Source of the DNA: Patescibacteria group bacterium
GTDB lineage: Bacteria > Patescibacteriota > Patescibacteriia > UBA9570
DNA: 64,000 nucleotides
Reading direction: 5' to 3'
Assembly: GCA_041660305.1 (NCBI GenBank)
Contig: JBAZWO010000002.1
Location: forward strand, 196,739-260,738
Shown: positions 1-64,000 of the stretch, one piece after another
How the letters are laid out: each line of letters starts with the position of its first letter
How positions within the stretch are numbered: position 1 is the stretch's first letter
The notes under the pieces: model-generated
The model's input: only the letters and a program-made list of their open reading frames with translations
The model's database searches: none
What the model was told of the DNA's origin: nothing
Made by a program: the position numbers and the translations under genes

Positions 1-999
1 TTTAAAGTAGGAGTAGAAGAATTTGGTATTGGTTTTCCACCGCGTCTTTATGGTATCAAACGCAAGCAAACAATTTATTCAATTAATTGGATACCATTAG
101 GCGGGTTTGTGAAAATAAAAGGTATTGTTGGTGGTGATCAAATGGATACTAGTGGTCAGACAGCTGAATCAGTTACGAGTGATCATTTTAATAGCCATGC
201 TATGTGGCAGCGTTTTTTAATTTTATTTGGTGGTATTTTTATGAATTTGTTATTGGCAGCTAGTATTTTTAGTATGGGTTACTATATTGGTTTTCCGTCT
301 GGTTTAGCCAATTTACCTAATAATGCTAATGTTACACAACGAGCTGTGGTAATTGTAAATAGTGATAAAGCTAATTTATTAGTTGGTGATGAAATTATTA
401 CTATTAACGGCCAAACGATACAGTCGGTTAGTGATATGCAATTATTATTAAACAATTCAGCTGCTGTAGATGCTGTGGTTTTATTAAAACGAGAGGCTAA
501 GGATATTCAAGTAACTATTCCAATTATTACGTTAGATGCGGCTGGTAAACATGGTTTTGGCGTAGCGGTAACTGATACTGGAATAGTCTCAATGCCTTTT
601 TTCACAGCCATAAAATATGGCGTCGGACAAACTCTGGCTTTAACTAAACAGATATTACAAGCGCTCAGTGGCATGGTAGCTAGTTTATTTACTCGATCAC
701 CACAAATTGGTGAAGTAGCTGGGCCATTAGGTATTGCGGCTTTAACTAACCAAGCTACGCAATTAGGCTTAGTATATGTATTACAGTTTGCGGCTATGTT
801 GTCGCTTAATTTAGCAATTTTTAATCTTTTACCAATTCCAGCGCTGGATGGTGGTAGAATTATTTTTTTGCTGTATGAATTAATCGCTCGTAAGCCGGCT
901 AATCAAAAAATAGAAGCGGCCGTACATAATATAGGATTTCTATTATTGTTAATATTGATTATCTTAGTAACGATAAAAGATATTGTTAAAATATTTTAA
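1..999 (+). CDS. rseP: RseP/RasP-type site-2 (M50) membrane metalloprotease, 5'-partial
   Basis: Frame 1 is open from base 1 (FKVGVEEFGIGFPPRLYG...NWIPLGGFVKIKG), so the gene starts upstream of the window. It has a PDZ-like middle region and the C-terminal NLLPIPALDGGRI motif typical of M50 proteases. The HExxH motif would lie upstream. Confidence 0.85.
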   Translation, partial: FKVGVEEFGIGFPPRLYGIKRKQTIYSINWIPLGGFVKIKGIVGGDQMDTSGQTAESVTSDHFNSHAMWQRFLILFGGIFMNLLLAASIFSMGYYIGFPSGLANLPNNANVTQRAVVIVNSDKANLLVGDEIITINGQTIQSVSDMQLLLNNSAAVDAVVLLKREAKDIQVTIPIITLDAAGKHGFGVAVTDTGIVSMPFFTAIKYGVGQTLALTKQILQALSGMVASLFTRSPQIGEVAGPLGIAALTNQATQLGLVYVLQFAAMLSLNLAIFNLLPIPALDGGRIIFLLYELIARKPANQKIEAAVHNIGFLLLLILIILVTIKDIVKIF

Positions 1000-1001
1000 T
1001 T

Positions 1002-2678
1002 ATGCGCCAATCCAGATTATTTACCAAAACCCAAAAACAAGTAGCACCACATCTGAAGTTGGCTAGCCATCGCTTGTTACACCAAGCTGGTTATATTAGA
1101 GAATCAACTGCTGGGCGCTATTATTTTTTACCACTTGGTTTAAAGGTACGTGATAAAATAGTACAAATAATAGAACAGGAAATGAACGCCGCTGGTGCTA
1201 TTAAAATGTTAACTCCGGTTTTACATCCACTGGAATTATGGCGAGAAACTAACCGAGCATCATCAGTTGGTTTTGAACTGATGACTATTAAAGATCGGAA
1301 TGGCGCTGAATTTGCTTTAGGTGGTACGGCTGAAGAAATGATGGTTGATTTAGTACGTAAATTTACGTTAAGCTATCGGGATTTACCATTTAATATTTAT
1401 CAATTTTCGCAAAAGTTTCGCGATGAATTAAGAGCTAGGGGAGGCTTGTTACGAGTGCGAGAATTTTTAATGAAGGACTCTTATTCGTTTCATGCTTCAG
1501 AGGCAGATTTTAAACAAGAGTATCAAAACATGCGTGAAACGTATCAGCGAATTTTTAGTAAGCTACAGTTGAAGGCTTTAGTAGTAGAGGCCGATAATGG
1601 CTATATTGGCGGCGATTATTGTCATGAATTTGTGGTAGAACATCCAGCTGGAGAAAGTCGCTTTTTAATGACAGAAGATGGTACGTATGCCGCCCATGAA
1701 GATGTGGCCGTCTTTGCTAAAAATAATCAAGCGGTTACTCCAGAACCTTGTAAACCATTAACCGAAGTAGCCGCTGTGCGAGAAGCTACTATGGCAGCCG
1801 GTGTAGTTTTACACCAAATTCCGTTAACTAAACATCTAAAAAATGTACTCTATGTTGATGAAAATCAACGTTTGGTGCTAGCTGTATTACGGGGTGATCT
1901 GAGTGTAAATGAAACAAAACTAAAACATGTAGCTGCTGCAAATACTTTGCGTATGGCCACAGCAGAAGAAATTGCCAATATAAACAGTGTAGCTGGTTTC
2001 TTATCACCAGTAGGCATAACCAAAGCGGTATATATTGTAGCTGATGATTCAACTACAACTTTAATTAATGCTTGTAGTGGAGCCAATAAATTTCAACGCG
2101 ATTATCTGAATATTAATATCAAGCGAGATTATACCCCAAATGTTATTGGTGATATTGCCATGGCTGAAGCTGGCTACGTTACTAAGAGCAAGCAGACATT
2201 AGTTGAGCGGCGTGGAATAGAGGTGGGTAATATTTTTCAATTAGGCTATCACTATAGTAAGTTAATGCAAGCTAATTTTATTAATCAGGCCGGCCAAGCA
2301 GAATTGTATTATATGGGTTGTTATGGTATTGGTGTAGATAGAACTTTGGCTACTATTGTTGAACTATTTCATGATGATAAAGGTATTTGCTGGCCAGAAA
2401 TTGTTAGTCCATTTAAATTTCATTTACTCAACTTGAACAAAGATAGTGTTCAATCTGATAAAGTTTATCAGGCTTTACAAAAAGTAGGTTTTGAGGTACT
2501 TTATGATGATCGGGTGGTATCGGCTGGTATTAAATTAAACGATGCCGATTTAATTGGCATTACTTATCGTTTAATAGTTGGTGCAAAAACCGGTAATAAC
2601 ATTGAATATAAAAGTCGTTCCAGTAAACAAGCAGAATTAATTAGTCTGACAGAAATAATTAAAAGACATGTTCAATAA
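1002..2678 (+). CDS. proS: Prolyl-tRNA synthetase (bacterial type)
   Basis: 558 aa. Class II motifs are FRDELRARGGLLRVREFLMKDSYSF, GGTAEEMMVDL and GCYGIGVDRTLA. Confidence 0.93.
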   Translation: MRQSRLFTKTQKQVAPHLKLASHRLLHQAGYIRESTAGRYYFLPLGLKVRDKIVQIIEQEMNAAGAIKMLTPVLHPLELWRETNRASSVGFELMTIKDRNGAEFALGGTAEEMMVDLVRKFTLSYRDLPFNIYQFSQKFRDELRARGGLLRVREFLMKDSYSFHASEADFKQEYQNMRETYQRIFSKLQLKALVVEADNGYIGGDYCHEFVVEHPAGESRFLMTEDGTYAAHEDVAVFAKNNQAVTPEPCKPLTEVAAVREATMAAGVVLHQIPLTKHLKNVLYVDENQRLVLAVLRGDLSVNETKLKHVAAANTLRMATAEEIANINSVAGFLSPVGITKAVYIVADDSTTTLINACSGANKFQRDYLNINIKRDYTPNVIGDIAMAEAGYVTKSKQTLVERRGIEVGNIFQLGYHYSKLMQANFINQAGQAELYYMGCYGIGVDRTLATIVELFHDDKGICWPEIVSPFKFHLLNLNKDSVQSDKVYQALQKVGFEVLYDDRVVSAGIKLNDADLIGITYRLIVGAKTGNNIEYKSRSSKQAELISLTEIIKRHVQ

Positions 2679-3717
2679 TTTATTTGGCAAAGTTTCATCA
2701 AAAGATATTGGTATTGATTTAGGCACTACTAATACTTTATTGTACGTTCATGATAAAGGGATTGTGGTTAACGAACCATCGGTAGTAGCGATTAATAATC
2801 GTAATGATCAAATCGTAGCGGTTGGCAAAGAAGCTGAAGCTATGTTAGGCAAAACGCCGGCACATATTACAGCCACCCGCCCATTAGTAAATGGCGTGGT
2901 GTCTGATTTTGAAGTGACTGAAAAAATGCTGAAGCATTTTATTAGTAAAATTCAACACGATTCTTTTTCTATGTTATCACGTCCGCGTGTAGTAGTAGCC
3001 ATACCATTAGGTGTTACTGAAGTGGAACGTAAGGCAGTAGAAGATGCTGCTAAAAATGCTGGTGCTAGAGAAGTTATTTTAGTCGAAGAACCCATGGCGG
3101 CAGCCATTGGAGCACGTTTACCAATTCAGGAATCTACTGGCAGTATGATTATAGATATCGGCGGTGGTACTACTGAAATTGCGGTCATATCATTAGGCGG
3201 AGTGGTCAATTGGCGGTCATTACGTACAGCGGGTGATGATTTTAATCAAGACATTGTTAATTATTGTCGAGATAATTTTAATTTATTAATTGGCGAACCA
3301 ACTGCTGAAGAAGTAAAAATTATTCTAGGTTCAGCAGCACCGCTAGATGAAGAATTAGTCATGAAAGTAAAAGGACGAGATCTAATTACCGGCTTACCTA
3401 AAGAGCTGGAAATTAATAGCCAACATATTCGAGTGGCCATGGAACGAGTAATTAACGCCATTTTAGAAAGTATTTTAAGCACTATTGAAAGTACACCACC
3501 GGAATTATTAGTTGATATATATGAACGCGGCATTGTGTTAAGTGGTGGTGGTGCGTTATTGCCGAAATTAGATCAACGTATTGCAGCCCACGTTAATATA
3601 CCAGTTCGAGTAGTTGACGATCCATTAACAACAGTGGCGCGTGGCACAGGTATTATTTTAGATGATTTAGATAATCTACGAGCAGTGGTGTCTCCTGGCG
3701 TTATTCCACTTAATTAA
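2668..3717 (+). CDS. mreB: Rod-shape determining actin homologue MreB
   Basis: IGIDLGTTNTLLYV, DIGGGTTEIAVISLGG and LSGGGALL motifs. It is followed by mreC and mreD. Confidence 0.95.
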   Translation: MFNNLFGKVSSKDIGIDLGTTNTLLYVHDKGIVVNEPSVVAINNRNDQIVAVGKEAEAMLGKTPAHITATRPLVNGVVSDFEVTEKMLKHFISKIQHDSFSMLSRPRVVVAIPLGVTEVERKAVEDAAKNAGAREVILVEEPMAAAIGARLPIQESTGSMIIDIGGGTTEIAVISLGGVVNWRSLRTAGDDFNQDIVNYCRDNFNLLIGEPTAEEVKIILGSAAPLDEELVMKVKGRDLITGLPKELEINSQHIRVAMERVINAILESILSTIESTPPELLVDIYERGIVLSGGGALLPKLDQRIAAHVNIPVRVVDDPLTTVARGTGIILDDLDNLRAVVSPGVIPLN

Positions 3718-3726
3718 GACGCTATT

Positions 3727-4530
3727 ATGCAATTTTTGCGACAAAATATACGACTACTATTATTAAGTGGTTTATTAATAATTATTTTAGTGAGTCTGTA
3801 TTACTTAGGGGCATTAACACCAGTACAAAAATTAACCCGTTGGCTAATTCAGCCGATACAGAATTGGAGTTATCAGTTAATTAATCGAGCTATACCACTA
3901 CAAAATACCACTGAGCAAAATTTATTATCGGAAAATGATTTTTTAAAAAATAAATTAACTGTTTTAACTGAACAAAATTTACAATTACAACAAACCTTGC
4001 AACAATATAAAGAATACGAAAATCAATTACGTTTTGCTCAGGTGCAAAATTATCAATTTGTTCCAGCAAAAATTATTTCTCGAGTTGGCCAAGGGCAAGC
4101 CTTAGCCTTGTTTACTATTAATCAAGGCAAAACCATGGGCGTAACTATTGGCGATGCGGTAGTATATAATGACGGGGTATTAATTGGTTTGGTGTATCAA
4201 GTTTATGATGAAGCGGCTGATGTAGTGCCGTTGACTAGTAATTTAACTAAGTTACAAGCGATGACGTTAACTAATAATAAAACCACTGGTTTAGTAACTG
4301 GTTCTTATGGTACCGGTTTACAGATGGAATTTATTTTAAAAGATCAAATAATTCAATCCGGGGATTTAGTAGTTACTAAAGCCGATCAACAGTTGCCAGC
4401 TGGTTTAATAATTGGCACAGTACAAACTATTAACGATCAAGCTAGTGAATTATTTAAAACAGCCATGCTTGTACCAATGATCAACTATGGAGCCAATTCC
4501 ATTGTTTCAGTGATTACAATAAAATCATGA
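3727..4530 (+). CDS. mreC: Rod-shape determining protein MreC
   Basis: N-terminal TM helix, coiled coil (LTEQNLQLQQTLQQYKEYENQL) and C-terminal beta domain. Its position between mreB and mreD supports the call. Confidence 0.8.
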   Translation: MQFLRQNIRLLLLSGLLIIILVSLYYLGALTPVQKLTRWLIQPIQNWSYQLINRAIPLQNTTEQNLLSENDFLKNKLTVLTEQNLQLQQTLQQYKEYENQLRFAQVQNYQFVPAKIISRVGQGQALALFTINQGKTMGVTIGDAVVYNDGVLIGLVYQVYDEAADVVPLTSNLTKLQAMTLTNNKTTGLVTGSYGTGLQMEFILKDQIIQSGDLVVTKADQQLPAGLIIGTVQTINDQASELFKTAMLVPMINYGANSIVSVITIKS

Positions 4531-5048
4531 AACGAATTAGTCGATGGCTCAGTCAAGGATTGTTAATATATTTGAGTATTGTTGTTGATTTAGCAATTTT
4601 AACATTGCCAGGCTGGTCTTATAGTTTTAGTTTAAGTGCGGTTATTAGTATAATAGTTTGTCTACATTATCGTTTAACCACCACATTGTTATGGATATTT
4701 ATTCAAGCTAGTTTACTTAATTTAGCGATGCCTAATCCATTTGGGATATATATAATAATATTTTTTTTATTAGTAGTAATTGTTAAAATGTTATATTTTA
4801 ATTGGTTAAAACAAAAAGTATATTCTTATTATTTTGTCATTAGCATATTAAGTTTAACCATTATGCAAATAATGTTTTATCTTTTACATAAATTATTGTA
4901 TAATGCAGCTATATTATTAGTTAATCCAGTAGCTGGATTAACTTTTAGTGCAGCCGCTGGTGGTGTAATCATAATGAGTAGTAGTGTATTGTTATTTAAT
5001 TATCTCTATGAAAGATATTTTTCATCCTTATTTAGACCGCACTATTAA
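4527..5048 (+). CDS. mreD: MreD-like polytopic membrane protein
   Basis: 173 aa and very hydrophobic. A 4-bp overlap couples it to mreC, and synteny is mreBCD-mrdA. The call is positional more than motif based. Confidence 0.6.
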   Translation: MKRISRWLSQGLLIYLSIVVDLAILTLPGWSYSFSLSAVISIIVCLHYRLTTTLLWIFIQASLLNLAMPNPFGIYIIIFFLLVVIVKMLYFNWLKQKVYSYYFVISILSLTIMQIMFYLLHKLLYNAAILLVNPVAGLTFSAAAGGVIIMSSSVLLFNYLYERYFSSLFRPHY

Positions 5049-6954
5049 GGATAAAAAAATTGATATAAAATACACTAAACAATTAGTTGATTTTAGTGCT
5101 CCGGAAAATGTCAAAAATGATTTTTTAGGTGGTGTGTTGGCTGACTATAAAATAGCTAGTTTGTTTGTTTTGTTTGGGCTAGGGTTTGTTTTATTAATGA
5201 GTAGATTATTTTATGTGCAAATTATTAAAGGTGATTATTATTTAGCCCAAGCAGAAAATAATCGCATTCACATTAATTATCTACCGGCTCCTCGTGGTAT
5301 TATTTATGATACTAAGCGTGTGCCACTAGTATCCAATATTCCAAATTTCATGGTAGTAATTTCTACCACTGAATTACCAACCGATCCAACGATTTATCAA
5401 GCGGCTATCCAAACTATCGCTAATGTTTTAGTTTTATCTGAAGCGGATTTAGCCAATACGATTACCCAACATAATGAACAATTTACTAGCCAGCCATTAA
5501 TTGTAAAAGATGATATTCCGTATGAGCAAGCTTTAACAATAGCCACTAGCTTAAAACAAATATCAGGGGTAGGATTAGAAGCCCAAGCTATTCGCTCATA
5601 TCCAAAAGCCGAAGCTTTTGCACATATTTTAGGTTATTTAAGTAAAATACAAAGTAGTGATTTAATTTTAATTGAAAATAATAATTATTTATTAACTGAT
5701 CGGATTGGCAAAACTGGTTTGGAAGCATTTTATGAAACCGAGCTAAAAGGAAAAAAAGGACGTGAACAAATTGAAGTTAACCCTAGCGGTTTAAATATCA
5801 AACAATTAGCTAAAGAAGAACCGCAAGCTGGTCATAATATTATTTTAGCTTTAGATAGTAATTTACAAACAGTACTATATAATGCTTTAGCTGATACAGC
5901 TAAAACTAAACAGTTGCCAGGAGGAGCTGCCATTGCCTTAGATCCGCGTAATGGTCAAATTAAGGCTTTAGTTAGTTATCCTGGTTATGATAACAATCTA
6001 TTCACCAAAGGGATTAGTCAGGCAGATTATACCGCTTTAAATAATGATAACCATAAACCATTATTTAATAAAGCTATTTCTGGTAATTATCCATCCGGTT
6101 CTACTTTTAAGTTAGTAGTATCCGCTGCCGGTTTACAAGAGGGGATTATTACTCCAACTACTACGGTAAATAGTATAGGCGGCATTACCATTAATAAATC
6201 AAAATTTCCAGATTGGAAAACAGGCGGTCATGGTATCACTAATATTTATCAAGCTTTGGCTTGGTCGGTAAATACCTATTTTTATATTTTAGGCGGTGGT
6301 ACTTACGATGAGAACACTAATACTATTACTGGTGGTTTAGGAATTGAGCGCATTAATAATTATGCCAAATTGTTTGGCTTAGGTAAAACCACAGGCATTG
6401 ATTTGCCTTATGAAGCAGAAGGATTTTTACCGTCGCCTACTTGGAAAGAGACTATAAAACAAGAAAACTGGTATATTGGTGATACTTATCATGTAGCTAT
6501 TGGTCAAGGTGATTTATTAGTAACGCCTTTGCAAGTAGCTTTATATACCAGTGTCATTGCTAATGGCGGCATATTGTTTCAGCCAAAATTAGTCGATGCC
6601 ATTACCGATCAATCTGGTAATGAAATTACTAAGGTTACGCCCATGGTAATACGAGATCATGTTGTTGATCAAGCTAATCTAGCTATAGTTAAAGAAGGCA
6701 TGCGTCAAGCAGTTACCATTGGTAGTGCCAAAAAAATAGCAAATTTGCCAGTGACTAGTGGTGCAAAAACCGGTACGGCTCAGGTAGCTGGTAATGATCA
6801 AAACTTATCTTGGTTTACTGTGTTTGCACCATATGACGATCCAGAATTAGTGATTACTGTTTTAGTAGAAGATGGTGGTGAAGGAGCGGATAGCGCTTTA
6901 CCAATTGCGAAACAAGCATTGTTGGAGTATTTTTCAAAAATAGCACAAGATTAA
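4984..6954 (+). CDS. mrdA: Penicillin-binding protein 2 (elongasome transpeptidase)
   Basis: SXXK (STFK), SXN (SVN) and KTG (KTGTA) motifs, with an N-terminal TM anchor. The true start is probably the ATG at 5008 (MKDIFHPY...). Confidence 0.9.
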   Translation: MYCYLIISMKDIFHPYLDRTIKDKKIDIKYTKQLVDFSAPENVKNDFLGGVLADYKIASLFVLFGLGFVLLMSRLFYVQIIKGDYYLAQAENNRIHINYLPAPRGIIYDTKRVPLVSNIPNFMVVISTTELPTDPTIYQAAIQTIANVLVLSEADLANTITQHNEQFTSQPLIVKDDIPYEQALTIATSLKQISGVGLEAQAIRSYPKAEAFAHILGYLSKIQSSDLILIENNNYLLTDRIGKTGLEAFYETELKGKKGREQIEVNPSGLNIKQLAKEEPQAGHNIILALDSNLQTVLYNALADTAKTKQLPGGAAIALDPRNGQIKALVSYPGYDNNLFTKGISQADYTALNNDNHKPLFNKAISGNYPSGSTFKLVVSAAGLQEGIITPTTTVNSIGGITINKSKFPDWKTGGHGITNIYQALAWSVNTYFYILGGGTYDENTNTITGGLGIERINNYAKLFGLGKTTGIDLPYEAEGFLPSPTWKETIKQENWYIGDTYHVAIGQGDLLVTPLQVALYTSVIANGGILFQPKLVDAITDQSGNEITKVTPMVIRDHVVDQANLAIVKEGMRQAVTIGSAKKIANLPVTSGAKTGTAQVAGNDQNLSWFTVFAPYDDPELVITVLVEDGGEGADSALPIAKQALLEYFSKIAQD

Positions 6955-7030
6955 AACAAAAAAACTAGCAAAATACTTCTTTATAGAGTATTATGTAAAT
7001 TAATATTATTAATTAATTCTTCATAAAAAT

Positions 7031-9595
7031 ATGATCTTAACAAAAATAGTTAAAGCCATAACACTTGGGTTGTTTATTGGAGTTGTTATGTTATCGGCCA
7101 AACCACAGGTCTTATTTGCCGCCGAACCATCTATTTCGATTGAAGATAAAATTAATACTGGCGGTTGGGGACAAGTAGTGAAAGTGGCTGGCAATTATGC
7201 TTATGCCACAGATTTAACCGGTACAGGGTTATACATTTTTTCATTAACAAATCCAGATAATCCGGTGTTAGTAGGTGAATATAACCCGCAAACGCCGTTG
7301 TACATGAATACTTTAGAAGTGGCGGGTAATTATGCGTATTTAGGCGAAAATGATTTTTTTGAAAAGGTTGATATTTCAAATCCTAAACATCCTGTGTTAG
7401 CTGGTAGTATTCATTTTTCAGAAATTGTGAACGATCCTATTTGGAGAGATAATCAAGCGGAAAGTGTGAATAAAATTTTTATTAATGATAATTATGCTTA
7501 TTTATCTGGAGGCTCTAGCGTGTTAACGGTAGTTGATTTAACTAGTTTAAAAATTCTTTATACCAGTTGGCCAAAATCATCACCTTACACTCCTGTATTG
7601 CAAGCTAACTCATTTCAACCAATCGCTAATTACAAGCAATATCTCTATGGCACTAGCACCTATCCAGAAGCTGGCTTTAAGGTATACGATCTGTCTAATC
7701 CGGCCGTGCCAACTCAAGTGTTGCTTAATTCCGATACCGATTTACTCACTCTTCATAATGCTGTAACTAAATATCCCTATATTTATGCCACTAGTACTAT
7801 TGGAAAATTAATTATTTTAGATATTACCAATCCAATTACGCCAGTTAAAATAAGCACTAGCACTAAAATAAACGATGATTTTACTTATAGCATGGCATTG
7901 GATAATAATAAAATCTATTACACAATTGATGGTGGCGTACAGGTAGTAGATGTTTCCAATGTAGCCGCTCCAAAATATACTAGTGAATTTACCTTTAGCA
8001 ACACAGACGTAGGAATGGAACGAGGTGTAGCCGCGTTTAAATCGTTTGCTTATGTGGTAAATATAGATAAGGGCGGTTTTCATACCATAGATTTTAGAAA
8101 CAATGAAAAACCGATATTAGTTAGTGATTTTAAATTATCTGGTAATATTAGAGATATTGTTGCAACTGATAAATATCAATTTGTAGGAGATGATGATAGT
8201 ATTTATATTTATGAGATTAATAATACTGACAATTTTGAATTAGTAAACACTATAACCGAGGTAGATGTTAATACACTAACGATTACTGATAGCTATTTGT
8301 ATGCAGGTGATTCATATGGACTGGTAAGCATTTATGATATTTCAAATCCAAAAACACCCAGTCTTAAATACAGAACAAATACAACAGAATTTATTGTTAA
8401 ACAAATTGTGATTGCACAAAATAGTTTAGTTTATGTTGTAGGGTCAGAAAATATTCATGTTTATGATGCGGGTGACTTATCTTCTGTAAAAGAACTAGCT
8501 ACCTTTGATGCACCTAGTGGTGTTACACAAGCAAAGTACAAAAATGGTTATTTATATTTACTCACACAGGAAAATGGCTTAAAAATATACGATGTATCGG
8601 ATGTAAATAAAATGACATTAGTTGGTAAATTAGCTACTGGTGAATTATCGATGGGTGGCTTATCACTGAAGGATACTTTAGCATATGTAGGAGATTGGAA
8701 TTCAGGCTTGCTGGTTATTGATGTAAGTAATCAAACAGCACCAACAATAATAAAACAATATTCTGATGTTAAAGAAATTAACGACATTGTTATTAATGAT
8801 CATTATGCTTATATAGCCTGTGGCAATTACGGTGTTAAAATTTATGATATCGCTAAATCAGAAAACATATCATTATTAACTTACTCTATACAAACACAAT
8901 TAGCCAATGCTAAAAATATAGCGAAAATTGGTGATTATTTAGCAGTTAATTCAGGTGGGTTAGTACTAGCAAAATTTTATCCAAATGGAAAGCTAATAAA
9001 AAATGTTGAACAAGATGGATATATTGAAACATACAGCATGTACGATCCAAATTCTAGTGAACAATTTGCTCAAGCAGTTACTCGGGTAACGGCAAAAAAG
9101 AAAGGTAAATTACTCATTAGCTACTCAGATGATAATACGTATGTATTTACAGTATTTAAAAACACAGTTAAAAGTTTGTTGGTGCAAACCGAAGCTAATA
9201 CTGGTTGGTTAAAATTGTTGCGTAAAGATGGTAAGCAACTAAAAATAATGAATCCGTTTACAGGTGATATTCAACAAACCTTGCGTCTTAGTAAAAAATC
9301 TGGACAGAATGTAATCATAAAACAAAATGATTTTAATCAAGACGGTATCAATGAAACGGTAGTGGTAATAAGTTATAAAGATAAAGTACGTACATTGTTG
9401 TATCAATGGAATGGTGCTAAGAAAAAATTAAGTAAACAAGCTGAAATGACAGATGAGTTAAATGAAACTAGCGCTGCAAAAATTACAATTACTGACAATG
9501 ATATTAAAATTAAAGATGTTAATTCAACAACGTTGTTAACGTATCATGTTACAGTAGATTATCAACTGAGTAGTATAGTGTTCGCTCAGTCTTGA
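7031..9595 (+). CDS. Large secreted LVIVD-repeat beta-propeller protein with an FG-GAP/VCBS-like C-terminus
   Basis: Signal peptide (LFIGVVMLSAKPQVLFA). At least 10 repeats of the type GNYAYxx...G(L/V)xIxD(V/I)SNPxxPxxxG. The C-terminal segment contains NQDGINETVVVI. Confidence 0.7.
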   Translation: MILTKIVKAITLGLFIGVVMLSAKPQVLFAAEPSISIEDKINTGGWGQVVKVAGNYAYATDLTGTGLYIFSLTNPDNPVLVGEYNPQTPLYMNTLEVAGNYAYLGENDFFEKVDISNPKHPVLAGSIHFSEIVNDPIWRDNQAESVNKIFINDNYAYLSGGSSVLTVVDLTSLKILYTSWPKSSPYTPVLQANSFQPIANYKQYLYGTSTYPEAGFKVYDLSNPAVPTQVLLNSDTDLLTLHNAVTKYPYIYATSTIGKLIILDITNPITPVKISTSTKINDDFTYSMALDNNKIYYTIDGGVQVVDVSNVAAPKYTSEFTFSNTDVGMERGVAAFKSFAYVVNIDKGGFHTIDFRNNEKPILVSDFKLSGNIRDIVATDKYQFVGDDDSIYIYEINNTDNFELVNTITEVDVNTLTITDSYLYAGDSYGLVSIYDISNPKTPSLKYRTNTTEFIVKQIVIAQNSLVYVVGSENIHVYDAGDLSSVKELATFDAPSGVTQAKYKNGYLYLLTQENGLKIYDVSDVNKMTLVGKLATGELSMGGLSLKDTLAYVGDWNSGLLVIDVSNQTAPTIIKQYSDVKEINDIVINDHYAYIACGNYGVKIYDIAKSENISLLTYSIQTQLANAKNIAKIGDYLAVNSGGLVLAKFYPNGKLIKNVEQDGYIETYSMYDPNSSEQFAQAVTRVTAKKKGKLLISYSDDNTYVFTVFKNTVKSLLVQTEANTGWLKLLRKDGKQLKIMNPFTGDIQQTLRLSKKSGQNVIIKQNDFNQDGINETVVVISYKDKVRTLLYQWNGAKKKLSKQAEMTDELNETSAAKITITDNDIKIKDVNSTTLLTYHVTVDYQLSSIVFAQS

Positions 9596-9649
9596 CATTT
9601 ATGCGTTATAATAATAGACTAGAACAACTTTACTATTTAATGTTATAAT
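9592..9649 (+). promoter_or_regulatory. Candidate greA promoter region
   Basis: TTGACA (9592-9597), a 17-nt spacer and TAGACT (9615-9620). There is also an extended -10, TGTTATAAT (9641-9649), only about 9 nt from the ATG at 9659, which suggests a very short or absent leader. Confidence 0.35.
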
Positions 9650-9658
9650 TAATGTCGT

Positions 9659-10129
9659 ATGAGTATAGACAAAACTATTTATTCTACTTCCGAGGGTTTA
9701 GAAAAATTACAAGCAGAATTAGAGTATTTAAAGGTTAGTAAACGTAAAGATATTGCCGGCAGAATTGCCTCGGCTAAAGAGTTAGGAGATTTATCAGAAA
9801 ATGCTGAATATAGTGATGCTAAAGAAGAACAAGGCTTAATGGAGCAACGAATTTTGGAGATTGAAGAAATTCTCAGAAATATCCAAGTCATTAAAAAGCC
9901 AAAAAAAACTAATTTAGTGGTAGTTGGTTCAAAGTTGGAAGTTGAGGATAATAATAAAGTAAAAGCAGTATTTGAGATCGTTGGCTCAAATGAAGCTAAT
10001 CCGTTAGAAGGTAAAATTTCTAACGAATCACCGTTGGGCGACGCGTTTCTTGGCCACAAAGTAGCGGATACGGTAAGGGTTAACGTGCCAAAAGGTTTGC
10101 TGGTTTACACAATTAAAAAAATCTTCTAA
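9659..10129 (+). CDS. greA: Transcription elongation factor GreA
   Basis: 156 aa. Coiled-coil N-terminus with GDLSENAEYSDAKEEQ, plus the C-terminal globular domain. Confidence 0.93.
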   Translation: MSIDKTIYSTSEGLEKLQAELEYLKVSKRKDIAGRIASAKELGDLSENAEYSDAKEEQGLMEQRILEIEEILRNIQVIKKPKKTNLVVVGSKLEVEDNNKVKAVFEIVGSNEANPLEGKISNESPLGDAFLGHKVADTVRVNVPKGLLVYTIKKIF

Positions 10130-10141
10130 TTATTTTTACGC

Positions 10142-11596
10142 ATGGACAAATTGTTATCTGAATACGAAGTTCGTCTTCAGAAATGTGCGCAATTACAGCG
10201 CCAGTTTAAAAGTGCTTATCCAGCCAATAGCGTGCGCACTCATACTTGTAAAACAGCATTAGATGAGTTTGATCAATTAGGTACAGAAAATATCACACTC
10301 ACTGGTAGGATTAGGTTATTACGTGGACACGGGCGACTTACTTTTGCCAGGTTAGAAGATGCTAGTGGAAAAATTCAGCTAGTTTTTTCGGAAAAAGACT
10401 TAGGCGAAGCCTATAAAACAATCACTACATTATTTGATGTTGGTGATATTATTTCAGCGACCGGTACAGTATTTATTACAAAACGCGGTGAACAATCATT
10501 ATTAGTTAAATCAGTTATAATGTTAGCCAAAGCGTTGCGGCCGTTGCCGGATAAGTGGCATGGTTTGCAAGATGAAGAATTGCGTTATCGGGAACGTTAT
10601 TTGGATATATTAATGAATCCGGAATTAAAAGAATTATTCTTAAAAAAAAGCAAATTTTGGCAGAGCATTAGAAATTTTTTATTAACCGAAGGCTTTTTAG
10701 AAGTGGAAACTCCGGTTTTAGAAGCTACGCCTGGTGGCGCAGATGCACAGCCGTTTATCACTCATCATCACGCTTTGGATATAGATTTATATTTACGTAT
10801 TTCAATGGGAGAATTATGGCAGAAACGCTTAATGGTAGCTGGTTTTGAAAAAACCTTTGAAATTGGCCGACAATTTAGAAACGAAGGCATTAGCAATGAG
10901 CATTTACAAGATTATACCCAAATGGAGTTTTATTGGGCCTATGCCAATTATCAAGCTGGCATGCAGTTAGTGGAACGATTATTTAAAACTTGTATTAAAG
11001 CCACGTTTAATACGCTGCAATTTAATATTCGAGGCTTTGCGATTAATTTAGATCAACCATGGCAAACTATTGATTACGCCGCTACGGTGCAAAAATACAC
11101 CAATATTAATGTAGCTACAGCTACTGAAGCAGAAATGCAAAAACGTTGTGTTGAATTAAAAATTAAAGTACCAGCCGGACAATTAAATCGAGCTCGTTTA
11201 ATTGATCAATTATGGAAACATTGTCGCAAACAAATTACTGGGCCAATGTTTTTAATTAATCATCCAGTAACAGTGTCTCCGTTAGCCAAGGGATTAGCGG
11301 ATCGGCCAGGTTTTGTAGAACGTTATCAAATAATTATAGCTGGCAGTGAACTAGGTAATGGGTATACCGAGTTAAATGATCCACAAGAACAAGCCGCTCG
11401 GTTTATGGAACAAACTAAATTACGAGAAGCCGGTGACACAGAAGCGCAAAGACATGATGAAGATTTTGTGCGAGCATTAGAATATGGTATGCCACCTACC
11501 ACTGGTTTTGGTTTAAGCGAGCGTTTATTTTCGTTTTTAATGGATAAACCTATTCGAGAGTGCGTATTATTTCCTTTGTTGCGTCCAAAACATTAA
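10142..11596 (+). CDS. lysS: Lysyl-tRNA synthetase, class II
   Basis: OB-fold N-terminus, RYRERYLDIL, FRNEGIS and GFGLSERL motifs. Confidence 0.93.
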   Translation: MDKLLSEYEVRLQKCAQLQRQFKSAYPANSVRTHTCKTALDEFDQLGTENITLTGRIRLLRGHGRLTFARLEDASGKIQLVFSEKDLGEAYKTITTLFDVGDIISATGTVFITKRGEQSLLVKSVIMLAKALRPLPDKWHGLQDEELRYRERYLDILMNPELKELFLKKSKFWQSIRNFLLTEGFLEVETPVLEATPGGADAQPFITHHHALDIDLYLRISMGELWQKRLMVAGFEKTFEIGRQFRNEGISNEHLQDYTQMEFYWAYANYQAGMQLVERLFKTCIKATFNTLQFNIRGFAINLDQPWQTIDYAATVQKYTNINVATATEAEMQKRCVELKIKVPAGQLNRARLIDQLWKHCRKQITGPMFLINHPVTVSPLAKGLADRPGFVERYQIIIAGSELGNGYTELNDPQEQAARFMEQTKLREAGDTEAQRHDEDFVRALEYGMPPTTGFGLSERLFSFLMDKPIRECVLFPLLRPKH

Positions 11597-11624
11597 TTAG
11601 GTAATATTAAAATTTTTATAAGTT

Positions 11625-12902
11625 ATGCTAGACATAAAATTTATTAGAGATAATGCTAATTTAGTACAACAAGCTGCTAAACAAAAACACATTACCATTG
11701 ATTTACCTAAGCTATTAGATTTAGATGAAGATCGGCGTAAAATGCAAAAACGCATTGATGATTTAAAAGCTGCTCAAGGACAAGCTAATAATGAAATGGC
11801 CACCGCCTCTGATGAACAAAAACAAGCAAAATTGATGCTTTTGCGCAAGTTATCAGCGGAAGTAAAAGATTTAGAAAGGATTTTTTCAGGCATTGAGCAA
11901 CAGTTTCGTACTCAATTATTAACTATTCCTAATATACCAGATGCGAAGGTTCCGATAGGAGATAATGAATCGGCGAATGTGGAATTGAAAAAAATCGGCA
12001 CTATTCCACAGTTTGATTTTGAGTTGAAAGATCATTTAACACTTGGTAAGACGCTAGACATTATTGATACAGAACGAGGGGTGAAAGTTACCGGCAATCG
12101 TGGCTATTATTTAAAAGGAGCCGGTGCTCAATTAGAATTGGCGCTCATGAATTATGGCCTGGATTTTTTAAGACAACGCGGTTTTACGCAATTTGTTACC
12201 CCGTTAATGGCTTATGATGAGTTCTTTTTTGGTACCGGTCATTTTCCTTGGATGAAAGACGAAACGTTTAAGGCGGTAGATAAAGAAAAGGCTCAAAATT
12301 TAATTGGTTCAGCCGAGGTTACATTATGCGCGTATCATGCTAATGAAACGTTAAAAGTTACAGAGTTACCTAAAAAATATACCGCGTGGACACCTTGTTT
12401 TCGTACGGAAGTTGGTAGCTATGGTAAAGATACTAAAGGTTTATATCGCTTGCGTCAATTTAACAAAGTTGAACAAGTAGTATTGTGTAAAAATGACAAT
12501 GACGCAGCTTGGCAGTTATTTGAGGAAATTATAAAAAATGCGGAAGATTTTTTAACCAGCTTAAATTTACCTTATCGGGTAATGGAATTATGTACTGGAG
12601 AAATGGGAGCTGGGCAGCGCTATAAACGTGATATTGAAACCTGGATGCCATCACGTAGTTTATATAGTGAAACGCATTCTTGTTCCTGGTTAGGGGATTT
12701 TCAAGCGCGGCGCTTAAATTTACGTTATCGCGACGAATTCGGTAAAGTGCAGTTTTGTCAAACCTTAAATAATACATTAGTGGCATCACCACGTTTGCTT
12801 ATCCCTTTATTAGAAATGAATCAGCAGGCTGATGGCAGTATTGCTATTCCAACTGTATTGCAGTCTTATATGCAAGGTAAACAGTTGATTAAGCAACCAT
12901 GA
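11625..12902 (+). CDS. serS: Seryl-tRNA synthetase
   Basis: N-terminal coiled-coil arm. Motifs CFRTEVGSYGKDTKGLYRLRQFNKVE and NNTLVASPR. Confidence 0.93.
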   Translation: MLDIKFIRDNANLVQQAAKQKHITIDLPKLLDLDEDRRKMQKRIDDLKAAQGQANNEMATASDEQKQAKLMLLRKLSAEVKDLERIFSGIEQQFRTQLLTIPNIPDAKVPIGDNESANVELKKIGTIPQFDFELKDHLTLGKTLDIIDTERGVKVTGNRGYYLKGAGAQLELALMNYGLDFLRQRGFTQFVTPLMAYDEFFFGTGHFPWMKDETFKAVDKEKAQNLIGSAEVTLCAYHANETLKVTELPKKYTAWTPCFRTEVGSYGKDTKGLYRLRQFNKVEQVVLCKNDNDAAWQLFEEIIKNAEDFLTSLNLPYRVMELCTGEMGAGQRYKRDIETWMPSRSLYSETHSCSWLGDFQARRLNLRYRDEFGKVQFCQTLNNTLVASPRLLIPLLEMNQQADGSIAIPTVLQSYMQGKQLIKQP

Positions 12903-14023
12903 AGCGATATTCTCAGCCAATTCAATACGATAATCCGTATTTTCAAAAACCAGCGAAAAACTGGTGGATGCAGCATGATCGGTGGGCTTATGGGGTGACT
13001 AGCTTGTTAATAGTTGGTTGTGTAGGATACTTTGCTATTAACCAACAATGGTGTTGGATTAATAATATTACAGTAACTGGTAATGAATATTTATCAACCG
13101 AACAAATTACTCAACCAGCTTGGCAAGCGCTTAATACTAGAAGATGGTGGTTATTGCCACAGAGGTTTTATTTTTTTAGTAATACTAATTATATCGCTGA
13201 ACATATCAAACAAACGTTAAGTAATAATTTTGGTTTAGACACTGTTATAGTAACTAAACAATTTCCTAAACAAATCAATATTGTAGTTAGTGAGCGTATT
13301 CCAGGTTTAACTTATATTATTAATAATGATTATTATTATTTAGATCAAGCTAGCTATATCACAGAGAAAGTATCTAATATAAGCGAAATAAATCAAAAAT
13401 ATCCTCATCTTAGGGATTTAAATACAACTAGAACAGTTACGGTAGGAAATTCAGTAGTAGGAGAACAAACGATGAATTTTTTAGTGCAATTAAACAAAAA
13501 TTTCACCAAAGTATCACAACTAAATATAGCTGAATATCAACTACCTCTGGTGCAATGTCAAAAAAAGAGTTATGTAGCAGAAAAGTTAATTAATGAAGAC
13601 ATTAATCAAACTACCGATGAAACGTTAAAACAACAAAAATTATTAATTTTAGAACAATTACAAAAAAAGGAAATTACTGTTGATGAAAGCTTAGCGTTAT
13701 TAGACGATTTAAAAAAAGGTAATATAACCAATAACAATAAAAATGATAATAATACTAATGTAAATAGCAATAATAATAACGTTAATGCTAATTACGTAGC
13801 TATTAAAGCTCAGTATAATAACACGGCTTGTGATTATAATAATGTTTTACATGATTTATATGTAATTACGCAAAATAACGGCTTAGCAGTTTATTTTGAT
13901 ACCACTTTAGATATTAATCTACAATTAACGCATTTAAAAACATTATTAGATAGTAATAAAGTAAACGTGGATAAGCTTACTTATATTGACTTAAGGTTTT
14001 TAGACAAGGTTTATTATAAATAA
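12899..14023 (+). CDS. ftsQ: FtsQ/DivIB-like cell-division protein (POTRA) with an Asn-rich insert
   Basis: TM helix followed by a POTRA-like INNITVTGNEYLSTEQI segment. A low-complexity stretch NITNNNKNDNNTNVNSNNNNVNAN is present. Confidence 0.6.
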   Translation: MKRYSQPIQYDNPYFQKPAKNWWMQHDRWAYGVTSLLIVGCVGYFAINQQWCWINNITVTGNEYLSTEQITQPAWQALNTRRWWLLPQRFYFFSNTNYIAEHIKQTLSNNFGLDTVIVTKQFPKQINIVVSERIPGLTYIINNDYYYLDQASYITEKVSNISEINQKYPHLRDLNTTRTVTVGNSVVGEQTMNFLVQLNKNFTKVSQLNIAEYQLPLVQCQKKSYVAEKLINEDINQTTDETLKQQKLLILEQLQKKEITVDESLALLDDLKKGNITNNNKNDNNTNVNSNNNNVNANYVAIKAQYNNTACDYNNVLHDLYVITQNNGLAVYFDTTLDINLQLTHLKTLLDSNKVNVDKLTYIDLRFLDKVYYK

Positions 14024-14107
14024 GTGTCGTCTAAGATATATTGTGCGACACTAATATTTTCTTTTACACGCTAACCTACTATAACACACCGGGATAAACC
14101 CGGGTGT
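14024..14107. terminator. Two hairpins between convergent genes (ftsQ-like and M23 peptidase)
   Basis: GTGTCG...CGACAC (14024-14051) is followed by a T-rich run. ACACCGGG-ATAAA-CCCGGGTGT lies at 14086-14107. Confidence 0.3.
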
Positions 14108-14119
14108 TAAGTTGGTAAG

Positions 14120-15433
14120 TTACTTTAAGTATAATAACGGATCAACCGGGGCTAAGCCTTTATAGATACTAAAATGTAAATGAGGGCCGGTACTATAAGC
14201 CCCTGTGCCGGTTAGACCCGGCATACCGCCACTTAAAGCAATAGTTTGACCTTTTTGTACTGGTTGGCCTTGTTCTACAAATACTTTGCTGACATGGCCA
14301 TAAAGTGAGCGAAAATCATCGGCATGTACAATAGTGATATAAGCATAGTTAGATGTGCCATCAAATTTAACAATGCCTACTACCCCACTATCTACCGCTT
14401 TAAGAGGCGTGCCTTGTGGTGCGGCAATATCAATAGCGTTATGTTCAAACACGCTACGGAATACATAACTAGGATCTCTAAAGGTAGTGGTAATGCGTCC
14501 ACGTACCGGCCAATCTGGTGAAAATGATGTAGGATAAACAAATGGTGTATTAGTGTTAACATCCGTAGTGGCGGTAGAGCTTAGTTTATCTAGGGTGGCT
14601 CGAGCGCTTTTTTCCAAATCGGTAATTTGCGAATTAATCCCCTGTTGTTCAGCTTGAATCGCTTTAACTAATTCTTGAAATTTTGCTTCATCAGTTTGCA
14701 CCTCATCCAATAGTTTGGTTTTGTAATCAGCTTCGCCCTGCAGAGTTTGTTCACTAGCTACTAGATCTAACTTAGTTTGCTCTTGTTCAGCTTGCTGAGT
14801 TTTTAATTCAGTATGTTTATCTTCTAAGGTTTGTTTTAAATCTTGAAAATCTTGTAAGGATGATTTTAGATTACTATTTAATGAACGAGTATATTCTATT
14901 TGGTTACTAAAATCACTTAACGTGTTATGAGCTAGGCTGATTTCTAAAAACGTTTTTTGATCGTATTCGTATAGTTGACGGACTAATTGTTGAATTTGCT
15001 TTTGTTTTTCACTAATTTGGTTATCGGTTTGCTTAATACTTAATCGAGTCCGTTCTTGTTCTAAGGTGTTTTTTTCAATAGCCACATTAGTTTGTGAAAT
15101 TTCTGCGCGGGTTAATTCAGTTTGTGTATCCAGGGCTTCTAATTGACTGTTCAAGGTTAATTCTTTTTGTTGGATTGATTTTAAGTTATCGTTATAAACA
15201 GTAATTTTATCTTGCAAACCATTATAAGAACCTTGTTTGTCTTTTATGTCATTTTGTAATTGCTGTAGTTGTTGTTGTAATGCAGTGTTATTATTTGTAT
15301 TATCTGTGTTAGATGTATTAGTACTCTCTTCCTCAGCTACTACTAAATAAGTATTAGTAAAAACGGCTATAAAAGCTAATAATATTGCTAATATTAGGTA
15401 ATATTTATGATTGTAGAAGTGTAATTGCCGCAT
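14120..15433 (-). CDS. M23 (LytM/EnvC-like) peptidoglycan endopeptidase with a long coiled coil
   Basis: Signal/TM segment, about 250 aa of Gln/Glu-rich coiled coil, then a C-terminal HNAIDIAAPQGTP...GPHLHFSIY M23 signature. Confidence 0.85.
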   Translation of the reverse strand: MRQLHFYNHKYYLILAILLAFIAVFTNTYLVVAEEESTNTSNTDNTNNNTALQQQLQQLQNDIKDKQGSYNGLQDKITVYNDNLKSIQQKELTLNSQLEALDTQTELTRAEISQTNVAIEKNTLEQERTRLSIKQTDNQISEKQKQIQQLVRQLYEYDQKTFLEISLAHNTLSDFSNQIEYTRSLNSNLKSSLQDFQDLKQTLEDKHTELKTQQAEQEQTKLDLVASEQTLQGEADYKTKLLDEVQTDEAKFQELVKAIQAEQQGINSQITDLEKSARATLDKLSSTATTDVNTNTPFVYPTSFSPDWPVRGRITTTFRDPSYVFRSVFEHNAIDIAAPQGTPLKAVDSGVVGIVKFDGTSNYAYITIVHADDFRSLYGHVSKVFVEQGQPVQKGQTIALSGGMPGLTGTGAYSTGPHLHFSIYKGLAPVDPLLYLK

Positions 15434-16850
15434 AAATGCGTTGTAAAGTTTTAGTTTTTCCTAAGATACTAGCTACTTCAAATGGTGAGGGCGAAGCTGG
15501 TTTTCCGGTTAACGCTACTCGTAGTGGCCATAAAATATCCCCATTATTATAACCGGCGGTTTTTATCCAAGTAATAATGTTAGTTTCCAGTGTTTTTTGG
15601 TTTGACCAAATTTCATCATTATTGTTTTGTGCTAAATAATTAGCTAAGGCTGTTAAATAAATTTTAGTTTGTGCTGGCGTATTTTTTTTCCAAAGCAATA
15701 ATGTAGCTGGATAATTTAATGTTTCTGTAAAAAAGAAATCAGTTTCGTTTTTAATATCACTTAGTTTTTTTAAACGCGGTTGTTCTAAGGCAATTATTTT
15801 TTCTACTGTATGTAAGGGGGCGTTAACAATGTTTTGTTTGTCTAAATAAGGTCGGCACAATTCAGTTAGTTGAATAGTAGTGTATTGCTTAATGTATTGA
15901 TTATTATACCAATCTAGTTTTATGGTATCAAAAATTGGATTCGCGGTGTGTACCTGGTTCAAATCAAACTGTTGTATTAGTTGTTCTAAATTAAACATTT
16001 CTTGGGTGGATTTTGGATTCCAGCCTAACATGGCAATAAAATTAACTACTGCTTCTGGTAAATAACCTTGTGCTTTATATTCCAATAACGCAGTAGCGCC
16101 CTCACGTTTAGATAATTTTCCACCACCCTTTTTAATAAATAAAGATAAATGGGCAAATTGTGGTGTGTCCCAGCCAAAAGCGCGGTATAATAACACGTGT
16201 TTGGGGGTAGATGGTATCCATTCTTCACCACGAATCACATGGGTAATACCACTAGCATAATCATCCACCACATTGGCTAAATGGTAGGTGGGAAAACCAT
16301 CAGATTTTAATAAAATTTGATCATCAATGTCTTGACACTGAAACGTAATTTTTCCACGAACCAAATCTTGTACAATAATTTCGCCTTGATCCGGCACATT
16401 TAAGCGCACCACATAAGGTTCTTTGTTAGTTAATTTTTCTTCAATTTCCGCCTTACTTAAATGTAAGCAAGTTTTATCATATTTTGGAGCCCGTTGTTTT
16501 TTTTGTTGAATCTCGCGCATTAACTGCAATCTTTCTGGAGTACAAAAACAATAATAAGCTTTTTTGCTAGCTAGTAATTTATCAATGTGTTGTTTATATA
16601 GTTCAGTGCGTTTAGATTGGTACAATACTTCTCCATCCCAATTTAACCCCAACCATTTTAATCCGGAAAAAATACTCTCTTCGGCAGTGGCTTGATAGCG
16701 CGTACGATCGGTATCTTCAATGCGTAATAAAAATTCGCCACCCATTTTTTTGGCCCATAAATATGAATATAACGCCGTACGAGCTCCACCAATATGCAAA
16801 TTACCGGTTGGTGAAGGGGCGAATCTAGTTTTAATAATAGATGTGGTCAT
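15405..16850 (-). CDS. gltX: Glutamyl-tRNA synthetase
   Basis: RFAPSPTGNLHIGGARTALY (HIGH motif) and KLSKR (KMSKS motif). Confidence 0.93.
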   Translation of the reverse strand: MTTSIIKTRFAPSPTGNLHIGGARTALYSYLWAKKMGGEFLLRIEDTDRTRYQATAEESIFSGLKWLGLNWDGEVLYQSKRTELYKQHIDKLLASKKAYYCFCTPERLQLMREIQQKKQRAPKYDKTCLHLSKAEIEEKLTNKEPYVVRLNVPDQGEIIVQDLVRGKITFQCQDIDDQILLKSDGFPTYHLANVVDDYASGITHVIRGEEWIPSTPKHVLLYRAFGWDTPQFAHLSLFIKKGGGKLSKREGATALLEYKAQGYLPEAVVNFIAMLGWNPKSTQEMFNLEQLIQQFDLNQVHTANPIFDTIKLDWYNNQYIKQYTTIQLTELCRPYLDKQNIVNAPLHTVEKIIALEQPRLKKLSDIKNETDFFFTETLNYPATLLLWKKNTPAQTKIYLTALANYLAQNNNDEIWSNQKTLETNIITWIKTAGYNNGDILWPLRVALTGKPASPSPFEVASILGKTKTLQRIYAAITLLQS

Positions 16851-17551
16851 TGCTTAATGCGTTCACGCAAACAATAAATTGAAAAAACGATTACTGCGTT
16901 GCTAATGCGTTTTAAGCGCTTAATCGGCTGCCACCATAAGCGCCATAACCATTCTAACCCAATTTTTCGAAAAAATAAAGGGGCACGCTGCTGTTTTTTG
17001 GTTAAAAAGTCCAATCCACCACCCACTGTTAATACCAATTTCGTTTTATTTAGCTCCAATTTATGTTTTATTGCCCAGTTTTCTTGCTGTGGAGCCCCTA
17101 AACCAACTAAAATAATATCCAGAATAACATTAGGCACAACATCAACATTACTCATAATTACTAAACGACAGTTTTGGTATTGTTTAGCAAAAACAGCTTC
17201 CAAATCAGCTTGTGTAGACAAACCTTTAGTATTAAATACTAAACCAACCGTTAACTCCTGCTCATGAGCTAATTGTAACAAGTACAGCATTGTATCTACC
17301 CCAGTAATACGTTGCTTAATTTGTTGTTTACTAAACCACACTATCCCCTGCCCGTCTGGCAAACATAAATCAGCTTGGTTTAAGATATTAAAAAAAGCCA
17401 GGTTTTGTTTGGCTAACACCAAAATTTCTGGATTTGGTGTGAATACTATTTTTACACCGCTATTATTTTGTAGTTGTTGCTTTAACCAAAAATGCACTTG
17501 TGGTTCAGTAAGCGTAGTTACAGGTAGGCCTAATATTTTAACGATATTCAT
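16847..17551 (-). CDS. WecG/TagA/CpsF-family glycosyltransferase
   Basis: 234 aa, with the VGLGAPQQENWA motif characteristic of this family. Confidence 0.75.
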   Translation of the reverse strand: MNIVKILGLPVTTLTEPQVHFWLKQQLQNNSGVKIVFTPNPEILVLAKQNLAFFNILNQADLCLPDGQGIVWFSKQQIKQRITGVDTMLYLLQLAHEQELTVGLVFNTKGLSTQADLEAVFAKQYQNCRLVIMSNVDVVPNVILDIILVGLGAPQQENWAIKHKLELNKTKLVLTVGGGLDFLTKKQQRAPLFFRKIGLEWLWRLWWQPIKRLKRISNAVIVFSIYCLRERIKQ

Positions 17552-17602
17552 AACAATTCAGTTCATTGTAGCAAATGTTATTAGTTAGTGTAAAACAAGC
17601 GC

Positions 17603-17631
17603 TTGAAATAAAGTGTAAAATGTTATATAAT
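17603..17631 (+). promoter_or_regulatory. Near-consensus sigma-70 promoter
   Basis: TTGAAA (17603-17608), exactly 17 nt, then TATAAT (17626-17631). The ATG at 17641 is only 10 nt downstream. Confidence 0.5.
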
Positions 17632-17640
17632 GATAATAAT

Positions 17641-19056
17641 ATGAGTAAGAAGTTATTAATAGTGGTTAGCACTGTCTTAATAGGGCTAAATATAGCCAAG
17701 CCAACACTGGCTAGAGTGTTTAATTCTAACGCTATTATCTCCGATCCGGATATGGTGGATTATACTACCATGTCTATTAGCGGCATTCAATCGGTATTAA
17801 CGAATGGTGGCGGCATTTTGGGTAGTTATAAAACAACGTATAATAGCAGTACGTATTCTGCGGCAGAAATTATTTATTTGGCCGCGCAAAACGCTCAATT
17901 AAATCCACAGTTTTTATTAGTGCAATTACAAAAAGAATCTAGCTTAATTACTAGCAATAACGCTAATTTAGTAGATTGGGCCATGGGTTATGGCGTATGT
18001 GATAGCTGTAGTAAAGACGACCCCACAGTGGTTAAATATAAAGGTTTTTACAACCAAATGACGGCAGCTTCCAATCAATTTCGTAATTATATTAACGATT
18101 TGAATAATAGAAACTCAACCATTAGTGGTTGGGGGGTTGGTAGAGCTAAAACTACTTTAGATGGTATTACCATTACTCCGGAAAATAAAGCCACGGCGGC
18201 GTTATATACCTATACACCTTGGGTGGGTTATTATGGTGGTGAGGAATCTGTAGGCGGTAATTCGTTGCTGTTTGATTTATTTGAACGTTATTTTCCAGAT
18301 CGTAACAATGGCTTAGTGGCTCGTTTAGAATATCCTGATGGGGTGTTGTTTCAAGGTCCGGATGGTAGTGTGTTTCGGTTGGAACATGGCGCGTTACGAC
18401 CAATTACTTCAAAAGCGGCCTTATTAGCTAATTACAATCCTAATGCTATTATTAACGTTGGCCAGAATGTGCTTAATCGCTACGAGCAAGGTGATCCGAT
18501 TAGCTATCCAAAATTTATTTTAGTCCAATCAACTGATACTGGTAGTGTGTTTGTGATTGATGATAAATATCATCGGCGAGCCATTACTTCTAAAAGCATG
18601 CTGCGTGATTTAGGTTATAATCCCGAAGAAATTATATCCGTAGCAGATGAGGATTTAAGCGCCATTCCAGAAAGTAGCCCTCTAGCTACGGCTGATAAGT
18701 ATCCACTAGGAGCTTTGTTGCAAAATAAAAACACTGGTGCCGTAATGTATTTCGATCGTAAACAAACTTTGCACCCAGTCATTAGCCGTACGATTATTGC
18801 CAATCGTTATAAAGGTTATCCGGTATATCAAGAATCCAATGATACATTAAAACAATATAACCAATCCGTGCCAGTTAAATTAGCGGATGGTACATTGGTA
18901 AAAATACCAGAACGTAATGCCGTGTACGTAATTGACCATGGCAACAAACGCTTAATTACCTCACCAAAAATATTAAAAAAATTAGGTGGTAAAAAAAATA
19001 TTTTAGTGGTTGATAAAAAAATACTTAAATTACACCCGCTGGGTGAAAGTTATTAA
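17641..19056 (+). CDS. Secreted protein with a glucosaminidase/lysozyme-like N-terminal region plus four ~57-aa C-terminal repeats
   Basis: The start at 17641 gives the signal peptide MSKKLLIVVSTVLIGLNIAKPTLA. The ORF-track start at 17575 precedes the promoter. The N-terminal region contains NPQFLLVQLQKESSL. The four repeats carry the core (K/R)RxITSxxxL. Confidence 0.6.
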   Translation: MSKKLLIVVSTVLIGLNIAKPTLARVFNSNAIISDPDMVDYTTMSISGIQSVLTNGGGILGSYKTTYNSSTYSAAEIIYLAAQNAQLNPQFLLVQLQKESSLITSNNANLVDWAMGYGVCDSCSKDDPTVVKYKGFYNQMTAASNQFRNYINDLNNRNSTISGWGVGRAKTTLDGITITPENKATAALYTYTPWVGYYGGEESVGGNSLLFDLFERYFPDRNNGLVARLEYPDGVLFQGPDGSVFRLEHGALRPITSKAALLANYNPNAIINVGQNVLNRYEQGDPISYPKFILVQSTDTGSVFVIDDKYHRRAITSKSMLRDLGYNPEEIISVADEDLSAIPESSPLATADKYPLGALLQNKNTGAVMYFDRKQTLHPVISRTIIANRYKGYPVYQESNDTLKQYNQSVPVKLADGTLVKIPERNAVYVIDHGNKRLITSPKILKKLGGKKNILVVDKKILKLHPLGESY

Positions 19057-19071
19057 TTATAAAAAATACTT

Positions 19072-19842
19072 ATGTCATTAGTATTTGCCGCCATTACGCC
19101 TTGCTCGCCACTTACCTTAACCGATGATAGTTTTGCTAAAAGCCGAGCCGCTTTAAAAGAATTAGAGGGTGAATTATATGTAATGCAACCAGATGTACTT
19201 TTTGTTATTTCTCCCCTAGCGCCTATGGCTAAAGACGCGTTTTTAATTAATTTAGCCAACGAGTATGTAGCGGATGTTCAAGAACACGGCAACACACTTA
19301 AACCGTTAAATTATGGTTGTGATATTGAGTTGATTAGTAAATTACGTGAGTATGCCGATGGTCATAACTATGGTCGAGCTAATATTATCAATCAATCGGT
19401 ACTAGATCATGGTATTGCCGTACCGTTATATCATCTGGCCAAACACTTACCACATATAAAAATTGTGCCAATTAGTTTGGCTTTAGGTAATGTGGAAGAA
19501 CATTATAAATTTGGGCATATTTTGCGTCATGTGGCCAATGAAAGCAATAAACGAGTGGCTGTTATTGGTTCATTACAATTATCCGTACGACCAAATCATA
19601 AAGCTAATCCAGATGCTGATACTTACGATCATGCCGTAGTTGATTTATTAAAAAAGGGTTCCTTTAACGATATTATTAAACTAAATGCTAGTTTAATTGA
19701 TTCAGCGGAAGCTATTTATAGCCAAAAAGTTTTAGCCTTATTAGCTGGTACATTTCAAAACATCAGCGTGGCCTCACGGGTGTTATGTTATGAAATTGTA
19801 AATGATACTAGTCATTTGGTGGTGCAGTTTAATTTAATTTAA
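19072..19842 (+). CDS. Class III extradiol dioxygenase subunit B (LigB/Memo-like) family protein
   Basis: 256 aa. It has LDHGIAVPLYHL and an N-terminal SPLAP segment typical of the LigB fold. The substrate is unknown. Confidence 0.5.
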   Translation: MSLVFAAITPCSPLTLTDDSFAKSRAALKELEGELYVMQPDVLFVISPLAPMAKDAFLINLANEYVADVQEHGNTLKPLNYGCDIELISKLREYADGHNYGRANIINQSVLDHGIAVPLYHLAKHLPHIKIVPISLALGNVEEHYKFGHILRHVANESNKRVAVIGSLQLSVRPNHKANPDADTYDHAVVDLLKKGSFNDIIKLNASLIDSAEAIYSQKVLALLAGTFQNISVASRVLCYEIVNDTSHLVVQFNLI

Positions 19843-19854
19843 CAATTTAAGCGC

Positions 19855-21504
19855 ATGTACGTTAGTGTTGTTCCGGCTATTCATAGCATTCGTGGCTTAG
19901 CTGGCTTTACTTATGTAGTACCAGCAACACAAAGTGTGCAAGTTGGTGAAATTGTTTGGATACCATGGCGCAAGCAAATTATTACTGGCGTGGTTTGGCA
20001 AATAAATATTACGGCTCCGGATTTTTCTGTTAAAACTATTATTAACTCTACACAGTTTGTGTTAGATGCTGCCAGTTTGCATTTTATTAATTGGTTGGCT
20101 AATCATTATTTTATTTCCTTAAGCTACGCGGTTAAATTATTTTTACCAACTATTCCAAAACGAAAATTATCTAGCAAGCGTCCATCATCCATTAACATAA
20201 ATAATAAAATAACTTATCAAATCAATAAAAATCAAGTTAACAAAGTACAAAAATTAGTAAAGCAATTATTATCAAAAAGCTCCGCCGTCACCAAACAAAC
20301 TATTTTATATACGTCATTAGCCGAAGTAATTGGTATATTAATCGGGCTATTAAAAAATAGCACCAAACGGATAGCCATTATTGTACCGGAGGAGCAGTCG
20401 GCTCATATTTTAATTACTGCGTTACAAGCTTTTACTGAACCAGTATTAATTACGCACGTCATGAATAAAACACAATATTGGCGAGCTTGGCAAGAATTAT
20501 TTAATCACACTAGTGCCCGCCGCTTATTTATTGGTACTAAATTACTTAGTTTATTTCCCCTACATAAAGTAGATATTATTGTGCAGCTAGATGCGGCGGA
20601 TTCGGCTCATAAACAATGGGATTTAAATCCGCGGTATCATACTACTACCGTAATTAATTATTGGTCACAATTAACTCGTAATACAGTGTTGCGTTTTAGT
20701 TTGGCGCCAGCTCTTGAGCAGTTACTCACCGATCGCATTAATACTACTCTATTAGATGATTTAAAGGATCCGGTTGTAATATTGGTAGACATGACCATGG
20801 TGCCAAAAACAACTTTTTACGGTTTATTGTCCCCGACTTTACTAGAACAATGTAATAGTCAGGAAACAATTTTTTTGTGGTTTAATAATAAAGGCACCGG
20901 CAAATTTCTTTGGTGCAAAAATTGTCGTTCATTATTATCAGATTTTATTACGGTTGTTTGTCCTACTTGCCATAGTCATCAATTGGTAAAATTAGGTCAT
21001 GGCACTACTTCATTAGCCAAAGAACTGCGTTTGGCATTTCCGGAACGCGTGATTATTGAATTAACTAAAAACGAACCTAATGATCAAACCATTAATTATC
21101 AAGCCAAACCAATTATTATTGGTACTAGTTATGCTTTTACTCGGGTTGCTTGGTCAAAAATAACCAAGGTAGCTGTAATATCATGTGATCAAATGCTCAG
21201 TGAACCAACGTTTCGAGCCGCTGAACACACGCTATATCAATTAATGAAACTGCGTAATTATGGTCAGGGCAAACTAATCATTCAAACCTATGCGCCACAA
21301 CACACCGTATTTTTGGCCTTAAATGAACACTATCCACGCGCTTGGTATGACAATGAATTAAAACAGCGTAAAAAATATCAACTACCTCCTTTTCAAGCTA
21401 ATTATTTAGTGATTAATACAGTTAATAAAACACAAAAAATATATTCCACAGCCAGTCAATTACCTTTAAATGAAGCTAATATTGTTATTGACAGAGAACT
21501 ATAA
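19855..21504 (+). CDS. priA: PriA-like primosomal protein N' with degenerate helicase motifs
   Basis: The N-terminal 3'-DNA-binding domain is present (GFTYVVPATQSVQVGEIVWIPWRKQIITGVVW). Colinear PriA blocks are FIGTKLLSLFPL, SLAPALEQ, a CxxC...CxxC region and IIIGTSYA. The Walker A, DEEH and arginine-finger motifs are not conserved (see findings). Confidence 0.75.
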   Translation: MYVSVVPAIHSIRGLAGFTYVVPATQSVQVGEIVWIPWRKQIITGVVWQINITAPDFSVKTIINSTQFVLDAASLHFINWLANHYFISLSYAVKLFLPTIPKRKLSSKRPSSININNKITYQINKNQVNKVQKLVKQLLSKSSAVTKQTILYTSLAEVIGILIGLLKNSTKRIAIIVPEEQSAHILITALQAFTEPVLITHVMNKTQYWRAWQELFNHTSARRLFIGTKLLSLFPLHKVDIIVQLDAADSAHKQWDLNPRYHTTTVINYWSQLTRNTVLRFSLAPALEQLLTDRINTTLLDDLKDPVVILVDMTMVPKTTFYGLLSPTLLEQCNSQETIFLWFNNKGTGKFLWCKNCRSLLSDFITVVCPTCHSHQLVKLGHGTTSLAKELRLAFPERVIIELTKNEPNDQTINYQAKPIIIGTSYAFTRVAWSKITKVAVISCDQMLSEPTFRAAEHTLYQLMKLRNYGQGKLIIQTYAPQHTVFLALNEHYPRAWYDNELKQRKKYQLPPFQANYLVINTVNKTQKIYSTASQLPLNEANIVIDREL

Positions 21505-21522
21505 AATTACTATAATTTTATA

Positions 21523-21993
21523 ATGCCTATAATTTTACCGTTAGTTATCCAACCAAACCGTATTTTGAACACTAAATCTAAAAATATCACATTAACTGAG
21601 TTAAAAGATGCTAAAAAAGTTGTTGAATTAAAAGAACTTGGTCAAAGCATGGTTTTAACAATGTTAGAAAATAATGGCATTGGTTTAGCGGCTCCGCAAA
21701 TTGGAAAAAATGTTAACTTGTTTGTTGTGCATAAAGACACAGCTCAAACCAATGATCATTTAGTGCTGTGCAATCCACAAATTACGTTTCAATCTGCTAA
21801 AAAAACTACTATGGAAGAAGGGTGTTTATCGTGTCCAACCATCTATTTAGATATTGCTCGTTCGGAAAAAATACGCGTCAAAGCTTATACGTTAGATAAC
21901 GAAAAAACCATATTTAAAGCTAAAGGTATGTTAGCTAAAGTGTTCCAACACGAAATCGATCATTTAAACGGGGTGTTAATTATTAATAAATAA
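21523..21993 (+). CDS. def: Peptide deformylase
   Basis: GIGLAAPQIG, EGCLS and HEIDHLNG motifs. Confidence 0.95.
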   Translation: MPIILPLVIQPNRILNTKSKNITLTELKDAKKVVELKELGQSMVLTMLENNGIGLAAPQIGKNVNLFVVHKDTAQTNDHLVLCNPQITFQSAKKTTMEEGCLSCPTIYLDIARSEKIRVKAYTLDNEKTIFKAKGMLAKVFQHEIDHLNGVLIINK

Positions 21994-21996
21994 AAC

Positions 21997-22836
21997 ATGT
22001 CTCCCATTCGAGTAATCTTTTTTGGTTCCGGTGATATCGGCTTACCAACGTTAGATTTGTTATTAAAACAACCAGAGTTTATTGTGGTGGCTGTGGTTAC
22101 TCAACCAGATAAACCGGTAGGCAGAAAACAATTACTACAACCTACTCCGCTTAAGACATTGGCTTTAAGTAAAAAAATTACGGTTTTAGAATCATTAGAT
22201 AATTTACCAGCGGCTGATTTGGGAATATTAGTAGCCTACGGTAATTTATTATCAAAACAAATTTTACAACACTTTCCTAAAGGTATTATTAATTTACACC
22301 CGTCATTATTACCACGTTGGCGCGGTGCAGCTCCAATTCAATATAGCTTGCTTAACGACGATAAAGAAACCGGTGTTTCAATAATGCTATTAGATACTGG
22401 TATGGACACTGGGCCAATATTGTCACAACAAACAATAACCATTGAAACACAAGATAATGCGGCTATATTATCCAGTAAATTAGCTAAGTTGGGAGCTGAA
22501 TTAACAGTAAAAACAGCTTTAGCTTATTGTAATAATCACATAACACCAAAGCCACAAGTAAATACCAACCTAAGCCACAGCCGACAGATTAAAAAAATAG
22601 ATGGCAAAATAACTAAGCTTGATAGTTTGGCTATGATTTACAAAAAATACCGAGCTTTCTATTCTTGGCCGGGTATTTATTGCATTTGGAATAAATTGCG
22701 CTTGAAAATAATTGAACTGCATTTTGAAAATAATAATCTAATCATAGATAAAATACAACCCGCCGGAAAGCCGGTGTTGTTGTACAAAGATTTTGTTCAA
22801 GGTTATAGCAAATTTAACCTAGCTGATATTGAATAA
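21997..22836 (+). CDS. fmt: Methionyl-tRNA formyltransferase
   Basis: IRVIFFGSGDIGLPTL and NLHPSLLPRWRGAAPIQ. It lies immediately downstream of def. Confidence 0.92.
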   Translation: MSPIRVIFFGSGDIGLPTLDLLLKQPEFIVVAVVTQPDKPVGRKQLLQPTPLKTLALSKKITVLESLDNLPAADLGILVAYGNLLSKQILQHFPKGIINLHPSLLPRWRGAAPIQYSLLNDDKETGVSIMLLDTGMDTGPILSQQTITIETQDNAAILSSKLAKLGAELTVKTALAYCNNHITPKPQVNTNLSHSRQIKKIDGKITKLDSLAMIYKKYRAFYSWPGIYCIWNKLRLKIIELHFENNNLIIDKIQPAGKPVLLYKDFVQGYSKFNLADIE

Positions 22837-22866
22837 AGCGGTTATTACCTGTATAATAGCTTAACT

Positions 22867-23691
22867 ATGCAGCTTAGTGTAATTATTCCTGCTTATAATG
22901 AAGCCAAATATTTGCCAACATGTTTAACTTCTTTAATCGCTGAGATTAAACGAAATCAGCATCGGTCAATAGAAATTATTGTAGTTGATAACGCCAGTAC
23001 AGATAATACTACTGTTATTGTCAAACAATATTCTGAAGTTACTTTAATTAAGGAACCGCGTAAAGGATTGGTATTTGCCAGACAAGCTGGTTTTGTAGCA
23101 GCGCATGGTGATTTATTAGCCAATATTGACGCCGATACCATTGTCCCAATTGGTTGGATAAACACAATTTATCAAGAATTTACACATTGTCCTAATTTAG
23201 TCGCTTTAAGTGGACCACAAAAGTATTATGATTTACCTAAGCGTATTAATTTTTTTGTCAGCGTGTTTTATCGTTTAGCTTATTTAGTTTATTTAATTAA
23301 TCGTTATATTTTTAAAATTAGCTCATTAGTACAAGGTGGTAATTTTATAGTTACAAAAGCCGCACTCAATAAGATTGGCGGTTACAATACTAAAGAATTT
23401 ACTTTTTATGGTGAAGACGCTGATTTGGCTAGACGATTATTTAAAATTGGTTTAGTAAAATTTTCACTAAATTTTAAGATTTTTTCATCGGCTAGACGTT
23501 TAGTGGCCGAAGGATTACTAACTATGGGTTTACGCTACGCGATTAATTATTTATGGGTAGTATTTTTTAAAAAACCATTTAATAAAACTTATTTGGATAT
23601 TCGTTTGGGCAATTTACCTTATTCTGGAAAAATTATTCGCAAACGTTTATTGCACTTATTTGCGCGTTTTTTCAGTAATGTAAAAACCTAA
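22867..23691 (+). CDS. Glycosyltransferase family 2 (soluble type)
   Basis: SVIIPAYNEAKYL, VVDNASTDNT and NIDADT motifs. Confidence 0.85.
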   Translation: MQLSVIIPAYNEAKYLPTCLTSLIAEIKRNQHRSIEIIVVDNASTDNTTVIVKQYSEVTLIKEPRKGLVFARQAGFVAAHGDLLANIDADTIVPIGWINTIYQEFTHCPNLVALSGPQKYYDLPKRINFFVSVFYRLAYLVYLINRYIFKISSLVQGGNFIVTKAALNKIGGYNTKEFTFYGEDADLARRLFKIGLVKFSLNFKIFSSARRLVAEGLLTMGLRYAINYLWVVFFKKPFNKTYLDIRLGNLPYSGKIIRKRLLHLFARFFSNVKT

Positions 23692-25146
23692 ATACTTGCC
23701 CAAGAACAAACGAGTTTGTGCTTCAATGGCCGGCAAAGTTCCGAAAATAATCATTGATATTGGCAGCAACGCCCATTGCAATAACATGGTAATATATTTT
23801 GTAGACTGGTATTGTTGCGGGCGTTTTGGTAATAATAAAGTTCCTAATATTACTGCTAAAATAAGACCAATATTAGCAATGGTTAAACAAATTTTCATGA
23901 TATAAGGAGCGTTAGTAGCAATAACAGTATTGTGTTCTATTGGGTTAAGTAAATACAATGGTAAATAGCCAAAAATAAATATTATTAAAGAAGTAGTGCC
24001 CCACGACCACATACCTTCAATTTGATTAAATAAATGGTATAATCGTTTTTGCCAGGCTATTTTGTGATTGTTCCAAAAAAACCAAAGCATATAAGGAATA
24101 TTTTCACTACCACACGCCCACCGTCGTTGTTGATAGTATAAATTCTTTAAACTTTTCCACCAACCATCAGCTAAAACCGTATCCATGTATACAGGCATGT
24201 GCAATGGAACTACTCGATAATTACCTTGGTAGTGTAAAAAACATTGCAAAAAAATTCTTGAATCATCAGAGATTGCATCAGTTTCCCACCAATCTACTGC
24301 TACCAAAGCAACAAATGACATACTATGTGAGGAAAAAGTAAATAATCTTTCTGGTCTAACCTGTTCTTGCATTAACCAAAAAGTTGTACCCATAGCAGCT
24401 ACTCGCATAATGGCTGGCGCATCCCAAATATTATTATTAAACATAGGAATAGGCTGATAACTAGCTTGCGTACGATTTGGTTCATGACAATAAACCCAGG
24501 TTAAATAAGAAAAATATTGACAATCTACACAAGTATCAGCATCAAGAATTGATACAATAATATTTTCATAAGGAATATTCTCTTTATCAATAATCTGTTG
24601 TTTTACTTGCCTACCGGCCCAATTTAAATTAGCTCCTTTACTAGCTAATTCACCTGGGATATTTTGTGGATGTATAGCTATATGAAAATTTTGAAAAACA
24701 TCTTGATAGATTTTTTGCATGGTTAAACCATTTGCTATACTATTAGGATAACGTTCTTCTGCAGCAAAAGCAATAATTATTCTGTCTTTAGGAAAGGTAG
24801 TATTAGCTAATGATGTCAGCGTAGATTTAATTACAGAAATTGATTCAGTGGAATTAGGAATCATGACTAAATGATAAATTTGTTTGCTAGCCGGTATAGT
24901 TAAACAACGTTTTTGCCAATCAATCCGCATAACCACCCGATAACGATAATATGATATCACTAAAAAAGTACTCAAATATATCATTTTAATCATCCAATAA
25001 AAATCAAAGATAATAATAACATAAACCATGCTTAAAGGTTTAATAAATGTTAATAATAAACCACCTAGTAATGTTAGCCATATTAAAGCACCAGGAATCA
25101 TTTCTAATAAGCGATATTTGCGATAAGCACTAATGTTAGCGAGCAT
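23656..25146 (-). CDS. Integral-membrane processive GT2-type synthase (D,D,D,QxxRW)
   Basis: N- and C-terminal TM bundles flank a GT2 core containing SILDADT and QQRRWACGS (QxxRW). Confidence 0.75.
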   Translation of the reverse strand: MLANISAYRKYRLLEMIPGALIWLTLLGGLLLTFIKPLSMVYVIIIFDFYWMIKMIYLSTFLVISYYRYRVVMRIDWQKRCLTIPASKQIYHLVMIPNSTESISVIKSTLTSLANTTFPKDRIIIAFAAEERYPNSIANGLTMQKIYQDVFQNFHIAIHPQNIPGELASKGANLNWAGRQVKQQIIDKENIPYENIIVSILDADTCVDCQYFSYLTWVYCHEPNRTQASYQPIPMFNNNIWDAPAIMRVAAMGTTFWLMQEQVRPERLFTFSSHSMSFVALVAVDWWETDAISDDSRIFLQCFLHYQGNYRVVPLHMPVYMDTVLADGWWKSLKNLYYQQRRWACGSENIPYMLWFFWNNHKIAWQKRLYHLFNQIEGMWSWGTTSLIIFIFGYLPLYLLNPIEHNTVIATNAPYIMKICLTIANIGLILAVILGTLLLPKRPQQYQSTKYITMLLQWALLPISMIIFGTLPAIEAQTRLFLGKYLGFYITEKTRK

Positions 25147-26296
25147 ATAACATGTAAAACTGATAAATAATACCGCAAATAAATACCAGGTATAATAAAT
25201 AATGTAACCAGTGAGCGGTGGTGATATGATATTCAGCTAGTCGATCAGCTTGGTGGCTTAATTTTTGATGAATTCTAATAATAATAATACCTTCAAAACC
25301 ACCAAGCAATCCACCAGTTAAACCTAGCAATTCCACAAAGGATAATAAATTGCCTAGCAATATACCTATTGGCGGTATTATTACCATTAACCAAGCTCGA
25401 TAAGCCGGCTGTTTTAAATCATAAATATAGGTTTCTTTTAATACCAAACCTAATAATAAAAATGATGTTGTCATAGTGATAATACCAAAAACTGACCCAA
25501 AAATCAATACTGATTTACCAAGTACTTGTCCTAAACCAATTAAAGCATTTTCTGTAATATTAGCACCACAAATACTAATGGTCACGGCTACAAAAGCTAT
25601 GTAAATTAGTACTGGAATAAATGATCCAATTAAAATAGTCTTTTTTAAGGCTAATCTGTTTTTTATCAAAATGTTTTTCACATCCGGTATAGCCGCTGCG
25701 GAAGCTAAAGCAAACAACACAATACCATAAGGCCAAAACAAATATTGAGTGTTGTATTGATAGAGTGTCTCAAAATGTAACTGTGGTAGACCAATCACAA
25801 TAAACATAATAATTATAGCAAAACTCACTAGCATCATAATTCTATCTACACTAGCCACTGCTCTTAGACCAATATATAGAGCGCTAGCAATAAAAACAAA
25901 ATAAATTAATGAACATTGAATACTAGACAATGAAATAATAGGACTAATTATTTGCTTGAATAAATGGCCTATTTCTATTAAATAAGCACTTAAGGCTCCA
26001 TAAAACCCTATAAATACAGTAATTAGTGTCAACCATTTCCAACGTTGTCCTAAATATTTTTCAGCATAATATGGTAATTGATGAGAACCATTAGTACTAA
26101 GCACAATTTCACCATAAATTAGATTAATGAATGTGCAAATTACTCCTAAACCTAACAAATATATTAAACCAACTATAAAACCTGATTGATAAATAACATA
26201 TGGTAAACCAAAAATACCAGCGCCAATGGCCGCACCGACTAAAATAGCAATCGCCGTATAATATGTGCCCGGCTGATGACGTTGTTTAGTAAGCAT
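25136..26296 (-). CDS. Amino-acid permease (aromatic amino acid / Aa_trans-like transporter)
   Basis: About 11 TM segments. The N-terminal AILVGAAIGAGIFGLPY motif is typical of this transporter class. Confidence 0.65.
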   Translation of the reverse strand: MLTKQRHQPGTYYTAIAILVGAAIGAGIFGLPYVIYQSGFIVGLIYLLGLGVICTFINLIYGEIVLSTNGSHQLPYYAEKYLGQRWKWLTLITVFIGFYGALSAYLIEIGHLFKQIISPIISLSSIQCSLIYFVFIASALYIGLRAVASVDRIMMLVSFAIIIMFIVIGLPQLHFETLYQYNTQYLFWPYGIVLFALASAAAIPDVKNILIKNRLALKKTILIGSFIPVLIYIAFVAVTISICGANITENALIGLGQVLGKSVLIFGSVFGIITMTTSFLLLGLVLKETYIYDLKQPAYRAWLMVIIPPIGILLGNLLSFVELLGLTGGLLGGFEGIIIIRIHQKLSHQADRLAEYHITTAHWLHYLLYLVFICGIIYQFYMLYAR

Positions 26297-26305
26297 TAAT
26301 AAAAA

Positions 26306-26896
26306 TTATTCTGCTTCGTTGGTATTAGTTGTATCAGTTTCGTTATCTAATTCCTTTAATTGTTCTTCCGTGTAGGCTGGTTCATAAACCAACTCGTATT
26401 CTAAGATGTTTTTATATGGCGTAAGATATACAGTTAAATACTCTGGGTTATCATCTGATCCTTTAGAGAATTCAATGTAATCAGTAGCTTCTTCACTAAC
26501 TTTCCAATCTTGCGCTAGCTCGGTTTTATAAAAACTTCTTACAGCTTCTTGTGTAGCAGTTGTTTGATAAGTAACGTCTTTTTCTAGCTCATTTTCAGAA
26601 AAATAAGTTCTAATAGAATTAGTGTATCGTTTGGCCATATCTAAGTCTTTACCGTAAACATCACTAGTTACTATTTCAGCGTCTGATTCTGTAGTATCTA
26701 CATCTTCAGTGAAATTGATATTTTCATCAGTAAACACATCAGCAACATTATCAACTGAACTTACTGTAGAAGAATTATTACTATTATTAGAGGTTTTTTT
26801 AACTTGGTCAGTTACTTTATCTGTTAACGAACAACCACTAATAAGTATACCTACACTTAGTAACATTATTATTTGGGTTATTTGTATTTTTTTCAT
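26306..26896 (-). CDS. Acidic lipoprotein, function unknown
   Basis: Signal peptide with the lipobox LISGCS, followed by an Asn/Ser linker. Confidence 0.6.
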   Translation of the reverse strand: MKKIQITQIIMLLSVGILISGCSLTDKVTDQVKKTSNNSNNSSTVSSVDNVADVFTDENINFTEDVDTTESDAEIVTSDVYGKDLDMAKRYTNSIRTYFSENELEKDVTYQTTATQEAVRSFYKTELAQDWKVSEEATDYIEFSKGSDDNPEYLTVYLTPYKNILEYELVYEPAYTEEQLKELDNETDTTNTNEAE

Positions 26897-26964
26897 AGGT
26901 TATTATTACTTAGCGCTTAATATTAATTAATTGATTTAGTTTATAGTATAGCAAATATTTTATT

Positions 26965-28071
26965 TTATTGATAGCTTACTTTACCGGTATTAGGTAAAAT
27001 TTCTACCCAAGAATTACCGCGATTTAATTGGATAATTTGGCCAGATTTGTCATAAAATTGTGTTCGACTAAGTCGATCAGCTTTTTTCCAGGTACCTTCA
27101 ATAACTTCGCCGTCACGAGCAATATATACTGAACCCTCTCCAGTAACTGAAAAATTAATTCGACCTTGATCAACTGCTTCTTGTCCTGGTGGAACAATTT
27201 GGATAATAATATTTTTAGTAACCAAAACACTATTATCATTAGCATCGTGTTGCAACTCATTGCCATTCCAACGTTCATAGTTATTATTGGTAAAATTATA
27301 CACATAATGTACGTTGTATAAAGGTGAAGAGCCAAAATCAATGTCTACTGTCTTGTCTTTATCTGGAGCCGTAGTTGATTTAGTATCGTTTTTATAATTC
27401 CATGATAGATAAGTACTAGCATTGTCAGCTAAATTTTTGTCACGTCGAACATAATTGATTAAACTAGCATAGGTAAATAAATTATGTGGTGATTCTCGTT
27501 GTACATCACGCTTAAAAAAACGAGCATCGGTACTCAAAGCAGATAAATCTTTAACATTCATGCCGGAAATAGCTTGTAGTGCTTCTGGACTACCACCAGC
27601 ATGACCATATAACGCATCATATTCCGACGCAAATTCTAAATAAGTAGCCCGGGCACTACGAATGGGTCCTATTTTTTCTGGAAAATCACCGGAATACACA
27701 GCCATAAACCGAGTAATACCACCTTCTACTACTATTTCATAAACTAACTGAGCTGCATTTAAGCCAAATTGTGGCCGTACTCCACCAAACGCTGCGTTTT
27801 CTATCATCAAAGCTACTGGATAACGATTAGCATCATTACGATTGACTAATACACCATCTAACCGCCGTGGCATTTCAACGGCTGTTTTAAATATAGGCAA
27901 TGGTTTTTGTTTATATAAAACAGGTAAAATTACTTGCGTAGTGGTTTTTTCCAAAATTACTTGATTACGGGCTACTAAATATATGCCAAGCCAAACAAAT
28001 ATAGCTGATAATAACATGCTACTGGCTACCAGACTCAATCTGACATTTTTATTACGCCAAAATTCCCCCAT
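26965..28071 (-). CDS. DUF3048 (YerB-like) membrane-anchored protein, paralogue 1
   Basis: TM anchor, then PVALMIENAAFGGVRPQFGL...EGGITRFMAVY...GPIRSARATY. Confidence 0.8.
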   Translation of the reverse strand: MGEFWRNKNVRLSLVASSMLLSAIFVWLGIYLVARNQVILEKTTTQVILPVLYKQKPLPIFKTAVEMPRRLDGVLVNRNDANRYPVALMIENAAFGGVRPQFGLNAAQLVYEIVVEGGITRFMAVYSGDFPEKIGPIRSARATYLEFASEYDALYGHAGGSPEALQAISGMNVKDLSALSTDARFFKRDVQRESPHNLFTYASLINYVRRDKNLADNASTYLSWNYKNDTKSTTAPDKDKTVDIDFGSSPLYNVHYVYNFTNNNYERWNGNELQHDANDNSVLVTKNIIIQIVPPGQEAVDQGRINFSVTGEGSVYIARDGEVIEGTWKKADRLSRTQFYDKSGQIIQLNRGNSWVEILPNTGKVSYQ

Positions 28072-28078
28072 AAAATAT

Positions 28079-29188
28079 TTAGTAACTAACTTTAGACTTA
28101 TCAGCTGTTGGTACTAATTCTATCCAAGTTTGCCCAGGATTAAAAGTAAATTCAGCACCAGTGTCATCATAGAATAATGTTCTATCGCCCCGCTGCTCCT
28201 TTTTCCAGGTACCAGCCTTACTAATGCCATCTTGTACTAAAATCGCTTCTCCAGTACCAATGGTATTCATTTCTAATCTTCCAGATTGTTGATCAATAAC
28301 AGTAGTATCAATATATTGTATCACAATGTTTTTAGCTTTAATTTGTTCATTATTATTAACATCACGATGTTCGCTTTCACCATTCCAACGTAAGTAACTA
28401 TTACTATCTCTGTCATAGCGCCAATCTACTAAATAATTTTTATTAGAATAATATATTACCAACGGTTTGGTAGTAGTTGGTCGGCTTTCCTTTTTTAAAT
28501 TAGTTTTAAATTTGTAAGGTTGATAAGCACCTGTTTTATTATTTAATTCTAGGTCTCTCAAGGCTAATGCTAATAATTCTGTATTGCTAAATAAGGTGTG
28601 CTCCATAGCCACATTCAAAGCCGTATCACGATAAAAATAATTAGAATAGCTAAATTGGTTTAAATCAGTAACATAATTACTAGAATTTAACACGCCCAAA
28701 GCTTGTGGACTACCACCTACATGTACATAAATGCCTTTATACTCTTCTGCTAGATCTACAAAATAAGCTCGCGCACTGCGAATGGGTCCAATTTTATCAA
28801 CCGCTGTTTTACTAGCATATATCGCCATAAATCTAGTAATACCACCTTCGGCCAAAGCTTCGTATATCAGATTTGCTTCAGTTAAACCAGCTTGTGGACG
28901 AATTGAAGCTAAATTTTCTATCATTACAGCTACTGGCAAAATGTTGCTTTCATTAGCCGGCACTGGAATGCCATCGATTTGTCTAGCTACCGGCTCTGTG
29001 ACGGTTACAATAGCGGTGTTAGTATTAACAATAGGTGGTGTAGTTTTTGGTTTATTAAGATTAATAATAGCTACAGCCATACCAATAATGGACAAGCCTA
29101 CAATGGTGATTAAAATAATTATTTGGGTACGTTTGTTGGTTTTGATATGAACAATAGCACTATTAATTAATTCTTGTGCTTTACCCAT
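28079..29188 (-). CDS. DUF3048 (YerB-like) membrane-anchored protein, paralogue 2
   Basis: PVAVMIENLASIRPQAGL...EGGITRFMAIY...GPIRSARAYF. It is a tandem paralogue of 26965-28071. Confidence 0.8.
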   Translation of the reverse strand: MGKAQELINSAIVHIKTNKRTQIIILITIVGLSIIGMAVAIINLNKPKTTPPIVNTNTAIVTVTEPVARQIDGIPVPANESNILPVAVMIENLASIRPQAGLTEANLIYEALAEGGITRFMAIYASKTAVDKIGPIRSARAYFVDLAEEYKGIYVHVGGSPQALGVLNSSNYVTDLNQFSYSNYFYRDTALNVAMEHTLFSNTELLALALRDLELNNKTGAYQPYKFKTNLKKESRPTTTKPLVIYYSNKNYLVDWRYDRDSNSYLRWNGESEHRDVNNNEQIKAKNIVIQYIDTTVIDQQSGRLEMNTIGTGEAILVQDGISKAGTWKKEQRGDRTLFYDDTGAEFTFNPGQTWIELVPTADKSKVSY

Positions 29189-29191
29189 AGA

Positions 29192-29902
29192 TTACTTTTT
29201 AGCTTCTTTTTTAGTTTCTTTAGCATTTTTATCGGTAGTTTCACCGGCCGTCGGTTCTTTAGGTTCTTTCACTACGCCAGCTACTTTAGTAACATCTTCT
29301 TGAACTGTTTGATTTAAAGCGGCTAATTCCTCATCACTACGTGGTGGTGTTACTTTAACTACAGTTTCTTCTGGCTTATCTAATACTGTAATAGCTTTAG
29401 GAAACGCTAAATCTGTTACAGTAATAATATCTGTAAAAGTTTTTAATAAACTTATATCAACCGCTAATTCTTTAATTAAGTCTTGTGGCAGACATTTAAC
29501 ATTAATTTTTTCCTTATTTTTTAATAATATGCCATTTAATTCTTTAATAGCTGGGGCTACCCCAATAAAATTTAAAGGAATTTCTGCATGAATAGCTTCT
29601 TGCATATTTACCACATGAATATCAACGTGTTGTATAATATCCGATAGAATATCATAAGATACATCTTGAATTAAAGCCTTAATAGCTGGCTTATTATCAA
29701 TAATCAAATCAATGAGGGTGCTATCACCGGCTTGTTGATAAACCTTAGCCAATTCTTTTAATGAAAACTGTACATTACAATTTTTTAAGCCATGGCCGTA
29801 AACTACACCAGGAACAAAACCTTGTTGTCTGAGTGTACGACAAATCTTTTTTAAGCCTGTTCTAGTATTAGCGTTAAGAACAAGTGTGGCAGTATCTTTC
29901 AT
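29192..29902 (-). CDS. rplY: Ribosomal protein L25/Ctc with a Lys/Glu-rich tail
   Basis: RQQGFVPGVVYGHG motif, two-domain Ctc length (236 aa) and a charged C-terminal tail. Confidence 0.88.
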   Translation of the reverse strand: MKDTATLVLNANTRTGLKKICRTLRQQGFVPGVVYGHGLKNCNVQFSLKELAKVYQQAGDSTLIDLIIDNKPAIKALIQDVSYDILSDIIQHVDIHVVNMQEAIHAEIPLNFIGVAPAIKELNGILLKNKEKINVKCLPQDLIKELAVDISLLKTFTDIITVTDLAFPKAITVLDKPEETVVKVTPPRSDEELAALNQTVQEDVTKVAGVVKEPKEPTAGETTDKNAKETKKEAKK

Positions 29903-29925
29903 GTGACCTATAGTTAATGATTAAT

Positions 29926-30282
29926 TTAGTGTGTTAATGATTGTAAAATTTTCTCTGGAGCAGCCGTTTGATTAAAGAAATGATGTAAATCAATTAAATA
30001 ATCTTCTGATAATAACGATTTATTTTGAAATTTTAATACTTCTTCACGAGTTAGATCGGTTAACAAACCAATAGAACTAACAATTGATCCAGAGCTAAAT
30101 ACTAAAGCAACTACAGCACCTTGGCAAGCCTGACATTGAATATGTAATAATTCAGCGTTATTACGATGATTAACTATGTTCGACTGTAATGCCTGTTTAT
30201 CTGCTGAACAAATTGGACAATGAGCAATTATTTTTTCTAAAGCCAGCTGCTTAATAGATTGTGGCAAAGTAGCTTGTTTCAT
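29926..30282 (-). CDS. Small hypothetical protein with two CxxC pairs (putative zinc ribbon)
   Basis: CPICS...CQACQG. There are no other recognisable motifs. Confidence 0.45.
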   Translation of the reverse strand: MKQATLPQSIKQLALEKIIAHCPICSADKQALQSNIVNHRNNAELLHIQCQACQGAVVALVFSSGSIVSSIGLLTDLTREEVLKFQNKSLLSEDYLIDLHHFFNQTAAPEKILQSLTH

Positions 30283-30317
30283 AAAAGCATTCTAAAAGTT
30301 TTATCAATATTTGTCAA

Positions 30318-31400
30318 TCAATTTAGTTGCGAGTGGCTTTGAATATAATAATTTTGGATCATACCAATACCTAATAATAAAGTCAACAAAGAACTGCCTC
30401 CAGCGCTAACAAAAGGCAAAGGGATGCCAGTTACCGGCATTACTCCAATATTCATGCCGATATTTATCAGTACCTGTATAAAAATCATAATAGCGTAACC
30501 AGCACAAAAATATACCCCATACTCTTCTTTATTGGCCCGCATAATTTTCCAAATTCGCCAAAGAATAATAAATAACAATATAATTGTAGTCGCACAGCCA
30601 ATAAAACCTAATTCTTCTCCAATAACTGCAAAAATAAAATCGGTATCACGTTCTGGTAAAAAGCGTAATTGGCTTTGTGTACCTAGGCCTAAACCACGTC
30701 CATACCAGTAACCAGAACCTACGGAAATAATAGCTTGTTTTACATTATAGCCAGCCGTAGACGAGGCCTTATTTGGATTTAGAAAAATGAATATGCGTTC
30801 TTTTTGTAAAGGCTGTAATAAAAACTGCCAAGCTAGCAAGGCTAGCACTACACCACTACCTAAAATAATTAAATATTGTTTTATTGATACGTTAGTTAAA
30901 CCTAATAATATTAAGAACGTACCAATAAATACTAAGGTTGAACCTAAATCTGGTTGCAATAATACTAATAACGCATAAGGGACTACAATACCTAATGTTG
31001 CTACTAAAGTATGCCATTTGTTAAACATAAAGGCTCGGTCTTTTAAATAACGCGCCAATGCAATCAGCATAAAAATTTTTACTAATTCAACTGGTTGAAA
31101 ACTAGCTGAACCAATACGAAACCATCCGGTAGTACCATTTATTTCTGCACCAAATAACAATACAGCTAATAATATTAATACGCCAAATGCATAAATAAAA
31201 TAAGCATAACTTTGCCAACGATGATAATCAACTGTCGCTACAAAAAAACAAATAATTAAACCTATACCAAAAAATAATATTTGTTTTACATAACGCTCAC
31301 CGCTAATACTGTACATTAATGAAATACTAAACATAGCTAATATAATAATAGCTCCCATTAACCACCAGTCCATTTTTCGCCACATAACTAACCATTTCAT
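30318..31400 (-). CDS. rodA: SEDS-family peptidoglycan polymerase (RodA/FtsW)
   Basis: About 10 TM segments. Motifs PERDTDFIFAVIGEELGFIG and LPFVSAGGSS. Confidence 0.88.
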   Translation of the reverse strand: MKWLVMWRKMDWWLMGAIIILAMFSISLMYSISGERYVKQILFFGIGLIICFFVATVDYHRWQSYAYFIYAFGVLILLAVLLFGAEINGTTGWFRIGSASFQPVELVKIFMLIALARYLKDRAFMFNKWHTLVATLGIVVPYALLVLLQPDLGSTLVFIGTFLILLGLTNVSIKQYLIILGSGVVLALLAWQFLLQPLQKERIFIFLNPNKASSTAGYNVKQAIISVGSGYWYGRGLGLGTQSQLRFLPERDTDFIFAVIGEELGFIGCATTIILLFIILWRIWKIMRANKEEYGVYFCAGYAIMIFIQVLINIGMNIGVMPVTGIPLPFVSAGGSSLLTLLLGIGMIQNYYIQSHSQLN

Positions 31401-31403
31401 ATA

Positions 31404-32366
31404 TTACTGCTGTTTAGGTAGAATTTGGTTGTTACTATGAATATAATCAGTGTAAAAAAATAATTGCACCTGGGCATTAGCTAAAAAACGTTGTTGCCAA
31501 AACATTTGTATGTTTTTTTCTGCATATGAATTAAATTCAGACAAATTTTGTTCTTGTATGCCGATAATGCTATTATTATTAGTAATTACTGCTACTACTC
31601 GGCTACTATGATAACCTATAATTGATTGATTAATAAGGCTGGTAGTCAATTTTGTATAAGGATAAGTTATTGTATCGGTAGTAGTAATATTGATATTGTT
31701 TGGAGCTAAATTAGCATTAACATTATTATTAGTATTAGTAGCTTGATTAGTATTAGTTTGACTAATAGCCACTGGCGTTAAAACGGTTTCAGTAATTTTA
31801 ATAGTAGGTTTTTTAGTAGCAATCAAATCATTAACATTAACCTGTTCCCAAGTGGTATTAGTAACATGGCAAATTACGGTAATAGCTGTGGTAGTGGCAG
31901 CAACATCATTAATAGTAAAATAAGCTTGCTCACCAGGCATTAATTGAGCTTGTTTATAATTTAAATCTTTGCCCGCTATGGTAACAGTATAATCAAAAGT
32001 AGCTGCATGATAGGTATTGGGATTAGTTAATAATATATAAACAATGGCTTTGTTTTTATCTAGTGCTACCATGTCTGTACTAGTCACTTGAATGACTTGC
32101 GGTATACTACGTCTACTATAATTTACTGATGCCGTACCAATATTTTTTTGGGCATTATTAGCACTATTAATACCAAATACAAAACGTACAAAACTATAAA
32201 TAGTGATTATCCAAATAACACTAACAATAAACCATAAAATTCCATAACCAATTTGACGCAATAACACTCTATTAGAAAAAATCCAATAAGCTTCGTTTAA
32301 TTCTTTTTTTGGTAGCTGATACATAATGCTTAATTGAAGTGTACTGAATTGCTCTAGCAAAAGCAA
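31404..32366 (-). CDS. Hypothetical membrane-anchored protein with an Asn/Thr-rich segment
   Basis: One TM helix and a low-complexity stretch (TNTNQATNTNNNVNAN). The start may be the internal MYQLPKK. Confidence 0.5.
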   Translation of the reverse strand: MLLLEQFSTLQLSIMYQLPKKELNEAYWIFSNRVLLRQIGYGILWFIVSVIWIITIYSFVRFVFGINSANNAQKNIGTASVNYSRRSIPQVIQVTSTDMVALDKNKAIVYILLTNPNTYHAATFDYTVTIAGKDLNYKQAQLMPGEQAYFTINDVAATTTAITVICHVTNTTWEQVNVNDLIATKKPTIKITETVLTPVAISQTNTNQATNTNNNVNANLAPNNINITTTDTITYPYTKLTTSLINQSIIGYHSSRVVAVITNNNSIIGIQEQNLSEFNSYAEKNIQMFWQQRFLANAQVQLFFYTDYIHSNNQILPKQQ

Positions 32367-32487
32367 GCAAATCCAATTGTCGCAAAACCCACCGGCCTAA
32401 AGATAACTTCCGGATTTATCCCGGTGAGTTATCGAATTTATGTAAACTATGCTATACTATGATTAATTAAAAAAATAATAAAAAAAT

Positions 32488-32778
32488 ATGTTAAATACCA
32501 GCCAAGATATTTTATACTTAACTGTAGCTGCTTGTGTAGCAGCTTTTACTGTTACTTTAATCTGGATTATGTACTATATTGGTCAAATTACCAAGCAAAG
32601 TAATGATATGTTAGCTGATTTTAGAAAGAAATTAGAAGAGCTAGATGAAACAGTTAAAACTATTCAAACCAAAGTATCTCATTCTGTAGAAGCGTTATCA
32701 GCTATTAGTGACCAGGTTGCTTATGTAGTAGATTTTATCCGCAACATGTCTAAATCTAAGAAACGCGCGAAAAATTAA
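32488..32778 (+). CDS. Small TM plus coiled-coil protein (DUF948-like)
   Basis: 96 aa, with an N-terminal TM helix, a helical region and a basic tail. Confidence 0.5.
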   Translation: MLNTSQDILYLTVAACVAAFTVTLIWIMYYIGQITKQSNDMLADFRKKLEELDETVKTIQTKVSHSVEALSAISDQVAYVVDFIRNMSKSKKRAKN

Positions 32779-32890
32779 ATCCTACCTCATCCCCCTACCC
32801 CCTTCTCCTAAAAGGAGAAGGGGGTTTTAATTTAAAAAACTCCTCCTTTCCCCTATTAGGGGAAAGGAGGTTGGGAGGATAGAGGTAGAA
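32779..32890. repeat. Composite GC-rich hairpin element (family 1), acting as back-to-back terminators
   Basis: It fills the whole gap between two convergent genes. It opens with TCCTACCTCATCCCC. Hairpin 1 is CCCCCTTCTCCT/AGGAGAAGGGGG (32798-32824) followed by TTTT. Hairpin 2 is CCTCCTTTCCCCT/AGGGGAAAGGAGG (32842-32870), with a T-run on the minus strand. It closes with GAGGTAGA. Confidence 0.7.
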
Positions 32891-33409
32891 TTAATTCTGA
32901 TTCCCTTTCTTAATCGCCTCAATAATTGGTGATGCTGGATTTAAACTTTGCCAAAATGAAATTTGATCACGGTTAATAACAATATAGTTATATGGTTTAT
33001 GAACATCATCTACTAAACGTTTTAGTGATAAACCACTAGCGGTAACATTATTATCATTACTATTTAAATTATCATTTGAATTATCTGCTGTTTCTGTATT
33101 ATCAGCCGCAACATTAGTATTAACATTTGTAGCGGCAGCCTGCGTATCAGTTTGTTGTAAATAATATACATCCGTTAGTACGTATGTATTTATACCATAT
33201 TTGCTAAGACGGCCAAAAAACGTCTGGCCATTAGTTAGTGTTACTGCCTGATAAGTTGCGTTATCAAACAAAGTGCTATAGCGAATAGACAATAACCATA
33301 GTTTAGTAGCTGATAATAATATAATTAAAGCTACTAAGACGTAGGTAAGGCGTAATACACGATTAAGTGTAAACCATTTAGTTTTTACTTTACTTATTTC
33401 TTTTTTCAT
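32891..33409 (-). CDS. Hypothetical membrane-anchored protein
   Basis: 172 aa, with an N-terminal TM helix and an Asn/Asp-rich linker. Confidence 0.5.
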   Translation of the reverse strand: MKKEISKVKTKWFTLNRVLRLTYVLVALIILLSATKLWLLSIRYSTLFDNATYQAVTLTNGQTFFGRLSKYGINTYVLTDVYYLQQTDTQAAATNVNTNVAADNTETADNSNDNLNSNDNNVTASGLSLKRLVDDVHKPYNYIVINRDQISFWQSLNPASPIIEAIKKGNQN

Positions 33410-33453
33410 ATTACACAGAGTATAACATACTTGCTATAATAGTTACAACACTT

Positions 33454-36400
33454 ATGAATTTTATTCACTTACATGTTCATAGCCAATATTCCCTCTTAGA
33501 TGGTTTGCCAGATATTGAGCCTTTAGTAAAACGAGCTGTTGAATTAAACATGCCAGCTTTGGCATTAACTGATCATGGTTCTATGTATGGTATTATTGAA
33601 TTTTATCAAGCCTGCAAAAAATATCACATTAAGCCAATTATTGGGGTTGAAGTATATGTGGCTGCTAGAAAATTAACCGATAAACAACCACGTTTAGATG
33701 ATAAACCAATGCATGTGGTGTTGCTAGCTGAAAACAATCAAGGTTACTATAATTTAATTAAGTTAGTAACACAGGCTCATTTAAATGGGTTTTATTATAA
33801 ACCGCGAGTCGATTTAGAATTATTGCAAAAATATCACACTGGTTTAATTGCCTTAAGTGCTTGTTTAAAAGGTCCAATTGCTCAAGCTGTGTTAAATCGT
33901 AATTTAGCCACCGCTAAAACTGCCGTAATTAATTATCAAACTATTTTTGGTAAAAATAATTTCTTTTTAGAACTACAACATCATCCTAATTCTCCCGAAC
34001 AAACCATAGTTAATAATGCCTTAAAAGAGCTTAGTTTAGCCACCCAGGCTCCTCTAGTAATTACAGCTGATAGCCATTATTTACGCAGTGAAGATGCACA
34101 AGCTCAAGATATTATGGTGTGTATTCAAACCAAAAAACAACTAGCCGATACTAAACGCTTGTCCATGCGTCAAGAAGATTACTCTTTAACTACTAGTGAG
34201 CAAATAAACATTTGGTTTAAAGATGTGCCAGAAGCTATTTTAAATACTACCCGAATTGCCGAGCGTTGTAATGTTAATATTACTTTAGGACAAATTACTA
34301 TGCCTTATTATTACTTACCACCAAATATTACTGCTGATGACATGTTAAAAAAAATGTGTGAAACAGGTGCACAACAACGTTATGATTTAACAAAACAACG
34401 AATTACTGTATCTGAACGATTAACCTATGAATTAGCTATCATTAAAAAAACCGGTTTCGCTTCTTATTTTTTAATCGTCCAAGATGTAGTAAACTGGGCC
34501 AAACAGCACGGTATTGTAGTTGGTCCTGGCCGAGGCAGTGCCGCAGGTAGCATTGTGGCTTATTTAACCAGCATTACCAATATCGATCCATTAAAATATG
34601 ATTTATTGTTTGAGCGGTTTCTTAATCCAGATAGAGTTAGTATGCCTGATATTGACTTAGATATTGCTGATGCCAGGCGCAACGAAGTAATTGATTATAT
34701 TGAATCAAAATATGGTAAAGGCCACGTAGCTCAAATTATTACCTTTGGAACTATGGCCGCTCGCGCTGCTGTACGTGATGTTGGACGTGTTTTTGGTTTA
34801 GGCTATGGCTTTTGTGATCACATTGCTAAATTAATTCCTATGTTTACTAGCTTAAACGACGCTTTGGAAACGGTGCCAGATTTGCAGCAATTATATCAAT
34901 CTGATCCAGATGCTAGTCGCTTATTGGATAGCGCTAAAAAATTAGAGGGTGTAGTGCGCCACACTTCTACCCATGCTTGCGGCATTGTAATTACCAAAGA
35001 ACCTTTAGAAAACTATACTCCCATTCAATATTCTTCGGTAGATGATAATAGTTTAGTAACACAATATTCATTACACTCTATTGAACAACTAGGTTTATTA
35101 AAAATGGATTTATTAGGCCTAAAAAACCTTACTATTATTGAACAAGCTATCGTTATAGTAGAAAAAACCACTGGTGTTAAAATTAATCTAGATACTATTC
35201 CCTTGGACGATAAAAGCACTTATCGTTTATTACAGCACGGTGATACTACTGGAATTTTTCAGTTAGAAAGTGCTGGTATGAAACGTTATTTACGTGAATT
35301 AAAACCTACTGAATTTGAAGATATTATCGCCATGGTGGCTTTATATCGACCTGGTCCAATGGAACGTATTCCTGAATATATTGCTGGTAAACATGGTAAA
35401 CGCACCGTGGATTATTTACATCCAATGCTTAAGCCGATTCTGGAAAAAACTTATGGCATTTTAGTGTATCAAGAACAAGTGATGGCATTAGCCCGTGATT
35501 TAGCCGGTTTTACGGCCGGTGAAGGTTACTTATTAATTAAAGCGGTAGCTAAAAAAATCGAGTCGTTATTATTAGAACAGAAACAAAAATTTATTAATGG
35601 CTGTAAACAAAAAAATATTACGGAAGGTATTGCTCAACAAATTTGGGAATTTATTGAACCATTTGCTAGATATGGTTTTAATAAATCACATTCTACTGGT
35701 TATGCCTTTATTGCTTACCAAACTGCTTATTTAAAAGCGCATTATCCAGCTCAATTCATGGCTAGCTTATTAACCTCCGATCAAGGTGATGCTGACCGCA
35801 TTGCTATTGAAGTATCTGAAACTCGTTTGCTAAACATAGCTGTGCTACCACCAGATATTAATGAAAGTTACTCCACTTTTACAGTAGTACGAGATCGTTT
35901 AACCAGCAAAACTCCCCGTTTACGCTTTGGTTTAGCCGCTATCAAAAACGTTGGTCAAAATTTAGTAACAGCTATTATTCAAGAGCGAAAACAAGCAGGC
36001 AACTTTACTAATATAGAAGATTTTTTTAGACGCATAAATCATAAGGATTTAAATCGTAAATCAGCAGAGAGTTTGGTTAAATGTGGCGCTTTAAATTGTC
36101 TAGGTGATGCTAGCATATTATTAACTAATTTAGATGTATTGCTGCAATATAATCGACAAATACAGCAAGATAAAGCCACTGGTCAAACTAGTTTGTTCCA
36201 GCACATTAAAACTGCTAATAAACCTAAATTACACCTAGTATCAGCCGAGCTAATTACTGAAGCACAAAAACTGCGGTGGGAAAAAGATTTACTAGGCCTA
36301 TATGTGTCATCTCATCCCTTAAAACGTTTTCAAGCGGTATTAGCTTTGGCCGGCATAACTAATATAGTTACTGCTTTAAAACAACGTAACCATACCCCTA

Positions 36401-36840
36401 TAGTTATTGTTGGTATTATTAACCAAGCTAAAACTTTACAAACAAAACATAACGAAACTATGTACATTTTGGCAGTGGAAGATGCCACCGCTAAAATAGA
36501 GGTGTTTGTATTTCCATCACAATTACCATATGTAAAAACCGTGCTTAATGACGGTGAAATAATTTGTATTCATGGCAAACTATCCAAACGTAATGGACAA
36601 ATGCAATTAATTTCTGAAAAAATATTGCCTTATCCTAGACAATTAATTATATTATATCTAAAAACTGAACATAAGCCATTACTAAATAAGCTTAAAGACG
36701 TACTACAGCAACAATCCGGCGATATTCCAGTTTATTTAGAGATTGAAGGTAAATTAATTAAGACTAAATCTACCAATAATTTGGCAGTAATTCCCCTGCT
36801 CCAACAACTACTTGGTAAAGATGCGGTGAGTTTGTTATAA
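33454..36840 (+). CDS. dnaE: DNA polymerase III alpha subunit
   Basis: PHP domain (HLHVHSQYSLLDG), GRGSAAGS and PDIDLD motifs. 1128 aa. Confidence 0.95.
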   Translation: MNFIHLHVHSQYSLLDGLPDIEPLVKRAVELNMPALALTDHGSMYGIIEFYQACKKYHIKPIIGVEVYVAARKLTDKQPRLDDKPMHVVLLAENNQGYYNLIKLVTQAHLNGFYYKPRVDLELLQKYHTGLIALSACLKGPIAQAVLNRNLATAKTAVINYQTIFGKNNFFLELQHHPNSPEQTIVNNALKELSLATQAPLVITADSHYLRSEDAQAQDIMVCIQTKKQLADTKRLSMRQEDYSLTTSEQINIWFKDVPEAILNTTRIAERCNVNITLGQITMPYYYLPPNITADDMLKKMCETGAQQRYDLTKQRITVSERLTYELAIIKKTGFASYFLIVQDVVNWAKQHGIVVGPGRGSAAGSIVAYLTSITNIDPLKYDLLFERFLNPDRVSMPDIDLDIADARRNEVIDYIESKYGKGHVAQIITFGTMAARAAVRDVGRVFGLGYGFCDHIAKLIPMFTSLNDALETVPDLQQLYQSDPDASRLLDSAKKLEGVVRHTSTHACGIVITKEPLENYTPIQYSSVDDNSLVTQYSLHSIEQLGLLKMDLLGLKNLTIIEQAIVIVEKTTGVKINLDTIPLDDKSTYRLLQHGDTTGIFQLESAGMKRYLRELKPTEFEDIIAMVALYRPGPMERIPEYIAGKHGKRTVDYLHPMLKPILEKTYGILVYQEQVMALARDLAGFTAGEGYLLIKAVAKKIESLLLEQKQKFINGCKQKNITEGIAQQIWEFIEPFARYGFNKSHSTGYAFIAYQTAYLKAHYPAQFMASLLTSDQGDADRIAIEVSETRLLNIAVLPPDINESYSTFTVVRDRLTSKTPRLRFGLAAIKNVGQNLVTAIIQERKQAGNFTNIEDFFRRINHKDLNRKSAESLVKCGALNCLGDASILLTNLDVLLQYNRQIQQDKATGQTSLFQHIKTANKPKLHLVSAELITEAQKLRWEKDLLGLYVSSHPLKRFQAVLALAGITNIVTALKQRNHTPIVIVGIINQAKTLQTKHNETMYILAVEDATAKIEVFVFPSQLPYVKTVLNDGEIICIHGKLSKRNGQMQLISEKILPYPRQLIILYLKTEHKPLLNKLKDVLQQQSGDIPVYLEIEGKLIKTKSTNNLAVIPLLQQLLGKDAVSLL

Positions 36841-36848
36841 TAACTTTA

Positions 36849-37952
36849 ATGAAAAAGATTAAAGTTCAAGCTGCTCAGCAAATCCAAAGACACTATACTC
36901 CATTAGTAATTATTTTCATTGGTGTGACCGTACTAATTGGTTTGTTGGTTTATTATTTAGCTTTTAACAAAACTACAATTACTATTCATACAGCGCCAGT
37001 AGCTGAAACGCAAACCTTCTCTTATTCTAATGATCAGCTAGATGCGGTTTTAGTTAATACCAATTTAACTGCTATTGAATTCACTTATTCTGATATTTCT
37101 GAATCAACGCCTGTGCCTAGTACAGCGCGTGGTACAGTGGTGATTGAAAATCATTATTCAGCCGATCAGCCCTTAGTACGTACTACTAGATTATTATCTA
37201 CTGAAGACGTGTTATTTAGAACCGATAAAACAGTAGTGGTGCCATCTGGTGGATCGGTTACCGTGCCAGTTTACGCCGATGAACCAGGCGAAACCGGTAA
37301 TATTCCACCTAGTAAATTTGAAATTGTAGCGCTTTGGGCCGGGTTAAAAGATAAAATATATGCTACTAGCCAAGCAGCTATGACTGGCGGGGTGATTAAT
37401 GAAAGCATCTTAACTCAAAATGATATGGCTAATGCTAAATTAGCAGCCGAGACTGCTTGGCGAGAACAAGCTAGTACGGCTTTAAATAAATTAGCTCAAA
37501 CCGAAGCTACTGGTATTACACCGGATTCTTTAAGTATTAACAATTTAAAACAAACTACTAAGCCAACTAGTGCCGGTGAAACAGCTAGTACGATTACTGT
37601 GACTACTTCTGGTACCGCCTTAGCTTTAGCTTTTAATCAGGCTAAATTACTAAACGTGTTAGCTAAAGAACAGCCTGCTGTTACATTTCAAGCAGATACT
37701 CTCACTTACCAAGTAATACCCACTGATGGAACTAATGGTACAGTCACCGGTGCAATAACCTATACCAAAACATTGCAAAATTCAGATATTGACAAATCAA
37801 AGTTAACTGATAAAACTAAGACACAAATTATAGATTATTTACGACAGCAACCCGGCGTCCAAACTGTAGAAGTTGATTTGTGTCCCTTTTGGCTAAGTAC
37901 CATACCAGACTACTGGATTAATAAAATTAATATAACTATTGAGCCAACCTAA
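36849..37952 (+). CDS. Hypothetical membrane-anchored protein (possibly a baseplate-J-like fold)
   Basis: N-terminal TM helix. The segment GTVVIENHYSADQPLVRTTRLLSTEDVLFRTDKTVVVPSGGSVTVPVYADEPGETGNI resembles baseplate J/gp47-type repeats. The function is not supported further. Confidence 0.45.
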   Translation: MKKIKVQAAQQIQRHYTPLVIIFIGVTVLIGLLVYYLAFNKTTITIHTAPVAETQTFSYSNDQLDAVLVNTNLTAIEFTYSDISESTPVPSTARGTVVIENHYSADQPLVRTTRLLSTEDVLFRTDKTVVVPSGGSVTVPVYADEPGETGNIPPSKFEIVALWAGLKDKIYATSQAAMTGGVINESILTQNDMANAKLAAETAWREQASTALNKLAQTEATGITPDSLSINNLKQTTKPTSAGETASTITVTTSGTALALAFNQAKLLNVLAKEQPAVTFQADTLTYQVIPTDGTNGTVTGAITYTKTLQNSDIDKSKLTDKTKTQIIDYLRQQPGVQTVEVDLCPFWLSTIPDYWINKINITIEPT

Positions 37953-39705
37953 TTATATGCCTAAAGACGATTTAGAAAAAATACGACATTCCTGTGAACA
38001 CGTATTTGCCCAAGCAATAAAAGAATTGTATGGAGATAATATTACATTAGCCGTAGCTCATATTTCTGCTGATGGTTTTGCTAATGACGCTAAATGGGAG
38101 CAATTACCCTCGCCCGCTGATTTACCTATTATAGAAAAGAAAATGCAAGAAATTATTCAAGCTGATTTACCGATTGTGCAAAAAGAAATATCTATCGCTG
38201 AAGCGAGAAAGTTATTTGCCAACAATCATTTTAAATTAGAGTGGGCAGAACAGTGGGCCGCTCAAGACAAAACATTAACAGTTTATTGGACGGGCGATAA
38301 ATATGTAGATTTATGCAAAGGGCCGCATGTTGCCAGTACTGGGGCAATTAAAGCTTTTAAACTAATGTCTGTAGCCGGCGCTTATTGGCGAGCAGACGAA
38401 AACAACGAAATGCTCACCAGAATAAGCGGCGTAGCTTTTAATTCAAAAAAAGACTTAGCTGAGCATTTGCATAAATTAGAAGAAGCCAAACAACGCGATC
38501 ACCGTAAACTGGGCAAAGAACTGGATTTATTTGTGTTTTCTGATTTGGTTGGCGCCGGCTTGCCGCTCTGGACGCCTAAAGGCACGATTTTACGGGAAGA
38601 ATTAAACGATTATGTTTGGCAATTGCGCAAAGCCAGGGGTTATGAAAAAGTAACTATCCCTCATATCACAAAAAAAGATCTGTACGAAACTAGCGGTCAC
38701 TGGGCTAAATTCAAGAATGAATTATTTAAAATTACTACGCGCGAAGGCCATGAATTTGCCATGAAACCGATGAATTGCCCGCATCATACGCAAATTTTCG
38801 CACATTTACCGCGCAGTTATAAAGATATGCCGCAACGTTATGCCGAAACCACCATGGTGTATCGTGATGAACAGACCGGTGAATTATCCGGTTTATCGCG
38901 CGTGCGTTGTATTACCCAAGATGATGCGCACGTGTTTTGCCGGTCTAATCAAATTAAAGATGAGTTTTTCAAAGTGTGGGATATTGTAGAACAATTTTAC
39001 AGCTCCGTTGGTTTCCCTTTAACTATTCGCTTATCATTTCATGATCCAAAACATTTTGCCAATTATTTAGGCACGCCTGAGGTTTGGCAAAAAGCCGAAA
39101 CCGCTTTAGAAAATATCGCTAAAGAACGCGGCGCCGTTTATAAAATTGCCGCGGGTGAAGCCGCTATGTATGGCCCAAAAATAGATTTTATCTCTAAAGA
39201 TTCATTAGGTCGAGAATGGCAAGTAGCCACCATTCAGCTAGACATGAATTTGCCGGAGCGCTTTGATTTATTCTGCATTAATGAGCAAGGCGAACATGAA
39301 AGAATTGTGATGATACACTGCGCCATCATGGGCTCGATTGAACGATTTTCGGCTATAATGATTGAACACTTTGCTGGTAATTTTCCGGTTTGGTTAGCGC
39401 CCGTACAAGTACAGTTATTAACTGTATCTGAAAAACACGTTGCTTATTGTGAGAATTTAGCTAAACAATTTACAGTAGCTGGCATTAGAGTAACAATAGA
39501 TAGTGATAATGAAACGATTGGTAAAAAAATTCGTAAAGCGACTCAACAAAAAATTCCCTACTTATTAGTAACTGGTGATAAAGAAATTGAATCTGGTAAA
39601 TTAGCCATTAGAAAACGTGGTGCAAGAGAAGCAATTATGATGGATAAACAGGAGTTTGTGGAGTATGTTACTGATAGAATCAAAGCTAAATCGTTGAATC
39701 ACTGA
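37939..39705 (+). CDS. thrS: Threonyl-tRNA synthetase lacking the N-terminal TGS domain
   Basis: It begins at the editing-domain HSCEH motif. Class II core has FRDEQTGELSGLSRVRCITQDDAHVF. The probable start is the ATG at 37957. The last codons lie in a family-2 repeat. Confidence 0.9.
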   Translation: MSQPNYMPKDDLEKIRHSCEHVFAQAIKELYGDNITLAVAHISADGFANDAKWEQLPSPADLPIIEKKMQEIIQADLPIVQKEISIAEARKLFANNHFKLEWAEQWAAQDKTLTVYWTGDKYVDLCKGPHVASTGAIKAFKLMSVAGAYWRADENNEMLTRISGVAFNSKKDLAEHLHKLEEAKQRDHRKLGKELDLFVFSDLVGAGLPLWTPKGTILREELNDYVWQLRKARGYEKVTIPHITKKDLYETSGHWAKFKNELFKITTREGHEFAMKPMNCPHHTQIFAHLPRSYKDMPQRYAETTMVYRDEQTGELSGLSRVRCITQDDAHVFCRSNQIKDEFFKVWDIVEQFYSSVGFPLTIRLSFHDPKHFANYLGTPEVWQKAETALENIAKERGAVYKIAAGEAAMYGPKIDFISKDSLGREWQVATIQLDMNLPERFDLFCINEQGEHERIVMIHCAIMGSIERFSAIMIEHFAGNFPVWLAPVQVQLLTVSEKHVAYCENLAKQFTVAGIRVTIDSDNETIGKKIRKATQQKIPYLLVTGDKEIESGKLAIRKRGAREAIMMDKQEFVEYVTDRIKAKSLNH

Positions 39706-39740
39706 TGTCACTGATAAATTCTGACAACACAGATAAATAC
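39694..39740 (+). repeat. Family-2 AT-rich element, half copy
   Basis: TTGAATCACTGATGTCACTGATAAATTCTGACAACACAGATAAATAC. It is homologous to the arms of the element at 43933-44072, and similarity extends upstream to about 39672 (GATAGAATCA). Confidence 0.6.
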
Positions 39741-40280
39741 TTTGTAAAAAATAGCATTTTAATTTTTTTTGGCGTATCTTTGGCTAGTTTTATTATAGCG
39801 CTTGTTGTTATGATTAAACTTAATAAACCACCCGCCGAAATTATTTTTATCGAGCATAACTTAAATATTGAACAAAGATACAACAGAAACACACCCTCGA
39901 ACAATGATGTGCAAGTGGATCTTAATCAAAACCTTTGTCGAGTTACTTATCACCGTGACAAAAACAATAATACAATTAATGGCAAAACAAAAATTTACAA
40001 AGCTACTTTAGCTGTACTGGCAAATAATGTATATCCGTGTTATTTATTAGATATAAATAACATTCCTTACCAATATGAGTACTTCCAGATCATTAACATT
40101 GATAAACTGGAAACAGTTAAAATTAAATTCGGTGATGAAATTATAGAAATAAAAACTAACGCAACCTGGACAGGGACGTATTCAGATACAGAATATATTT
40201 ACCACCATGAAATCATTAATCATGGTAAAGTAAAATATGAACATGACTCTGATATTGATAAATATCCCGGTAAAAATTAG
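39705..40280 (+). CDS. Hypothetical membrane-anchored protein
   Basis: 191 aa with one TM helix. The first ~12 codons are encoded by the family-2 repeat. Confidence 0.45.
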   Translation: MSLINSDNTDKYFVKNSILIFFGVSLASFIIALVVMIKLNKPPAEIIFIEHNLNIEQRYNRNTPSNNDVQVDLNQNLCRVTYHRDKNNNTINGKTKIYKATLAVLANNVYPCYLLDINNIPYQYEYFQIINIDKLETVKIKFGDEIIEIKTNATWTGTYSDTEYIYHHEIINHGKVKYEHDSDIDKYPGKN

Positions 40281-40282
40281 GC

Positions 40283-41251
40283 TCAAGAAAAGTTTTTCAC
40301 AATCTCTTTGTTCCCCGCTACCATAGGCGCTTTCTCGTGTAAACTAGTTGGCACAATATCTAAAATGTTTTGCGTGCCATCGGTAGCATAGCCGCCGGCT
40401 TGTTCAACGATCATAGCTAATGGCTTTAATTCATAATTCAAGCGCAGTTTTGCTGTTTGTTTTACAGCATCGTCATAAGGCCGAAAATATAAGCCACCTT
40501 TTAATAAATTCCTATGAATATCGGCTACCAGTGAACCAATATGGCGTGAGGTAGCTTTTGGATTATTTATTTTAAAATCCTCTAAAAATTTTCTTGAGCG
40601 TTCATCCCACGTTCTGGCATAAGCTTCATTAGCCGAATAAATATTACACGTTTGTGGAATAGTAATGTTATCGTGCGACAATAACCATTCGCCTAAACTT
40701 TGATCTAAGGTAAAACCATGTACACCATGGCCGGTGGTATAAACCAACATGGTGCTAGAACCGTACAAAATATAACCGGCCGCCACTTGCGTGTTGCCGG
40801 CTTGCAAAAAATCCGCTTCGCTGACTGCTTTGGTCATATTCAGACGTTCGTGAATAGAAAAAATCGTGCCGATAGACACATTGGAATCTATATTAGAAGA
40901 ACCGTCTAAAGGATCAAACGCAATTACATATTTAGCTTGCTTGGCGGCCGGCAAAATAACTATGTTTTCTTCTTCTTCAGAAGCCAGTGCCGCAAAATGC
41001 TCGGTTTTAGATAAATAATTTTTACATAATTCGTTGGCCAGTACATCTAGCTTTTTTACAGAATCACCAGAAGTATTCTCTAGTCCAGCCTCGCCTAAAA
41101 TATTCGCCAAACCGGCTTTATTAACCGCGCGAGAAATCACTTTGCCAATTACCCCAATATCCAATAAAATCCGCGAAAATTCACCGCTACCGCCGCAAGT
41201 TTTGGCTTCGTCTAAAACAAACTGGGAAAGCGTGGGATGATGTAGGCGCAT
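40283..41251 (-). CDS. fbp: Fructose-1,6-bisphosphatase class I
   Basis: FDPLDGSSNID motif, with GEFSRILLDI in the N-terminus. 322 aa. Confidence 0.9.
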   Translation of the reverse strand: MRLHHPTLSQFVLDEAKTCGGSGEFSRILLDIGVIGKVISRAVNKAGLANILGEAGLENTSGDSVKKLDVLANELCKNYLSKTEHFAALASEEEENIVILPAAKQAKYVIAFDPLDGSSNIDSNVSIGTIFSIHERLNMTKAVSEADFLQAGNTQVAAGYILYGSSTMLVYTTGHGVHGFTLDQSLGEWLLSHDNITIPQTCNIYSANEAYARTWDERSRKFLEDFKINNPKATSRHIGSLVADIHRNLLKGGLYFRPYDDAVKQTAKLRLNYELKPLAMIVEQAGGYATDGTQNILDIVPTSLHEKAPMVAGNKEIVKNFS

Positions 41252-41256
41252 GATAA

Positions 41257-41655
41257 TTAATTATTCTTAATAAAATTATCCATTGTTCCTTTGCTACAAT
41301 CGTATTTTTGTTCGCCATTGTTATTGCCGGATTTTTGTTCCAAAATTTGAGCACAAGCACAGCCTTGCGTATCGGTTAAAAAATAGTTACTGGCTACTAA
41401 TAATTTTGTTTTTGGATCAGTAGTCATAAACCGTTCACCGCCTAGCCAAGCATAATGCTTTTCTAGCGGATTAGCATCAAAATCAGTGCCTAAACACATG
41501 TCTGTATCATCCGTTACGCCATCATTATCTGCGTCATTTTCTTCGTCTGGCGGCGCAATAACAGCGGCTTGCGCTTTAAATTGCCCGGCAAACATAATTG
41601 TCATAACCAACAGCACGACCCCGCTAATTAATATATTTATCTTATTTTTTATCAT
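41257..41655 (-). CDS. Small secreted Cys-containing protein with a thrombospondin-type-3-like Ca-binding motif
   Basis: Signal peptide, a DADNDGVTDDTD motif and a strong RBS (AAGGAGG) upstream. Confidence 0.55.
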   Translation of the reverse strand: MIKNKINILISGVVLLVMTIMFAGQFKAQAAVIAPPDEENDADNDGVTDDTDMCLGTDFDANPLEKHYAWLGGERFMTTDPKTKLLVASNYFLTDTQGCACAQILEQKSGNNNGEQKYDCSKGTMDNFIKNN

Positions 41656-41790
41656 ATAGCCTCCTTAATTAATAATTAATTAGTTCTATTATTATAGCAA
41701 AAAAATATAAAAAAGTAAAACAAAAAATTAATAACCACTCACGTCAAAAACTCACCCTGAAACTTGGTTTGGTGAAATGCTTCTTGTCTA

Positions 41791-41825
41791 GCCATAAAAA
41801 CATGATACATTATCTGGCTAATTTT
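41791..41825. repeat. 35-bp direct repeat, copy 1 (3 bp beyond the sigma-gene stop)
   Basis: GCCATAAAAACATGATACATTATCTGGCTAATTTT matches 42567-42601 at 33 of 35 positions. Confidence 0.85.
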
Positions 41826-41828
41826 TAT

Positions 41829-42449
41829 TTATCTACTCGTTTTTTCAAGTTCTCGCACTCTAGCTTCAAGTGCTTGTTTAGCTCTATGCACTAATACATT
41901 TGCATGATTTGGCTTAATTTCTAATTCTTCTGCAATTTCTTTATTAGTTTGCTCGGCCGCTAACAATCTTAAAACTTCCCGAAGCCTTTCATCTTTAATA
42001 GTATCTACCGCTTTATCAAATAATTGCACCTGCTCGTGTCTTGCCGCTATTGTAAAAGGAGATTGGCTTGCTTGTGTGCCTAACGGCAGTGGAGCATCTT
42101 CTGCAATCGCTGATTCTTTCACCTCTCTCACAAGAGTGCCGCGTATTTTTTCATTAATACTTTTTCTTTTTGCAATCATAATTAACCATTTACTAATTGA
42201 TCTAATTCTACCGCTCCCTTGTTCATCAGATATTTTCTGCCATAATTCTTCAAAAACATCTTGTGCAATCTCTTCCGCTTCCGCTTGGCCAGATTCATTT
42301 CTTAAAAATTGATTAACATAGTGCACTAATCGATTAAAATATTTCCTGTGAATTTGTGCAAAAGCTACCTCGGCCTTTGCTTTATCATCTGAATATAACT
42401 CGCCAATAAGGTTGGCTTCATTTGGTAATGATCTATTTTCTACTGTCAT
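41829..42449 (-). CDS. ECF-type sigma-70 family RNA polymerase sigma factor
   Basis: Region 2 has AEEIAQDVFEELW. Region 4 has the HTH segment NKEIAEELEIKPNHANVLVHRAKQAL. No adjacent anti-sigma factor is recognisable. Confidence 0.8.
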   Translation of the reverse strand: MTVENRSLPNEANLIGELYSDDKAKAEVAFAQIHRKYFNRLVHYVNQFLRNESGQAEAEEIAQDVFEELWQKISDEQGSGRIRSISKWLIMIAKRKSINEKIRGTLVREVKESAIAEDAPLPLGTQASQSPFTIAARHEQVQLFDKAVDTIKDERLREVLRLLAAEQTNKEIAEELEIKPNHANVLVHRAKQALEARVRELEKTSR

Positions 42450-42566
42450 AATTCATTGATATATTATGCCTAAAAACTACTATTTGTCAATCTTGTCAGT
42501 CTTGAACTATGATTTATTTGATTCAATAATAACTATGATTAAAATCGTGCTAATTAATTAATCAAC

Positions 42567-42601
42567 GGCATAAAAACATGATACATTATATGGCTAATTT
42601 T
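42567..42601. repeat. 35-bp direct repeat, copy 2 (117 bp upstream of the sigma-gene start)
   Basis: GGCATAAAAACATGATACATTATATGGCTAATTTT. The minus strand reads CCATATAATG (TATAAT). Confidence 0.85.
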
Positions 42602-42637
42602 GACCATAAAATATTAATCTAGTAACATGTACCTATT

Positions 42638-43936
42638 ATGCCTAACAAAACCTACTTTATCTGGCCATTGGGCTGCCAAACTAATAAATCAGACGGCGAA
42701 CGCGTAGCGGCTGTATTGGAGCGTTTAGGTTACAAACGCGTGCCAAACGATGATGAAGCGAATATTGTGGCGGTAATTGCCTGCTCAATTAGGCAATCGG
42801 CCGTAGATAGAATTTACGGCAAATTTAGAAAATGGGGCAGACGACAAAAAAGCGGCGAGCTGACTACCCTACTCACCGGCTGCTTACTGCCAGCTGATAA
42901 AACCAAACTAAATCCAAAGTTTGATTTAATTTTTGCCATTGAGGATTTGCCAAAATTGCCAGAATTATTAGCGCAAACTTCGCTTGAAGAACATGCAAAA
43001 CAAATCGATCAAATGGCTTATTTTGACATTGCACCAATTTCTGAATCACCTTTCCGCGCCTGGGTGCCGATTATGAAAGGCTGTGATAAATTTTGCACGT
43101 ATTGCGCCGTGCCGTATACCCGCGGCCACGAACGCTCTAGGCCATCAGCTGATATTATTAAAGAAGTAAAACGTTTTATCAAACAGGGCTTTAAAGAAAT
43201 TAATTTGCTAGGCCAAAATGTTAACTCGTATGGTTTAGATAAAAAGAATAACGAATTAACTTTTGCTAAGTTGCTAGAACAAGTAGCTAAATTACCGGGA
43301 GATTTTTGGCTACGATTTCACGCGCCGCATCCACGTGATTTTACAGACGATGTAATAGCCGTAATAGCCAAATATCCAAAAATCTGCAAACAAATTAATT
43401 TACCGGCTCAATCCGGCAACAATACCGTATTAAAACGCATGAACCGGCCATATACGTGCACACAGTACTTGACCTTGATTGACATGATTAAAACCGGTAT
43501 TCCAAATGTTTCGCTATCTACTGACATTATTGTTGGTTTTTGCGGTGAAACTGCCAAACAATTTTTGGATACAAAAACTCTCATGCAAAAAGTTAAATAC
43601 GACATGGCTTTTATCGCGCAATATTCTCTGCGCCCCGGCACTGTGGCCGCTAAACGCTTTAAAGATGATGTGCTAGAAGATGCTAAAAAAGACCGAGCAA
43701 TAACGTTAACAAAAATTCTTGAACAAACTTTTTTAGATAATCAAGAAAAAAATATTGGTAAAGTTGATAAAATATTAGTTGAACGATATTCCAAGGATCA
43801 CTGGCTTGGTAGAAATGAGCACTTTATTACCGTGGAATTTTCAGCACCAAAAACCGCCCAATTAATCGGCACATTTCAGCAAGTTAAATTAGAAAAAGTT
43901 GAGCCGTTTAGGTTTAGAGGGAAATTAATTACTTGA
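42638..43936 (+). CDS. miaB: tRNA methylthiotransferase MiaB (radical SAM MTTase)
   Basis: CDKFCTYCAVPYTRG radical-SAM cluster motif, an N-terminal UPF0004 Cys triad region and a TRAM-like C-terminus. Confidence 0.88.
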   Translation: MPNKTYFIWPLGCQTNKSDGERVAAVLERLGYKRVPNDDEANIVAVIACSIRQSAVDRIYGKFRKWGRRQKSGELTTLLTGCLLPADKTKLNPKFDLIFAIEDLPKLPELLAQTSLEEHAKQIDQMAYFDIAPISESPFRAWVPIMKGCDKFCTYCAVPYTRGHERSRPSADIIKEVKRFIKQGFKEINLLGQNVNSYGLDKKNNELTFAKLLEQVAKLPGDFWLRFHAPHPRDFTDDVIAVIAKYPKICKQINLPAQSGNNTVLKRMNRPYTCTQYLTLIDMIKTGIPNVSLSTDIIVGFCGETAKQFLDTKTLMQKVKYDMAFIAQYSLRPGTVAAKRFKDDVLEDAKKDRAITLTKILEQTFLDNQEKNIGKVDKILVERYSKDHWLGRNEHFITVEFSAPKTAQLIGTFQQVKLEKVEPFRFRGKLIT

Positions 43937-44072
43937 AACACAGATGTCGCAGATAGAATCACTGATAATTCTGATAAATACTGATGACACAGATAATTCA
44001 AATACAATTAAATTTAATTAATTGTATTTATCTGTGACATCATGAATTTTATCAGTGTAATCTGTGTTTCAA
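43933..44072. repeat. Family-2 miniature element with perfect 13-bp terminal inverted repeats
   Basis: TTGAAACACAGAT (43933-43945) pairs with ATCTGTGTTTCAA (44060-44072). The interior is an imperfect long palindrome around AATACAATTAA/TTAATTGTATT. It spans the whole miaB/pyrF convergent gap and contains both stop codons. Confidence 0.8.
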
Positions 44073-44827
44073 CGATTCTGTAAATACGCTTCCCAAGCTT
44101 CCTGTCGATATTTTCTAGCTTCACTTGCAGGATCATCTACCTTATAAATTCCACGGCCGACAATGAGCACGTCTGATCCGCCGGCAATGGCTTTGGCTGG
44201 GGTGTTGTATTGTTGCTTTAAGCCGTCTCCCCCGCCGCCAAATTTTACACCGGGCGTGAAGTTGATAAATTTTGGATCATTGATTAATTTTTTGGTGGTA
44301 ATAAATCCAAATACAAAATCATCATATTTTTTCGCCATCTCTATTGATGCTTGAGTGTATTCGCCTTTGGCTAGCGTGCCTTCTGGAGTCATTTCGGCCA
44401 ACAACAACAATCCCCGGCCTTTTGGCAAGCCCACTGCGCTCAAGCCTTCGATAATACCGGGACCCGGCACTGTATGCGCGTTAGTAATATCAGCCCAATC
44501 GACAATATGATAAATGCCTTGGGCGTATTGCATTTGCACGGTATTGCCAATATCGGCAAATTTACGATCTTCAAAAATTAAAAAATTATGTTTCTCTTTT
44601 AGTTTGATTAATTCAGTAACAAAATTTGATGTAAAATCGGTAAGAATATCTATGTGTAATTTGGCCACACATATTTCTGACCCGATTTTATCTAAGATTC
44701 GCAAAATTTCTGCACCAGATGTTAAATCTGCCGCCACTGCTAAATTAGTTTTTTTTTCAATCATTATTTCCAGCAACTTTTTAGCCGTAGGGTTTTTGAC
44801 GTATTGTAAGCGTTGTTCAAGTTTCAT
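44069..44827 (-). CDS. pyrF: Orotidine-5'-phosphate decarboxylase
   Basis: FEDRKFADIGNTV motif and a DxKxxD-type N-terminal region. Confidence 0.9.
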   Translation of the reverse strand: MKLEQRLQYVKNPTAKKLLEIMIEKKTNLAVAADLTSGAEILRILDKIGSEICVAKLHIDILTDFTSNFVTELIKLKEKHNFLIFEDRKFADIGNTVQMQYAQGIYHIVDWADITNAHTVPGPGIIEGLSAVGLPKGRGLLLLAEMTPEGTLAKGEYTQASIEMAKKYDDFVFGFITTKKLINDPKFINFTPGVKFGGGGDGLKQQYNTPAKAIAGGSDVLIVGRGIYKVDDPASEARKYRQEAWEAYLQNR

Positions 44828-44834
44828 AAAATTT

Positions 44835-44894
44835 TACCTCTCCCTCTTTCCCTCTCCTAATAGGAGAGGGATGTCCGAAGGACAGGGTGAGGTA
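44835..44894 (-). repeat. Family-1 GC-rich nested-hairpin element (pyrE-pyrF intercistronic copy)
   Basis: The outer stem is TACCTCTCCC/GGGTGAGGTA. The inner hairpins are CCCTCTCCT-AAT-AGGAGAGGG and TGTCC-GAA-GGACA. Its reverse complement aligns colinearly with 55874-55937. Confidence 0.75.
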
Positions 44895-44897
44895 GTA

Positions 44898-45503
44898 TTA
44901 AATTTGATTATTTTTAATAAATTCCTGCACTTTATTGCACATGGCTTCATCAATTTTACCGGCAGTTTTCATAACTGTTAATACTTCGCTTAAAGTAATT
45001 ACGCTATGCAACTGATAGCCCTTGGCTTCTAGTTGCTTTTTACCGCCTTGCTCGCGATCTACCAACACCACAAAATCTTTAATCTTTAAGCCTTCACTTT
45101 CAAACGGAGCGGCGGTTTCAAACTTGGAAGCACCGGTGGTAATTAAATCGTCGATCACTAAACAAGTTTGGCCAGCTTTATATACGCCTTCAATTTTTTT
45201 CTTAGTGCCGTAATCTTTTACTTCTTTACGCGCATAAATCATTGGGGTATTTAATTCAATCGATAACACTGAAGCAATTGGCAAGGCCGTGTACGGTATG
45301 CCGGCCATTAAATCGTATTGAATGTTGTCTTGCGCAATTTTCTCTTTAAACGCCGCAATAATAGTTTTCATTACGCTTGGATAAGATACAATTACCCGTA
45401 AATCAATATAAATCGGCGATTTCATGCCCGATTTTAGCGTAAATTCCCCAAACTTTACCGCATTTATTTCGGCTAGTTTTAGGATTAATTCTTGATTGTT
45501 CAT
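44898..45503 (-). CDS. pyrE: Orotate phosphoribosyltransferase
   Basis: PRPP-binding motif CLVIDDLITTGAS. Confidence 0.9.
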   Translation of the reverse strand: MNNQELILKLAEINAVKFGEFTLKSGMKSPIYIDLRVIVSYPSVMKTIIAAFKEKIAQDNIQYDLMAGIPYTALPIASVLSIELNTPMIYARKEVKDYGTKKKIEGVYKAGQTCLVIDDLITTGASKFETAAPFESEGLKIKDFVVLVDREQGGKKQLEAKGYQLHSVITLSEVLTVMKTAGKIDEAMCNKVQEFIKNNQI

Positions 45504-45520
45504 AGTTTTTTATTAAATTA

Positions 45521-46408
45521 TTAATTATTTTTTTGTACCAAATACAATCCAAAAATTGTCATTATACCCCCTATAATTATATACCAAGTCATATTTTCAT
45601 GCAAAAAAATTATAGCTAAAATTACGGTAAAAACAGGAATAAATAATTTAAAGACAGAGGCTTTGGTAGCACCGATAACACTAACACCGTAATTAAATGC
45701 ACTAAAAGCAAAAGCGGTTGATATGGTACCAATTAAAAAAAGCCAAAGCCAATTGATTGCTGGTAATGAAAATAATTGTTGATAATCATTAAATAACAAA
45801 TTTATTACACCAATAATAATAGCACTGATTAAAAAAATATAAAAAGTAATTGTCCATGTATTATATTTTTGAAAATATTTTTTTAAATACACAATGGAAA
45901 AAGCCACAGACAAAGCTCCTAATATACCAAATATATAGCCAAAAAAACTATTGGAATGTAATAAATTAGAAAAATTTCCTCCTTCAGAAACTATAAAAAT
46001 TACACCAGTAAAAGCAACTATGATGCCTATGTAATTAATCATTTTATTTTTTTCCTTAATTAAAAACGGAGCTAATATTGCAATAAAAATTGGATTAGAA
46101 TTAATTAAAATTGAACCAATTGAAGCTGTAGAATATTTTGTGCATAAAATTAAAAACAGAGAAGAAAATACACCGTTTAATATAATTAAAATAAAGAGTA
46201 TAAAAAAATCATAGCTAAAAAATTTTATTTTATTTTTGCTTCTATATAAAAAATAGAACGGACAAAGGATTATGCCGGCAAACAAAAACCTAATAAATGC
46301 AATGTTTATCGCATTAACATTATCACAGAGCTTAATGAATAAATATAATGTTGACCAAGCTAACGGAGAAAAAAACAACGCTATTAAAGCTACTTTCTTA
46401 TTTTTCAC
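45521..46408 (-). CDS. EamA/DMT-family transporter
   Basis: 10 TM segments in two EamA-like halves. It is extremely AT-rich compared with the neighbouring pyr genes. Confidence 0.7.
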   Translation of the reverse strand: MKNKKVALIALFFSPLAWSTLYLFIKLCDNVNAINIAFIRFLFAGIILCPFYFLYRSKNKIKFFSYDFFILFILIILNGVFSSLFLILCTKYSTASIGSILINSNPIFIAILAPFLIKEKNKMINYIGIIVAFTGVIFIVSEGGNFSNLLHSNSFFGYIFGILGALSVAFSIVYLKKYFQKYNTWTITFYIFLISAIIIGVINLLFNDYQQLFSLPAINWLWLFLIGTISTAFAFSAFNYGVSVIGATKASVFKLFIPVFTVILAIIFLHENMTWYIIIGGIMTIFGLYLVQKNN

Positions 46409-46423
46409 TTTAAATTATATAAA

Positions 46424-47221
46424 TTAATATTTAATCTTTACCCCCGCCTTATCACGGTGATACTTCCCAAACTCTTTTAATGATAAAGCTTTTTCTCCGG
46501 AAATGACCGGGCCGCAGGTGCACATGGGTTCGCCGGAATTATCGATGCAACATTGGCCGCAGATGCCAACGCCGCATTTCATGAAGCGCTCCAAACTTAC
46601 TTGGCTCGGCACGCCATGGCGTGTGGCTACTTGAACCGCGGCGTATTCCATGGGCTCGGGGCCGCAAATACACACTATGGTTTTTTTACGTTGAACGGCG
46701 GTTAATTTATTTAACCGCTCTTCCAAAACGGCTGTAATATAGCCTTTATGGCCAGCGGAGCCATCATTGGTAGAAACGTAGGTATTACCCGGAAACTTCT
46801 TTGTGTAAAGTAATAATTTTTTAGTGCGGGCGCCCACTAATAACTCGCCTGTACACTTATCTTGCTTAGCTTGTTCTAGTAAATATGCTAACGGAGCCGC
46901 ACCATAACCGCCACCAACGGCAATAATATGCTGTTTTGATTGCCAAGTATAGGGCTTGCCAAATGGACCAGTAAAACCTAATTCTGCACCTGGTTTTAAA
47001 TTAAACAACGCTTCGGTAAACTTGTTAATTTTAAACACCACTAACGTAAAAGTTTTGCCATTATCGTTAGCAATCGAAAATGGTTTCTGATCGATACCTG
47101 GTATCCATAACATTACGAACTGACCAGGCTTAGAGCCTAAATTATTATAAGCAAATGTAAACGATTTTACATTCTCGGCTTCGTTTTTGATTTTTAATAA
47201 TGTGGTTGTACGCGGTTTCAT
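46424..47221 (-). CDS. pyrK: Dihydroorotate dehydrogenase 1B electron-transfer subunit
   Basis: FAD/NAD-binding fold plus the C-terminal 2Fe-2S motif CGVGICGQCC. Confidence 0.88.
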   Translation of the reverse strand: MKPRTTTLLKIKNEAENVKSFTFAYNNLGSKPGQFVMLWIPGIDQKPFSIANDNGKTFTLVVFKINKFTEALFNLKPGAELGFTGPFGKPYTWQSKQHIIAVGGGYGAAPLAYLLEQAKQDKCTGELLVGARTKKLLLYTKKFPGNTYVSTNDGSAGHKGYITAVLEERLNKLTAVQRKKTIVCICGPEPMEYAAVQVATRHGVPSQVSLERFMKCGVGICGQCCIDNSGEPMCTCGPVISGEKALSLKEFGKYHRDKAGVKIKY

Positions 47222-48138
47222 TTGTGTGCCTTTCCAATTAAATCACTTAATTTATTTATTTTCTTTTTCTTCATATATACTTCCATTTCTTTTACAATAT
47301 CACCAAATACTTTTTCACCGCGCCACCAGATGGCTGAACCAACTCCTACTAAACTGCCGCCGGCTAACATCATTTCTAAGGCATCTTCCCCGGTAGTTAC
47401 ACCGCCAGTAGCAATAATTGGCGCTTGAACAGCATTGTAGACATCCCACACGTTTTTCACGGCAATCGGTTTAAGGGCCGGACCGGATATGCCGCCAAAC
47501 TTATTGGATAATACCGGGCATTGTAAATTAACGTCAATCGTCATACCAGATACGGTATTTATAGCGGTAATAGCATCGGCACCGGCTTCGACACAGGCTT
47601 TGGCAATAGCGGCATTGTTCCAAGCGTTCGGTGAAAGTTTGGCGGCAATGGGAATGTGCTTTTTTTCGGCCACTTTTTTTACATAAGCTACAACTTTACT
47701 GGCAATTTCCGGACTATACGCTAATGGGATACCAAATTCATCCATTACATTTGGGCATGATAAATTGATTTCTAAAATATCAATCGGCGCGGTGCATAAA
47801 ATTTCGGACACTTTGGCAAATTCTTCGGCGCTGGTAGCAAATACACTGCCAATAATCGGTGCGGAACAAACACTCTTATATTCTTTCACCATATCTACCG
47901 ATTCTGTCACGCCAGGATTAGATAAGCCAACCGCGTTCATAAAATAATGCGGGTAGCCGGCCATGGTAGGGTTAGGATGCCCGGTTCTAGGCTCTAAAGA
48001 CACTGATTTCATAGTAACGCCGCCGGCGCCTAAATCCACACAGCGCTTTAAAGAAGCGGCCGTAACGCCTAATATGCCAGACGCTACTACAATGGGATTT
48101 TTAAATTTTACCCCGAGAAAATTGATAGTTGTGTTCAT
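47218..48138 (-). CDS. pyrD: Dihydroorotate dehydrogenase 1B catalytic subunit
   Basis: TIM-barrel DHOD motifs (GVTMKSVSLEPRTGHPNP, NLSCPN, GGISGPALKP). A 4-bp overlap couples it to pyrK. Confidence 0.9.
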   Translation of the reverse strand: MNTTINFLGVKFKNPIVVASGILGVTAASLKRCVDLGAGGVTMKSVSLEPRTGHPNPTMAGYPHYFMNAVGLSNPGVTESVDMVKEYKSVCSAPIIGSVFATSAEEFAKVSEILCTAPIDILEINLSCPNVMDEFGIPLAYSPEIASKVVAYVKKVAEKKHIPIAAKLSPNAWNNAAIAKACVEAGADAITAINTVSGMTIDVNLQCPVLSNKFGGISGPALKPIAVKNVWDVYNAVQAPIIATGGVTTGEDALEMMLAGGSLVGVGSAIWWRGEKVFGDIVKEMEVYMKKKKINKLSDLIGKAHK

Positions 48139-48142
48139 TGGG

Positions 48143-49486
48143 TTATATTAAAGCTTTTATTACTTTTTGCCAAATATTTATTTCGTTATTCAGCCATTTT
48201 TCTTCTTTTCGAACCTGCTGTTTTAATTGAGCTAACTGTAAGTTGCCGGCGGCGCCAATATGGGTTTTGGATTTGATATTTTTAACCGGGTCAATGGTGG
48301 CTAATTTATCTAAGTTATTAGCTACTTCCCGATAAGCATCGCGAAACGGCATACCGTCTTTTACCAAATCCAGCGCGTAATCGGCCGCGAATAGTTCCGA
48401 AGAAAACGCGTTAATGCATTTATCTTTATTTAATGTTAACACTGGCGTGACTAAATTCATGATTTTTACAGTATTAGCAAACAACGCCAAGCCTTTTAAT
48501 AACGGTTCTTTGGTAAGCTGACTATCACGGTTATAGCCAGATAATAACGTGTTCTGAATTTCCATGGTGGTTACTAAATAGCCCAACATCACTTTAACCT
48601 TGCCCCGAGTTAGTTCAAATACATCGCCGTTCTTTTTTTGCGGCATTAAAGACGAACCGGTACAGTATTCTTTTGGTAGTTCTATAAAGCCTGTTTCCGT
48701 CATGGAAAACACTAGCACGTCATTCGCAAATTTGGCTAATGTGCCCATGATTTGCGTAAGCGCAAACAATACATCCGCTTCTACTTTACCTCGACTGTAA
48801 GACACATACATAGAATTAATCTGCACCCGTTTAAAACCAAGTAGTTTGGTGGTATAAGCTCTATCTAGCGACATGTTCACGCCAAAACCGGCGGCACTGC
48901 CTAATGGATTCATGTCGTTAATCTCATAGGCAGTTTTGAGTAATTTTAGATCATCTAATAAGCTTTCAGCGTATTGTGATAACCACATACCAGCTGAAGT
49001 AGGCATAGCTCTCTGCATGTGCGTATAACCCGGCATAGGCACCCATTCGTATTTTTTAGCCAAAGCCAGTAAATTATCAACTAAAGCTAACGTATAACCG
49101 TATAATTCTTGAAGTTTATCTTTGGTATATAACCGTGTCATGGTTACTACTTGATCATTGCGGCTTCTGGCAGTGTGAATTTTTTTACCTAAATCCCCTA
49201 ACTCTTTTACTAAATGATTTTCAATAGCCGTGTGGCCGTCTTCATCTTCTAATTTAACAACAAATTTTCCAGCTTGCCATAAGGCTATAATTTTATTCAA
49301 CTCTTTTTTTAACGTGCTTAATTCTTTGTCTGTCAGCACGCCGATTTTCTTTAGCATCATCGCGTGCGCCATACTGCCATACACATCATAACAGATCATG
49401 TTTTGATCGAGCTCATGATCGTTCCCCACCGTGAACTCGATAATCTCTTTTTTTACGTTGTAGCCCTTTTGCCAAAGTTTTGCCAT
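48143..49486 (-). CDS. argH: Argininosuccinate lyase (fumarate-lyase superfamily)
   Basis: KLWQKGY N-terminus, HTARSRNDQV and GSSLMPQKKNGDVFELTRGK signature. Confidence 0.8.
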   Translation of the reverse strand: MAKLWQKGYNVKKEIIEFTVGNDHELDQNMICYDVYGSMAHAMMLKKIGVLTDKELSTLKKELNKIIALWQAGKFVVKLEDEDGHTAIENHLVKELGDLGKKIHTARSRNDQVVTMTRLYTKDKLQELYGYTLALVDNLLALAKKYEWVPMPGYTHMQRAMPTSAGMWLSQYAESLLDDLKLLKTAYEINDMNPLGSAAGFGVNMSLDRAYTTKLLGFKRVQINSMYVSYSRGKVEADVLFALTQIMGTLAKFANDVLVFSMTETGFIELPKEYCTGSSLMPQKKNGDVFELTRGKVKVMLGYLVTTMEIQNTLLSGYNRDSQLTKEPLLKGLALFANTVKIMNLVTPVLTLNKDKCINAFSSELFAADYALDLVKDGMPFRDAYREVANNLDKLATIDPVKNIKSKTHIGAAGNLQLAQLKQQVRKEEKWLNNEINIWQKVIKALI

Positions 49487-49490
49487 AGAT

Positions 49491-50471
49491 TTATTTATTA
49501 ATTCCTAAAGCTTTTAAGCCATTAATGGTAGTAATATTAACTAGCTGCTCTATATCGTAATAGCGACAAGTTTCTAAAAGAAAATTCAATTCTTCCCACA
49601 TACTGCCAGTAGTAAAAGGACAAAAATAGTCATGCACATTATCTGTGCCTAAACATACGTTAATGCCAGCGGCTACTAATTGTGGCACGGGGGCAATTTT
49701 ATTATGTACCGGTGCTAATTTATCTCGCAAATCTACTTGATCTAACATAGAACGGGGGCAAACAATTACGCTCATACCAGCTTCCTTTATTAATTTTATC
49801 ACTTCGTTCATATATTTATCAGACTGTGATGCCAAAGAACAAGCATGTACCGCATTTACTTTGCCTTCTAGCCCATGCTCAATTACTTTTTTAGCTAATA
49901 ATTCAGTATCTTTTTCATCGGGATCATTATTTTGATCAATATGTACATCTACTGTTTTATTATATTTTTTAGCTATCTTAAAAATGTAGTCTAAGTGTTC
50001 TCCTTGCCTAGGACGTTCCCGAGAAGGTAAACCACCTAGTACATCTACCATTGGTGCAGCTTTTTCAATCCAAACCTGTGCCTCAGGATTTAAGGCTCCT
50101 TCGAGTACTTGCGAACAGATTTGAATCGTTAATTTATCTTTATATTCTTCTTTGATAGCCAACGCTGCTTCAATACACATTAAACCTACAGTACTATCAA
50201 CATCAATATTAGTGCGACAATATTTTACACCTTGTTGTACCATACTATCCGCGCTAATCCGCATGCGCTCTTTAAGCTTTTCTAATGTATAACTAGCTTT
50301 AATTTTTGCCCATAAATCCCATTTTGTTTCCATGTCCGCCAGTGTTTGATTAAGGGTAGCTTCAGAAATAACATAAGCTTTATCGAAATGGGCATGGCAA
50401 TTTACAAAGCCGCCTTTGGCCTGAATTTTTTCTAGTAAGATAGCTTTGAGATCGTATGGTTGGTGGTTCAT
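49491..50471 (-). CDS. Cytosine-deaminase-like amidohydrolase
   Basis: VNCHAHFD, VDVHIDQNNDPDE and VCLGTDNV are colinear with E. coli CodA HIHLD, IDVHCDEIDDE and VCFGHDDV. Confidence 0.65.
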   Translation of the reverse strand: MNHQPYDLKAILLEKIQAKGGFVNCHAHFDKAYVISEATLNQTLADMETKWDLWAKIKASYTLEKLKERMRISADSMVQQGVKYCRTNIDVDSTVGLMCIEAALAIKEEYKDKLTIQICSQVLEGALNPEAQVWIEKAAPMVDVLGGLPSRERPRQGEHLDYIFKIAKKYNKTVDVHIDQNNDPDEKDTELLAKKVIEHGLEGKVNAVHACSLASQSDKYMNEVIKLIKEAGMSVIVCPRSMLDQVDLRDKLAPVHNKIAPVPQLVAAGINVCLGTDNVHDYFCPFTTGSMWEELNFLLETCRYYDIEQLVNITTINGLKALGINK

Positions 50472-50491
50472 AGTAATTAAATTAAGTTTAT

Positions 50492-50517
50492 AAAAAAATT
50501 CACCCGCGTGGGGTGAA
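50492..50517 (-). terminator. Rho-independent terminator downstream of the DUF2207 gene
   Basis: The minus strand reads TTCACCC-CACGC-GGGTGAA followed by TTTTTTT. Confidence 0.6.
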
Positions 50518-50612
50518 CCTCATTAATTATTTATCGAAGATTGTGGTGGATTAAATATCTTCATCAGACGAAGTATATCAACCTAGATTTTTAGTGTCAA
50601 TAGAACATGATT

Positions 50613-52316
50613 CTACCAACTGCCTCCCCCGCCGCCGCCGAAACCGCCGCCGGAAAAACCGTGGCCACCAGAGCCAGATTTGGCACTAGCCGCTTGAAAA
50701 CCACTGGTGGTGCTGGCCGTAAAGCTACTCATATTACCCATAAAATCGGCTATCAAAATACTGCCAACTAAGTTACTGTGATACCACTGTGGCGGTTCAA
50801 TATACATGTTAGCAAATTGTTCAGCCCACTGGGTTTCTACGCCAAGCGCAATGGCATAAGGCAGCCATTCCATGAATTGCTTGGGATTCTTTTCTGGCGC
50901 GTTATGAAATTTAAAACGCTCTTTATCGGTTACCGCTAAAAACTGCTTGAAACCCAAAATATCATCGCGTATTTCGGCGCCTAATTTGGTTTTTTGCGGC
51001 ATAAACCAGCCGATAATACCAATTAGTAAAGCGGCTACTACTGCACAAATCATGCTGACAATATTCTGCTGATAACCACTAAATATTCCCGCTCCTACCC
51101 CAAACACGCCAGCGAACACTAAATAACTAATTCTAACGGAACTAGGATTACCATTAAACCACCGCCGCTGCTTTAATTCTTCATAAGCCACGTCTTTTAT
51201 ATCTTTTAATGTTTGGCTGAACTTGGTATCCAGTTTTATGGTTGATAATAAACGGGCTAAACCACCACCTAATAAACCTTCTAGTAATTTCTTTTCTAAC
51301 GCAGGCGTATTAGTATTAGCTGGTGTTATTGATACAAAATTGTAATCTACTTGCTTAGTTAAGAACCCTTTAGTGGCTTGCCGTTCAATTCGTAAATAAC
51401 CTTGTTGAGCTAACCAGATAATACCAGCCGTTAAGTCTCGCGTATTTATTACCCCGTCAATTAGCGCGCCAACCAAGGTAGGAGTTAATTTTTGTGGCGG
51501 CTCATATTGTGGAATTATAGTTAAGCGCCCTTTTGGCTCACGGCCTTTAGTAAACCACAATATTAACATTATTATTACAGATAATAATGTTAACGGCATA
51601 ATAAAATTATCTTTTAACCACCAGCTAGTTTTTTCTATAACGCTGGGTTGCTGTACAATGTTTTTTGGAAAAGCCAGCGCAATAGTTAAGCCTTCTTGGT
51701 TAGTTAATATATTATTACTATGAGCTGTTACAGTATTGGCTTTTATATTAATAGGACAAGTACTAGTACTACCTGTTTTTCCTTCATAACAACTAGCTAA
51801 TTGTTCATTTATTATTGTACCAACCGGAAACGTAACACTAACGTTACTAGCTTCAATAGTATAAAGCCATTGGTTACCGGTTACATTCCAATATAGCTCA
51901 TCGTAATTATCAAAATAATTTATGGCGCGTTTTACGGTGTAAGTTATTTTATAAGCATGTGAACCAGAAATAGTTTTATTGGCATCGCCGATTTTGATAG
52001 TCATGGCTCCTTCTCCGTATTTTATTTCGTACGGCTCATCATAACCATTACGCTGTACATCAATTACATTAATATCAATAGATCTAACACCGGTATAGTT
52101 TGTATAACGAACTGGAATGGTACGATAAATACCGTGTTTTTCTGGCATGCCGAAATCGTAAGCAATGGTTTCCTGCACCGTAAAACTGGCGTCTGGATTA
52201 ATATTAATGTTACTAGAAAAATCAGTAATTGATTCAGCCTGAGCTGTTTTAGTAAAAGCAAAACTAACTAACGTGATAAAAATTAATGTGCTGAGGGCGA
52301 GTCTCTGACGAACCAT
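50613..52316 (-). CDS. DUF2207-family membrane protein with a Gly-rich C-terminus
   Basis: Signal peptide, a large extracytoplasmic domain and 3-4 TM segments. The C-terminal GSGGHGFSGGGFGGGGGGSW is typical of DUF2207. Confidence 0.75.
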   Translation of the reverse strand: MVRQRLALSTLIFITLVSFAFTKTAQAESITDFSSNININPDASFTVQETIAYDFGMPEKHGIYRTIPVRYTNYTGVRSIDINVIDVQRNGYDEPYEIKYGEGAMTIKIGDANKTISGSHAYKITYTVKRAINYFDNYDELYWNVTGNQWLYTIEASNVSVTFPVGTIINEQLASCYEGKTGSTSTCPINIKANTVTAHSNNILTNQEGLTIALAFPKNIVQQPSVIEKTSWWLKDNFIMPLTLLSVIIMLILWFTKGREPKGRLTIIPQYEPPQKLTPTLVGALIDGVINTRDLTAGIIWLAQQGYLRIERQATKGFLTKQVDYNFVSITPANTNTPALEKKLLEGLLGGGLARLLSTIKLDTKFSQTLKDIKDVAYEELKQRRWFNGNPSSVRISYLVFAGVFGVGAGIFSGYQQNIVSMICAVVAALLIGIIGWFMPQKTKLGAEIRDDILGFKQFLAVTDKERFKFHNAPEKNPKQFMEWLPYAIALGVETQWAEQFANMYIEPPQWYHSNLVGSILIADFMGNMSSFTASTTSGFQAASAKSGSGGHGFSGGGFGGGGGGSW

Positions 52317-52317
52317 A

Positions 52318-52887
52318 TTAATTTATTTTATTTCTATATAACGCTTTATCTACCACCTGGCTCATAGCCACTGTATCTAATTTATTATCAAAAAACTGAT
52401 TAATTTTAACAATATTATCTTTTGGATTAGAGAGTATTTCGTGATACCAAAAATACATAACTGATATATTTGTTTGTTTAGTTAGCCAGCTTTGCATATT
52501 TACTAAATGTTGCTCAAATAATTCTGCTACTTCTCTATCTTCCTCTGGTGTGGTTTGTTTACCACTTCTGGCTAGCATCTTTTTTTGTGAAGCAATAATT
52601 TCTGATATTTTTCTGCGCATAAAAATAATTTTATACTGATACTGCGCTGGCAAATCGTATAACAACATGGATACCATTTTTACTACTTTACCGCCGGCTT
52701 CTAGTAACCAGCTTTGATCGGTTTTTAATTGTTTTACGCGCTCAAATTCGTAATAACCTTTAGGATTATCTTCGTCGGCCGTACGGACATGATCCGCCAA
52801 AACCGGCACACCTCCAGCTTCCAACATTTTCATCATCATAGATGTGCCAGAGCGCGGAAGACCGGAAACGATAATAATTTGGTTCAT
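52318..52887 (-). CDS. Small sulfotransferase-family (P-loop-like) protein
   Basis: IIIVSGLPRSGTSMMMKML PAPS-binding-type loop. 189 aa. Confidence 0.6.
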   Translation of the reverse strand: MNQIIIVSGLPRSGTSMMMKMLEAGGVPVLADHVRTADEDNPKGYYEFERVKQLKTDQSWLLEAGGKVVKMVSMLLYDLPAQYQYKIIFMRRKISEIIASQKKMLARSGKQTTPEEDREVAELFEQHLVNMQSWLTKQTNISVMYFWYHEILSNPKDNIVKINQFFDNKLDTVAMSQVVDKALYRNKIN

Positions 52888-54383
52888 TTCAGTTTCTCTC
52901 TTAACAAATCCGTTACCATTTGCGGATTGGCTTTGCCTTTCATGGACTGCATTACTTTACCTACTAACCACATGAGCGATTTATCTTTGCCGTTTTTATA
53001 ATCCTGAACAGCTTCAGGATACGTATTCATCACCTCATTACACACTTTTCCTAACGTTCCCTCATCGTGCACTTGTTGTAAATCTTGCTCCTGCATTACT
53101 TGCGAAGGATCGGAACCATGCTCGAACATGTGCCGCACAATGGTTTGGGCGGCAGACGAATTCACTTTACGCTCATACACTAGTGTGATTAATTCGGCTA
53201 AATTTTCTGGAGTGATTTTTAGAGCTTTAAAAGCTTGTTTAGTTTTAGTGAGTAAACCAAAAATTTCGGTAGTAAGCCAATTACAGGCCGAGCGACATAA
53301 CTTCTTGCCTTCGCGATTCCAAATTTCTTCATCGCTACCGTCCATCGTATCCAATGAATTTAACCAACCGCGTAATTCACTAATCACCTGTTCATAATAT
53401 TCGGCTACTTTAGGATCGGCGGCTAGCACTTTAGCATCATAATACGATAAATTGTACTCCTCTACAAAGCGTTCCCGACGCGCCTGTGGCAACTCGGGCA
53501 ACTTTCTTGCCGCATTACTAATCATTTCTTCATTAATGGTTAACGGCGGAATATCCGGTTCGGGAAAATATCGATAATCGGCCGCTGCTTCTTTGGTGCG
53601 CTGTGATACCGTTTCTTGTTTAGTATCGTCCCAGCCTCTGGTTTCTAATACTTCAGGCGCCTCGTGCTTTTCCCATAATTTAGTTTGGCGCTCTACTTCA
53701 TACAATAATGCTTTTTCTACCGCTTTAAATGAGTTTAAATTTTTTATCTCTGTTTTTGGATACAGCGCACTATCCCCTTCTGGTCGCAATGAAATATTGG
53801 CATCCACGCGTAAATGCCCTTTTTCCATGTCGGCATCGGATACGCCGATATAACGAATTAAAGTTTGTAATTCTTGTAAAAATAAGCGCGCCGCTGGCGC
53901 TGAACGAATATCCGGCTTGGTAACTATTTCCAATAACGGGCTGCCAGCGCGATTAAAATCCACTAAGGTAGTATTACCGGTATGCACATTTTTAGCTGCA
54001 TCTTCTTCCATATGAATACGTTCAATGCCAATGGTAACTGGATTTACATTATCAGGATAAACCGTTAATTCCCCATCTGTGCATATGGGATTATCGTATT
54101 GCGAAATTTGGTAGCCTTTTGGTAAATCTGGGTAAAAATAGTGTTTTCGGTCAAACTTAGTGAACTTAGCAATATCACAATCTAGAGCCAAACCTAATAA
54201 TACACCCGCTTCAACTGCTTTTTGGTTAACCACAGGCAACGTACCGGGATGCCCTAATGAAATAGGACTAATAAATACATTTGGCTCTAATGAATCCGCG
54301 TTCGATTCACCAGAAAACATCTTAGATTTAGTATTAAGCTGGACGTGGATTTCTAGGCCGATAATGGTTTCGTAAGTAGGCAT
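52884..54383 (-). CDS. gatB: Asp/Glu-tRNA(Asn/Gln) amidotransferase subunit B
   Basis: GLEIHVQLNTKSKMF, RVDANISLRP and a C-terminal YqeY-like domain. Confidence 0.93.
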   Translation of the reverse strand: MPTYETIIGLEIHVQLNTKSKMFSGESNADSLEPNVFISPISLGHPGTLPVVNQKAVEAGVLLGLALDCDIAKFTKFDRKHYFYPDLPKGYQISQYDNPICTDGELTVYPDNVNPVTIGIERIHMEEDAAKNVHTGNTTLVDFNRAGSPLLEIVTKPDIRSAPAARLFLQELQTLIRYIGVSDADMEKGHLRVDANISLRPEGDSALYPKTEIKNLNSFKAVEKALLYEVERQTKLWEKHEAPEVLETRGWDDTKQETVSQRTKEAAADYRYFPEPDIPPLTINEEMISNAARKLPELPQARRERFVEEYNLSYYDAKVLAADPKVAEYYEQVISELRGWLNSLDTMDGSDEEIWNREGKKLCRSACNWLTTEIFGLLTKTKQAFKALKITPENLAELITLVYERKVNSSAAQTIVRHMFEHGSDPSQVMQEQDLQQVHDEGTLGKVCNEVMNTYPEAVQDYKNGKDKSLMWLVGKVMQSMKGKANPQMVTDLLREKLK

Positions 54384-54404
54384 AAATAAATCATAACAAA
54401 TATA

Positions 54405-55367
54405 TCAGCTTAGTTCAACTAGCTTGTTTTGTTTTAGCCAGTCAATAATTTGTTGTGCTAAATTACTTTTTAATTGTTCTTTTTCTTCCGGTGTAAATGA
54501 GAACGATCCATGTTCTTGCGCGTCTCTAATAAATTCAATTAAGGGTAAGCGATATAAATGGGCTTTAATATTTTCATGACCTGCTAAGCAACCTCTTAGT
54601 TGTTGAGCATCAGCTGAATGATTTCTACTAGTATGAGCATCTGTAATAACCCATTGTTTTTCTGTATTAAGCGCTATTTGTAATTGATCGTTACTTGGAT
54701 GATGTAATAATGTAATACCATGCATACCGGCTTCTTTTAACCAACTAATAATATGACCAGCTACTTCAGCTACTAATTTTTTTACAGCTAGATTATTTTC
54801 CGTAATTTCTTCTCCTGCTCGTCTAATTTCTTTTAGTCTAGAATAGACCGTTGCTAAAAACGGCGGATGTTCTAATAAATGGATATTAGCTAATAAGGCC
54901 ACATGTTTTGGTAATTTTTCTTTTGGGATGTGCGCAATAATTTTTAAAAAAGCCTGCTTAGCGCGCTCTATACTACCTCTAGCCTCATTTCTCTCAGTTT
55001 CAGAAAATATAGTATCTTCAACCGCTGTTGCTAAGCGATCATCCATATTTAAAGAATCCATAGTCATTCTCTCCCTACCATAACTACGTGGAACTGTACT
55101 ATCAGTTATTAACTTAGCTCCATTGCTTAAAAAATGTTTTGTTTCTAACCAATGATGTATTTTATTTATGTCAGTTTTAGGCGGAAAAGCTACTAGACTA
55201 TGAGGTATTTGTCTCTCTCTAAGCACTTTACGAATTACTGCAATGTGCTCGGATAATACCGAATGCTCGCGATAAATAATAATTACTTTAGCGTTTGGTT
55301 CTAACTCACAATGTGGTTCTATTGCTTCATGGTGTAGATCAATTTCATTACGATTATACTGTAACAT
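54405..55367 (-). CDS. Hypothetical His-rich protein, no recognisable domain
   Basis: 320 aa and soluble. It is tightly packed between the MGMT-MPG fusion and gatB. Confidence 0.5.
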   Translation of the reverse strand: MLQYNRNEIDLHHEAIEPHCELEPNAKVIIIYREHSVLSEHIAVIRKVLRERQIPHSLVAFPPKTDINKIHHWLETKHFLSNGAKLITDSTVPRSYGRERMTMDSLNMDDRLATAVEDTIFSETERNEARGSIERAKQAFLKIIAHIPKEKLPKHVALLANIHLLEHPPFLATVYSRLKEIRRAGEEITENNLAVKKLVAEVAGHIISWLKEAGMHGITLLHHPSNDQLQIALNTEKQWVITDAHTSRNHSADAQQLRGCLAGHENIKAHLYRLPLIEFIRDAQEHGSFSFTPEEKEQLKSNLAQQIIDWLKQNKLVELS

Positions 55368-55372
55368 AATAA

Positions 55373-56182
55373 TTATTTTAAAATAAACCGATACGGTTTC
55401 TTAGCCCAAATACCAGCATAGTTTACACCAATTCTTGGTGTTCTTACAATATGTTTAGTGGATATCTTATCTCCCCTATCTTCAATCCACAAACCGGTTT
55501 TTTTATTAGCTATTTTGTTATTAAACGTTTTAGTAATATGAAAATATTTAGTTAATTTGCCAGGACCACTCACCTGGTCTGTGGCTCGAATTAAAATAGC
55601 GGCCGGATAATCTTTTGGCCCCGTTACAATATTTAACATGTAATACATGCCGTATACTAGATACACGTACCAGACGCCGCCGGTACTAAACATTACTTCT
55701 GTACGAGCAGTTCGGCCTTTGGCGGCATGACAAGCTAAATCATGTGGACCATCATAAGCTTCTACTTCAGTAATCAGTCCGGCAATAATTTTGTTACCAA
55801 TTTTGCGGACTAGGTATTTGCCTAAAAGATTAGGTGCTATTTTAAGAACAGGTTGATTGAAAAAACTAACTCCTACCTCATCCCCGCCCTTCGGGCACCC
55901 CTTCTCCTCTGAGGAGAAGGGGAAGGGGGTTGAGGTAAATTCTTGTTCTAACAATTCCCGTTTTTTATTTGTACCTCGATTATACCCACCTAATTTTCCA
56001 TCCGATCGTATTACTCGCTGGCAAGGAATGCTAGGATCGTAATTAGTATGCAAAATATTCCCAACCGCTCGACAAGCTCGCGGCCTACCGGCCAATTTTG
56101 CTACTTCCTGATACGTTAATGTTTTACCTTTAGGAATTTTTTTTACAATATAAAATACTTGCTCACTAAATTTTTTTGTCAT
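55373..56182 (-). CDS. Fusion of an MGMT-type DNA-binding/alkyltransferase domain (PCQRV) with 3-methyladenine DNA glycosylase (MPG/AAG)
   Basis: N-terminal part: YQEVAKLAGRPRACRAVGNIL...IPCQRVIRSDGKLGGY. C-terminal part: LLGKYLVRK...ITEVEAYDGPHDLACHA...VYLVYGMYYMLNIVTG...ILIRA. The 22-aa linker is encoded by a family-1 repeat. Confidence 0.8.
   Translation of the reverse strand: MTKKFSEQVFYIVKKIPKGKTLTYQEVAKLAGRPRACRAVGNILHTNYDPSIPCQRVIRSDGKLGGYNRGTNKKRELLEQEFTSTPFPFSSEEKGCPKGGDEVGVSFFNQPVLKIAPNLLGKYLVRKIGNKIIAGLITEVEAYDGPHDLACHAAKGRTARTEVMFSTGGVWYVYLVYGMYYMLNIVTGPKDYPAAILIRATDQVSGPGKLTKYFHITKTFNNKIANKKTGLWIEDRGDKISTKHIVRTPRIGVNYAGIWAKKPYRFILK
55874..55937 (+). repeat. Family-1 GC-rich nested-hairpin element lying inside a CDS
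   Basis: The outer stem is TACCTCATCCCC/GGGGGTTGAGGTA. The inner hairpins are GCCC-TTC-GGGC and CCCCTTCTCCT-CTG-AGGAGAAGGGG. The leading TCCTACCTCATCCCC is identical to 32780-32794. Confidence 0.8.
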
Positions 56183-56246
56183 AAAACAAAAATATATTTT
56201 CCAAAATTAGGAGTGCTGACCGTGTATTAGCCGTGCACTTTAATAA

Positions 56247-56918
56247 CTATAAGCTAGGGGCTGGTATAATATTTAGCGAAATTATTATTTCAGTTACATC
56301 ATTAAGCGTCATAGGTTGATATGAAAATGAATACATGGCGTCTCCTACCGTAGTGGAGCTATAGCTCATTTGCGATCGATTAACCGCTTTAGCTAATTCT
56401 TGGTCTAACCAATCAGTTAGTGTTGGCTCCACAGTATTTAAAAAAGCTTTTTGTATGGTTGCATCAGGTATTGTATTACGCGTACTAATTGATAGCAATT
56501 TTGTTTGATTGTTTTGCTGGCTCATACTAACAGTTTCTCTAGCATCCAAGGTATCCGCAGTATAAGTTACATAACCTCCATCTCCGGCCGGATAAGCGGA
56601 AAATTTTATATCTAAACCTTGCTGGTTTAGCCAATCCTCCATGTCTGTAGTGGTCATACTTAGTGCGGAAATATTATAAGTTTTATTAGTATTATAATTT
56701 GTAAAAACTGTATTACTATTAGTATTAATTGGTGGGATTAATTCTTGAGCGAAAAAATAACCACCAATAGTTAGAGCTGATAAAATAACTATGATACCAA
56801 AACACCCTAAACAGCTACAGCCGATAATCCAACCGACGGTGTTTTTTTTGGATTCAGGTTTAGATTCTATCGTAGAAACTATTGGCGTGCTAGATGAATT
56901 TTGTGGTTGTGGCTCCAT
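56247..56918 (-). CDS. Hypothetical membrane-anchored protein
   Basis: 223 aa, with one Cys-rich TM helix and an extracytoplasmic domain. Confidence 0.5.
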   Translation of the reverse strand: MEPQPQNSSSTPIVSTIESKPESKKNTVGWIIGCSCLGCFGIIVILSALTIGGYFFAQELIPPINTNSNTVFTNYNTNKTYNISALSMTTTDMEDWLNQQGLDIKFSAYPAGDGGYVTYTADTLDARETVSMSQQNNQTKLLSISTRNTIPDATIQKAFLNTVEPTLTDWLDQELAKAVNRSQMSYSSTTVGDAMYSFSYQPMTLNDVTEIIISLNIIPAPSL

Positions 56919-56949
56919 AATAATAAATTTAATACGTTAATAATTTTTG

Positions 56950-57023
56950 TGGACCATATCGGAGTCGAACCGACGACCTTTGCAATGCGAATGCAACGCT
57001 CTAGCCAACTGAGCTAATGGCCC
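56950..57023 (-). tRNA. tRNA-Ala (anticodon CGC), CCA not encoded
   Basis: The reverse complement is GGGCCATTAGCTCAGTTGGCTAGAGCGTTGCATTCGCATTGCAAAGGTCGTCGGTTCGACTCCGATATGGTCCA. It folds as a cloverleaf with a G3:U70 pair and anticodon loop TTCGCAT. Confidence 0.9.
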
Positions 57024-57070
57024 ATTTTGTAAAGCTACCATAGCAAAAAACCGCTAACCAGCCAAGTGTT

Positions 57071-57853
57071 TTATTTAAAACGATAAATTTTATTGTAGCT
57101 AGTGCCCCATTCCACATAGGTATGGAAAGTTTTCTTTAACTCGCCTTTTTTTACAATTACATGCAATTTGTAATCATCAGCTGCTAAATGAGTAGCGGTA
57201 AATAAACCTTTTTTATCGGTTTTACCCGTCCATAACAAAGTACCATCATCTTTTTTTATGGTTACTTTAGCTTTTTTGATTTTATTATATTCAGCATCCA
57301 ATACTCGGCCAGTTAATTGGCTGTAACTTTTTTCAGTAACTACTACATTATCGATAGACACTGTGGTAGTATTTGTTTCGTCGTTATTAACACCAAATAC
57401 TAAATCTAAAGTTTTTCCAGCATATTGAGTAAGATCATAGCTTTGTAAACAATTTTCAACATCATCTGTTGGATAAACAATGTCACTTAAATAAGTGGTA
57501 TGTGTGGTATGATCTTGTAAGGAAAAATAATAATTATCCATCGCTGTAGTATCAGTTGAATGAAAATCACAATCATAACTTAACTCAACATTACCGACAT
57601 CGGCTGCTAACGTAACTGTTTGTTTAGCTTCTTCTGTTTCATTAGCACTGCCTAACCGTAAATAATGTGTGGAATAATCTTCATCATAAACAATATTATC
57701 ATCTTCATTGCAATTATCGCATGTCCAACTATCTAACTCATTTTCAAAATTGCCATTATTAACAATGTCATGATTGTATATGGTATCGGTTGCTAAAACA
57801 GGTAAGGCGCTTAATAGACCTAAGGTTAGTACTACAGCGTAAAATTTTGACAT
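57071..57853 (-). CDS. Secreted protein with a CBM-like N-domain and a carboxypeptidase-regulatory-like C-domain
   Basis: Signal peptide, NGNFENELDSW in the N-domain, and GRVLDAEYNKIKKAKVTI...KKGLFTATHL in the C-domain. Confidence 0.55.
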   Translation of the reverse strand: MSKFYAVVLTLGLLSALPVLATDTIYNHDIVNNGNFENELDSWTCDNCNEDDNIVYDEDYSTHYLRLGSANETEEAKQTVTLAADVGNVELSYDCDFHSTDTTAMDNYYFSLQDHTTHTTYLSDIVYPTDDVENCLQSYDLTQYAGKTLDLVFGVNNDETNTTTVSIDNVVVTEKSYSQLTGRVLDAEYNKIKKAKVTIKKDDGTLLWTGKTDKKGLFTATHLAADDYKLHVIVKKGELKKTFHTYVEWGTSYNKIYRFK

Positions 57854-57989
57854 ATATTTTTATTAATTAAAATGATTTTAGATAACTAATATTTATTTAC
57901 CTTTTATATTAGCAGAAAAGCCCAAATAAAAAAAGAAGGGAGCTCCTCGAGCGTGTCATAATTTATCAAAATATGCTAATCTATTCAAT

Positions 57990-58607
57990 ATGAAAAAACT
58001 AAATTTGGCTTTACTAAGCTCTTCCCTTTACGTAGCATTTCAATTATTTGCTAATATTTTATCTACTAAAATCTGTTTATTACCTTTATTAAACTTAGCC
58101 GTAGATGGCGGGACAATTATTTATCCTTTTACCTTCACTTTGCGCGATTTTGTGCACAAAACCTGGGGCAAACATAGTGCCCGACAAGTAGTTATTATCG
58201 CTGGCTTATTAAACATAGTAATGGCCGTGCTGTTTTGGCTAATTGGCATTATGCCAGCCGATCCAACTTGGCTTAATCAAGACGCTTATAATGTAATATT
58301 AGCACCAGTTTGGCGCATTACGGTTGCTTCAGTAATTGCTCAAATTATTTCTGAATTAGTAGATACTGAAATTTTTAGTATAGCCTATAAAAAATTTGGC
58401 GATATGTTAGGTGTACTATTTTCCAATAGTATTTCGTTATTAATTGATAGCGTGTTGTTTAGCATTATTGCTTTTGCCGGTATGATGCCATTTAATATAG
58501 TATTACAAATCATTCTGACAAATATATTAATTAAACTAGTAATCAGTATTATTTCCGTACCGACTATAAAGTTATTACCACAACATGTCTCAACGAGTGA
58601 AATATAA
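57990..58607 (+). CDS. yhhQ: Queuosine-precursor transporter (YhhQ/DUF165, VUT family)
   Basis: GGTIIYPFTFTLRDFVHKTWGK, with 6 TM segments. Confidence 0.8.
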   Translation: MKKLNLALLSSSLYVAFQLFANILSTKICLLPLLNLAVDGGTIIYPFTFTLRDFVHKTWGKHSARQVVIIAGLLNIVMAVLFWLIGIMPADPTWLNQDAYNVILAPVWRITVASVIAQIISELVDTEIFSIAYKKFGDMLGVLFSNSISLLIDSVLFSIIAFAGMMPFNIVLQIILTNILIKLVISIISVPTIKLLPQHVSTSEI

Positions 58608-60312
58608 AAATAATTTACTGGCTTATGGATTAGTTTTATTATTCTGGTGTTTAGCTACTGGATCGATTATGAATGCGGCTATCACTTCTGATGAGCTACC
58701 ACATATTGCCGCTGGTTACTATTATTTAACCACTGGTCGTTACGCGCTTAATCCAGAACATCCACCGCTCATTAAAGATTTAGCGGCTTTACCATTATTA
58801 TTACTACACCCAGCTTCTCCTATTAATAGCAGTGCTTTCTCATTAACTGATGAAACTAATAATGAACAATGGAAATGGGGCGAGCTTTTTTTATTCAAAG
58901 CCAATCAACAAACCGACACGCTGGTTTTATTGGCCCGTTTAACTATTATTACTTTTAATACCGGTTTATTATTATGGTGTTATTTTTTAATTAAACAACA
59001 ATGGGATGCTAAAACCGCATTATTACTATTAGTGGCCGTAGTATTTAACCCATTTATATTAGCTCATAGCGCATTAGTAACCATGGATGTTCCGGCTACA
59101 TTATTACAAATAATTAGCTTATTATACGTTACCAGCTGGTTAAAACAATGTGCTGGAATTAGTTTAGTTATTACTAGTGTCACTTTGGCGATATTAACTA
59201 AATTTTCTGCGTTATTGCTTTTTCCGGTGATACTAGTTGGTTTAATATTTTATTTAATTTTTACTCGCTCAGCCAGACCAGCCTGGAAATATTATTTTAG
59301 CCGTTACATTTTTATTGTACTAGCTAGTTTGATTTTAGTAACCAGTGTATACGCCTGGCAAATCCGCCATACCACTACAGCTGACGTTTTAGCTCAGCTA
59401 CAAAGCAGTTATCCGTCAATTCTACCGACTTATGGTTTAACTATATTACAAACTCTAACTAATTTTTCTTTTGGGACGCGCAGCTTAGCTGAATTTATTT
59501 ACGGCAACATATTATTAGGCAGCCGTTTAGGCGTTGGTAATAATAGTACTTATTTTTTTAATCATGTCTATACAAATTTTCAAGTAAGTAACTGGTATTT
59601 TCCGGTGTTATTTTTCACAAAACTACCCTTAGTTTTGCTAGCCGGTCTGCTACTAAGCTTATTGGTTTGGCTACTAAAACTAAAAAAATCCATTACTGAA
59701 CCAGCTCAATTATTATTAAGTATTTATATTATTTTTTATAGTTTACTAGCTTTTACAACGCCTTTACAAATTGGCTTACGCCATATCATGCCAATAATTA
59801 TCATGTTAATTTTATTAATGGCAATAAACCTAATACGCTATTTTAGCACTAAACTTAGGCCATGCTGGAAAATAGTAGCTAAAACTGGCTTAGTTATTAG
59901 TTTAATTATTTTATCAATTAATCTAGCTTATAATTTTCCTTACTATTTAAGTTATTATAACTGGTTAGGTGGCGGCACTTGGCAGGGCTATAAAATTGCT
60001 ACCGATTCTAATTATGATTGGGGGCAAGATGTTAAACTCCTAGCTAATTGGACAAAAGAAAATAATATTACCACCCTTTATGTCGATGTATTTAGTACGG
60101 CCCCATTAGATTATTATCTTGGTTTTAAACCAATTATTTTTAATCCTAGTGATCCTTTACCATCAGCTGGCGCTTATATTGCCGTATCAGTGTTTCAATA
60201 CCAAAATAATGTTTATGATGAATATGTTCCTCCGGAAAAAAAATACACTAATTTACCATTAACCAAAATAACCCGCATCGGTACAACTATTTTTATTTTT
60301 CAAGTGAAATAA
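58585..60312 (+). CDS. GT-C fold (GT39/PMT_2/ArnT-like) polyprenyl-phosphate-dependent glycosyltransferase
   Basis: An N-terminal loop with SDELPHIAAGYYYLTTGRY, more than 10 TM segments and a soluble C-terminal domain. Confidence 0.7.
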   Translation: MSQRVKYKNNLLAYGLVLLFWCLATGSIMNAAITSDELPHIAAGYYYLTTGRYALNPEHPPLIKDLAALPLLLLHPASPINSSAFSLTDETNNEQWKWGELFLFKANQQTDTLVLLARLTIITFNTGLLLWCYFLIKQQWDAKTALLLLVAVVFNPFILAHSALVTMDVPATLLQIISLLYVTSWLKQCAGISLVITSVTLAILTKFSALLLFPVILVGLIFYLIFTRSARPAWKYYFSRYIFIVLASLILVTSVYAWQIRHTTTADVLAQLQSSYPSILPTYGLTILQTLTNFSFGTRSLAEFIYGNILLGSRLGVGNNSTYFFNHVYTNFQVSNWYFPVLFFTKLPLVLLAGLLLSLLVWLLKLKKSITEPAQLLLSIYIIFYSLLAFTTPLQIGLRHIMPIIIMLILLMAINLIRYFSTKLRPCWKIVAKTGLVISLIILSINLAYNFPYYLSYYNWLGGGTWQGYKIATDSNYDWGQDVKLLANWTKENNITTLYVDVFSTAPLDYYLGFKPIIFNPSDPLPSAGAYIAVSVFQYQNNVYDEYVPPEKKYTNLPLTKITRIGTTIFIFQVK

Positions 60313-60419
60313 TAACATTAAGCTATCTTTTTTTTCTAATATTCCGCATAATAAGTTAAGCACCAATTTTGGTGTTTTGCTCGTTAAAATTCTGTAAAAA
60401 GAAAAGAAGGGACAAGATC

Positions 60420-61223
60420 ATGAAAAAAATCGAGACACTTCTGGATCAGTTCGGAACCACAATGTCATATCGTCAACTCGTGGCGGAGTTGGAGGATGCA
60501 GACGAAACCACGCGAGCAACCGTGCTTGTGGCGGTTGCTCAAAAACAAGCCGACTTTTGGGCAGAGTCGGCCGAGTACTACCAGGAGGCGCACCCGCGTT
60601 TGCCTGGGATGAAGGCCCACAACAAGTGGGTCTTGAAAGCCGTTGACGCAATCCCTGGTGACCGTGTACTAGACATAGGGTGCGGGTGCGGTCGGTTCGC
60701 CCCGATGTTTCATCGGGGAATACAGTACATGGGAGTTGATCCCTCCGCTGCGATGTTCGAGATCGCACGAAGAGAGCATACTGGCGACAATATCCACTTC
60801 CTTCAGTGGCCAGATAATACGAAATTGCCGTTTGGGGACGGCTATTTCGACATTGTGCTTGCCAACTGGAGCATTGTGTATATGGAGCCCAACAAGCTCC
60901 AAGCCACACTCTTCGATCTCCGCCGGGTCATCCGGCCCGGCGGACGCTTCGTATTGACCGCCATTGTCGCCAACGCCCGTTGGGGGTGGCTGGCGACGGT
61001 CCGGTCCACCTTCTCCAACCCGCTCGAGACATGGCGTCAACGAGACGCTATTCGGCAGGCCATCCCCTTCGGAAGGTCTATCGGCCTGCTGTTCCCCTCC
61101 TACATGGAGTGGGAACTCGACGGACTTGTAACCCAAGCTGGGTTGCGAATCGTCGCGACCCAACATACCCTCTGGGGCCGCAGCTACGGTATAGTAGCAA
61201 AGCGGCTGTCACAGCCACCATAG
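60420..61223 (+). CDS. Class I SAM-dependent methyltransferase, high-GC (foreign composition)
   Basis: VLDIGCGCGRF (motif I), then GDGYFDIVLAN and RPGGRFVL. The ATG at 60420 is preceded by AAGAAGGGA. The ORF-track TTG start at 60369 is in AT-rich flank and is less likely. Confidence 0.85.
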   Translation: MKKIETLLDQFGTTMSYRQLVAELEDADETTRATVLVAVAQKQADFWAESAEYYQEAHPRLPGMKAHNKWVLKAVDAIPGDRVLDIGCGCGRFAPMFHRGIQYMGVDPSAAMFEIARREHTGDNIHFLQWPDNTKLPFGDGYFDIVLANWSIVYMEPNKLQATLFDLRRVIRPGGRFVLTAIVANARWGWLATVRSTFSNPLETWRQRDAIRQAIPFGRSIGLLFPSYMEWELDGLVTQAGLRIVATQHTLWGRSYGIVAKRLSQPP

Positions 61224-61240
61224 CACATTTTCTTTCCTAA

Positions 61241-61280
61241 GGGGCACCAGCGTTTCCACGCTTCCTACCGCCCCTTTTTT
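61241..61280 (+). terminator. Rho-independent terminator of the methyltransferase gene
   Basis: A two-tier stem: GGGGC...GCCCC encloses AGCGT-TTCC-ACGCT, and TTTTTT follows. Confidence 0.55.
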
Positions 61281-61293
61281 CATATCCAAATTC

Positions 61294-61530
61294 ATGGTAA
61301 CATACCACATTATGGAGGTAATCAATCTATTCTTACTTGCCTTAGCAAGTATCCTAGTTATTTTGGGTGTTATTATTATCGTCAAAAGTCGTGGCAATGT
61401 TAGCAATATCATTTTTGGATTTTTAAATCTGGTAGCCGCTACCTGGTCGTTTACCATCGCTCTATTTCGTCAAGCCGATACTTTATCATCGGCGTTACTA
61501 TGGGATCGGGCTATTTATTTATCAGGTTGA
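61294..61530 (+). pseudogene. Truncated N-terminal stub of a 7TM-type sensor (HisKA_7TM-like)
   Basis: 78 aa with two TM helices and ...NLVAATWSFTIALFRQADTLSSALLWDRAIYLSG, then a stop. There are no downstream kinase or output domains, and it abuts the 3' end of hicA. Confidence 0.45.
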
Positions 61531-61546
61531 GTAATTTAGGTTAATT

Positions 61547-61762
61547 TTAAATAAATAATTCTTTTGAAAGCTTTGATTGTTTTATAATAGCTAAAAACGT
61601 ACCAATTGGAATTGGTTTGTTTGAACCATGTAATGGCACGGGCACAATAATACCTAATGAGTTTCGATAAATACAATGACTGCCTTTTTGTCTTGCTAGA
61701 TAAAAACCATTACTTTCCAAAACTCGAATAACTTCCCTAACTTTTAGTGGCCGCATAAACAA
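61547..61762 (-). CDS. hicA: HicA mRNA-interferase toxin
   Basis: MRPLKVREVIRVLESNGFYLARQKGSHCIY. The likely ATG start is at 61756, overlapping hicB by about 20 nt. Confidence 0.85.
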   Translation of the reverse strand: MFMRPLKVREVIRVLESNGFYLARQKGSHCIYRNSLGIIVPVPLHGSNKPIPIGTFLAIIKQSKLSKELFI

Positions 61763-62030
61763 TTTCCGCTTGAGCCGGAAGTTTGGCCATAACTTCCGTT
61801 ATAATTGGATAAACTTTATTTTTATGAATAATTATAGATTCTCCTTCATGAGCTAATTCCTCTAACCATAATTGTAATACTTCCTGAGCTTTTGCTTTAG
61901 CTTCTTCAAAATCTCGCCCAAACGTAACACAACCAGGAAAATCCGGAAAAGAAACATTATAACCACCTTCTTCAATTGGATCAAACACGGCTGGATATTG
62001 TACTTTAGTTATTTGCTTCTTCATACTCAT
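61737..62030 (-). CDS. hicB: HicB-family antitoxin (short form, no obvious DNA-binding tail)
   Basis: YPAVFDPIEEGGYNVSFPDFPGCVTFGRDFEEAKAKAQEVLQLWLE (HicB/UPF0150 fold). Confidence 0.8.
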   Translation of the reverse strand: MSMKKQITKVQYPAVFDPIEEGGYNVSFPDFPGCVTFGRDFEEAKAKAQEVLQLWLEELAHEGESIIIHKNKVYPIITEVMAKLPAQAEIVYAATKS

Positions 62031-62067
62031 AAAAACTACCTTAAAATATGCGTATTGTCAATGTTAT

Positions 62068-62085
62068 GTCGGGGATACCAGATTT
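62068..62085 (-). repeat. 18-bp duplicate of the tRNA-Pro 3' end (att-like)
   Basis: GTCGGGGATACCAGATTT is identical to 62140-62157 inside tRNA-Pro. Confidence 0.85.
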
Positions 62086-62086
62086 T

Positions 62087-62114
62087 CCGCCAGAGGCGGA
62101 TCCGCCTCTGGCGG
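62087..62114. repeat. 28-bp perfect palindrome centred on GGATCC
   Basis: CCGCCAGAGGCGGATCCGCCTCTGGCGG equals its own reverse complement. Confidence 0.9.
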
Positions 62115-62137
62115 AGAACTGCCTAAATGTGCTTGAT

Positions 62138-62213
62138 TGGTCGGGGATACCAGATTTGAACTGGTGACCTCACGGTCCCGAACCGTGCGCGCTACCAACT
62201 GCGCTAATCCCCG
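62138..62213 (-). tRNA. tRNA-Pro (anticodon CGG), CCA encoded
   Basis: The reverse complement is CGGGGATTAGCGCAGTTGGTAGCGCGCACGGTTCGGGACCGTGAGGTCACCAGTTCAAATCTGGTATCCCCGACCA. It is a 76-nt cloverleaf with anticodon loop TTCGGGA. Confidence 0.9.
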
Positions 62214-62315
62214 CCTACGCTTTCGCTTCGCTACAGCTACGGCGGGCAAGCTCGCCCCGCTATGGCTTTAAAAAGAATAGCAAACATTACCCGGTTTAGA
62301 CAAGTATTTTAATAC

Positions 62316-62421
62316 TTGAATCACTGATTACACCCGCCTACCTCCTAAATCGGAGTACGGCGGGCAAGCAGATAAAATTTAATGATATTATCAGTATTTA
62401 TCAGAATTATCTGTGATTCAA
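62316..62421. repeat. Family-2 miniature element with TIRs, carrying a nested GC-rich hairpin
   Basis: TTGAATCACTGAT (62316-62328) pairs with ATCTGTGATTCAA (62409-62421), a 12 of 13 inverted match. In the right arm, 25 of 26 nt match 43960-43985. The left arm is interrupted by CCCGCC...GGCGGG (62333-62364). Confidence 0.75.
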
Positions 62422-64000
62422 TCTCTTTAACACATATTCTGCCAAATACTGACTGAATAAATATAAGCCTAATACTCCCACGAATATTACTGAAATTTCT
62501 AATGGGCGCAGTACGGTAGGGGTAAATAATAAACAAGTGGTAAATAAGATTAATAATGGAATTGGCAAATAAATAATAAACAGTGGTAAAAGCCACAACC
62601 CATACCACGGTTGAAACCAAGTGGTGCTTAGTAATAATATCGCTACATATGGCATGGTATACGCCAGCCAATCTTTTTTGAATTTTAAACACAACCACAT
62701 TACTAATAACGCTACCACTAAACCAAGCAGGCGAATTTGGCTGATGGTAACATGAAATAATTCTGTTAACCAATATGCGCCAATTGTAAAATATGGTTCA
62801 TTGCCGCGTTCGGTTACCTCATTGGATATACCGGTTAAACTAGATAAAACATTACCAAATGGATAATAAGCCAGCATTACGATTACGGCACAACCAACTA
62901 GTATTGTGATTAACGAAATCATTTTACCAGACATATTAGTTTTAGTTTTTAGCCAATAATATAACGGTATTGGCATTAAAAACCACGAGACGTATTTTAC
63001 TAGCCCGGCTAATAATAAAACTAAAATACTACCGCTATATTTTTTACGTAACAATAAATAATAGCTAACGATAATACCTAGCATGATAAACACGTCATTA
63101 TGCACATCTATAATAACCATTTGGATTAACCAAGGATTTAGAGCAAATAACGCTAACCATTTGGCTCGTTTATTTAATTGTTCTGTAATTAAACCGGTTA
63201 ATTTCCAAAACATAATTACCGCGCCAATTAACGCCGCACTTTGTAATAATTTAATCAACAGTAACGCGCCAGATAATTTAGCAACACCTACTGTAGCCAA
63301 ACCCAATAAATACACCCAAATTGGCCCATGCGTCATGGTTAAATCGCGCCAAGCTTTTACAGTGTAAGACCAACTATCAAATGAAAAATAACTTAACGGC
63401 ACTTGATACGGATTCACCTGATACTGCGACCATAATTTTCCATACAACAAATTCCAATAAATATCTTGCGAACCAATTGGCTGCATTAGTACTGCCATTA
63501 TCAATAACCCGCCAAATAATAATCCGGTTAATATAACCTGTAATTTCCACGGTAATTTAGTGATTAAAATAACATCAATTAACACCACATAACTAATACT
63601 CATGCTAATAAATAACCTGTCCCAATTATCAAACGCGTCAAACTGTTGCACTACTAAAAAATTTGTTGGAGCAAATTGTGTTGACGCTAACCAAAATACC
63701 GCTAACAATATGCCGCCGGCTATCATAAATAAACTAGTATCTATAATTACTCGCGGTTGTACTCTCGCTAAAATACGCCACATGGCTAAAGCCGCTTTCA
63801 GTGAATCTTTTACCGGTCTAATTTTGCTAGTACGGTTAGCATAACGCTGCTCTATCCAAGGCAAAGCTATTTCTTTAATGGTTAATTTTTCTTTCACACA
63901 GAGCACTAATAATTCTGTGTCTAAAAAATAACCTTTTTCTTTGCACTGACTAGCTAAAAGATGTAAGGCTTTTCGAGATAACGCCTTAGCGCCACATTGC
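62407..64000 (-). CDS. Polytopic membrane protein (GT-C/DUF2029-like) fused to an upstream GT2 domain, 5'-partial
   Basis: The ORF-track start at 63906 is a GTG, and the frame stays open to the window edge. That upstream stretch reads ...GAKALSRKALHLLASQCKEKGYFLDTELLVLCVKEKLTIKE, which resembles a GT2 C-terminal region. More than 12 TM helices follow. Confidence 0.65.
   Translation of the reverse strand, partial: QCGAKALSRKALHLLASQCKEKGYFLDTELLVLCVKEKLTIKEIALPWIEQRYANRTSKIRPVKDSLKAALAMWRILARVQPRVIIDTSLFMIAGGILLAVFWLASTQFAPTNFLVVQQFDAFDNWDRLFISMSISYVVLIDVILITKLPWKLQVILTGLLFGGLLIMAVLMQPIGSQDIYWNLLYGKLWSQYQVNPYQVPLSYFSFDSWSYTVKAWRDLTMTHGPIWVYLLGLATVGVAKLSGALLLIKLLQSAALIGAVIMFWKLTGLITEQLNKRAKWLALFALNPWLIQMVIIDVHNDVFIMLGIIVSYYLLLRKKYSGSILVLLLAGLVKYVSWFLMPIPLYYWLKTKTNMSGKMISLITILVGCAVIVMLAYYPFGNVLSSLTGISNEVTERGNEPYFTIGAYWLTELFHVTISQIRLLGLVVALLVMWLCLKFKKDWLAYTMPYVAILLLSTTWFQPWYGLWLLPLFIIYLPIPLLILFTTCLLFTPTVLRPLEISVIFVGVLGLYLFSQYLAEYVLKRLNHR

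Follow-up and report, generated by a model that had tools for sequence, protein, structure and literature searches.

Introduction

The Correia elements (CREE/NEMIS) of Neisseria are intergenic repeats, palindromic and about 100–155 bp long, that are bounded by terminal inverted repeats (TIRs) and co-transcribed with their neighbours. They have 26-bp TIRs, a TA target duplication and an IHF site; we know of no transposase for them. The genomes of Patescibacteria (CPR) are small and tightly packed. Literature searches for MITEs or REPINs in Patescibacteria gave nothing relevant, nor did searches with the terminus and heptad strings of the repeat described below. Among better characterized repeats, each REP is a 20–40-nt imperfect palindrome with a 5′ GTAG-type tetranucleotide, usually present in >100 copies (PMC2817692), and the functional-gene insertions of QMITE1 and QMITE2 in Coxiella burnetii lie at 3′ ends, with overlaps of 1–50 bp (PMC5896051).

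Here, a repeat is described from a Patescibacteria contig, of which a stretch of 64,000 nucleotides (the window) was analyzed. The copy between the convergent genes miaB and pyrF, copy A, is one member of an undescribed repeat family; the family is new and its kind is ordinary, that of a MITE-like non-autonomous repeat.

Results

The miaB-like radical-SAM methylthiotransferase gene (42638–43936, + strand; UPF0004 and Radical_SAM domains; named MiaB by the sources) and pyrF (OMP decarboxylase; 44069–44827, − strand; OMPdecase domain) converge on a 140-bp hairpin element, copy A (43933–44072), which occupies their entire gap. The 13-bp inverted repeats described at its ends by the earlier note, TTGAAACACAGAT (43933–43945) and ATCTGTGTTTCAA (44060–44072), were confirmed as exact reverse complements, and the ends of both ORFs place both stop codons inside them, as claimed: the miaB stop is the TGA at 43934–43936, in the left terminus, and the pyrF stop is the reverse complement of 44069–44071, the TGA of the right terminus. 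The C-termini of MiaB and PyrF are at family-typical positions, neither truncated nor extended; both stops are real and both proteins intact. The interior is indeed an imperfect palindrome with a central stem, its 49-nt arms (43933–43981 and 44024–44072) being 73% complementary; in the central AT-rich stem-loop (44000–44029), AAATACAATTAA at 44000–44011 pairs with TTAATTGTATTT at 44018–44029 over 12 bp without a mismatch, leaving a loop of 6 nt. The reported lack of coding capacity also held, the ORFs that overlap copy A besides miaB and pyrF encoding 21–43 aa only.

The left side of copy A is composite. A partial outer arm (43933–43955, + strand; terminus TTGAAACAC with heptads CACAGAT and CGCAGAT; arm HMM positions 1–26), whose 13-mer includes the miaB stop and pairs perfectly with 44060–44072, is followed by a complete inner arm (43956–44000, + strand; (TA)GAATCACTGAT-AATTCTGATAAA-TACTGATGACACAGATAA; nhmmer, arm HMM positions 3–48, E = 1.1e-10; aligned with hmmalign). 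The right side is one complete arm (44024–44072, − strand; TTGAAACACAGAT-TACACTGATAAA-ATTCATGATGTCACAGATAAATAC read on that strand; nhmmer, positions 1–48, E = 2.6e-12). Folded as RNA, copy A reaches −50 kcal/mol (+ strand, z = −7.8) and −48 kcal/mol (− strand, z = −6.9), with 0/200 shuffles as good in each case. No inverted repeat within 250 nt is longer anywhere in the 64-kb window. A lone perfect 13-bp inverted repeat is, by rough estimate, not rare in 64 kb of DNA of 36% G+C; copy A is significant because its arms are extended and because it belongs to a family, not for the 13-bp repeat alone. Like a MITE as defined in PMC10969869, it is shorter than 500 bp, non-coding, AT-rich and stably folded; its exact 13-bp TIR is within the range of MITE TIRs (about 4–30 bp), and the same terminus is found on all family copies.

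Each arm of the family consists of TTGAAWCAC and four CRCNGAT heptads, which are spaced at 9, 12 and 9 nt and fall into a tandem pair of modules, each about 21 nt long; the terminus, (TT)GAAWCAC, is sharp and the central heptad base varies freely. The consensus of the arm alignment is TTGAAWCACWGAT-DWYRC-WGATAAR-nTTC-TGATGACAC-WGATAA. Family elements are 70–140 nt in length, AT-rich, non-coding, hairpin-shaped and dispersed, with a sharp boundary at TTGAA and flanks that are not conserved among copies; solo arms and forms with one and a half arms exist.

Copy B of the window is such a solo arm (39694–39741, + strand; TTGAATCACTGATGTCACTGATAAATTCTGACAACACAGATAAATAC; E = 5.3e-12). The TGA of its first heptad is the thrS stop (39703–39705), and it lies in the spacer ahead of an orphan gene, which public gene calls start at about 39810. 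The idea that copy B encodes the N-terminal part of the orphan ORF 39705–40280 was rejected, public calls beginning at residue 36. Copy C is a full element (62316–62421; termini TTGAATCACTGAT and ATCTGTGATTCAA), with the stop TAA (62407–62409) of a glycosyltransferase gene on the − strand within its right arm; heptad 2 of its left arm is interrupted by a GC-rich hairpin (62333–62369, + strand; CCCGCCTACC...ACGGCGGGCAAGC), which is a second repeat with a further copy at 62210–62251. Two Logan contigs break off in the region of copy C, which a repeat would be expected to cause, and the family also marks spots of assembly breakage. CACNGAT/ATCNGTG occurs 27 times in the window, with 11 occurrences inside the 298 nt of copies A–C. 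The density of the family is modest (three copies in about 73 kb; none in the extra 9 kb upstream), and copies within the genome are only about 70–80% alike and therefore give no sign of recent activity there.

Homologous copies are present on four contigs of JGI sample Ga0172379 (L065, L073, L096, L109, L115 and two in L131) and on one contig of Ga0066640 (L092); judging by the source name for its identical Nramp protein, the Ga0172379 organism is a member of the Patescibacteria. The copy-number check suggested earlier thus bears out a multi-copy family, as is usual for MITEs, with three loci in the window and at least seven arm-bearing sites in another Patescibacteria population. A search with the terminus pattern gave 145 matches, 8 of which (one pair of duplicate records included) have an inverted 13-mer partner within 300 nt at ≤1 mismatch, against an estimated chance expectation of about 0.02. 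Besides L092 and L131 of the Patescibacteria, these paired matches belong to Chitinophagales, Hymenobacter, Ignavibacteriae, Poribacteria and one unplaced contig. Genomes of Bacteroidota, Ignavibacteriota and Poribacteria contain hairpins that share the family's terminus and heptad architecture, the cross-phylum similarity in the first 23 nt being by construction, since the search pattern fixes those 23 nt.

A scan of genome contigs of species representatives (source species not included) gave 52 single matches in many phyla, vs. ~32 by chance (rough estimate). Plasmids gave AT-rich blastn matches at E = 0.1 only, and viral contigs five chance matches only. With Rfam, only tRNAs were found at the gathering threshold in the window and 18 related loci; the sub-threshold matches, those from a search of the element at a permissive threshold included, are generic miRNA-precursor hairpins. 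The earlier note did not recognize the TIR from any described IS or MITE family, and the terminus has no match in Rfam or in the literature searched. Resemblance to the ends of IS30, IS903, Mu and Tn7 was rejected by eye; these comparisons serve as leads only.

A complete element forms one hairpin. Arms of the same element are 73.7% complementary, vs. 77.8% for arms of different elements, the base at the centre of heptads 2 and 4 is unpaired in 8/10 cases, and compensatory changes that would keep the hairpin are absent between the arms of one element. Four single arms folded as DNA gave −0.6 to −3.3 kcal/mol (z −0.4 to +1.4), no better than shuffles, for an intra-arm hairpin. Variation is strongly patterned in the Patescibacteria and in the other phyla, sparing the heptad cores and falling on the central base and the linkers.

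Six relatives (MiaB 69–75% identical) have no arm at the miaB/pyrF locus. Their junction measures −9 nt (L153, L154), +3 nt (L155) or +8 nt (L058), or holds an unrelated 100-nt spacer (L055) or an inserted toxin–antitoxin pair (L056). An element in L131 begins right after the host stop TAG, the site being empty in L160 (Nramp 81% identical). In Hymenobacter L007, a complete hairpin element of ~132 nt directly follows the mgsA stop (TAT TGA) and is absent in L161 and L163, relatives with SppA 97% and 94% identical. The presence and absence typical of MITEs is therefore seen for the six miaB/pyrF relatives, for L160 vs. L131 and for L161/L163 vs. L007, the Patescibacteria empty sites stemming from relatives at only 69–81% protein identity. 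The insertion-site polymorphism named as a check by the earlier note is thus found at the orthologous sites of relatives; no strain-level polymorphism, and hence no empty allele, was seen for copy A in the Logan assemblies L001 and L002, which are independent of each other and identical to the window there. Terminus and stop codon overlap in copies A (at both ends), B and C and in L092, L131, L065 and L007. In four Hymenobacter genomes, each of a different species, a solo heptad arm that abuts the sppA start codon has been preserved, with turnover of its heptad sequences; this could reflect selection for a function in the host and not selfish persistence.

No consistent direct repeat indicative of a target-site duplication adjoins the ends in 12 elements; non-adjacent 7-mer direct repeats are present in 3/12 (p about 0.03–0.09). 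The direct repeats of MITEs fade in older copies, according to a review (PMC10969869). The search for an autonomous partner, a transposase gene flanked by the same TIR, came out negative across the window and about 600 kb of related loci. It covered arm pairs 0.4–6 kb apart and gave one high-scoring pair, copy B with the right arm of copy A, and a few weak-scoring pairs in other loci; no pair was seen to enclose a gene-sized, transposon-like insert. The interval from copy B to the right arm of copy A was rejected as an autonomous element, syntenic housekeeping genes and no transposon lying between them. No transposase, integrase or Y1 gene was seen among the window ORFs that were scanned with Pfam or assigned by synteny, or among the neighbours of the other copies examined. 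The comparison of copy A with a MITE largely holds, namely for its small size, lack of coding capacity, TIRs, dispersal and absence from relatives' sites; a consistent target-site duplication was not found, nor was an autonomous partner in the window and the related loci covered.

Discussion

The family of copy A is probably a non-autonomous mobile element, or once was one, MITE-like in the broad sense and moved in trans by a putative enzyme. We infer from the arm comparisons that such an enzyme would probably read the heptad array as a sequence motif and not as a hairpin. The element would land at extreme gene ends, typically directly 3′ of a stop codon, and without a clear target duplication. 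Because its termini read T-TGA-A inwards, it could be tolerated in a junction without intergenic space, keeping or supplying the flanking stops, and the miaB/pyrF junction would be a case in which the stop codons of both genes are kept or supplied in this way. Any termination or RNA 3′-end stabilization would, on this reading of the DNA, be a by-product.

A more specific form of the mobile-element reading is a single-stranded DNA mover, in which a REPIN- or PATE-like hairpin is handled by a HUH Y1 transposase (RAYT or IS200/IS605 type) and inserted 3′ of a TTGA-like tetranucleotide, its own 3′ end being TCAA; in IS608, the left cleavage follows TTAC and the right one TCAA. A Y1 mover would fit the lack of a target-site duplication, the single hairpin formed by a complete element, and the solo and one-and-a-half-arm forms, which are like REPIN singlets and decayed doublets. 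It would also fit the start of the element right after a host TTGA (L007 vs. L163) or TTAG (L131 vs. L160), in two comparisons only; in L163 the host sequence reads TATTGA without any element, so that one 'TIR' can owe its outer 4 nt to the host, the other end having TCAA. We nevertheless regard this form as unlikely, as single arms form no hairpin of the kind that defines REPs and IS200/IS605 ends, complementarity between an element's two arms is not maintained, no GTAG-type tetranucleotide is found in the family, and no Y1_Tnp gene was seen in any locus scanned. The same imperfect pairing bears on the reading to which the earlier note fell back, a dedicated and lineage-specific bidirectional terminator or mRNA 3′-end stabilizer. 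Copy A does lie precisely where two convergent genes meet, its hairpin is very stable on either strand, several family copies follow stop codons, and MITE-type hairpins, e.g., SPRITE (PMC10969869), have been proposed as terminators or stabilizers. Still, this reading is very improbable. The compact GC-rich stem and subsequent T/U-tract of an intrinsic terminator are lacking in copy A: neither strand has a T-tract after the hairpin (flanks GTTTCAACGATT and, on the other strand, GTTTCAAGTAATT), and a terminator scan gave no terminator-like site within it. The convergent junction at 32797–32870 of the same genome has canonical GC-rich stems with T-tracts, one per gene, and copy A does not look like these terminators of its own genome. 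Other copies occupy a divergent promoter region (L109), sites immediately upstream of start codons (L073; L131 at 120–186) and the interior of the gldL-gldM operon (L005), pairing of the arms is not preserved by compensatory change, and four of the relatives manage with a miaB/pyrF junction of −9 to +8 nt. The bidirectional terminator role proposed for copy A is therefore unsupported by its sequence, although weak termination or an RNA-stabilizing side effect may still occur.

If the heptads are read as a motif, they could also be a selected cis-element, a putative protein-binding array on DNA or RNA that is spread by recombination or conversion and not by transposition. Heptad cores are conserved across phyla with a variable central base and linkers, arms match a motif rather than one another, the solo arm at the sppA ATG persists in four species of Hymenobacter despite heptad turnover, and copies lie upstream of mgtE, hrcA, rsmB and murJ. 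We hold this explanation to be distinctly improbable, since the neighbouring genes (encoding MiaB, PyrF, ThrRS, a glycosyltransferase, MgtE, Nramp, HrcA, MurJ, RsmB, GldL/GldM, DnaA and SppA) have no functional theme, the corresponding sites of close relatives lack the element, resemblances to DnaA, Fur, IHF, CRP and ARG boxes fail on inspection by eye, and no candidate for the binding protein emerged. Resemblance to omega-repressor heptads and to the CRISPR repeat end ATTGAAAC was likewise rejected by eye, and a DNA-uptake sequence was rejected as the heptads are confined to the elements. A broader proposal combines mobility with host use: a cross-phylum superfamily (Patescibacteria, Bacteroidota, Ignavibacteriota, Poribacteria) whose CRCNGAT arrays would be read by a widespread putative protein, either a transposase or recombinase of a new type without target duplication or a conserved host factor, and which would dock on the stop codons TTGA/TTAG, some solo arms (e.g., at sppA in Hymenobacter) having been co-opted as cis-regulatory elements. 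This we consider speculative and unlikely.

For the non-autonomous mobile element favoured here, life on stop codons would be a route by which selfish DNA persists in genomes with near-zero intergenic space. The miaB/pyrF spacer should be annotated as a repeat, not as a terminator. The putative mobilizing or binding protein is open to experimental search, because the same terminus and heptad design is present in a cultured Hymenobacter isolate, BT190 (named H. puniceus).

Comparison with described systems

The TA duplication of the Correia elements is not shared by the family, as its flanks are not TA/TA, and neither the sequence of the 26-bp Correia TIR nor an IHF site is seen in it. Emigrant and the pogo-like Lemi1 (PMC1636448) have TIRs with reiterated subterminal motifs that are bound by the transposase, a likeness of arm architecture only; they are eukaryotic, duplicate a TA target and have an autonomous partner that is known. 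SPRITE (PMC10969869) is a small mobile repeat downstream of genes and a proposed portable terminator, and is similar to the family in this; it resembles an intrinsic terminator, whereas the element described here is a long AT-rich imperfect stem without a T-tract. With REPs and REPINs (PMC2817692) the family shares an extragenic location, inverted doublets that form one long hairpin, singlets, the lack of a target duplication and frequent occurrence at convergent gene ends. It differs from them in single arms that do not fold into a REP-type unit palindrome, in the terminus TTGAA in place of a GTAG/GGAG tetranucleotide, and in the lack of a RAYT gene among the loci scanned; the subterminal hairpin at each end of IS200/IS605-derived PATEs is also lacking. 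QMITE1 and QMITE2 differ in their unrelated sequence, gammaproteobacterial host and 2–3-nt direct repeats, QMITE1 being 300–400 bp in length, and heptad arrays, none of which are described for QMITEs, are found in the present family only. No cognate transposase has been identified for the QMITEs either, and their insertions at 3′ ends can provide a gene with its final codons or its stop (PMC5896051), a trait shared with the family; the overlap of the family with stop codons is not unprecedented, because the Coxiella QMITEs overlap gene 3′ ends as well.

Copy A and its flanking genes

The gap between the convergent genes miaB and pyrF holds copy A (43933-44072), an element of two inverted arms. 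Its terminal 13-mers, GGGAAATTAATTAC-TTGAAACACAGAT at 43933-43945 and ATCTGTGTTTCAA-CGATTC at 44060-44072, are exact reverse complements, which bears out the perfect 13-bp inverted repeats described in an earlier note; both stop codons do lie inside the element, as that note had it. The miaB ORF (42638-43936, + strand; Pfam UPF0004 and Radical_SAM) ends with TGA at 43934-43936, and the pyrF ORF (44069-44827, - strand; Pfam OMPdecase) with the reverse complement of 44069-44071. The protein of ORF 42638-43936 is named MiaB of a Patescibacteria group bacterium in public sources. The C-termini of MiaB and PyrF are at family-usual positions, and copy A has neither truncated nor extended either protein. 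A TRAM domain (PF01938) was not detected in the window MiaB and is not listed for the majority of its nearest relatives (67-75% identity); it is present in most of the more distant Patescibacteria MiaB homologues.

The imperfect palindrome reported earlier extends across the whole spacer (49-nt arms 73% complementary; perfect central 12-bp stem) and is the longest inverted repeat of the 64-kb window. Folded as RNA, copy A has an energy of -50 kcal/mol (z = -7.8) for the + strand and -48 kcal/mol (z = -6.9) for the - strand; none of 200 shuffles folded as well. The claim that it has no coding capacity agrees with the ORFs overlapping it, which, miaB and pyrF aside, are of 21-43 aa only. Copy A is identical in two independent Logan assemblies. 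It is composite: on the left, a partial arm at the outer edge (43933-43955) is followed inwards by a complete one (43956-44000), and a single complete arm makes up the right side.

Pyrimidine-biosynthesis genes continue from pyrF over 44069-50471 (phosphoribosyltransferase, dihydroorotate dehydrogenase B pair, dihydroorotase-like amidohydrolase), to which the relatives syntenic around miaB/pyrF (L055-L058, L153-L155) add aspartate carbamoyltransferase and carbamoyl-phosphate synthase. Patescibacteria are usually described as being without de novo nucleotide synthesis. Elsewhere in the window, a gene for a Baseplate_J-domain protein (36849-37952) is placed between dnaE and thrS, an odd site for a phage-baseplate-like protein, and is kept in all syntenic relatives; two tandem DUF3048 paralogues of 368 and 369 aa are encoded at 26965-29188.

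Repeat family and arm design

The terminus recurs in the window in copy B (39694-39741), a single arm, and in copy C (62316-62421), a full element with termini TTGAATCACTGAT and ATCTGTGATTCAA. A pattern built from the window arms was scanned against a metagenome contig collection and brought up clear relatives: four contigs from JGI sample Ga0172379, whose organism also belongs to Patescibacteria, and one from Ga0066640 carry them. The aligned arms have the consensus TTGAAWCACWGAT-DWYRC-WGATAAR-nTTC-TGATGACAC-WGATAA, then an AT-rich loop, and an arm HMM recovers family copies at E = 1e-7 to 1e-14. Each arm consists of the terminus and four heptads of the form CRCNGAT, the GAT triplets being 9, 12 and 9 nt apart, so that an arm amounts to two modules of about 21 nt in tandem. 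Of the 27 occurrences of CACNGAT/ATCNGTG in the window, 11 fall in the 298 nt that copies A, B and C make up together. Copies end sharply at (TT)GAAWCAC, and their flanks are unrelated. On our reading of its sequence, the copy at 120-186 of locus L131 appears to be a 1.5-arm form similar to copy A.

The window also has two copies of a second repeat, the GC-rich hairpin CCCGCCTAC...ACGGCGGGCAAGC. One, at 62210-62251, adjoins the 5' end of tRNA-Pro (62138-62213, - strand); the other, at 62333-62369, is inserted in copy C, within heptad 2 of its left arm. That Logan contigs L158 and L159 both stop in this region suggests that the second repeat is multi-copy.

Orthologous sites without the element

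Insertion-site polymorphism, listed among the checks of the earlier note, was found between relatives at orthologous sites in three settings: the miaB/pyrF junction, the L131 locus and a Hymenobacter locus. Synteny of miaB/pyrF is conserved in genomes with MiaB 69-75% identical, and no arm was found at this locus in any of L055-L058 and L153-L155. The genes are separated by 8 nt in L058 and 3 nt in L155 and overlap by 9 nt in L153 and L154; L055 has an unrelated 100-nt spacer with GC-rich hairpins of its own (11297-11396), and L056 (11331-11975) and L057 have an inserted HTH and Gp49 (HigB-like) toxin-antitoxin pair. The junction is repeatedly invaded in this clade. The thrS end, where copy B lies, is likewise tight in relatives (gaps of 2-19 nt in L055, L058 and L153), with an additional 74-aa ORF in L056.

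The interval from thrS to miaB (39705-42449), a hot spot of indels, has small genes in the window that are extra to those of syntenic relatives. One is an orphan ORF (gene call from about 39810) for which 1.84 billion representatives gave no real homologues; another, of 132 aa, has no Pfam match; and a sigma-70-like/GerE protein gene lies at 41829-42449.

In L131 the element separates the Nramp stop from the CIRCE operator of hrcA and begins directly after the host TAG. Its relative L160 (Nramp 81% identical, same gene order) has no element and a gap of 40 nt; L160 likewise lacks the other L131 copy, which lies upstream of mgtE. The Nramp TAG of L160 is inside the left half of CIRCE (TTAGCACTC-N9-GAGTGCTAA; 11250-11285), the operator of the hrcA-grpE-dnaK operon, a case of extreme packing in Patescibacteria.

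In Hymenobacter, the mgsA stop of L007 (TAT TGA) is directly followed by a complete hairpin element (4475-4606, about 132 nt; z = -6.5 when folded as DNA). L161 (SppA 97% identical) and L163 (94%) are without it, and each has a different GC-rich palindrome there. L163 also reads TATTGA at the mgsA stop, so one end of the apparent TIR can owe its TTGA to the host; the opposite end of the L007 element has its own TCAA. With three different long palindromes at one point (L161 2696-2900, L163 2704-2900, L007 4475-4606), the site after mgsA is, in these three genomes, a hot spot of hairpin repeats from several unrelated families. A solo heptad arm (...CATCTGCACCATCTGTGATTCC) adjoins the sppA ATG in four Hymenobacter genomes (L007 4690-4739; L161 and L163 about 2950-2999; L162 about 2960-3000), even in one with a different upstream gene. 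Its individual heptads vary (ATCTGTG, ATCTGCG, ATCAGTG), and it may be a co-opted 5' element.

Occurrence in other phyla

The cross-phylum scans returned only exact matches to a pattern fixing 23 nt, so that likeness over those bases is by construction, and most of the 145 matches are chance. An inverted partner for the 13-mer is not imposed by the pattern; one lies within 300 nt with at most two mismatches in 11 of the 145 and with at most one in eight, one duplicate-record pair included, where about 0.02 are expected by our estimate. Apart from the Patescibacteria copies, elements with such partners are in Hymenobacter L007, Poribacteria L047 and the unplaced contig L062; others lie between gldL and gldM of Chitinophagales L005 and, in Ignavibacteriae MAG L024 (5182-5322), just downstream of dnaA and its terminator, with a 27-bp tandem repeat on the right side (four units; CTGAATCGCAGATTACACTGATAAGGT on the - strand). 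Heptads in other-phylum elements are CACGGAT, CGCAGAT, GCGGAT and similar. The design of terminus plus heptads recurs across phyla.

Stop codons, termination and mobility

Gene stops fall within the element at both ends of copy A, in copy B (TGA of the first heptad) and in copy C (TAA of GATAA), and also in L092 (TGA of TTGAA), L131 (TAG), L065 and L007. Where convergent genes abut or overlap, the surviving insertions would be only those that keep the stop at its native place, and an element reading T-TGA-A inward at both ends could preserve it. The same bias towards 3' ends of genes is described for Coxiella QMITEs (PMC5896051), and it is therefore not new in kind.

The earlier note also took copy A for a bidirectional terminator, a reading that is weak. 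Neither strand has a T-tract after the hairpin, and a terminator scan gave no terminator-like site in copy A. The form of terminator in this genome is sampled at the convergent junction of ORFs 32488-32778 (+) and 32891-33409 (-), where two intrinsic terminators of canonical form stand back to back, one per gene (32797-32825, 32842-32870), each a GC-rich 13-14-bp stem and a T-tract: ACCCCCTTCTCCT-AAA-AGGAGAAGGGGGT then TTTT, and an opposite-strand counterpart then TTTTTT. Other copies are found in a divergent intergenic region (L109), inside an operon (L005) and immediately 5' of start codons (L073; L131 at 120-186). The element may have a secondary effect on RNA 3' ends. The arms do not behave as a maintained hairpin: they are 73.7% complementary within one element vs 77.8% between different elements, and the central base of heptads 2 and 4 is unpaired in 8 of 10 cases, which argues that pairing is not maintained beyond conformity to the motif. 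These patterns point to an arm sequence that would be recognised, most simply by protein, rather than to selection of an RNA or DNA hairpin. Single arms have no fold of their own and are thus not REP-like units.

As to mobility, the 12 elements examined have no consistent direct repeat at their flanks. Pfam scans of the window ORFs and of the examined neighbours of copies gave no transposase or recombinase gene, and the window and fetched loci hold no gene-sized transposon-like unit bounded by arms; the autonomous partner suggested earlier, a transposase gene flanked by the element's termini, was not found there.

Comparison with known families

The element has no match in Rfam, and the literature searched held no relevant paper with the terminal or heptad strings and nothing linking Patescibacteria with MITEs or REPINs in a relevant way; the earlier note, too, did not recognise the TIR from any described IS or MITE family. 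Within this literature the family was not found described, and none was found reported in the phylum. Compared with the MITE criteria of a recent review (PMC10969869), the MITE reading is broadly right: size, TIRs, AT-richness, structure and multiple dispersed copies agree, and direct repeats and a known partner are missing. The element is of an ordinary kind, a small palindromic non-autonomous repeat. It resembles REPINs in the lack of target duplication and in its doublet and singlet forms, but differs in failing the REP unit-hairpin test; it works like both the Coxiella QMITEs and the Correia elements.

Follow-up and report, generated by a model that had tools for sequence, protein, structure and literature searches.

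A palindromic repeat of a dispersed MITE-like family encodes the linker between two DNA-repair domains in a Patescibacteria protein

Introduction

In-frame palindromic repeats are already known in kind, as the RPEs of Rickettsia, as intragenic REPs and as MITEs. RPEs are selfish palindromes of ~100-150 bp that are translated in frame within housekeeping genes (Ogata et al. 2000, as summarised in PMC10969869). The element described here resembles them in being a short palindrome carried in frame at a permissive site and tolerated there, but RPEs are Rickettsia-specific and encode conserved peptides (PMC10969869), while our element is a GC-rich repeat of 64 nt in an AT-rich Patescibacteria genome. 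It is set apart from RPE families 1-10 by size and host only. In contrast to the RPEs, it occupies the exact junction of two domains, and the continuity of the reading frame across that junction depends on it.

REPs are single hairpins of 20-40 bp, tagged with GTAG/CGTC and often linked to RAYTs (Di Nocera et al. 2013, PMC3733652). They lie mostly between convergent or co-directional ORFs, for which their termini provide stop codons, and many of the intragenic ones are found in replication and repair genes, where they are presumed to be neutral in linkers or loops (PMC3733652). REPs share with our element the character of small GC-rich palindromes, some copies of which lie inside ORFs (PMC3733652). 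Unlike them, the element nests three stems and has terminal inverted repeats of 10-12 bp and TA flanks. GTAG occurs in it only as GAG-GTAG across the outer terminus, and is absent from many of the external copies. With three nested stems instead of a single tagged hairpin, it is not a GTAG-tagged REP.

Bacterial MITEs (ERIC, Correia, Coxiella QMITE1 and those of Anabaena) occasionally give rise to in-frame fusions (PMC10969869, PMC5896051). Like our element, they are non-autonomous and dispersed, have terminal inverted repeats and are sometimes intragenic with an open frame. The element is short, has no transposase coding, carries terminal inverted repeats and is present in three copies in 64 kb, all of which are MITE features; however, most MITEs are far longer, the conservation of its sequence spans at least five phyla, and neither a parent insertion sequence nor a transposase is known for it. 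AT-rich fungal mitochondrial genomes harbor GC clusters and double-hairpin elements that are GC-rich, mobile and sometimes in frame in genes. These too are GC-rich hairpins in an AT-rich genome, but they are organellar, eukaryotic and unrelated in sequence.

Here we describe the element in a window of 64,000 nucleotides (the whole stretch of Patescibacteria DNA that was analysed, to whose first letter all positions refer). What is new is its occurrence in Patescibacteria, its part in defining a domain junction and the cross-phylum family, which is apparently undescribed.

Results

The repeat is translated between an MGMT-type and an MPG domain

The only long ORF at the element is 55373-56182 on the minus strand (Table 1). 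Pfam assigned PF01035 (DNA_binding_1) to residues 5-81 of its product (E 1e-27, 96 bits) and PF02245 to residues 106-269 (E 4e-50, 170 bits), and NCBIfam agreed with these domain calls, TIGR00567 scoring 152.7 bits and exceeding its cut-off. An identical protein is recorded for a Patescibacteria MAG. As the original prediction had it, the element lies inside this ORF and is translated as the inter-domain linker: codons 82-104 read FTSTPFPFSSEEKGCPKGGDEVG, and the peptide across the hairpin-encoded part is FTSTPFPFSSEEK. The claim that the element carries no stop codon in the frame used was likewise correct. On each strand one of the three frames crosses the element free of stops, and the minus strand uses its open one; the remaining two minus-strand frames terminate at the element's own 3' end, TGAGGTAG. 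A separate MPG start is ruled out, there being no in-frame ATG, GTG or TTG until Met164, so the MPG domain can be produced only within the fusion.

Table 1. Coordinates of the fusion ORF, its parts and the repeat copies in the window
Feature	Position	Strand	Description and basis
Fusion ORF (MGMT-type + linker + MPG)	55373..56182	-	269 aa; ORF list, Pfam, NCBIfam
MGMT domain, aa 1-81	55940..56182	-	Pfam, alignment
Element-encoded codons, aa 82-104	55871..55939	-	23 codons, repeat + 5 flanking bases
MPG domain, aa 105-269, and stop codon	55373..55870	-	ORF translation, Pfam
Core palindromic element	55874..55937	.	64 nt; fold, covariance model
Small inner hairpin	55886..55896	.	GCCC-TTC-GGGC; from folds
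Long inner hairpin	55898..55922	.	CCCCTTCTCCT-CTG-AGGAGAAGGGG, 11 bp
Copy B	32781..32889	.	109 nt; 5' terminus as in core element
Copy C	44835..44894	. (reverse orientation)	R1 83 bits

The linker had been placed exactly between the natural ends of the two domains. Its position stood, but the ends are not fully natural. Stand-alone MGMT proteins are 81-96 aa long (modal 84 aa) and have tails of 2-5 residues after LLxxE, and stand-alone MPG proteins begin with M(K/R)K(V/I)L-xxx-FF or MILKQKFF. Compared with these homologues, the element-encoded residues replace 2-5 C-terminal residues of MGMT and 3-4 N-terminal residues of MPG. AlphaFold2, run with a 109-sequence alignment, gave a model with a mean pLDDT of 93.9, which falls below 50 only at residues 86-95 and exceeds 93 in the MPG domain. 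In this model the final helix of MGMT is prolonged by residues 82-84, and the first MPG strand consists of residues 101-102, which replace the native K-V-L. The middle of the element is thus predicted to be a flexible linker, with its ends structurally co-opted.

The MPG part is a full-length PF02245 domain in which the invariant core and catalytic-region residues are conserved in the alignment. In the MGMT part the active-site motif is PCQRV (residues 53-57; window 56012-56026) rather than the usual PCHRV, so that the acceptor Cys is kept and the charge-relay His is lost. Among 68 aligned homologues the motif is PCHR in 67 and PCYR in one, PCQR being found in none, and because PCQRV is unique in this set the transferase activity of the domain is uncertain. 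The N-terminal Ogt domain is absent from this part of the protein, as it is from other Patescibacteria MGMT proteins.

Sequencing through GC-rich hairpins is difficult in an AT-rich genome, and the source is a metagenome-assembled genome; an error of assembly or consensus at this hairpin-rich spot could have turned two genes, or a pseudogene, into one continuous ORF. We consider this very improbable. A separately assembled MEGAHIT contig from ENA, 29.8 kb long, matches the window at 100% identity through 10,810 nt that include the element, although the two assemblies (the window and this contig) may share reads, the exact protein is present on three contigs, and the frame used is the sole open one and precisely joins two full domains.

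The element has two further copies in the window

The core palindrome (TACCTCA...TGAGGTA) reads TACCTCATCCCC-GCCCTTCGGGC-A-CCCCTTCTCCT-CTG-AGGAGAAGGGG-AAGGGGGTTGAGGTA. A nested-hairpin element of roughly 67 bp had been proposed here; the sequence is at the site as proposed, and the length of its core is 64 nt. Its GC content is 62%, against ~35% for the window. The termini, TACCTCATCCCC and GGGGGTTGAGGTA, form an outer stem with TA at either end, which surrounds the 4-bp and 11-bp hairpins. The folding energy of the plus strand is -44.5 kcal/mol; in the mRNA sense the element folds with -43.8 kcal/mol (z = -4.8), and none of 200 shuffles was as stable.

A covariance model, R1, was built from ten family members. 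It scored the core element with 68.9 bits (E 4e-16), and its matches in the 64-kb window (E below 1e-5) are these three copies only, all three with TA at both ends. The leading 15-mer and the long hairpin arms had been said to be identical only to the copy at 32780, and the window search bore this out. The 15-mer TCCTACCTCATCCCC was found at 55871 and 32780 only, and the long arms only at 55898-55922 and 32799-32823, for both of which the shuffle expectation is 0; chance similarity between the copies is ruled out on this ground.

Copy B exists where it had been predicted, but it extends over 32781-32889 and not over the 45 nt of 32780-32824. Its outer stem closes at ~32874-32889 and encloses two 13-bp terminator-like hairpins. 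The copy fills the gap between the convergent genes 32488-32778 (+) and 32891-33409 (-), and both inner hairpins score as terminators (GC hairpin plus T-run) facing these genes. Copy C has the three-stem architecture in reverse complement, as predicted, with the stem change GCCC/GGGC to GTCC/GGAC compensated. It takes up the whole gap of 70 nt (region 44827-44897) that separates two co-directional genes on the minus strand, and no terminator-like site was found at it. The ATG of the downstream gene, at 44827, is preceded at 7-8 nt by the 3' arm of the copy, GGAGAGGTA, the sole Shine-Dalgarno-like sequence before this gene, so that the repeat may provide the gene's ribosome-binding site. Copies B and C both sit at gene boundaries.

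The window holds other palindromic sequences. At 62083-62118, adjoining a tRNA gene (62141-62213), there is a near-perfect 18+18-bp palindrome, TTTTCCGCCAGAGGCGGA/TCCGCCTCTGGCGGAGAA, with -38 kcal/mol including its flanks and with a sequence unrelated to the element family. The AT-rich stretch 43933-44072 contains several palindromes that overlap, as well as imperfect inverted repeats of 49 nt with 73% complementarity. Near the same tRNA lies a gene for a 284-aa SAM-methyltransferase-like protein (60369-61223, +), which at 52-65% GC versus ~33% for the genome looks like recent foreign DNA, and beside this gene ORF translations alone suggest a HicA/HicB-like toxin-antitoxin pair (61547-62030, -).

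Related repeats are dispersed in several phyla

Pattern scans found 21 loci in a collection with one genome per species (L004-L023 among them) and 57 loci in metagenome contigs (L024-L077 among them). The patterns demanded TA flanks in these external copies, but more than 30 loci share more than the imposed pattern, namely TACCTCACCCC ... CCCTCTCCT-nnn-AGGAGAGGG ... GGGGTGAGGTA. A scan of viral contigs gave three matches, including L090, which duplicates the non-family locus L050. By record title the hosts are Armatimonadota, Bacteroidota (several families), Cloacimonadota, Gracilibacteria and Chromatiales.

The copies are 45 to 109 nt long, and the external ones carry one or two inner hairpins and obtained R1 E values from 1e-4 down to 1e-18. 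In the family consensus the termini are TA-CCTCAYCCC...GGGRTGAGG-TA and the inner hairpins GYCC/GGRC and CCCYTCTCCT/AGGAGARGGG; the outer stem TACCTCAYCCC/GGGRTGAGGTA is paired in all copies. The small hairpin of the core, GCCC-TTC-GGGC, is compensated as GTCC-YYC-GGAC in copy C and at L026, L048 and L023, and the arms of the long hairpin recur in copy B (32799-32823) and at a Bacteroidales locus (L020). L048 and L026 are near-identical to copy C. By tblastx, no genes are common to the window and the loci with near-identical elements, so these provide no orthologous sites for comparison; as near-identical copies in unrelated contexts they lend only indirect support to mobility. A full-text literature search returned no relevant paper on the terminal or hairpin sequences, and the cross-phylum nested-hairpin family is apparently undescribed. 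A 52-aa concatenated query of element translations retrieved no candidate in a peptide search.

These data bear on whether the hairpin has a role at the RNA level, as a ribosome pause between the domains, as a site of processing or RNase III cleavage, or as a partial terminator that yields a transcript of MGMT only, with the peptide incidental. The structure in the mRNA is very stable, its stems are kept or compensated between copies, the equivalent hairpin and T-run in copy B resemble a terminator, and direct reading of the sequence finds Shine-Dalgarno-like purine arms (AGGAG, GAGGT). We nevertheless regard such a role as improbable. With Rfam 15 at gathering thresholds the whole window yielded two tRNAs only, and there is no Rfam family match for the element: at permissive E-values, 55800-56000 gave chance miRNA-like hairpin matches, the best at the element scoring 20.6 bits against a gathering threshold of 63. 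An intragenic terminator is ruled out, as no site was found at 55000-56600 on either strand, and fused homologues of the protein do without any such hairpin. In the family the stems are conserved in sequence and the loops vary, which is the pattern typical of DNA palindromic repeats rather than of structured RNAs. The hairpin is one member of a dispersed family of short palindromic repeats that are MITE-like and non-autonomous.

Other repeats are translated in frame

Two further members of the family were found inside genes. One (L034:3111-3181) is in frame in the linker that joins the catalytic and DALR domains of a cysteinyl-tRNA synthetase; excising 69 of its 71 nt restores the CysRS ORF (GWNDNSPL) and excising all 71 breaks it. 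The other, of 57 nt (L077:167-223), is in frame within the glutaminase/GATase domain of CarA. It misfits a TA duplication, and its site is a composite insertion. The same CarA ORF contains an in-frame tandem repeat, SETAKQRN, in three copies, in addition to the composite insertion of ~50 aa.

In-frame repeats also occur in homologues of the fusion protein. P0098 (on L086), the closest stand-alone MPG, from Patescibacteria, has two in-frame hairpin insertions, both perfect (L086:4298-4360 and L086:4415-4477), with a 19-bp stem (-37.9 kcal/mol) and a GC-rich 7-bp stem. In the fused homologue P0009 the linker (L002:1650-1740) is made of three copies of CAACCTCAAARGTCG and one inverted copy, in two frames, that is, of a different DNA repeat at the matching inter-domain site. 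Translated palindromes are recurrent in the genomes of the CysRS, CarA, P0098 and P0009 cases, in agreement with the published record on RPEs, ERIC and QMITE1 (PMC10969869) and on intragenic REPs (PMC3733652).

MGMT-MPG fusions without the element are common in Patescibacteria

Among the 120 best MPG homologues there are about 29 MGMT-MPG fusions (P0002-P0028, P0032 and P0052), which come from Patescibacteria. Their domain order matches that of the window protein, with one reversed, and they share with it the pairing of alkylation-repair domains. Their linkers, of 0 to ~45 aa, are absent or unrelated to the element. Fused orthologues with an unrelated linker had been named in advance as evidence against the repeat as the agent of fusion, and taken literally they exist, some 29 of them within the phylum; it follows that the element is not required for MGMT-MPG fusion, and also that such fusions are evidently viable.

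The window protein differs from these fusions in that neither of its domains groups with them. Its MGMT domain is 70-78% identical to stand-alone proteins of 81-96 aa and at most 68% identical to fused ones; for the MPG domain, stand-alone proteins are as near as the best fused protein, and the next homologue is 59% identical. In NJ trees, which are weakly resolved, the fused proteins fall into at least nine groups, and a fused protein entered the sister clade of the query in 28 of 200 bootstraps (14%) for MPG and in 17 of 200 (8.5%) for MGMT. Weak as the NJ trees are, this suggests that the fusion is independent and lineage-specific. A comparison with orthologous loci, to see whether the two genes are separate there, had been suggested as a check; in the seven genomes from which the nearest stand-alone mgmt or mpg genes come, the two are nowhere adjacent.

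The reading frame of the fusion depends on the element

Deleting 62 nt (one TA kept) or all 64 nt puts the two domains out of frame, and the frame continuity of the fusion thus depends on the element. When the element is excised as if it had duplicated a TA, the mgmt ORF ends in ...LLEQEFRS and a TAG stop, at 84 aa, the modal size of the stand-alone proteins, and with a tail typical of them. In the +1 frame the excised sequence gives a stop followed by NKNLGVSFFNQP or NKNLGVSFFNQPV, which matches the N-terminus of stand-alone MPG proteins, (M)K(V)L-xxx-FF, but for the start codon, which is missing from the reconstructed mpg frame.

From these reconstructions a route to the fusion can be proposed. 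The element would have inserted at a TA where the end of an mgmt gene of 84 codons and the beginning of mpg overlapped briefly, the empty site being ...GAACA(A/T)GAATT-TA-GGAGTTAGT... A net 62 nt would amount to a frame shift of +2, with a single stop-free frame in the orientation of insertion, and translation would then run from mgmt through the element into the mpg frame to give one protein of 269 aa. PFPFSSEEKG, the middle of the element peptide, would serve as a disordered linker, and the ends of the peptide would replace the last turn of the MGMT helix and the first MPG beta-strand. The mpg ATG would have been lost afterwards, a single T-to-A substitution in the AAG codon being enough for this. 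That a TA target was duplicated, that two genes existed ancestrally, that the mpg ATG was lost later and that the fusion is functional are our inferences.

Several points weigh against this route. An empty site was not found. In an AT-rich genome a stop within three codons after excision is likely by chance, as is a hydrophobic residue at an xTA codon, and of the other translated copies the one informative case (L034) fits a TA duplication and L077 does not. The main rival is a late insertion, in which the gene was already fused and the repeat entered its short linker, with an indel restoring the frame and the native linker being lost. A pre-existing fusion is a fair prior, element-free fusions being common. 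With 29 of the 120 best MPG homologues fused through linkers of 0-45 aa, the junction tolerates nearly anything; P0009 shows that another DNA repeat can occupy the matching site in two frames, intragenic palindromic repeats favor flexible linkers, often in repair genes (PMC3733652), and the seven genomes offer no unfused adjacent genes. A clean insertion of 62 or 64 nt, however, is never in frame, so a late insertion requires a second event at the site; moreover, neither domain has an affinity to the fused clades, and the native linker residues are gone from both sides. We think a late insertion possible but on the whole doubtful.

Discussion

We tentatively prefer an origin of the fusion by insertion of the MITE-like element where two overlapping ORFs met, a reading that we hold to be quite plausible if somewhat short of probable. 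The original prediction was that the element had welded two adjacent genes into one ORF. The frame arithmetic, the repeat-derived linker and the affinity of both domains to stand-alone proteins agree with it, and adjacency of the two genes was found in none of the seven genomes. Simple read-through of an intercistronic element is ruled out: no stop or start remnant and no native gene ends are left, and a start codon is lacking in the reconstructed mpg frame.

The MGMT-MPG, CysRS and CarA cases invite the wider and rather unlikely conjecture that such elements, by virtue of their single stop-free frame, act as a general rivet, welding neighboring or overlapping ORFs into multidomain proteins and seeding linkers in housekeeping enzymes. 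On this conjecture the elements would form an undescribed, horizontally spreading family of TA-flanked nested-hairpin MITEs common to Patescibacteria, Bacteroidota, Armatimonadota, Cloacimonadota and Gammaproteobacteria. Were the rivet conjecture true, streamlined genomes would have in these elements a source from which domain fusions arise repeatedly.

A repeat that sets the frame joining two enzymes would show how two genes can become one bifunctional protein in a single step. In the tiny, gene-dense genomes of Patescibacteria such repeats lie almost exclusively where genes or protein domains meet, and the presence of the repeat in several phyla points to an uncharacterised mobile family. 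Repeat-encoded linkers are to be expected, by annotators and by structure predictors alike, in the proteins of metagenome-assembled genomes.

Follow-up and report, generated by a model that had tools for sequence, protein, structure and literature searches.

Tyrosine integrases reportedly use att sites that lie in tRNA genes, between the T-loop and the 3' end. The scars of such events have an exact block from the T-loop to the discriminator, present as a direct repeat downstream of an intact tRNA, and the sequence diverges immediately outside the block of identity. Genes within operons are also said to undergo xenologous displacement in situ, in which one gene of a conserved pair is foreign at the codon and amino-acid level and its neighbour remains native-like. 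Here we describe a 1.9-kb interval (positions 60313–62213) between a GT-C glycosyltransferase gene and a tRNA-Pro gene that combines features of both. It lies in the window, by which we mean the whole stretch of 64,000 nucleotides analysed from a Patescibacteria group bacterium (GCA_041660305.1, contig JBAZWO010000002.1). A first-pass annotation had read the interval as a decayed integration hotspot in which five unrelated pieces were left by successive tRNA-targeted insertions. All five (a methyltransferase gene, a sensor stub, hicB-hicA, an 18-bp repeat and a palindrome) are present, but they are not all unrelated, given that the methyltransferase and the stub correspond to a conserved pair in nine of nine loci. 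We consider the locus an ordinary patchwork or remnant beside tRNA-Pro and favour, with a probability of roughly 65%, a composite in which three parts each have a history of their own: the remnant of a cassette, hicBA and a 72-bp integration scar.

As the first-pass annotation had it, recombinase genes are missing: none was called from approximately 10 kb to the left to approximately 3 kb to the right of the locus in the Pfam annotation of the contig (L001), and neither the ORF list nor Pfam gave an integrase or recombinase ORF within 60313–62213. The tRNA was the sole match of the whole interval in phage and plasmid BLAST searches, and again in an Rfam scan, and a promoter and terminator consensus scan stayed at background level. 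The GT-C protein had no match among the genome contigs, not even in its own source genome. We found no close relative of that genome, and the best GT-C homologue (66% identity) lies on a 2.9-kb contig with a different gene order. The two nearest GT-C relatives, at 66% and 41% identity, lack synteny with the window as well as a tRNA in the vicinity, so no empty site can be demonstrated. Neither an ancestral state with an intact kinase nor a true empty site was seen, no close relative having been found; hence we infer the order and the mechanism of the events proposed below (displacement, deletion and loss of an element).

The first gene of the interval (60420–61223, + strand) is predicted to encode an intact class I SAM-dependent methyltransferase of 267 aa (Pfam Methyltransf_25, E=2.4e-18). 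It is foreign by composition, with a GC of 0.568 and a GC3 of 0.657 versus window means of 0.359 and 0.28 (56 ORFs of at least 150 aa), among which the next-highest real ORF reaches a GC of 0.432. The high GC content claimed earlier is thereby confirmed. The protein is rich in GARP residues (0.31) and has a K/R of 9/21, and a fine GC profile places the GC-rich patch at approximately 60470–61285 with both edges sharp. Full-length homologues form a small family only, at 21–36% identity and aligned over residues 4–263. The protein keeps the invariant family residues Q43, W47, Y54, P62, F225 and Y228 and includes the family-specific N- and C-terminal regions, as a full-length member does. The nearest fold matches of its AlphaFold model (pLDDT 90) are enzymes that methylate small molecules or lipids and not DNA, which points to a fold of the small-molecule class I type, and no DNA-methyltransferase family of Pfam or NCBIfam was matched. 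The dN/dS ratio could not be calculated, given that the three available copies are identical.

In all nine loci with a full-length homologue (L006, L007, L008, L009, L010, L014, L015, L020 and L022) a HisKA_7TM histidine kinase gene directly follows the methyltransferase gene on the same strand; for L022 the pairing rests on inspection of the sequence by eye. The two genes are separated by −4 to 112 nt in these loci, and the corresponding gap in the window is 70–88 nt. The cassette recurs in Patescibacteria, and the genes that flank it vary from locus to locus. No tRNA lies directly next to it in any of the nine loci, and the only one found at all is the tRNA-Lys of L007, located 2.3 kb upstream. 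Likewise, the nine loci hold no recombinase domain among the Pfam-annotated called genes, and hicBA was not called in any of them (at least 2 kb of flank was read in five). When the window is included, the methyltransferase alone is of foreign composition in two of ten loci, the window and L015. The literature on HisKA_7TM and on tRNA islands in Patescibacteria yielded nothing relevant to this pairing, which is undescribed and a small by-product of the analysis.

The sensor stub that follows the methyltransferase gene in the window is a 78-aa ORF (61294–61530, + strand), or 72 codons if counted from Met7 (61312–61530), and is the 5' remnant of such a kinase. It is colinear with residues 1–72 of seven partner kinases at 25–43% identity (E between 1e-7 and 4e-17 against a small database), four of which are complete with 542–740 aa. 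Pfam HisKA_7TM (PF16927) scores 20.3 bits over profile positions 3–63 of 224, which is below the gathering score of 28.6. The match takes in TM1, TM2 and the beginning of TM3 (two and a half helices of the 7TM input domain), the stub occupies the position that full-length kinases hold in the homologue loci, and it ends in the middle of TM3 where the partner kinases go on. In contrast to those kinases it keeps approximately 72 of 542–740 residues and would be unable to signal, because the HisKA and HATPase_c domains are missing; a downstream kinase with intact 7TM, HisKA and HATPase_c domains is absent here, and the HisKA or HATPase parts of such kinases were found nowhere else in the 64-kb window. 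A homologue search with the stub returned only itself and no small-protein homologue, using a word index that is insensitive for short transmembrane sequences, and it took the genes next to the methyltransferase homologues to reveal the relationship to the kinases. Given also that the partner kinases continue past residue 72, the stub is a pseudogene fragment of a truncated partner kinase and not a complete, conserved small protein. The first-pass annotation was right that it is truncated and ends against hicA: the two stop codons are 16 nt apart.

We propose that a two-gene signalling cassette, with a class I SAM methyltransferase gene first and a HisKA_7TM sensor histidine kinase gene second, was once resident at this position. 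The GC-rich methyltransferase would be a xenologue that had long evolved in a GC-rich genome, arrived with its own terminator and most probably replaced the resident copy in situ. The foreign gene beside a native-like neighbour is what the described cases of displacement have in common with this locus; the differences are that the partner gene would here have been destroyed later and that no donor or close homologue of the methyltransferase is known (best match 36% identical). A caveat is that displacing the methyltransferase alone needs illegitimate recombination at both gene borders. The resident kinase would have been cut to its first ~72 codons, which would leave the sensing pathway dead and the methyltransferase an orphan. 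In the simplest history, a single deletion from approximately codon 78 of the kinase to just past the hicA stop made the stub-hicA junction; it would have taken out at least 1.4–2 kb of the kinase gene together with any sequence on its far side. Because one deletion explains the junction, successive tRNA-targeted insertions are not needed for it. Alternatively, hicBA could have inserted and taken the kinase with it, instead of merely bounding the deletion.

The hicB-hicA genes form an intact, predicted type II toxin-antitoxin module, as annotated in the first pass. The hicB antitoxin gene (61737–62030, − strand) is of a short form with 95–97 aa (Pfam HicB_lk_antitox, PF15919, 47.6 bits over residues 12–67) and lies upstream of the hicA toxin gene (61547–61762, − strand; Pfam HicA_toxin, PF07927, 66.8 bits), for which Met3 is the likely start, giving 69 aa. 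The HMM searches that the first-pass annotation had suggested thus gave a HisKA_7TM match below threshold for the stub and clear matches for the other three ORFs, with both hic genes above their Pfam gathering score of 27. The two genes overlap by 26 nt, and hicA also matches the PHROG 353 toxin. HicA is close to the HicA of another locus (L013), to which both proteins align over their full length and with which the hicB-hicA order is shared, and relatives of the module at 58–68% identity occur in MAGs of Bdellovibrionales and Gammaproteobacteria, which belong to unrelated phyla; this supports the view that the module is horizontally mobile. It resembles described HicAB systems in its domains, its small, overlapping genes and the spread of close modules across phyla, but differs in that the antitoxin gene comes first and in that HicB is short, with no C-terminal DNA-binding domain (HTH or RHH) detected. 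Presumably HicA acts as an RNase toxin and HicB neutralises it, as in the family in general. The nearby palindrome was considered as a HicB operator, which is unlikely, and autoregulation through it is not expected because HicB has no detected DNA-binding domain.

At the right end of the interval, a tRNA-Pro(CGG) gene with encoded CCA (62138–62213, − strand) was called by ARAGORN and by Rfam (67.6 bits). Positions 57–74 of this tRNA (62140–62157) recur at 62068–62085 (− strand) as an exact 18-bp direct repeat, which reaches from the T-loop past the discriminator to one C and leaves out the remainder of CCA; outside this block the sequences diverge at once. Between the two copies lies a 54-bp segment (62086–62139) that contains a perfect 28-bp palindrome (62087–62114), unique in the window and with 0 matches expected by chance; as DNA the segment folds into a hairpin of −19.3 kcal/mol (z = −4.8). 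Repeat and palindrome are thus as the first-pass annotation described them. No other match to the 18-bp core in the same orientation exceeds 12/18 in the window, and the best direct-orientation candidate for an older copy to the left of the locus (11/18) is within that noise. An inverted 15/18 match in the stub ORF (61425–61442) was also considered as an old att site, but is probably due to chance because its orientation is wrong and it falls in a coding, hydrophobic stretch that is conserved in the homologues. Four metagenomic tRNA-Pro(CGG) loci have the same 3' end (L016–L019) and flanks that are not syntenic with the window; a second core was found in none of the three scanned downstream.

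The repeat looks like a real att-type scar of tRNA-targeted integration. The displaced core would presumably be the original tRNA 3' end, with hicB-hicA starting 37 nt downstream of it on the same strand and abutting the kinase break with its own 3' end. Integration may have duplicated the 18-bp block around the 54 bp, a presumed remnant of the integrated element, the rest of which would have been lost together with its integrase. Compared with described scars, the repeats here hold only 54 bp without any gene, an integrase is missing, and the accessory-looking genes lie outside. The reading as an integration hotspot is supported for the 72-bp scar only, and not for the methyltransferase, the stub and hicBA, none of which the core pair encloses. 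IMG/VR holds zero matches to the 18-bp core and zero to the palindrome, and hence no candidate attP donor. For an element, 54 bp is very small, and a different duplication mechanism could account for the scar.

The closest competitor of the composite reading keeps the whole 1.9 kb as a decayed stack of tRNA-Pro-targeted islands, in which the methyltransferase, the sensor fragment and hicBA were each element-borne and deletions removed the integrases and distal att sites. This account draws on the adjoining tRNA with its att-like repeat, on the foreign composition of the methyltransferase, on hicBA families that are known as phage morons and in distant phyla, and on the fact that older elements in tandem arrays do sit beyond the proximal displaced core. 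We nevertheless find it unlikely, given that the genes are outside the sole att pair, in what would be the chromosomal flank under the integration model, that no further core exists to the left, and that neither core nor palindrome occurs in IMG/VR. Moreover, the methyltransferase and the stub belong to one cassette that has neither an adjacent tRNA nor an annotated recombinase at nine other loci, and the stub, with a GC3 of 0.34, is native in composition. This last point also bears on a single transfer of the entire cassette from a GC-rich donor, with the AT-rich stub as an acquired kinase start or a recombinant with a resident kinase. The pair does travel together in all homologue loci, between different flanking genes, and so moves or reshuffles as a unit. 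However, GC3 drops from 0.66 to 0.34 over the 70-nt spacer between methyltransferase and stub, whereas the two genes are equal in L006, the nearest homologue locus (0.63 for the methyltransferase and 0.62 for the kinase). The best matches differ too, being L006 and L014 for the methyltransferase and the kinases of the AT-rich L014, L015 and L007 for the stub, and we rate a single transfer as somewhat less probable still than the stacked islands.

Far less weight goes to the two remaining explanations. The first-pass annotation had speculated that the methyltransferase and hicBA cooperate in defence or addiction, for example through a toxin triggered on loss of the methyltransferase's target modification. 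The genes are near each other and PADLOC reports a mad2 match for the methyltransferase (E=7.5e-18), but this match is restricted to the generic SAM-binding core (profile positions 265–410 of 492) and no defence family is matched over the full length. The methyltransferase and hicBA are convergent and more than 20 points apart in GC, the conserved neighbour is the kinase and hicBA was called in none of the homologue loci, and the sequence and fold matches are to small-molecule or lipid enzymes instead of DNA methyltransferases; cooperation is very improbable. We give even less credence to a chimeric misassembly or contamination that put a GC-rich gene into an AT-rich contig. The GC step is indeed extreme, with sharp borders, but both junctions are continuous in one NCBI MAG contig and in a pair of Logan assemblies made from separate runs, and the methyltransferase sits in the position and orientation expected for its family, directly upstream of the start of a 7TM kinase. 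The locus is not an assembly artefact, given that all three assemblies match the window there with 100% identity.

If the composite reading holds, a locus that resembles stacked tRNA-targeted insertions would mostly be a broken resident operon with a tiny integration scar, and an island should then not be read from a nearby tRNA and a GC anomaly alone. The pairing in nine of nine loci gives functional context to two families of "hypothetical" proteins and may help annotation of Patescibacteria, and the foreign methyltransferase in two of ten loci hints that the genes of this two-gene cassette are replaced one at a time in these reduced genomes. More tentatively, and in our view doubtful, the pair may constitute a signalling cassette, undescribed so far and with its centre in Patescibacteria, in which the methyltransferase makes or modifies a membrane-associated ligand or lipid sensed by the 7TM domain, the methyltransferase slot is repeatedly refilled by GC-rich xenologues (independently in the window and in L015), and the methyltransferase persists as a useful orphan after loss of the kinase.

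Several hairpins accompany these features. The tRNA is followed by an ordinary hairpin and T-run terminator in L016 and L018, and no comparable hairpin is visible in L017 and L019. In the window the palindrome would now form a hairpin that separates the tRNA from hicBA. Hairpins of a similar CCGCC..GGCGG type also occur upstream of the tRNA, so the palindrome may not come from the element; a 14-mer of the upstream hairpins gave at least 120 single matches in IMG/VR, which is the chance level and uninformative. Downstream of the methyltransferase gene, a GC-rich hairpin with a T-run behind it (61239–61280, + strand; RNA folding energy −16.3 kcal/mol, z = −2.6) resembles an intrinsic terminator. 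It marks the right border of the GC-rich patch, and similar hairpins lie between the methyltransferase and kinase genes in L014, L015 and L022.

The locus at 60313-62213, in an AT-rich window (GC 0.355), is best read as the decayed remains of a resident methyltransferase-kinase cassette, with a 72-bp integration scar and an intact hicBA module beside it, a result of gene loss and exchange that is nothing unusual in a reduced genome. All features listed in the first-pass annotation (methyltransferase, stub, hicA/hicB, tRNA-Pro, 18-bp repeat and palindrome) are present. At the DNA level, the locus is 100% identical in the window, in a contig of a Patescibacteria MAG (GCA_041664685.1, JBAYKG010000028) and in two Logan assemblies made from other runs. 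The two independent Logan contigs break off alike at position 62109 of the window, within a 28-bp palindrome and 9 nt beyond its centre, so they cover the locus only up to that point and are uninformative past the palindrome; the shared end is an assembly-graph break of the kind typical at palindromes. Given three identical assemblies and this explanation of the Logan ends, the interval is real sequence and not a chimera. In the closest relative by GT-C protein (Logan SRR22388322; 66% identity), the gene for a Vut_1 transporter is located downstream of the GT-C gene, opposite to the order in the window (57990-60312), where it lies upstream and overlaps the GT-C start; hence, local gene order is unconserved even in the nearest known relative.

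The class I SAM methyltransferase (60420-61223, 267 aa) had been noted for its high GC, and its composition marks it as foreign: at a GC of 0.568 and a GC3 of 0.657 it is an extreme outlier against the window's 56 ORFs with 150 aa or more (means of 0.359 and 0.28), the second-highest real ORF having a GC of 0.432. The GC-rich patch extends from approximately 60470 to 61285 and takes in a hairpin and T-run at 61239-61280 that looks like the gene's own terminator. The protein is rich in Gly, Ala, Arg and Pro (K/R = 9/21) and, given that nucleotide and amino-acid compositions are both skewed, the gene must have long evolved in a GC-rich genome. When 1.84 billion representative proteins were searched exhaustively and profile-free, only about a dozen full-length relatives emerged, at 21–36% identity; some carry the names Nealsonbacteria or Patescibacteria, and the remaining matches cover only the generic SAM-binding core. 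The AlphaFold model is confident (pLDDT 90), and the nearest proteins are phosphoethanolamine and phosphatidylethanolamine N-methyltransferases, natural-product methyltransferases and CmoA-like enzymes (TM-scores around 0.6). Family searches, PDB sequence matches and the model all group the predicted enzyme with class I methyltransferases that act on small molecules or lipids.

A HisKA_7TM histidine kinase gene lies directly downstream on the same strand in all nine loci examined with a methyltransferase relative, at gaps of -4 to 112 nt. The remaining neighbour genes vary between these loci, and no tRNA directly adjoins the cassette in any of the nine. Four partner kinases are complete (542–740 aa, with HisKA and HATPase_c domains, and additionally GAF in two), and most others are cut off by contig ends. 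In the window, the gene is followed by a 78-aa ORF (61294-61530) with a sub-threshold HisKA_7TM match. From Met7 on, this stub is colinear with residues 1-72 of the partner kinases (25–43% identity), with which it has a conserved W, FR and WDR-IY in common, and it ends in mid-TM3, exactly where the partner kinases run on. No free-standing small-protein homologue was found in the homologue search, and the 64-kb window contains no further piece of a kinase of this type. The stub is a pseudogene fragment, as the earlier description of a truncated sensor had it, and not the complete small protein that would have counted against that reading. The same evidence overturns the view of the pieces as unrelated: because a kinase follows in 9/9 loci and the stub is colinear with the kinase start, methyltransferase and stub are remains of one conserved cassette. 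The main by-product of the analysis is the finding that this methyltransferase family and HisKA_7TM kinases form a strictly conserved pair in Patescibacteria, which had previously gone unremarked.

Terminator-like hairpins and T-runs separate the two genes in the window (61239-61280) and in three relatives (L014:947-1025, L015:4496-4592 and L022:1049-1116), whereas in L007, L009 and L010 the genes overlap or abut instead, so the coupling of the pair is lineage-dependent. After the second-closest methyltransferase homologue (34–36% identity), the kinase gene is a 229-aa ORF with the 7TM domain only (L014:1026-1715) that stops 22 nt short of the contig end; a split gene, a truncation or an error in sequencing may each explain it.

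The compositional break falls inside the cassette, the stub having a native-like GC3 of 0.34 compared with 0.66 for the methyltransferase. At most homologue loci, the two genes resemble each other and their surroundings in composition. Read most economically, a GC-rich xenologue took the place of the resident methyltransferase gene, upstream of the kinase that was already there, and brought its terminator along. There is a second, independent case at L015:3641-4495 (GCA_041643155.1), where the methyltransferase alone is sharply bounded, Arg-rich (K/R 8/20) and GC-rich (about 0.50, with 0.33–0.40 on either side) while the adjoining HisKA_7TM kinase is of AT type; this suggests recurrent replacement of the methyltransferase within the cassette. 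No donor turned up, the nearest homologue of the window methyltransferase being only 36% identical. A possible tendency for xenologues to replace just the methyltransferase is a second by-product, and the weaker lead.

Both hicA and hicB give clear Pfam matches, overlap, are full length and have native-like GC; the stop codons of hicA and the stub are 16 nt apart, and 37 nt separate the hicB start from the displaced tRNA 3'-end copy. Relatives at 58–68% identity occur in one Bdellovibrionales and one Gammaproteobacteria MAG, and in the Gammaproteobacteria MAG hicB again precedes hicA, so the toxin-antitoxin pair is, as proposed, mobile on a long time scale. The simplest account of the kinase break at hicA is a single deletion, which would have begun near codon 78 of the kinase, ended shortly beyond hicA and created the stub-hicA junction. 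Alternatively, the arrival of hicBA may have coincided with the loss of the kinase, instead of hicBA merely bounding a deletion. The suggested methyltransferase-HicBA defence or addiction unit finds no support, given the small-molecule or lipid placement, a PADLOC mad2 match confined to the SAM-binding core, the convergent genes, their unlike composition and the conserved kinase partner.

The tRNA integration scar looks real. An exact 18-bp repeat (62068-62085 and 62140-62157) corresponds to positions 57-74 of the minus-strand tRNA-Pro(CGG) (62138-62213), that is, the last four T-loop bases, the T-stem and acceptor 3' strands, the discriminator and the first C, and similarity ends immediately outside it. 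Integrases that target the region from the T-loop to the 3' end of tRNA genes leave this pattern; the locus itself holds no integrase, as first noted. Under the integration model, DNA between the copies is element and DNA beyond the displaced copy is chromosome. The copies enclose only 54 bp, mostly a strong hairpin-forming perfect palindrome that is unique in the window (62087-62114), and no further core-like copy was found to the left of the displaced one. Being beyond that copy, hicBA, stub and methyltransferase would all be chromosomal flank on this model. The central picture of an accessory islet built by successive tRNA-targeted insertions is not supported. Among four metagenomic tRNA-Pro(CGG) genes with the same 3' end (L016-L019), none has the palindrome, and the three scanned downstream all lack a second core copy; the duplication therefore appears derived in the window genome. 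An ordinary hairpin and T-run terminator follows the tRNA in L016 and L018, and no such hairpin lies downstream in L017 and L019. Neither core nor palindrome was found in IMG/VR, so no donor element can be named.

The window's best inverted match to the core (15/18, the next being 13/18) lies inside the stub ORF at 61425-61442; as coding sequence in the wrong orientation for an att site of this tRNA, it is probably a chance match. Outside the GC-rich methyltransferase, all CCGCC..GGCGG hairpins in the 64-kb window cluster round tRNA-Pro (five matches, 0.3 expected), at 62211-62245 and 62334-62363 as well as at 62087-62114. The two upstream of the tRNA have the exact 14-mer TACGGCGGGCAAGC in common, 118 nt apart, and the proximal one pairs with the first tRNA bases; the upstream regions of the related tRNA-Pro loci are plain and AT-rich.
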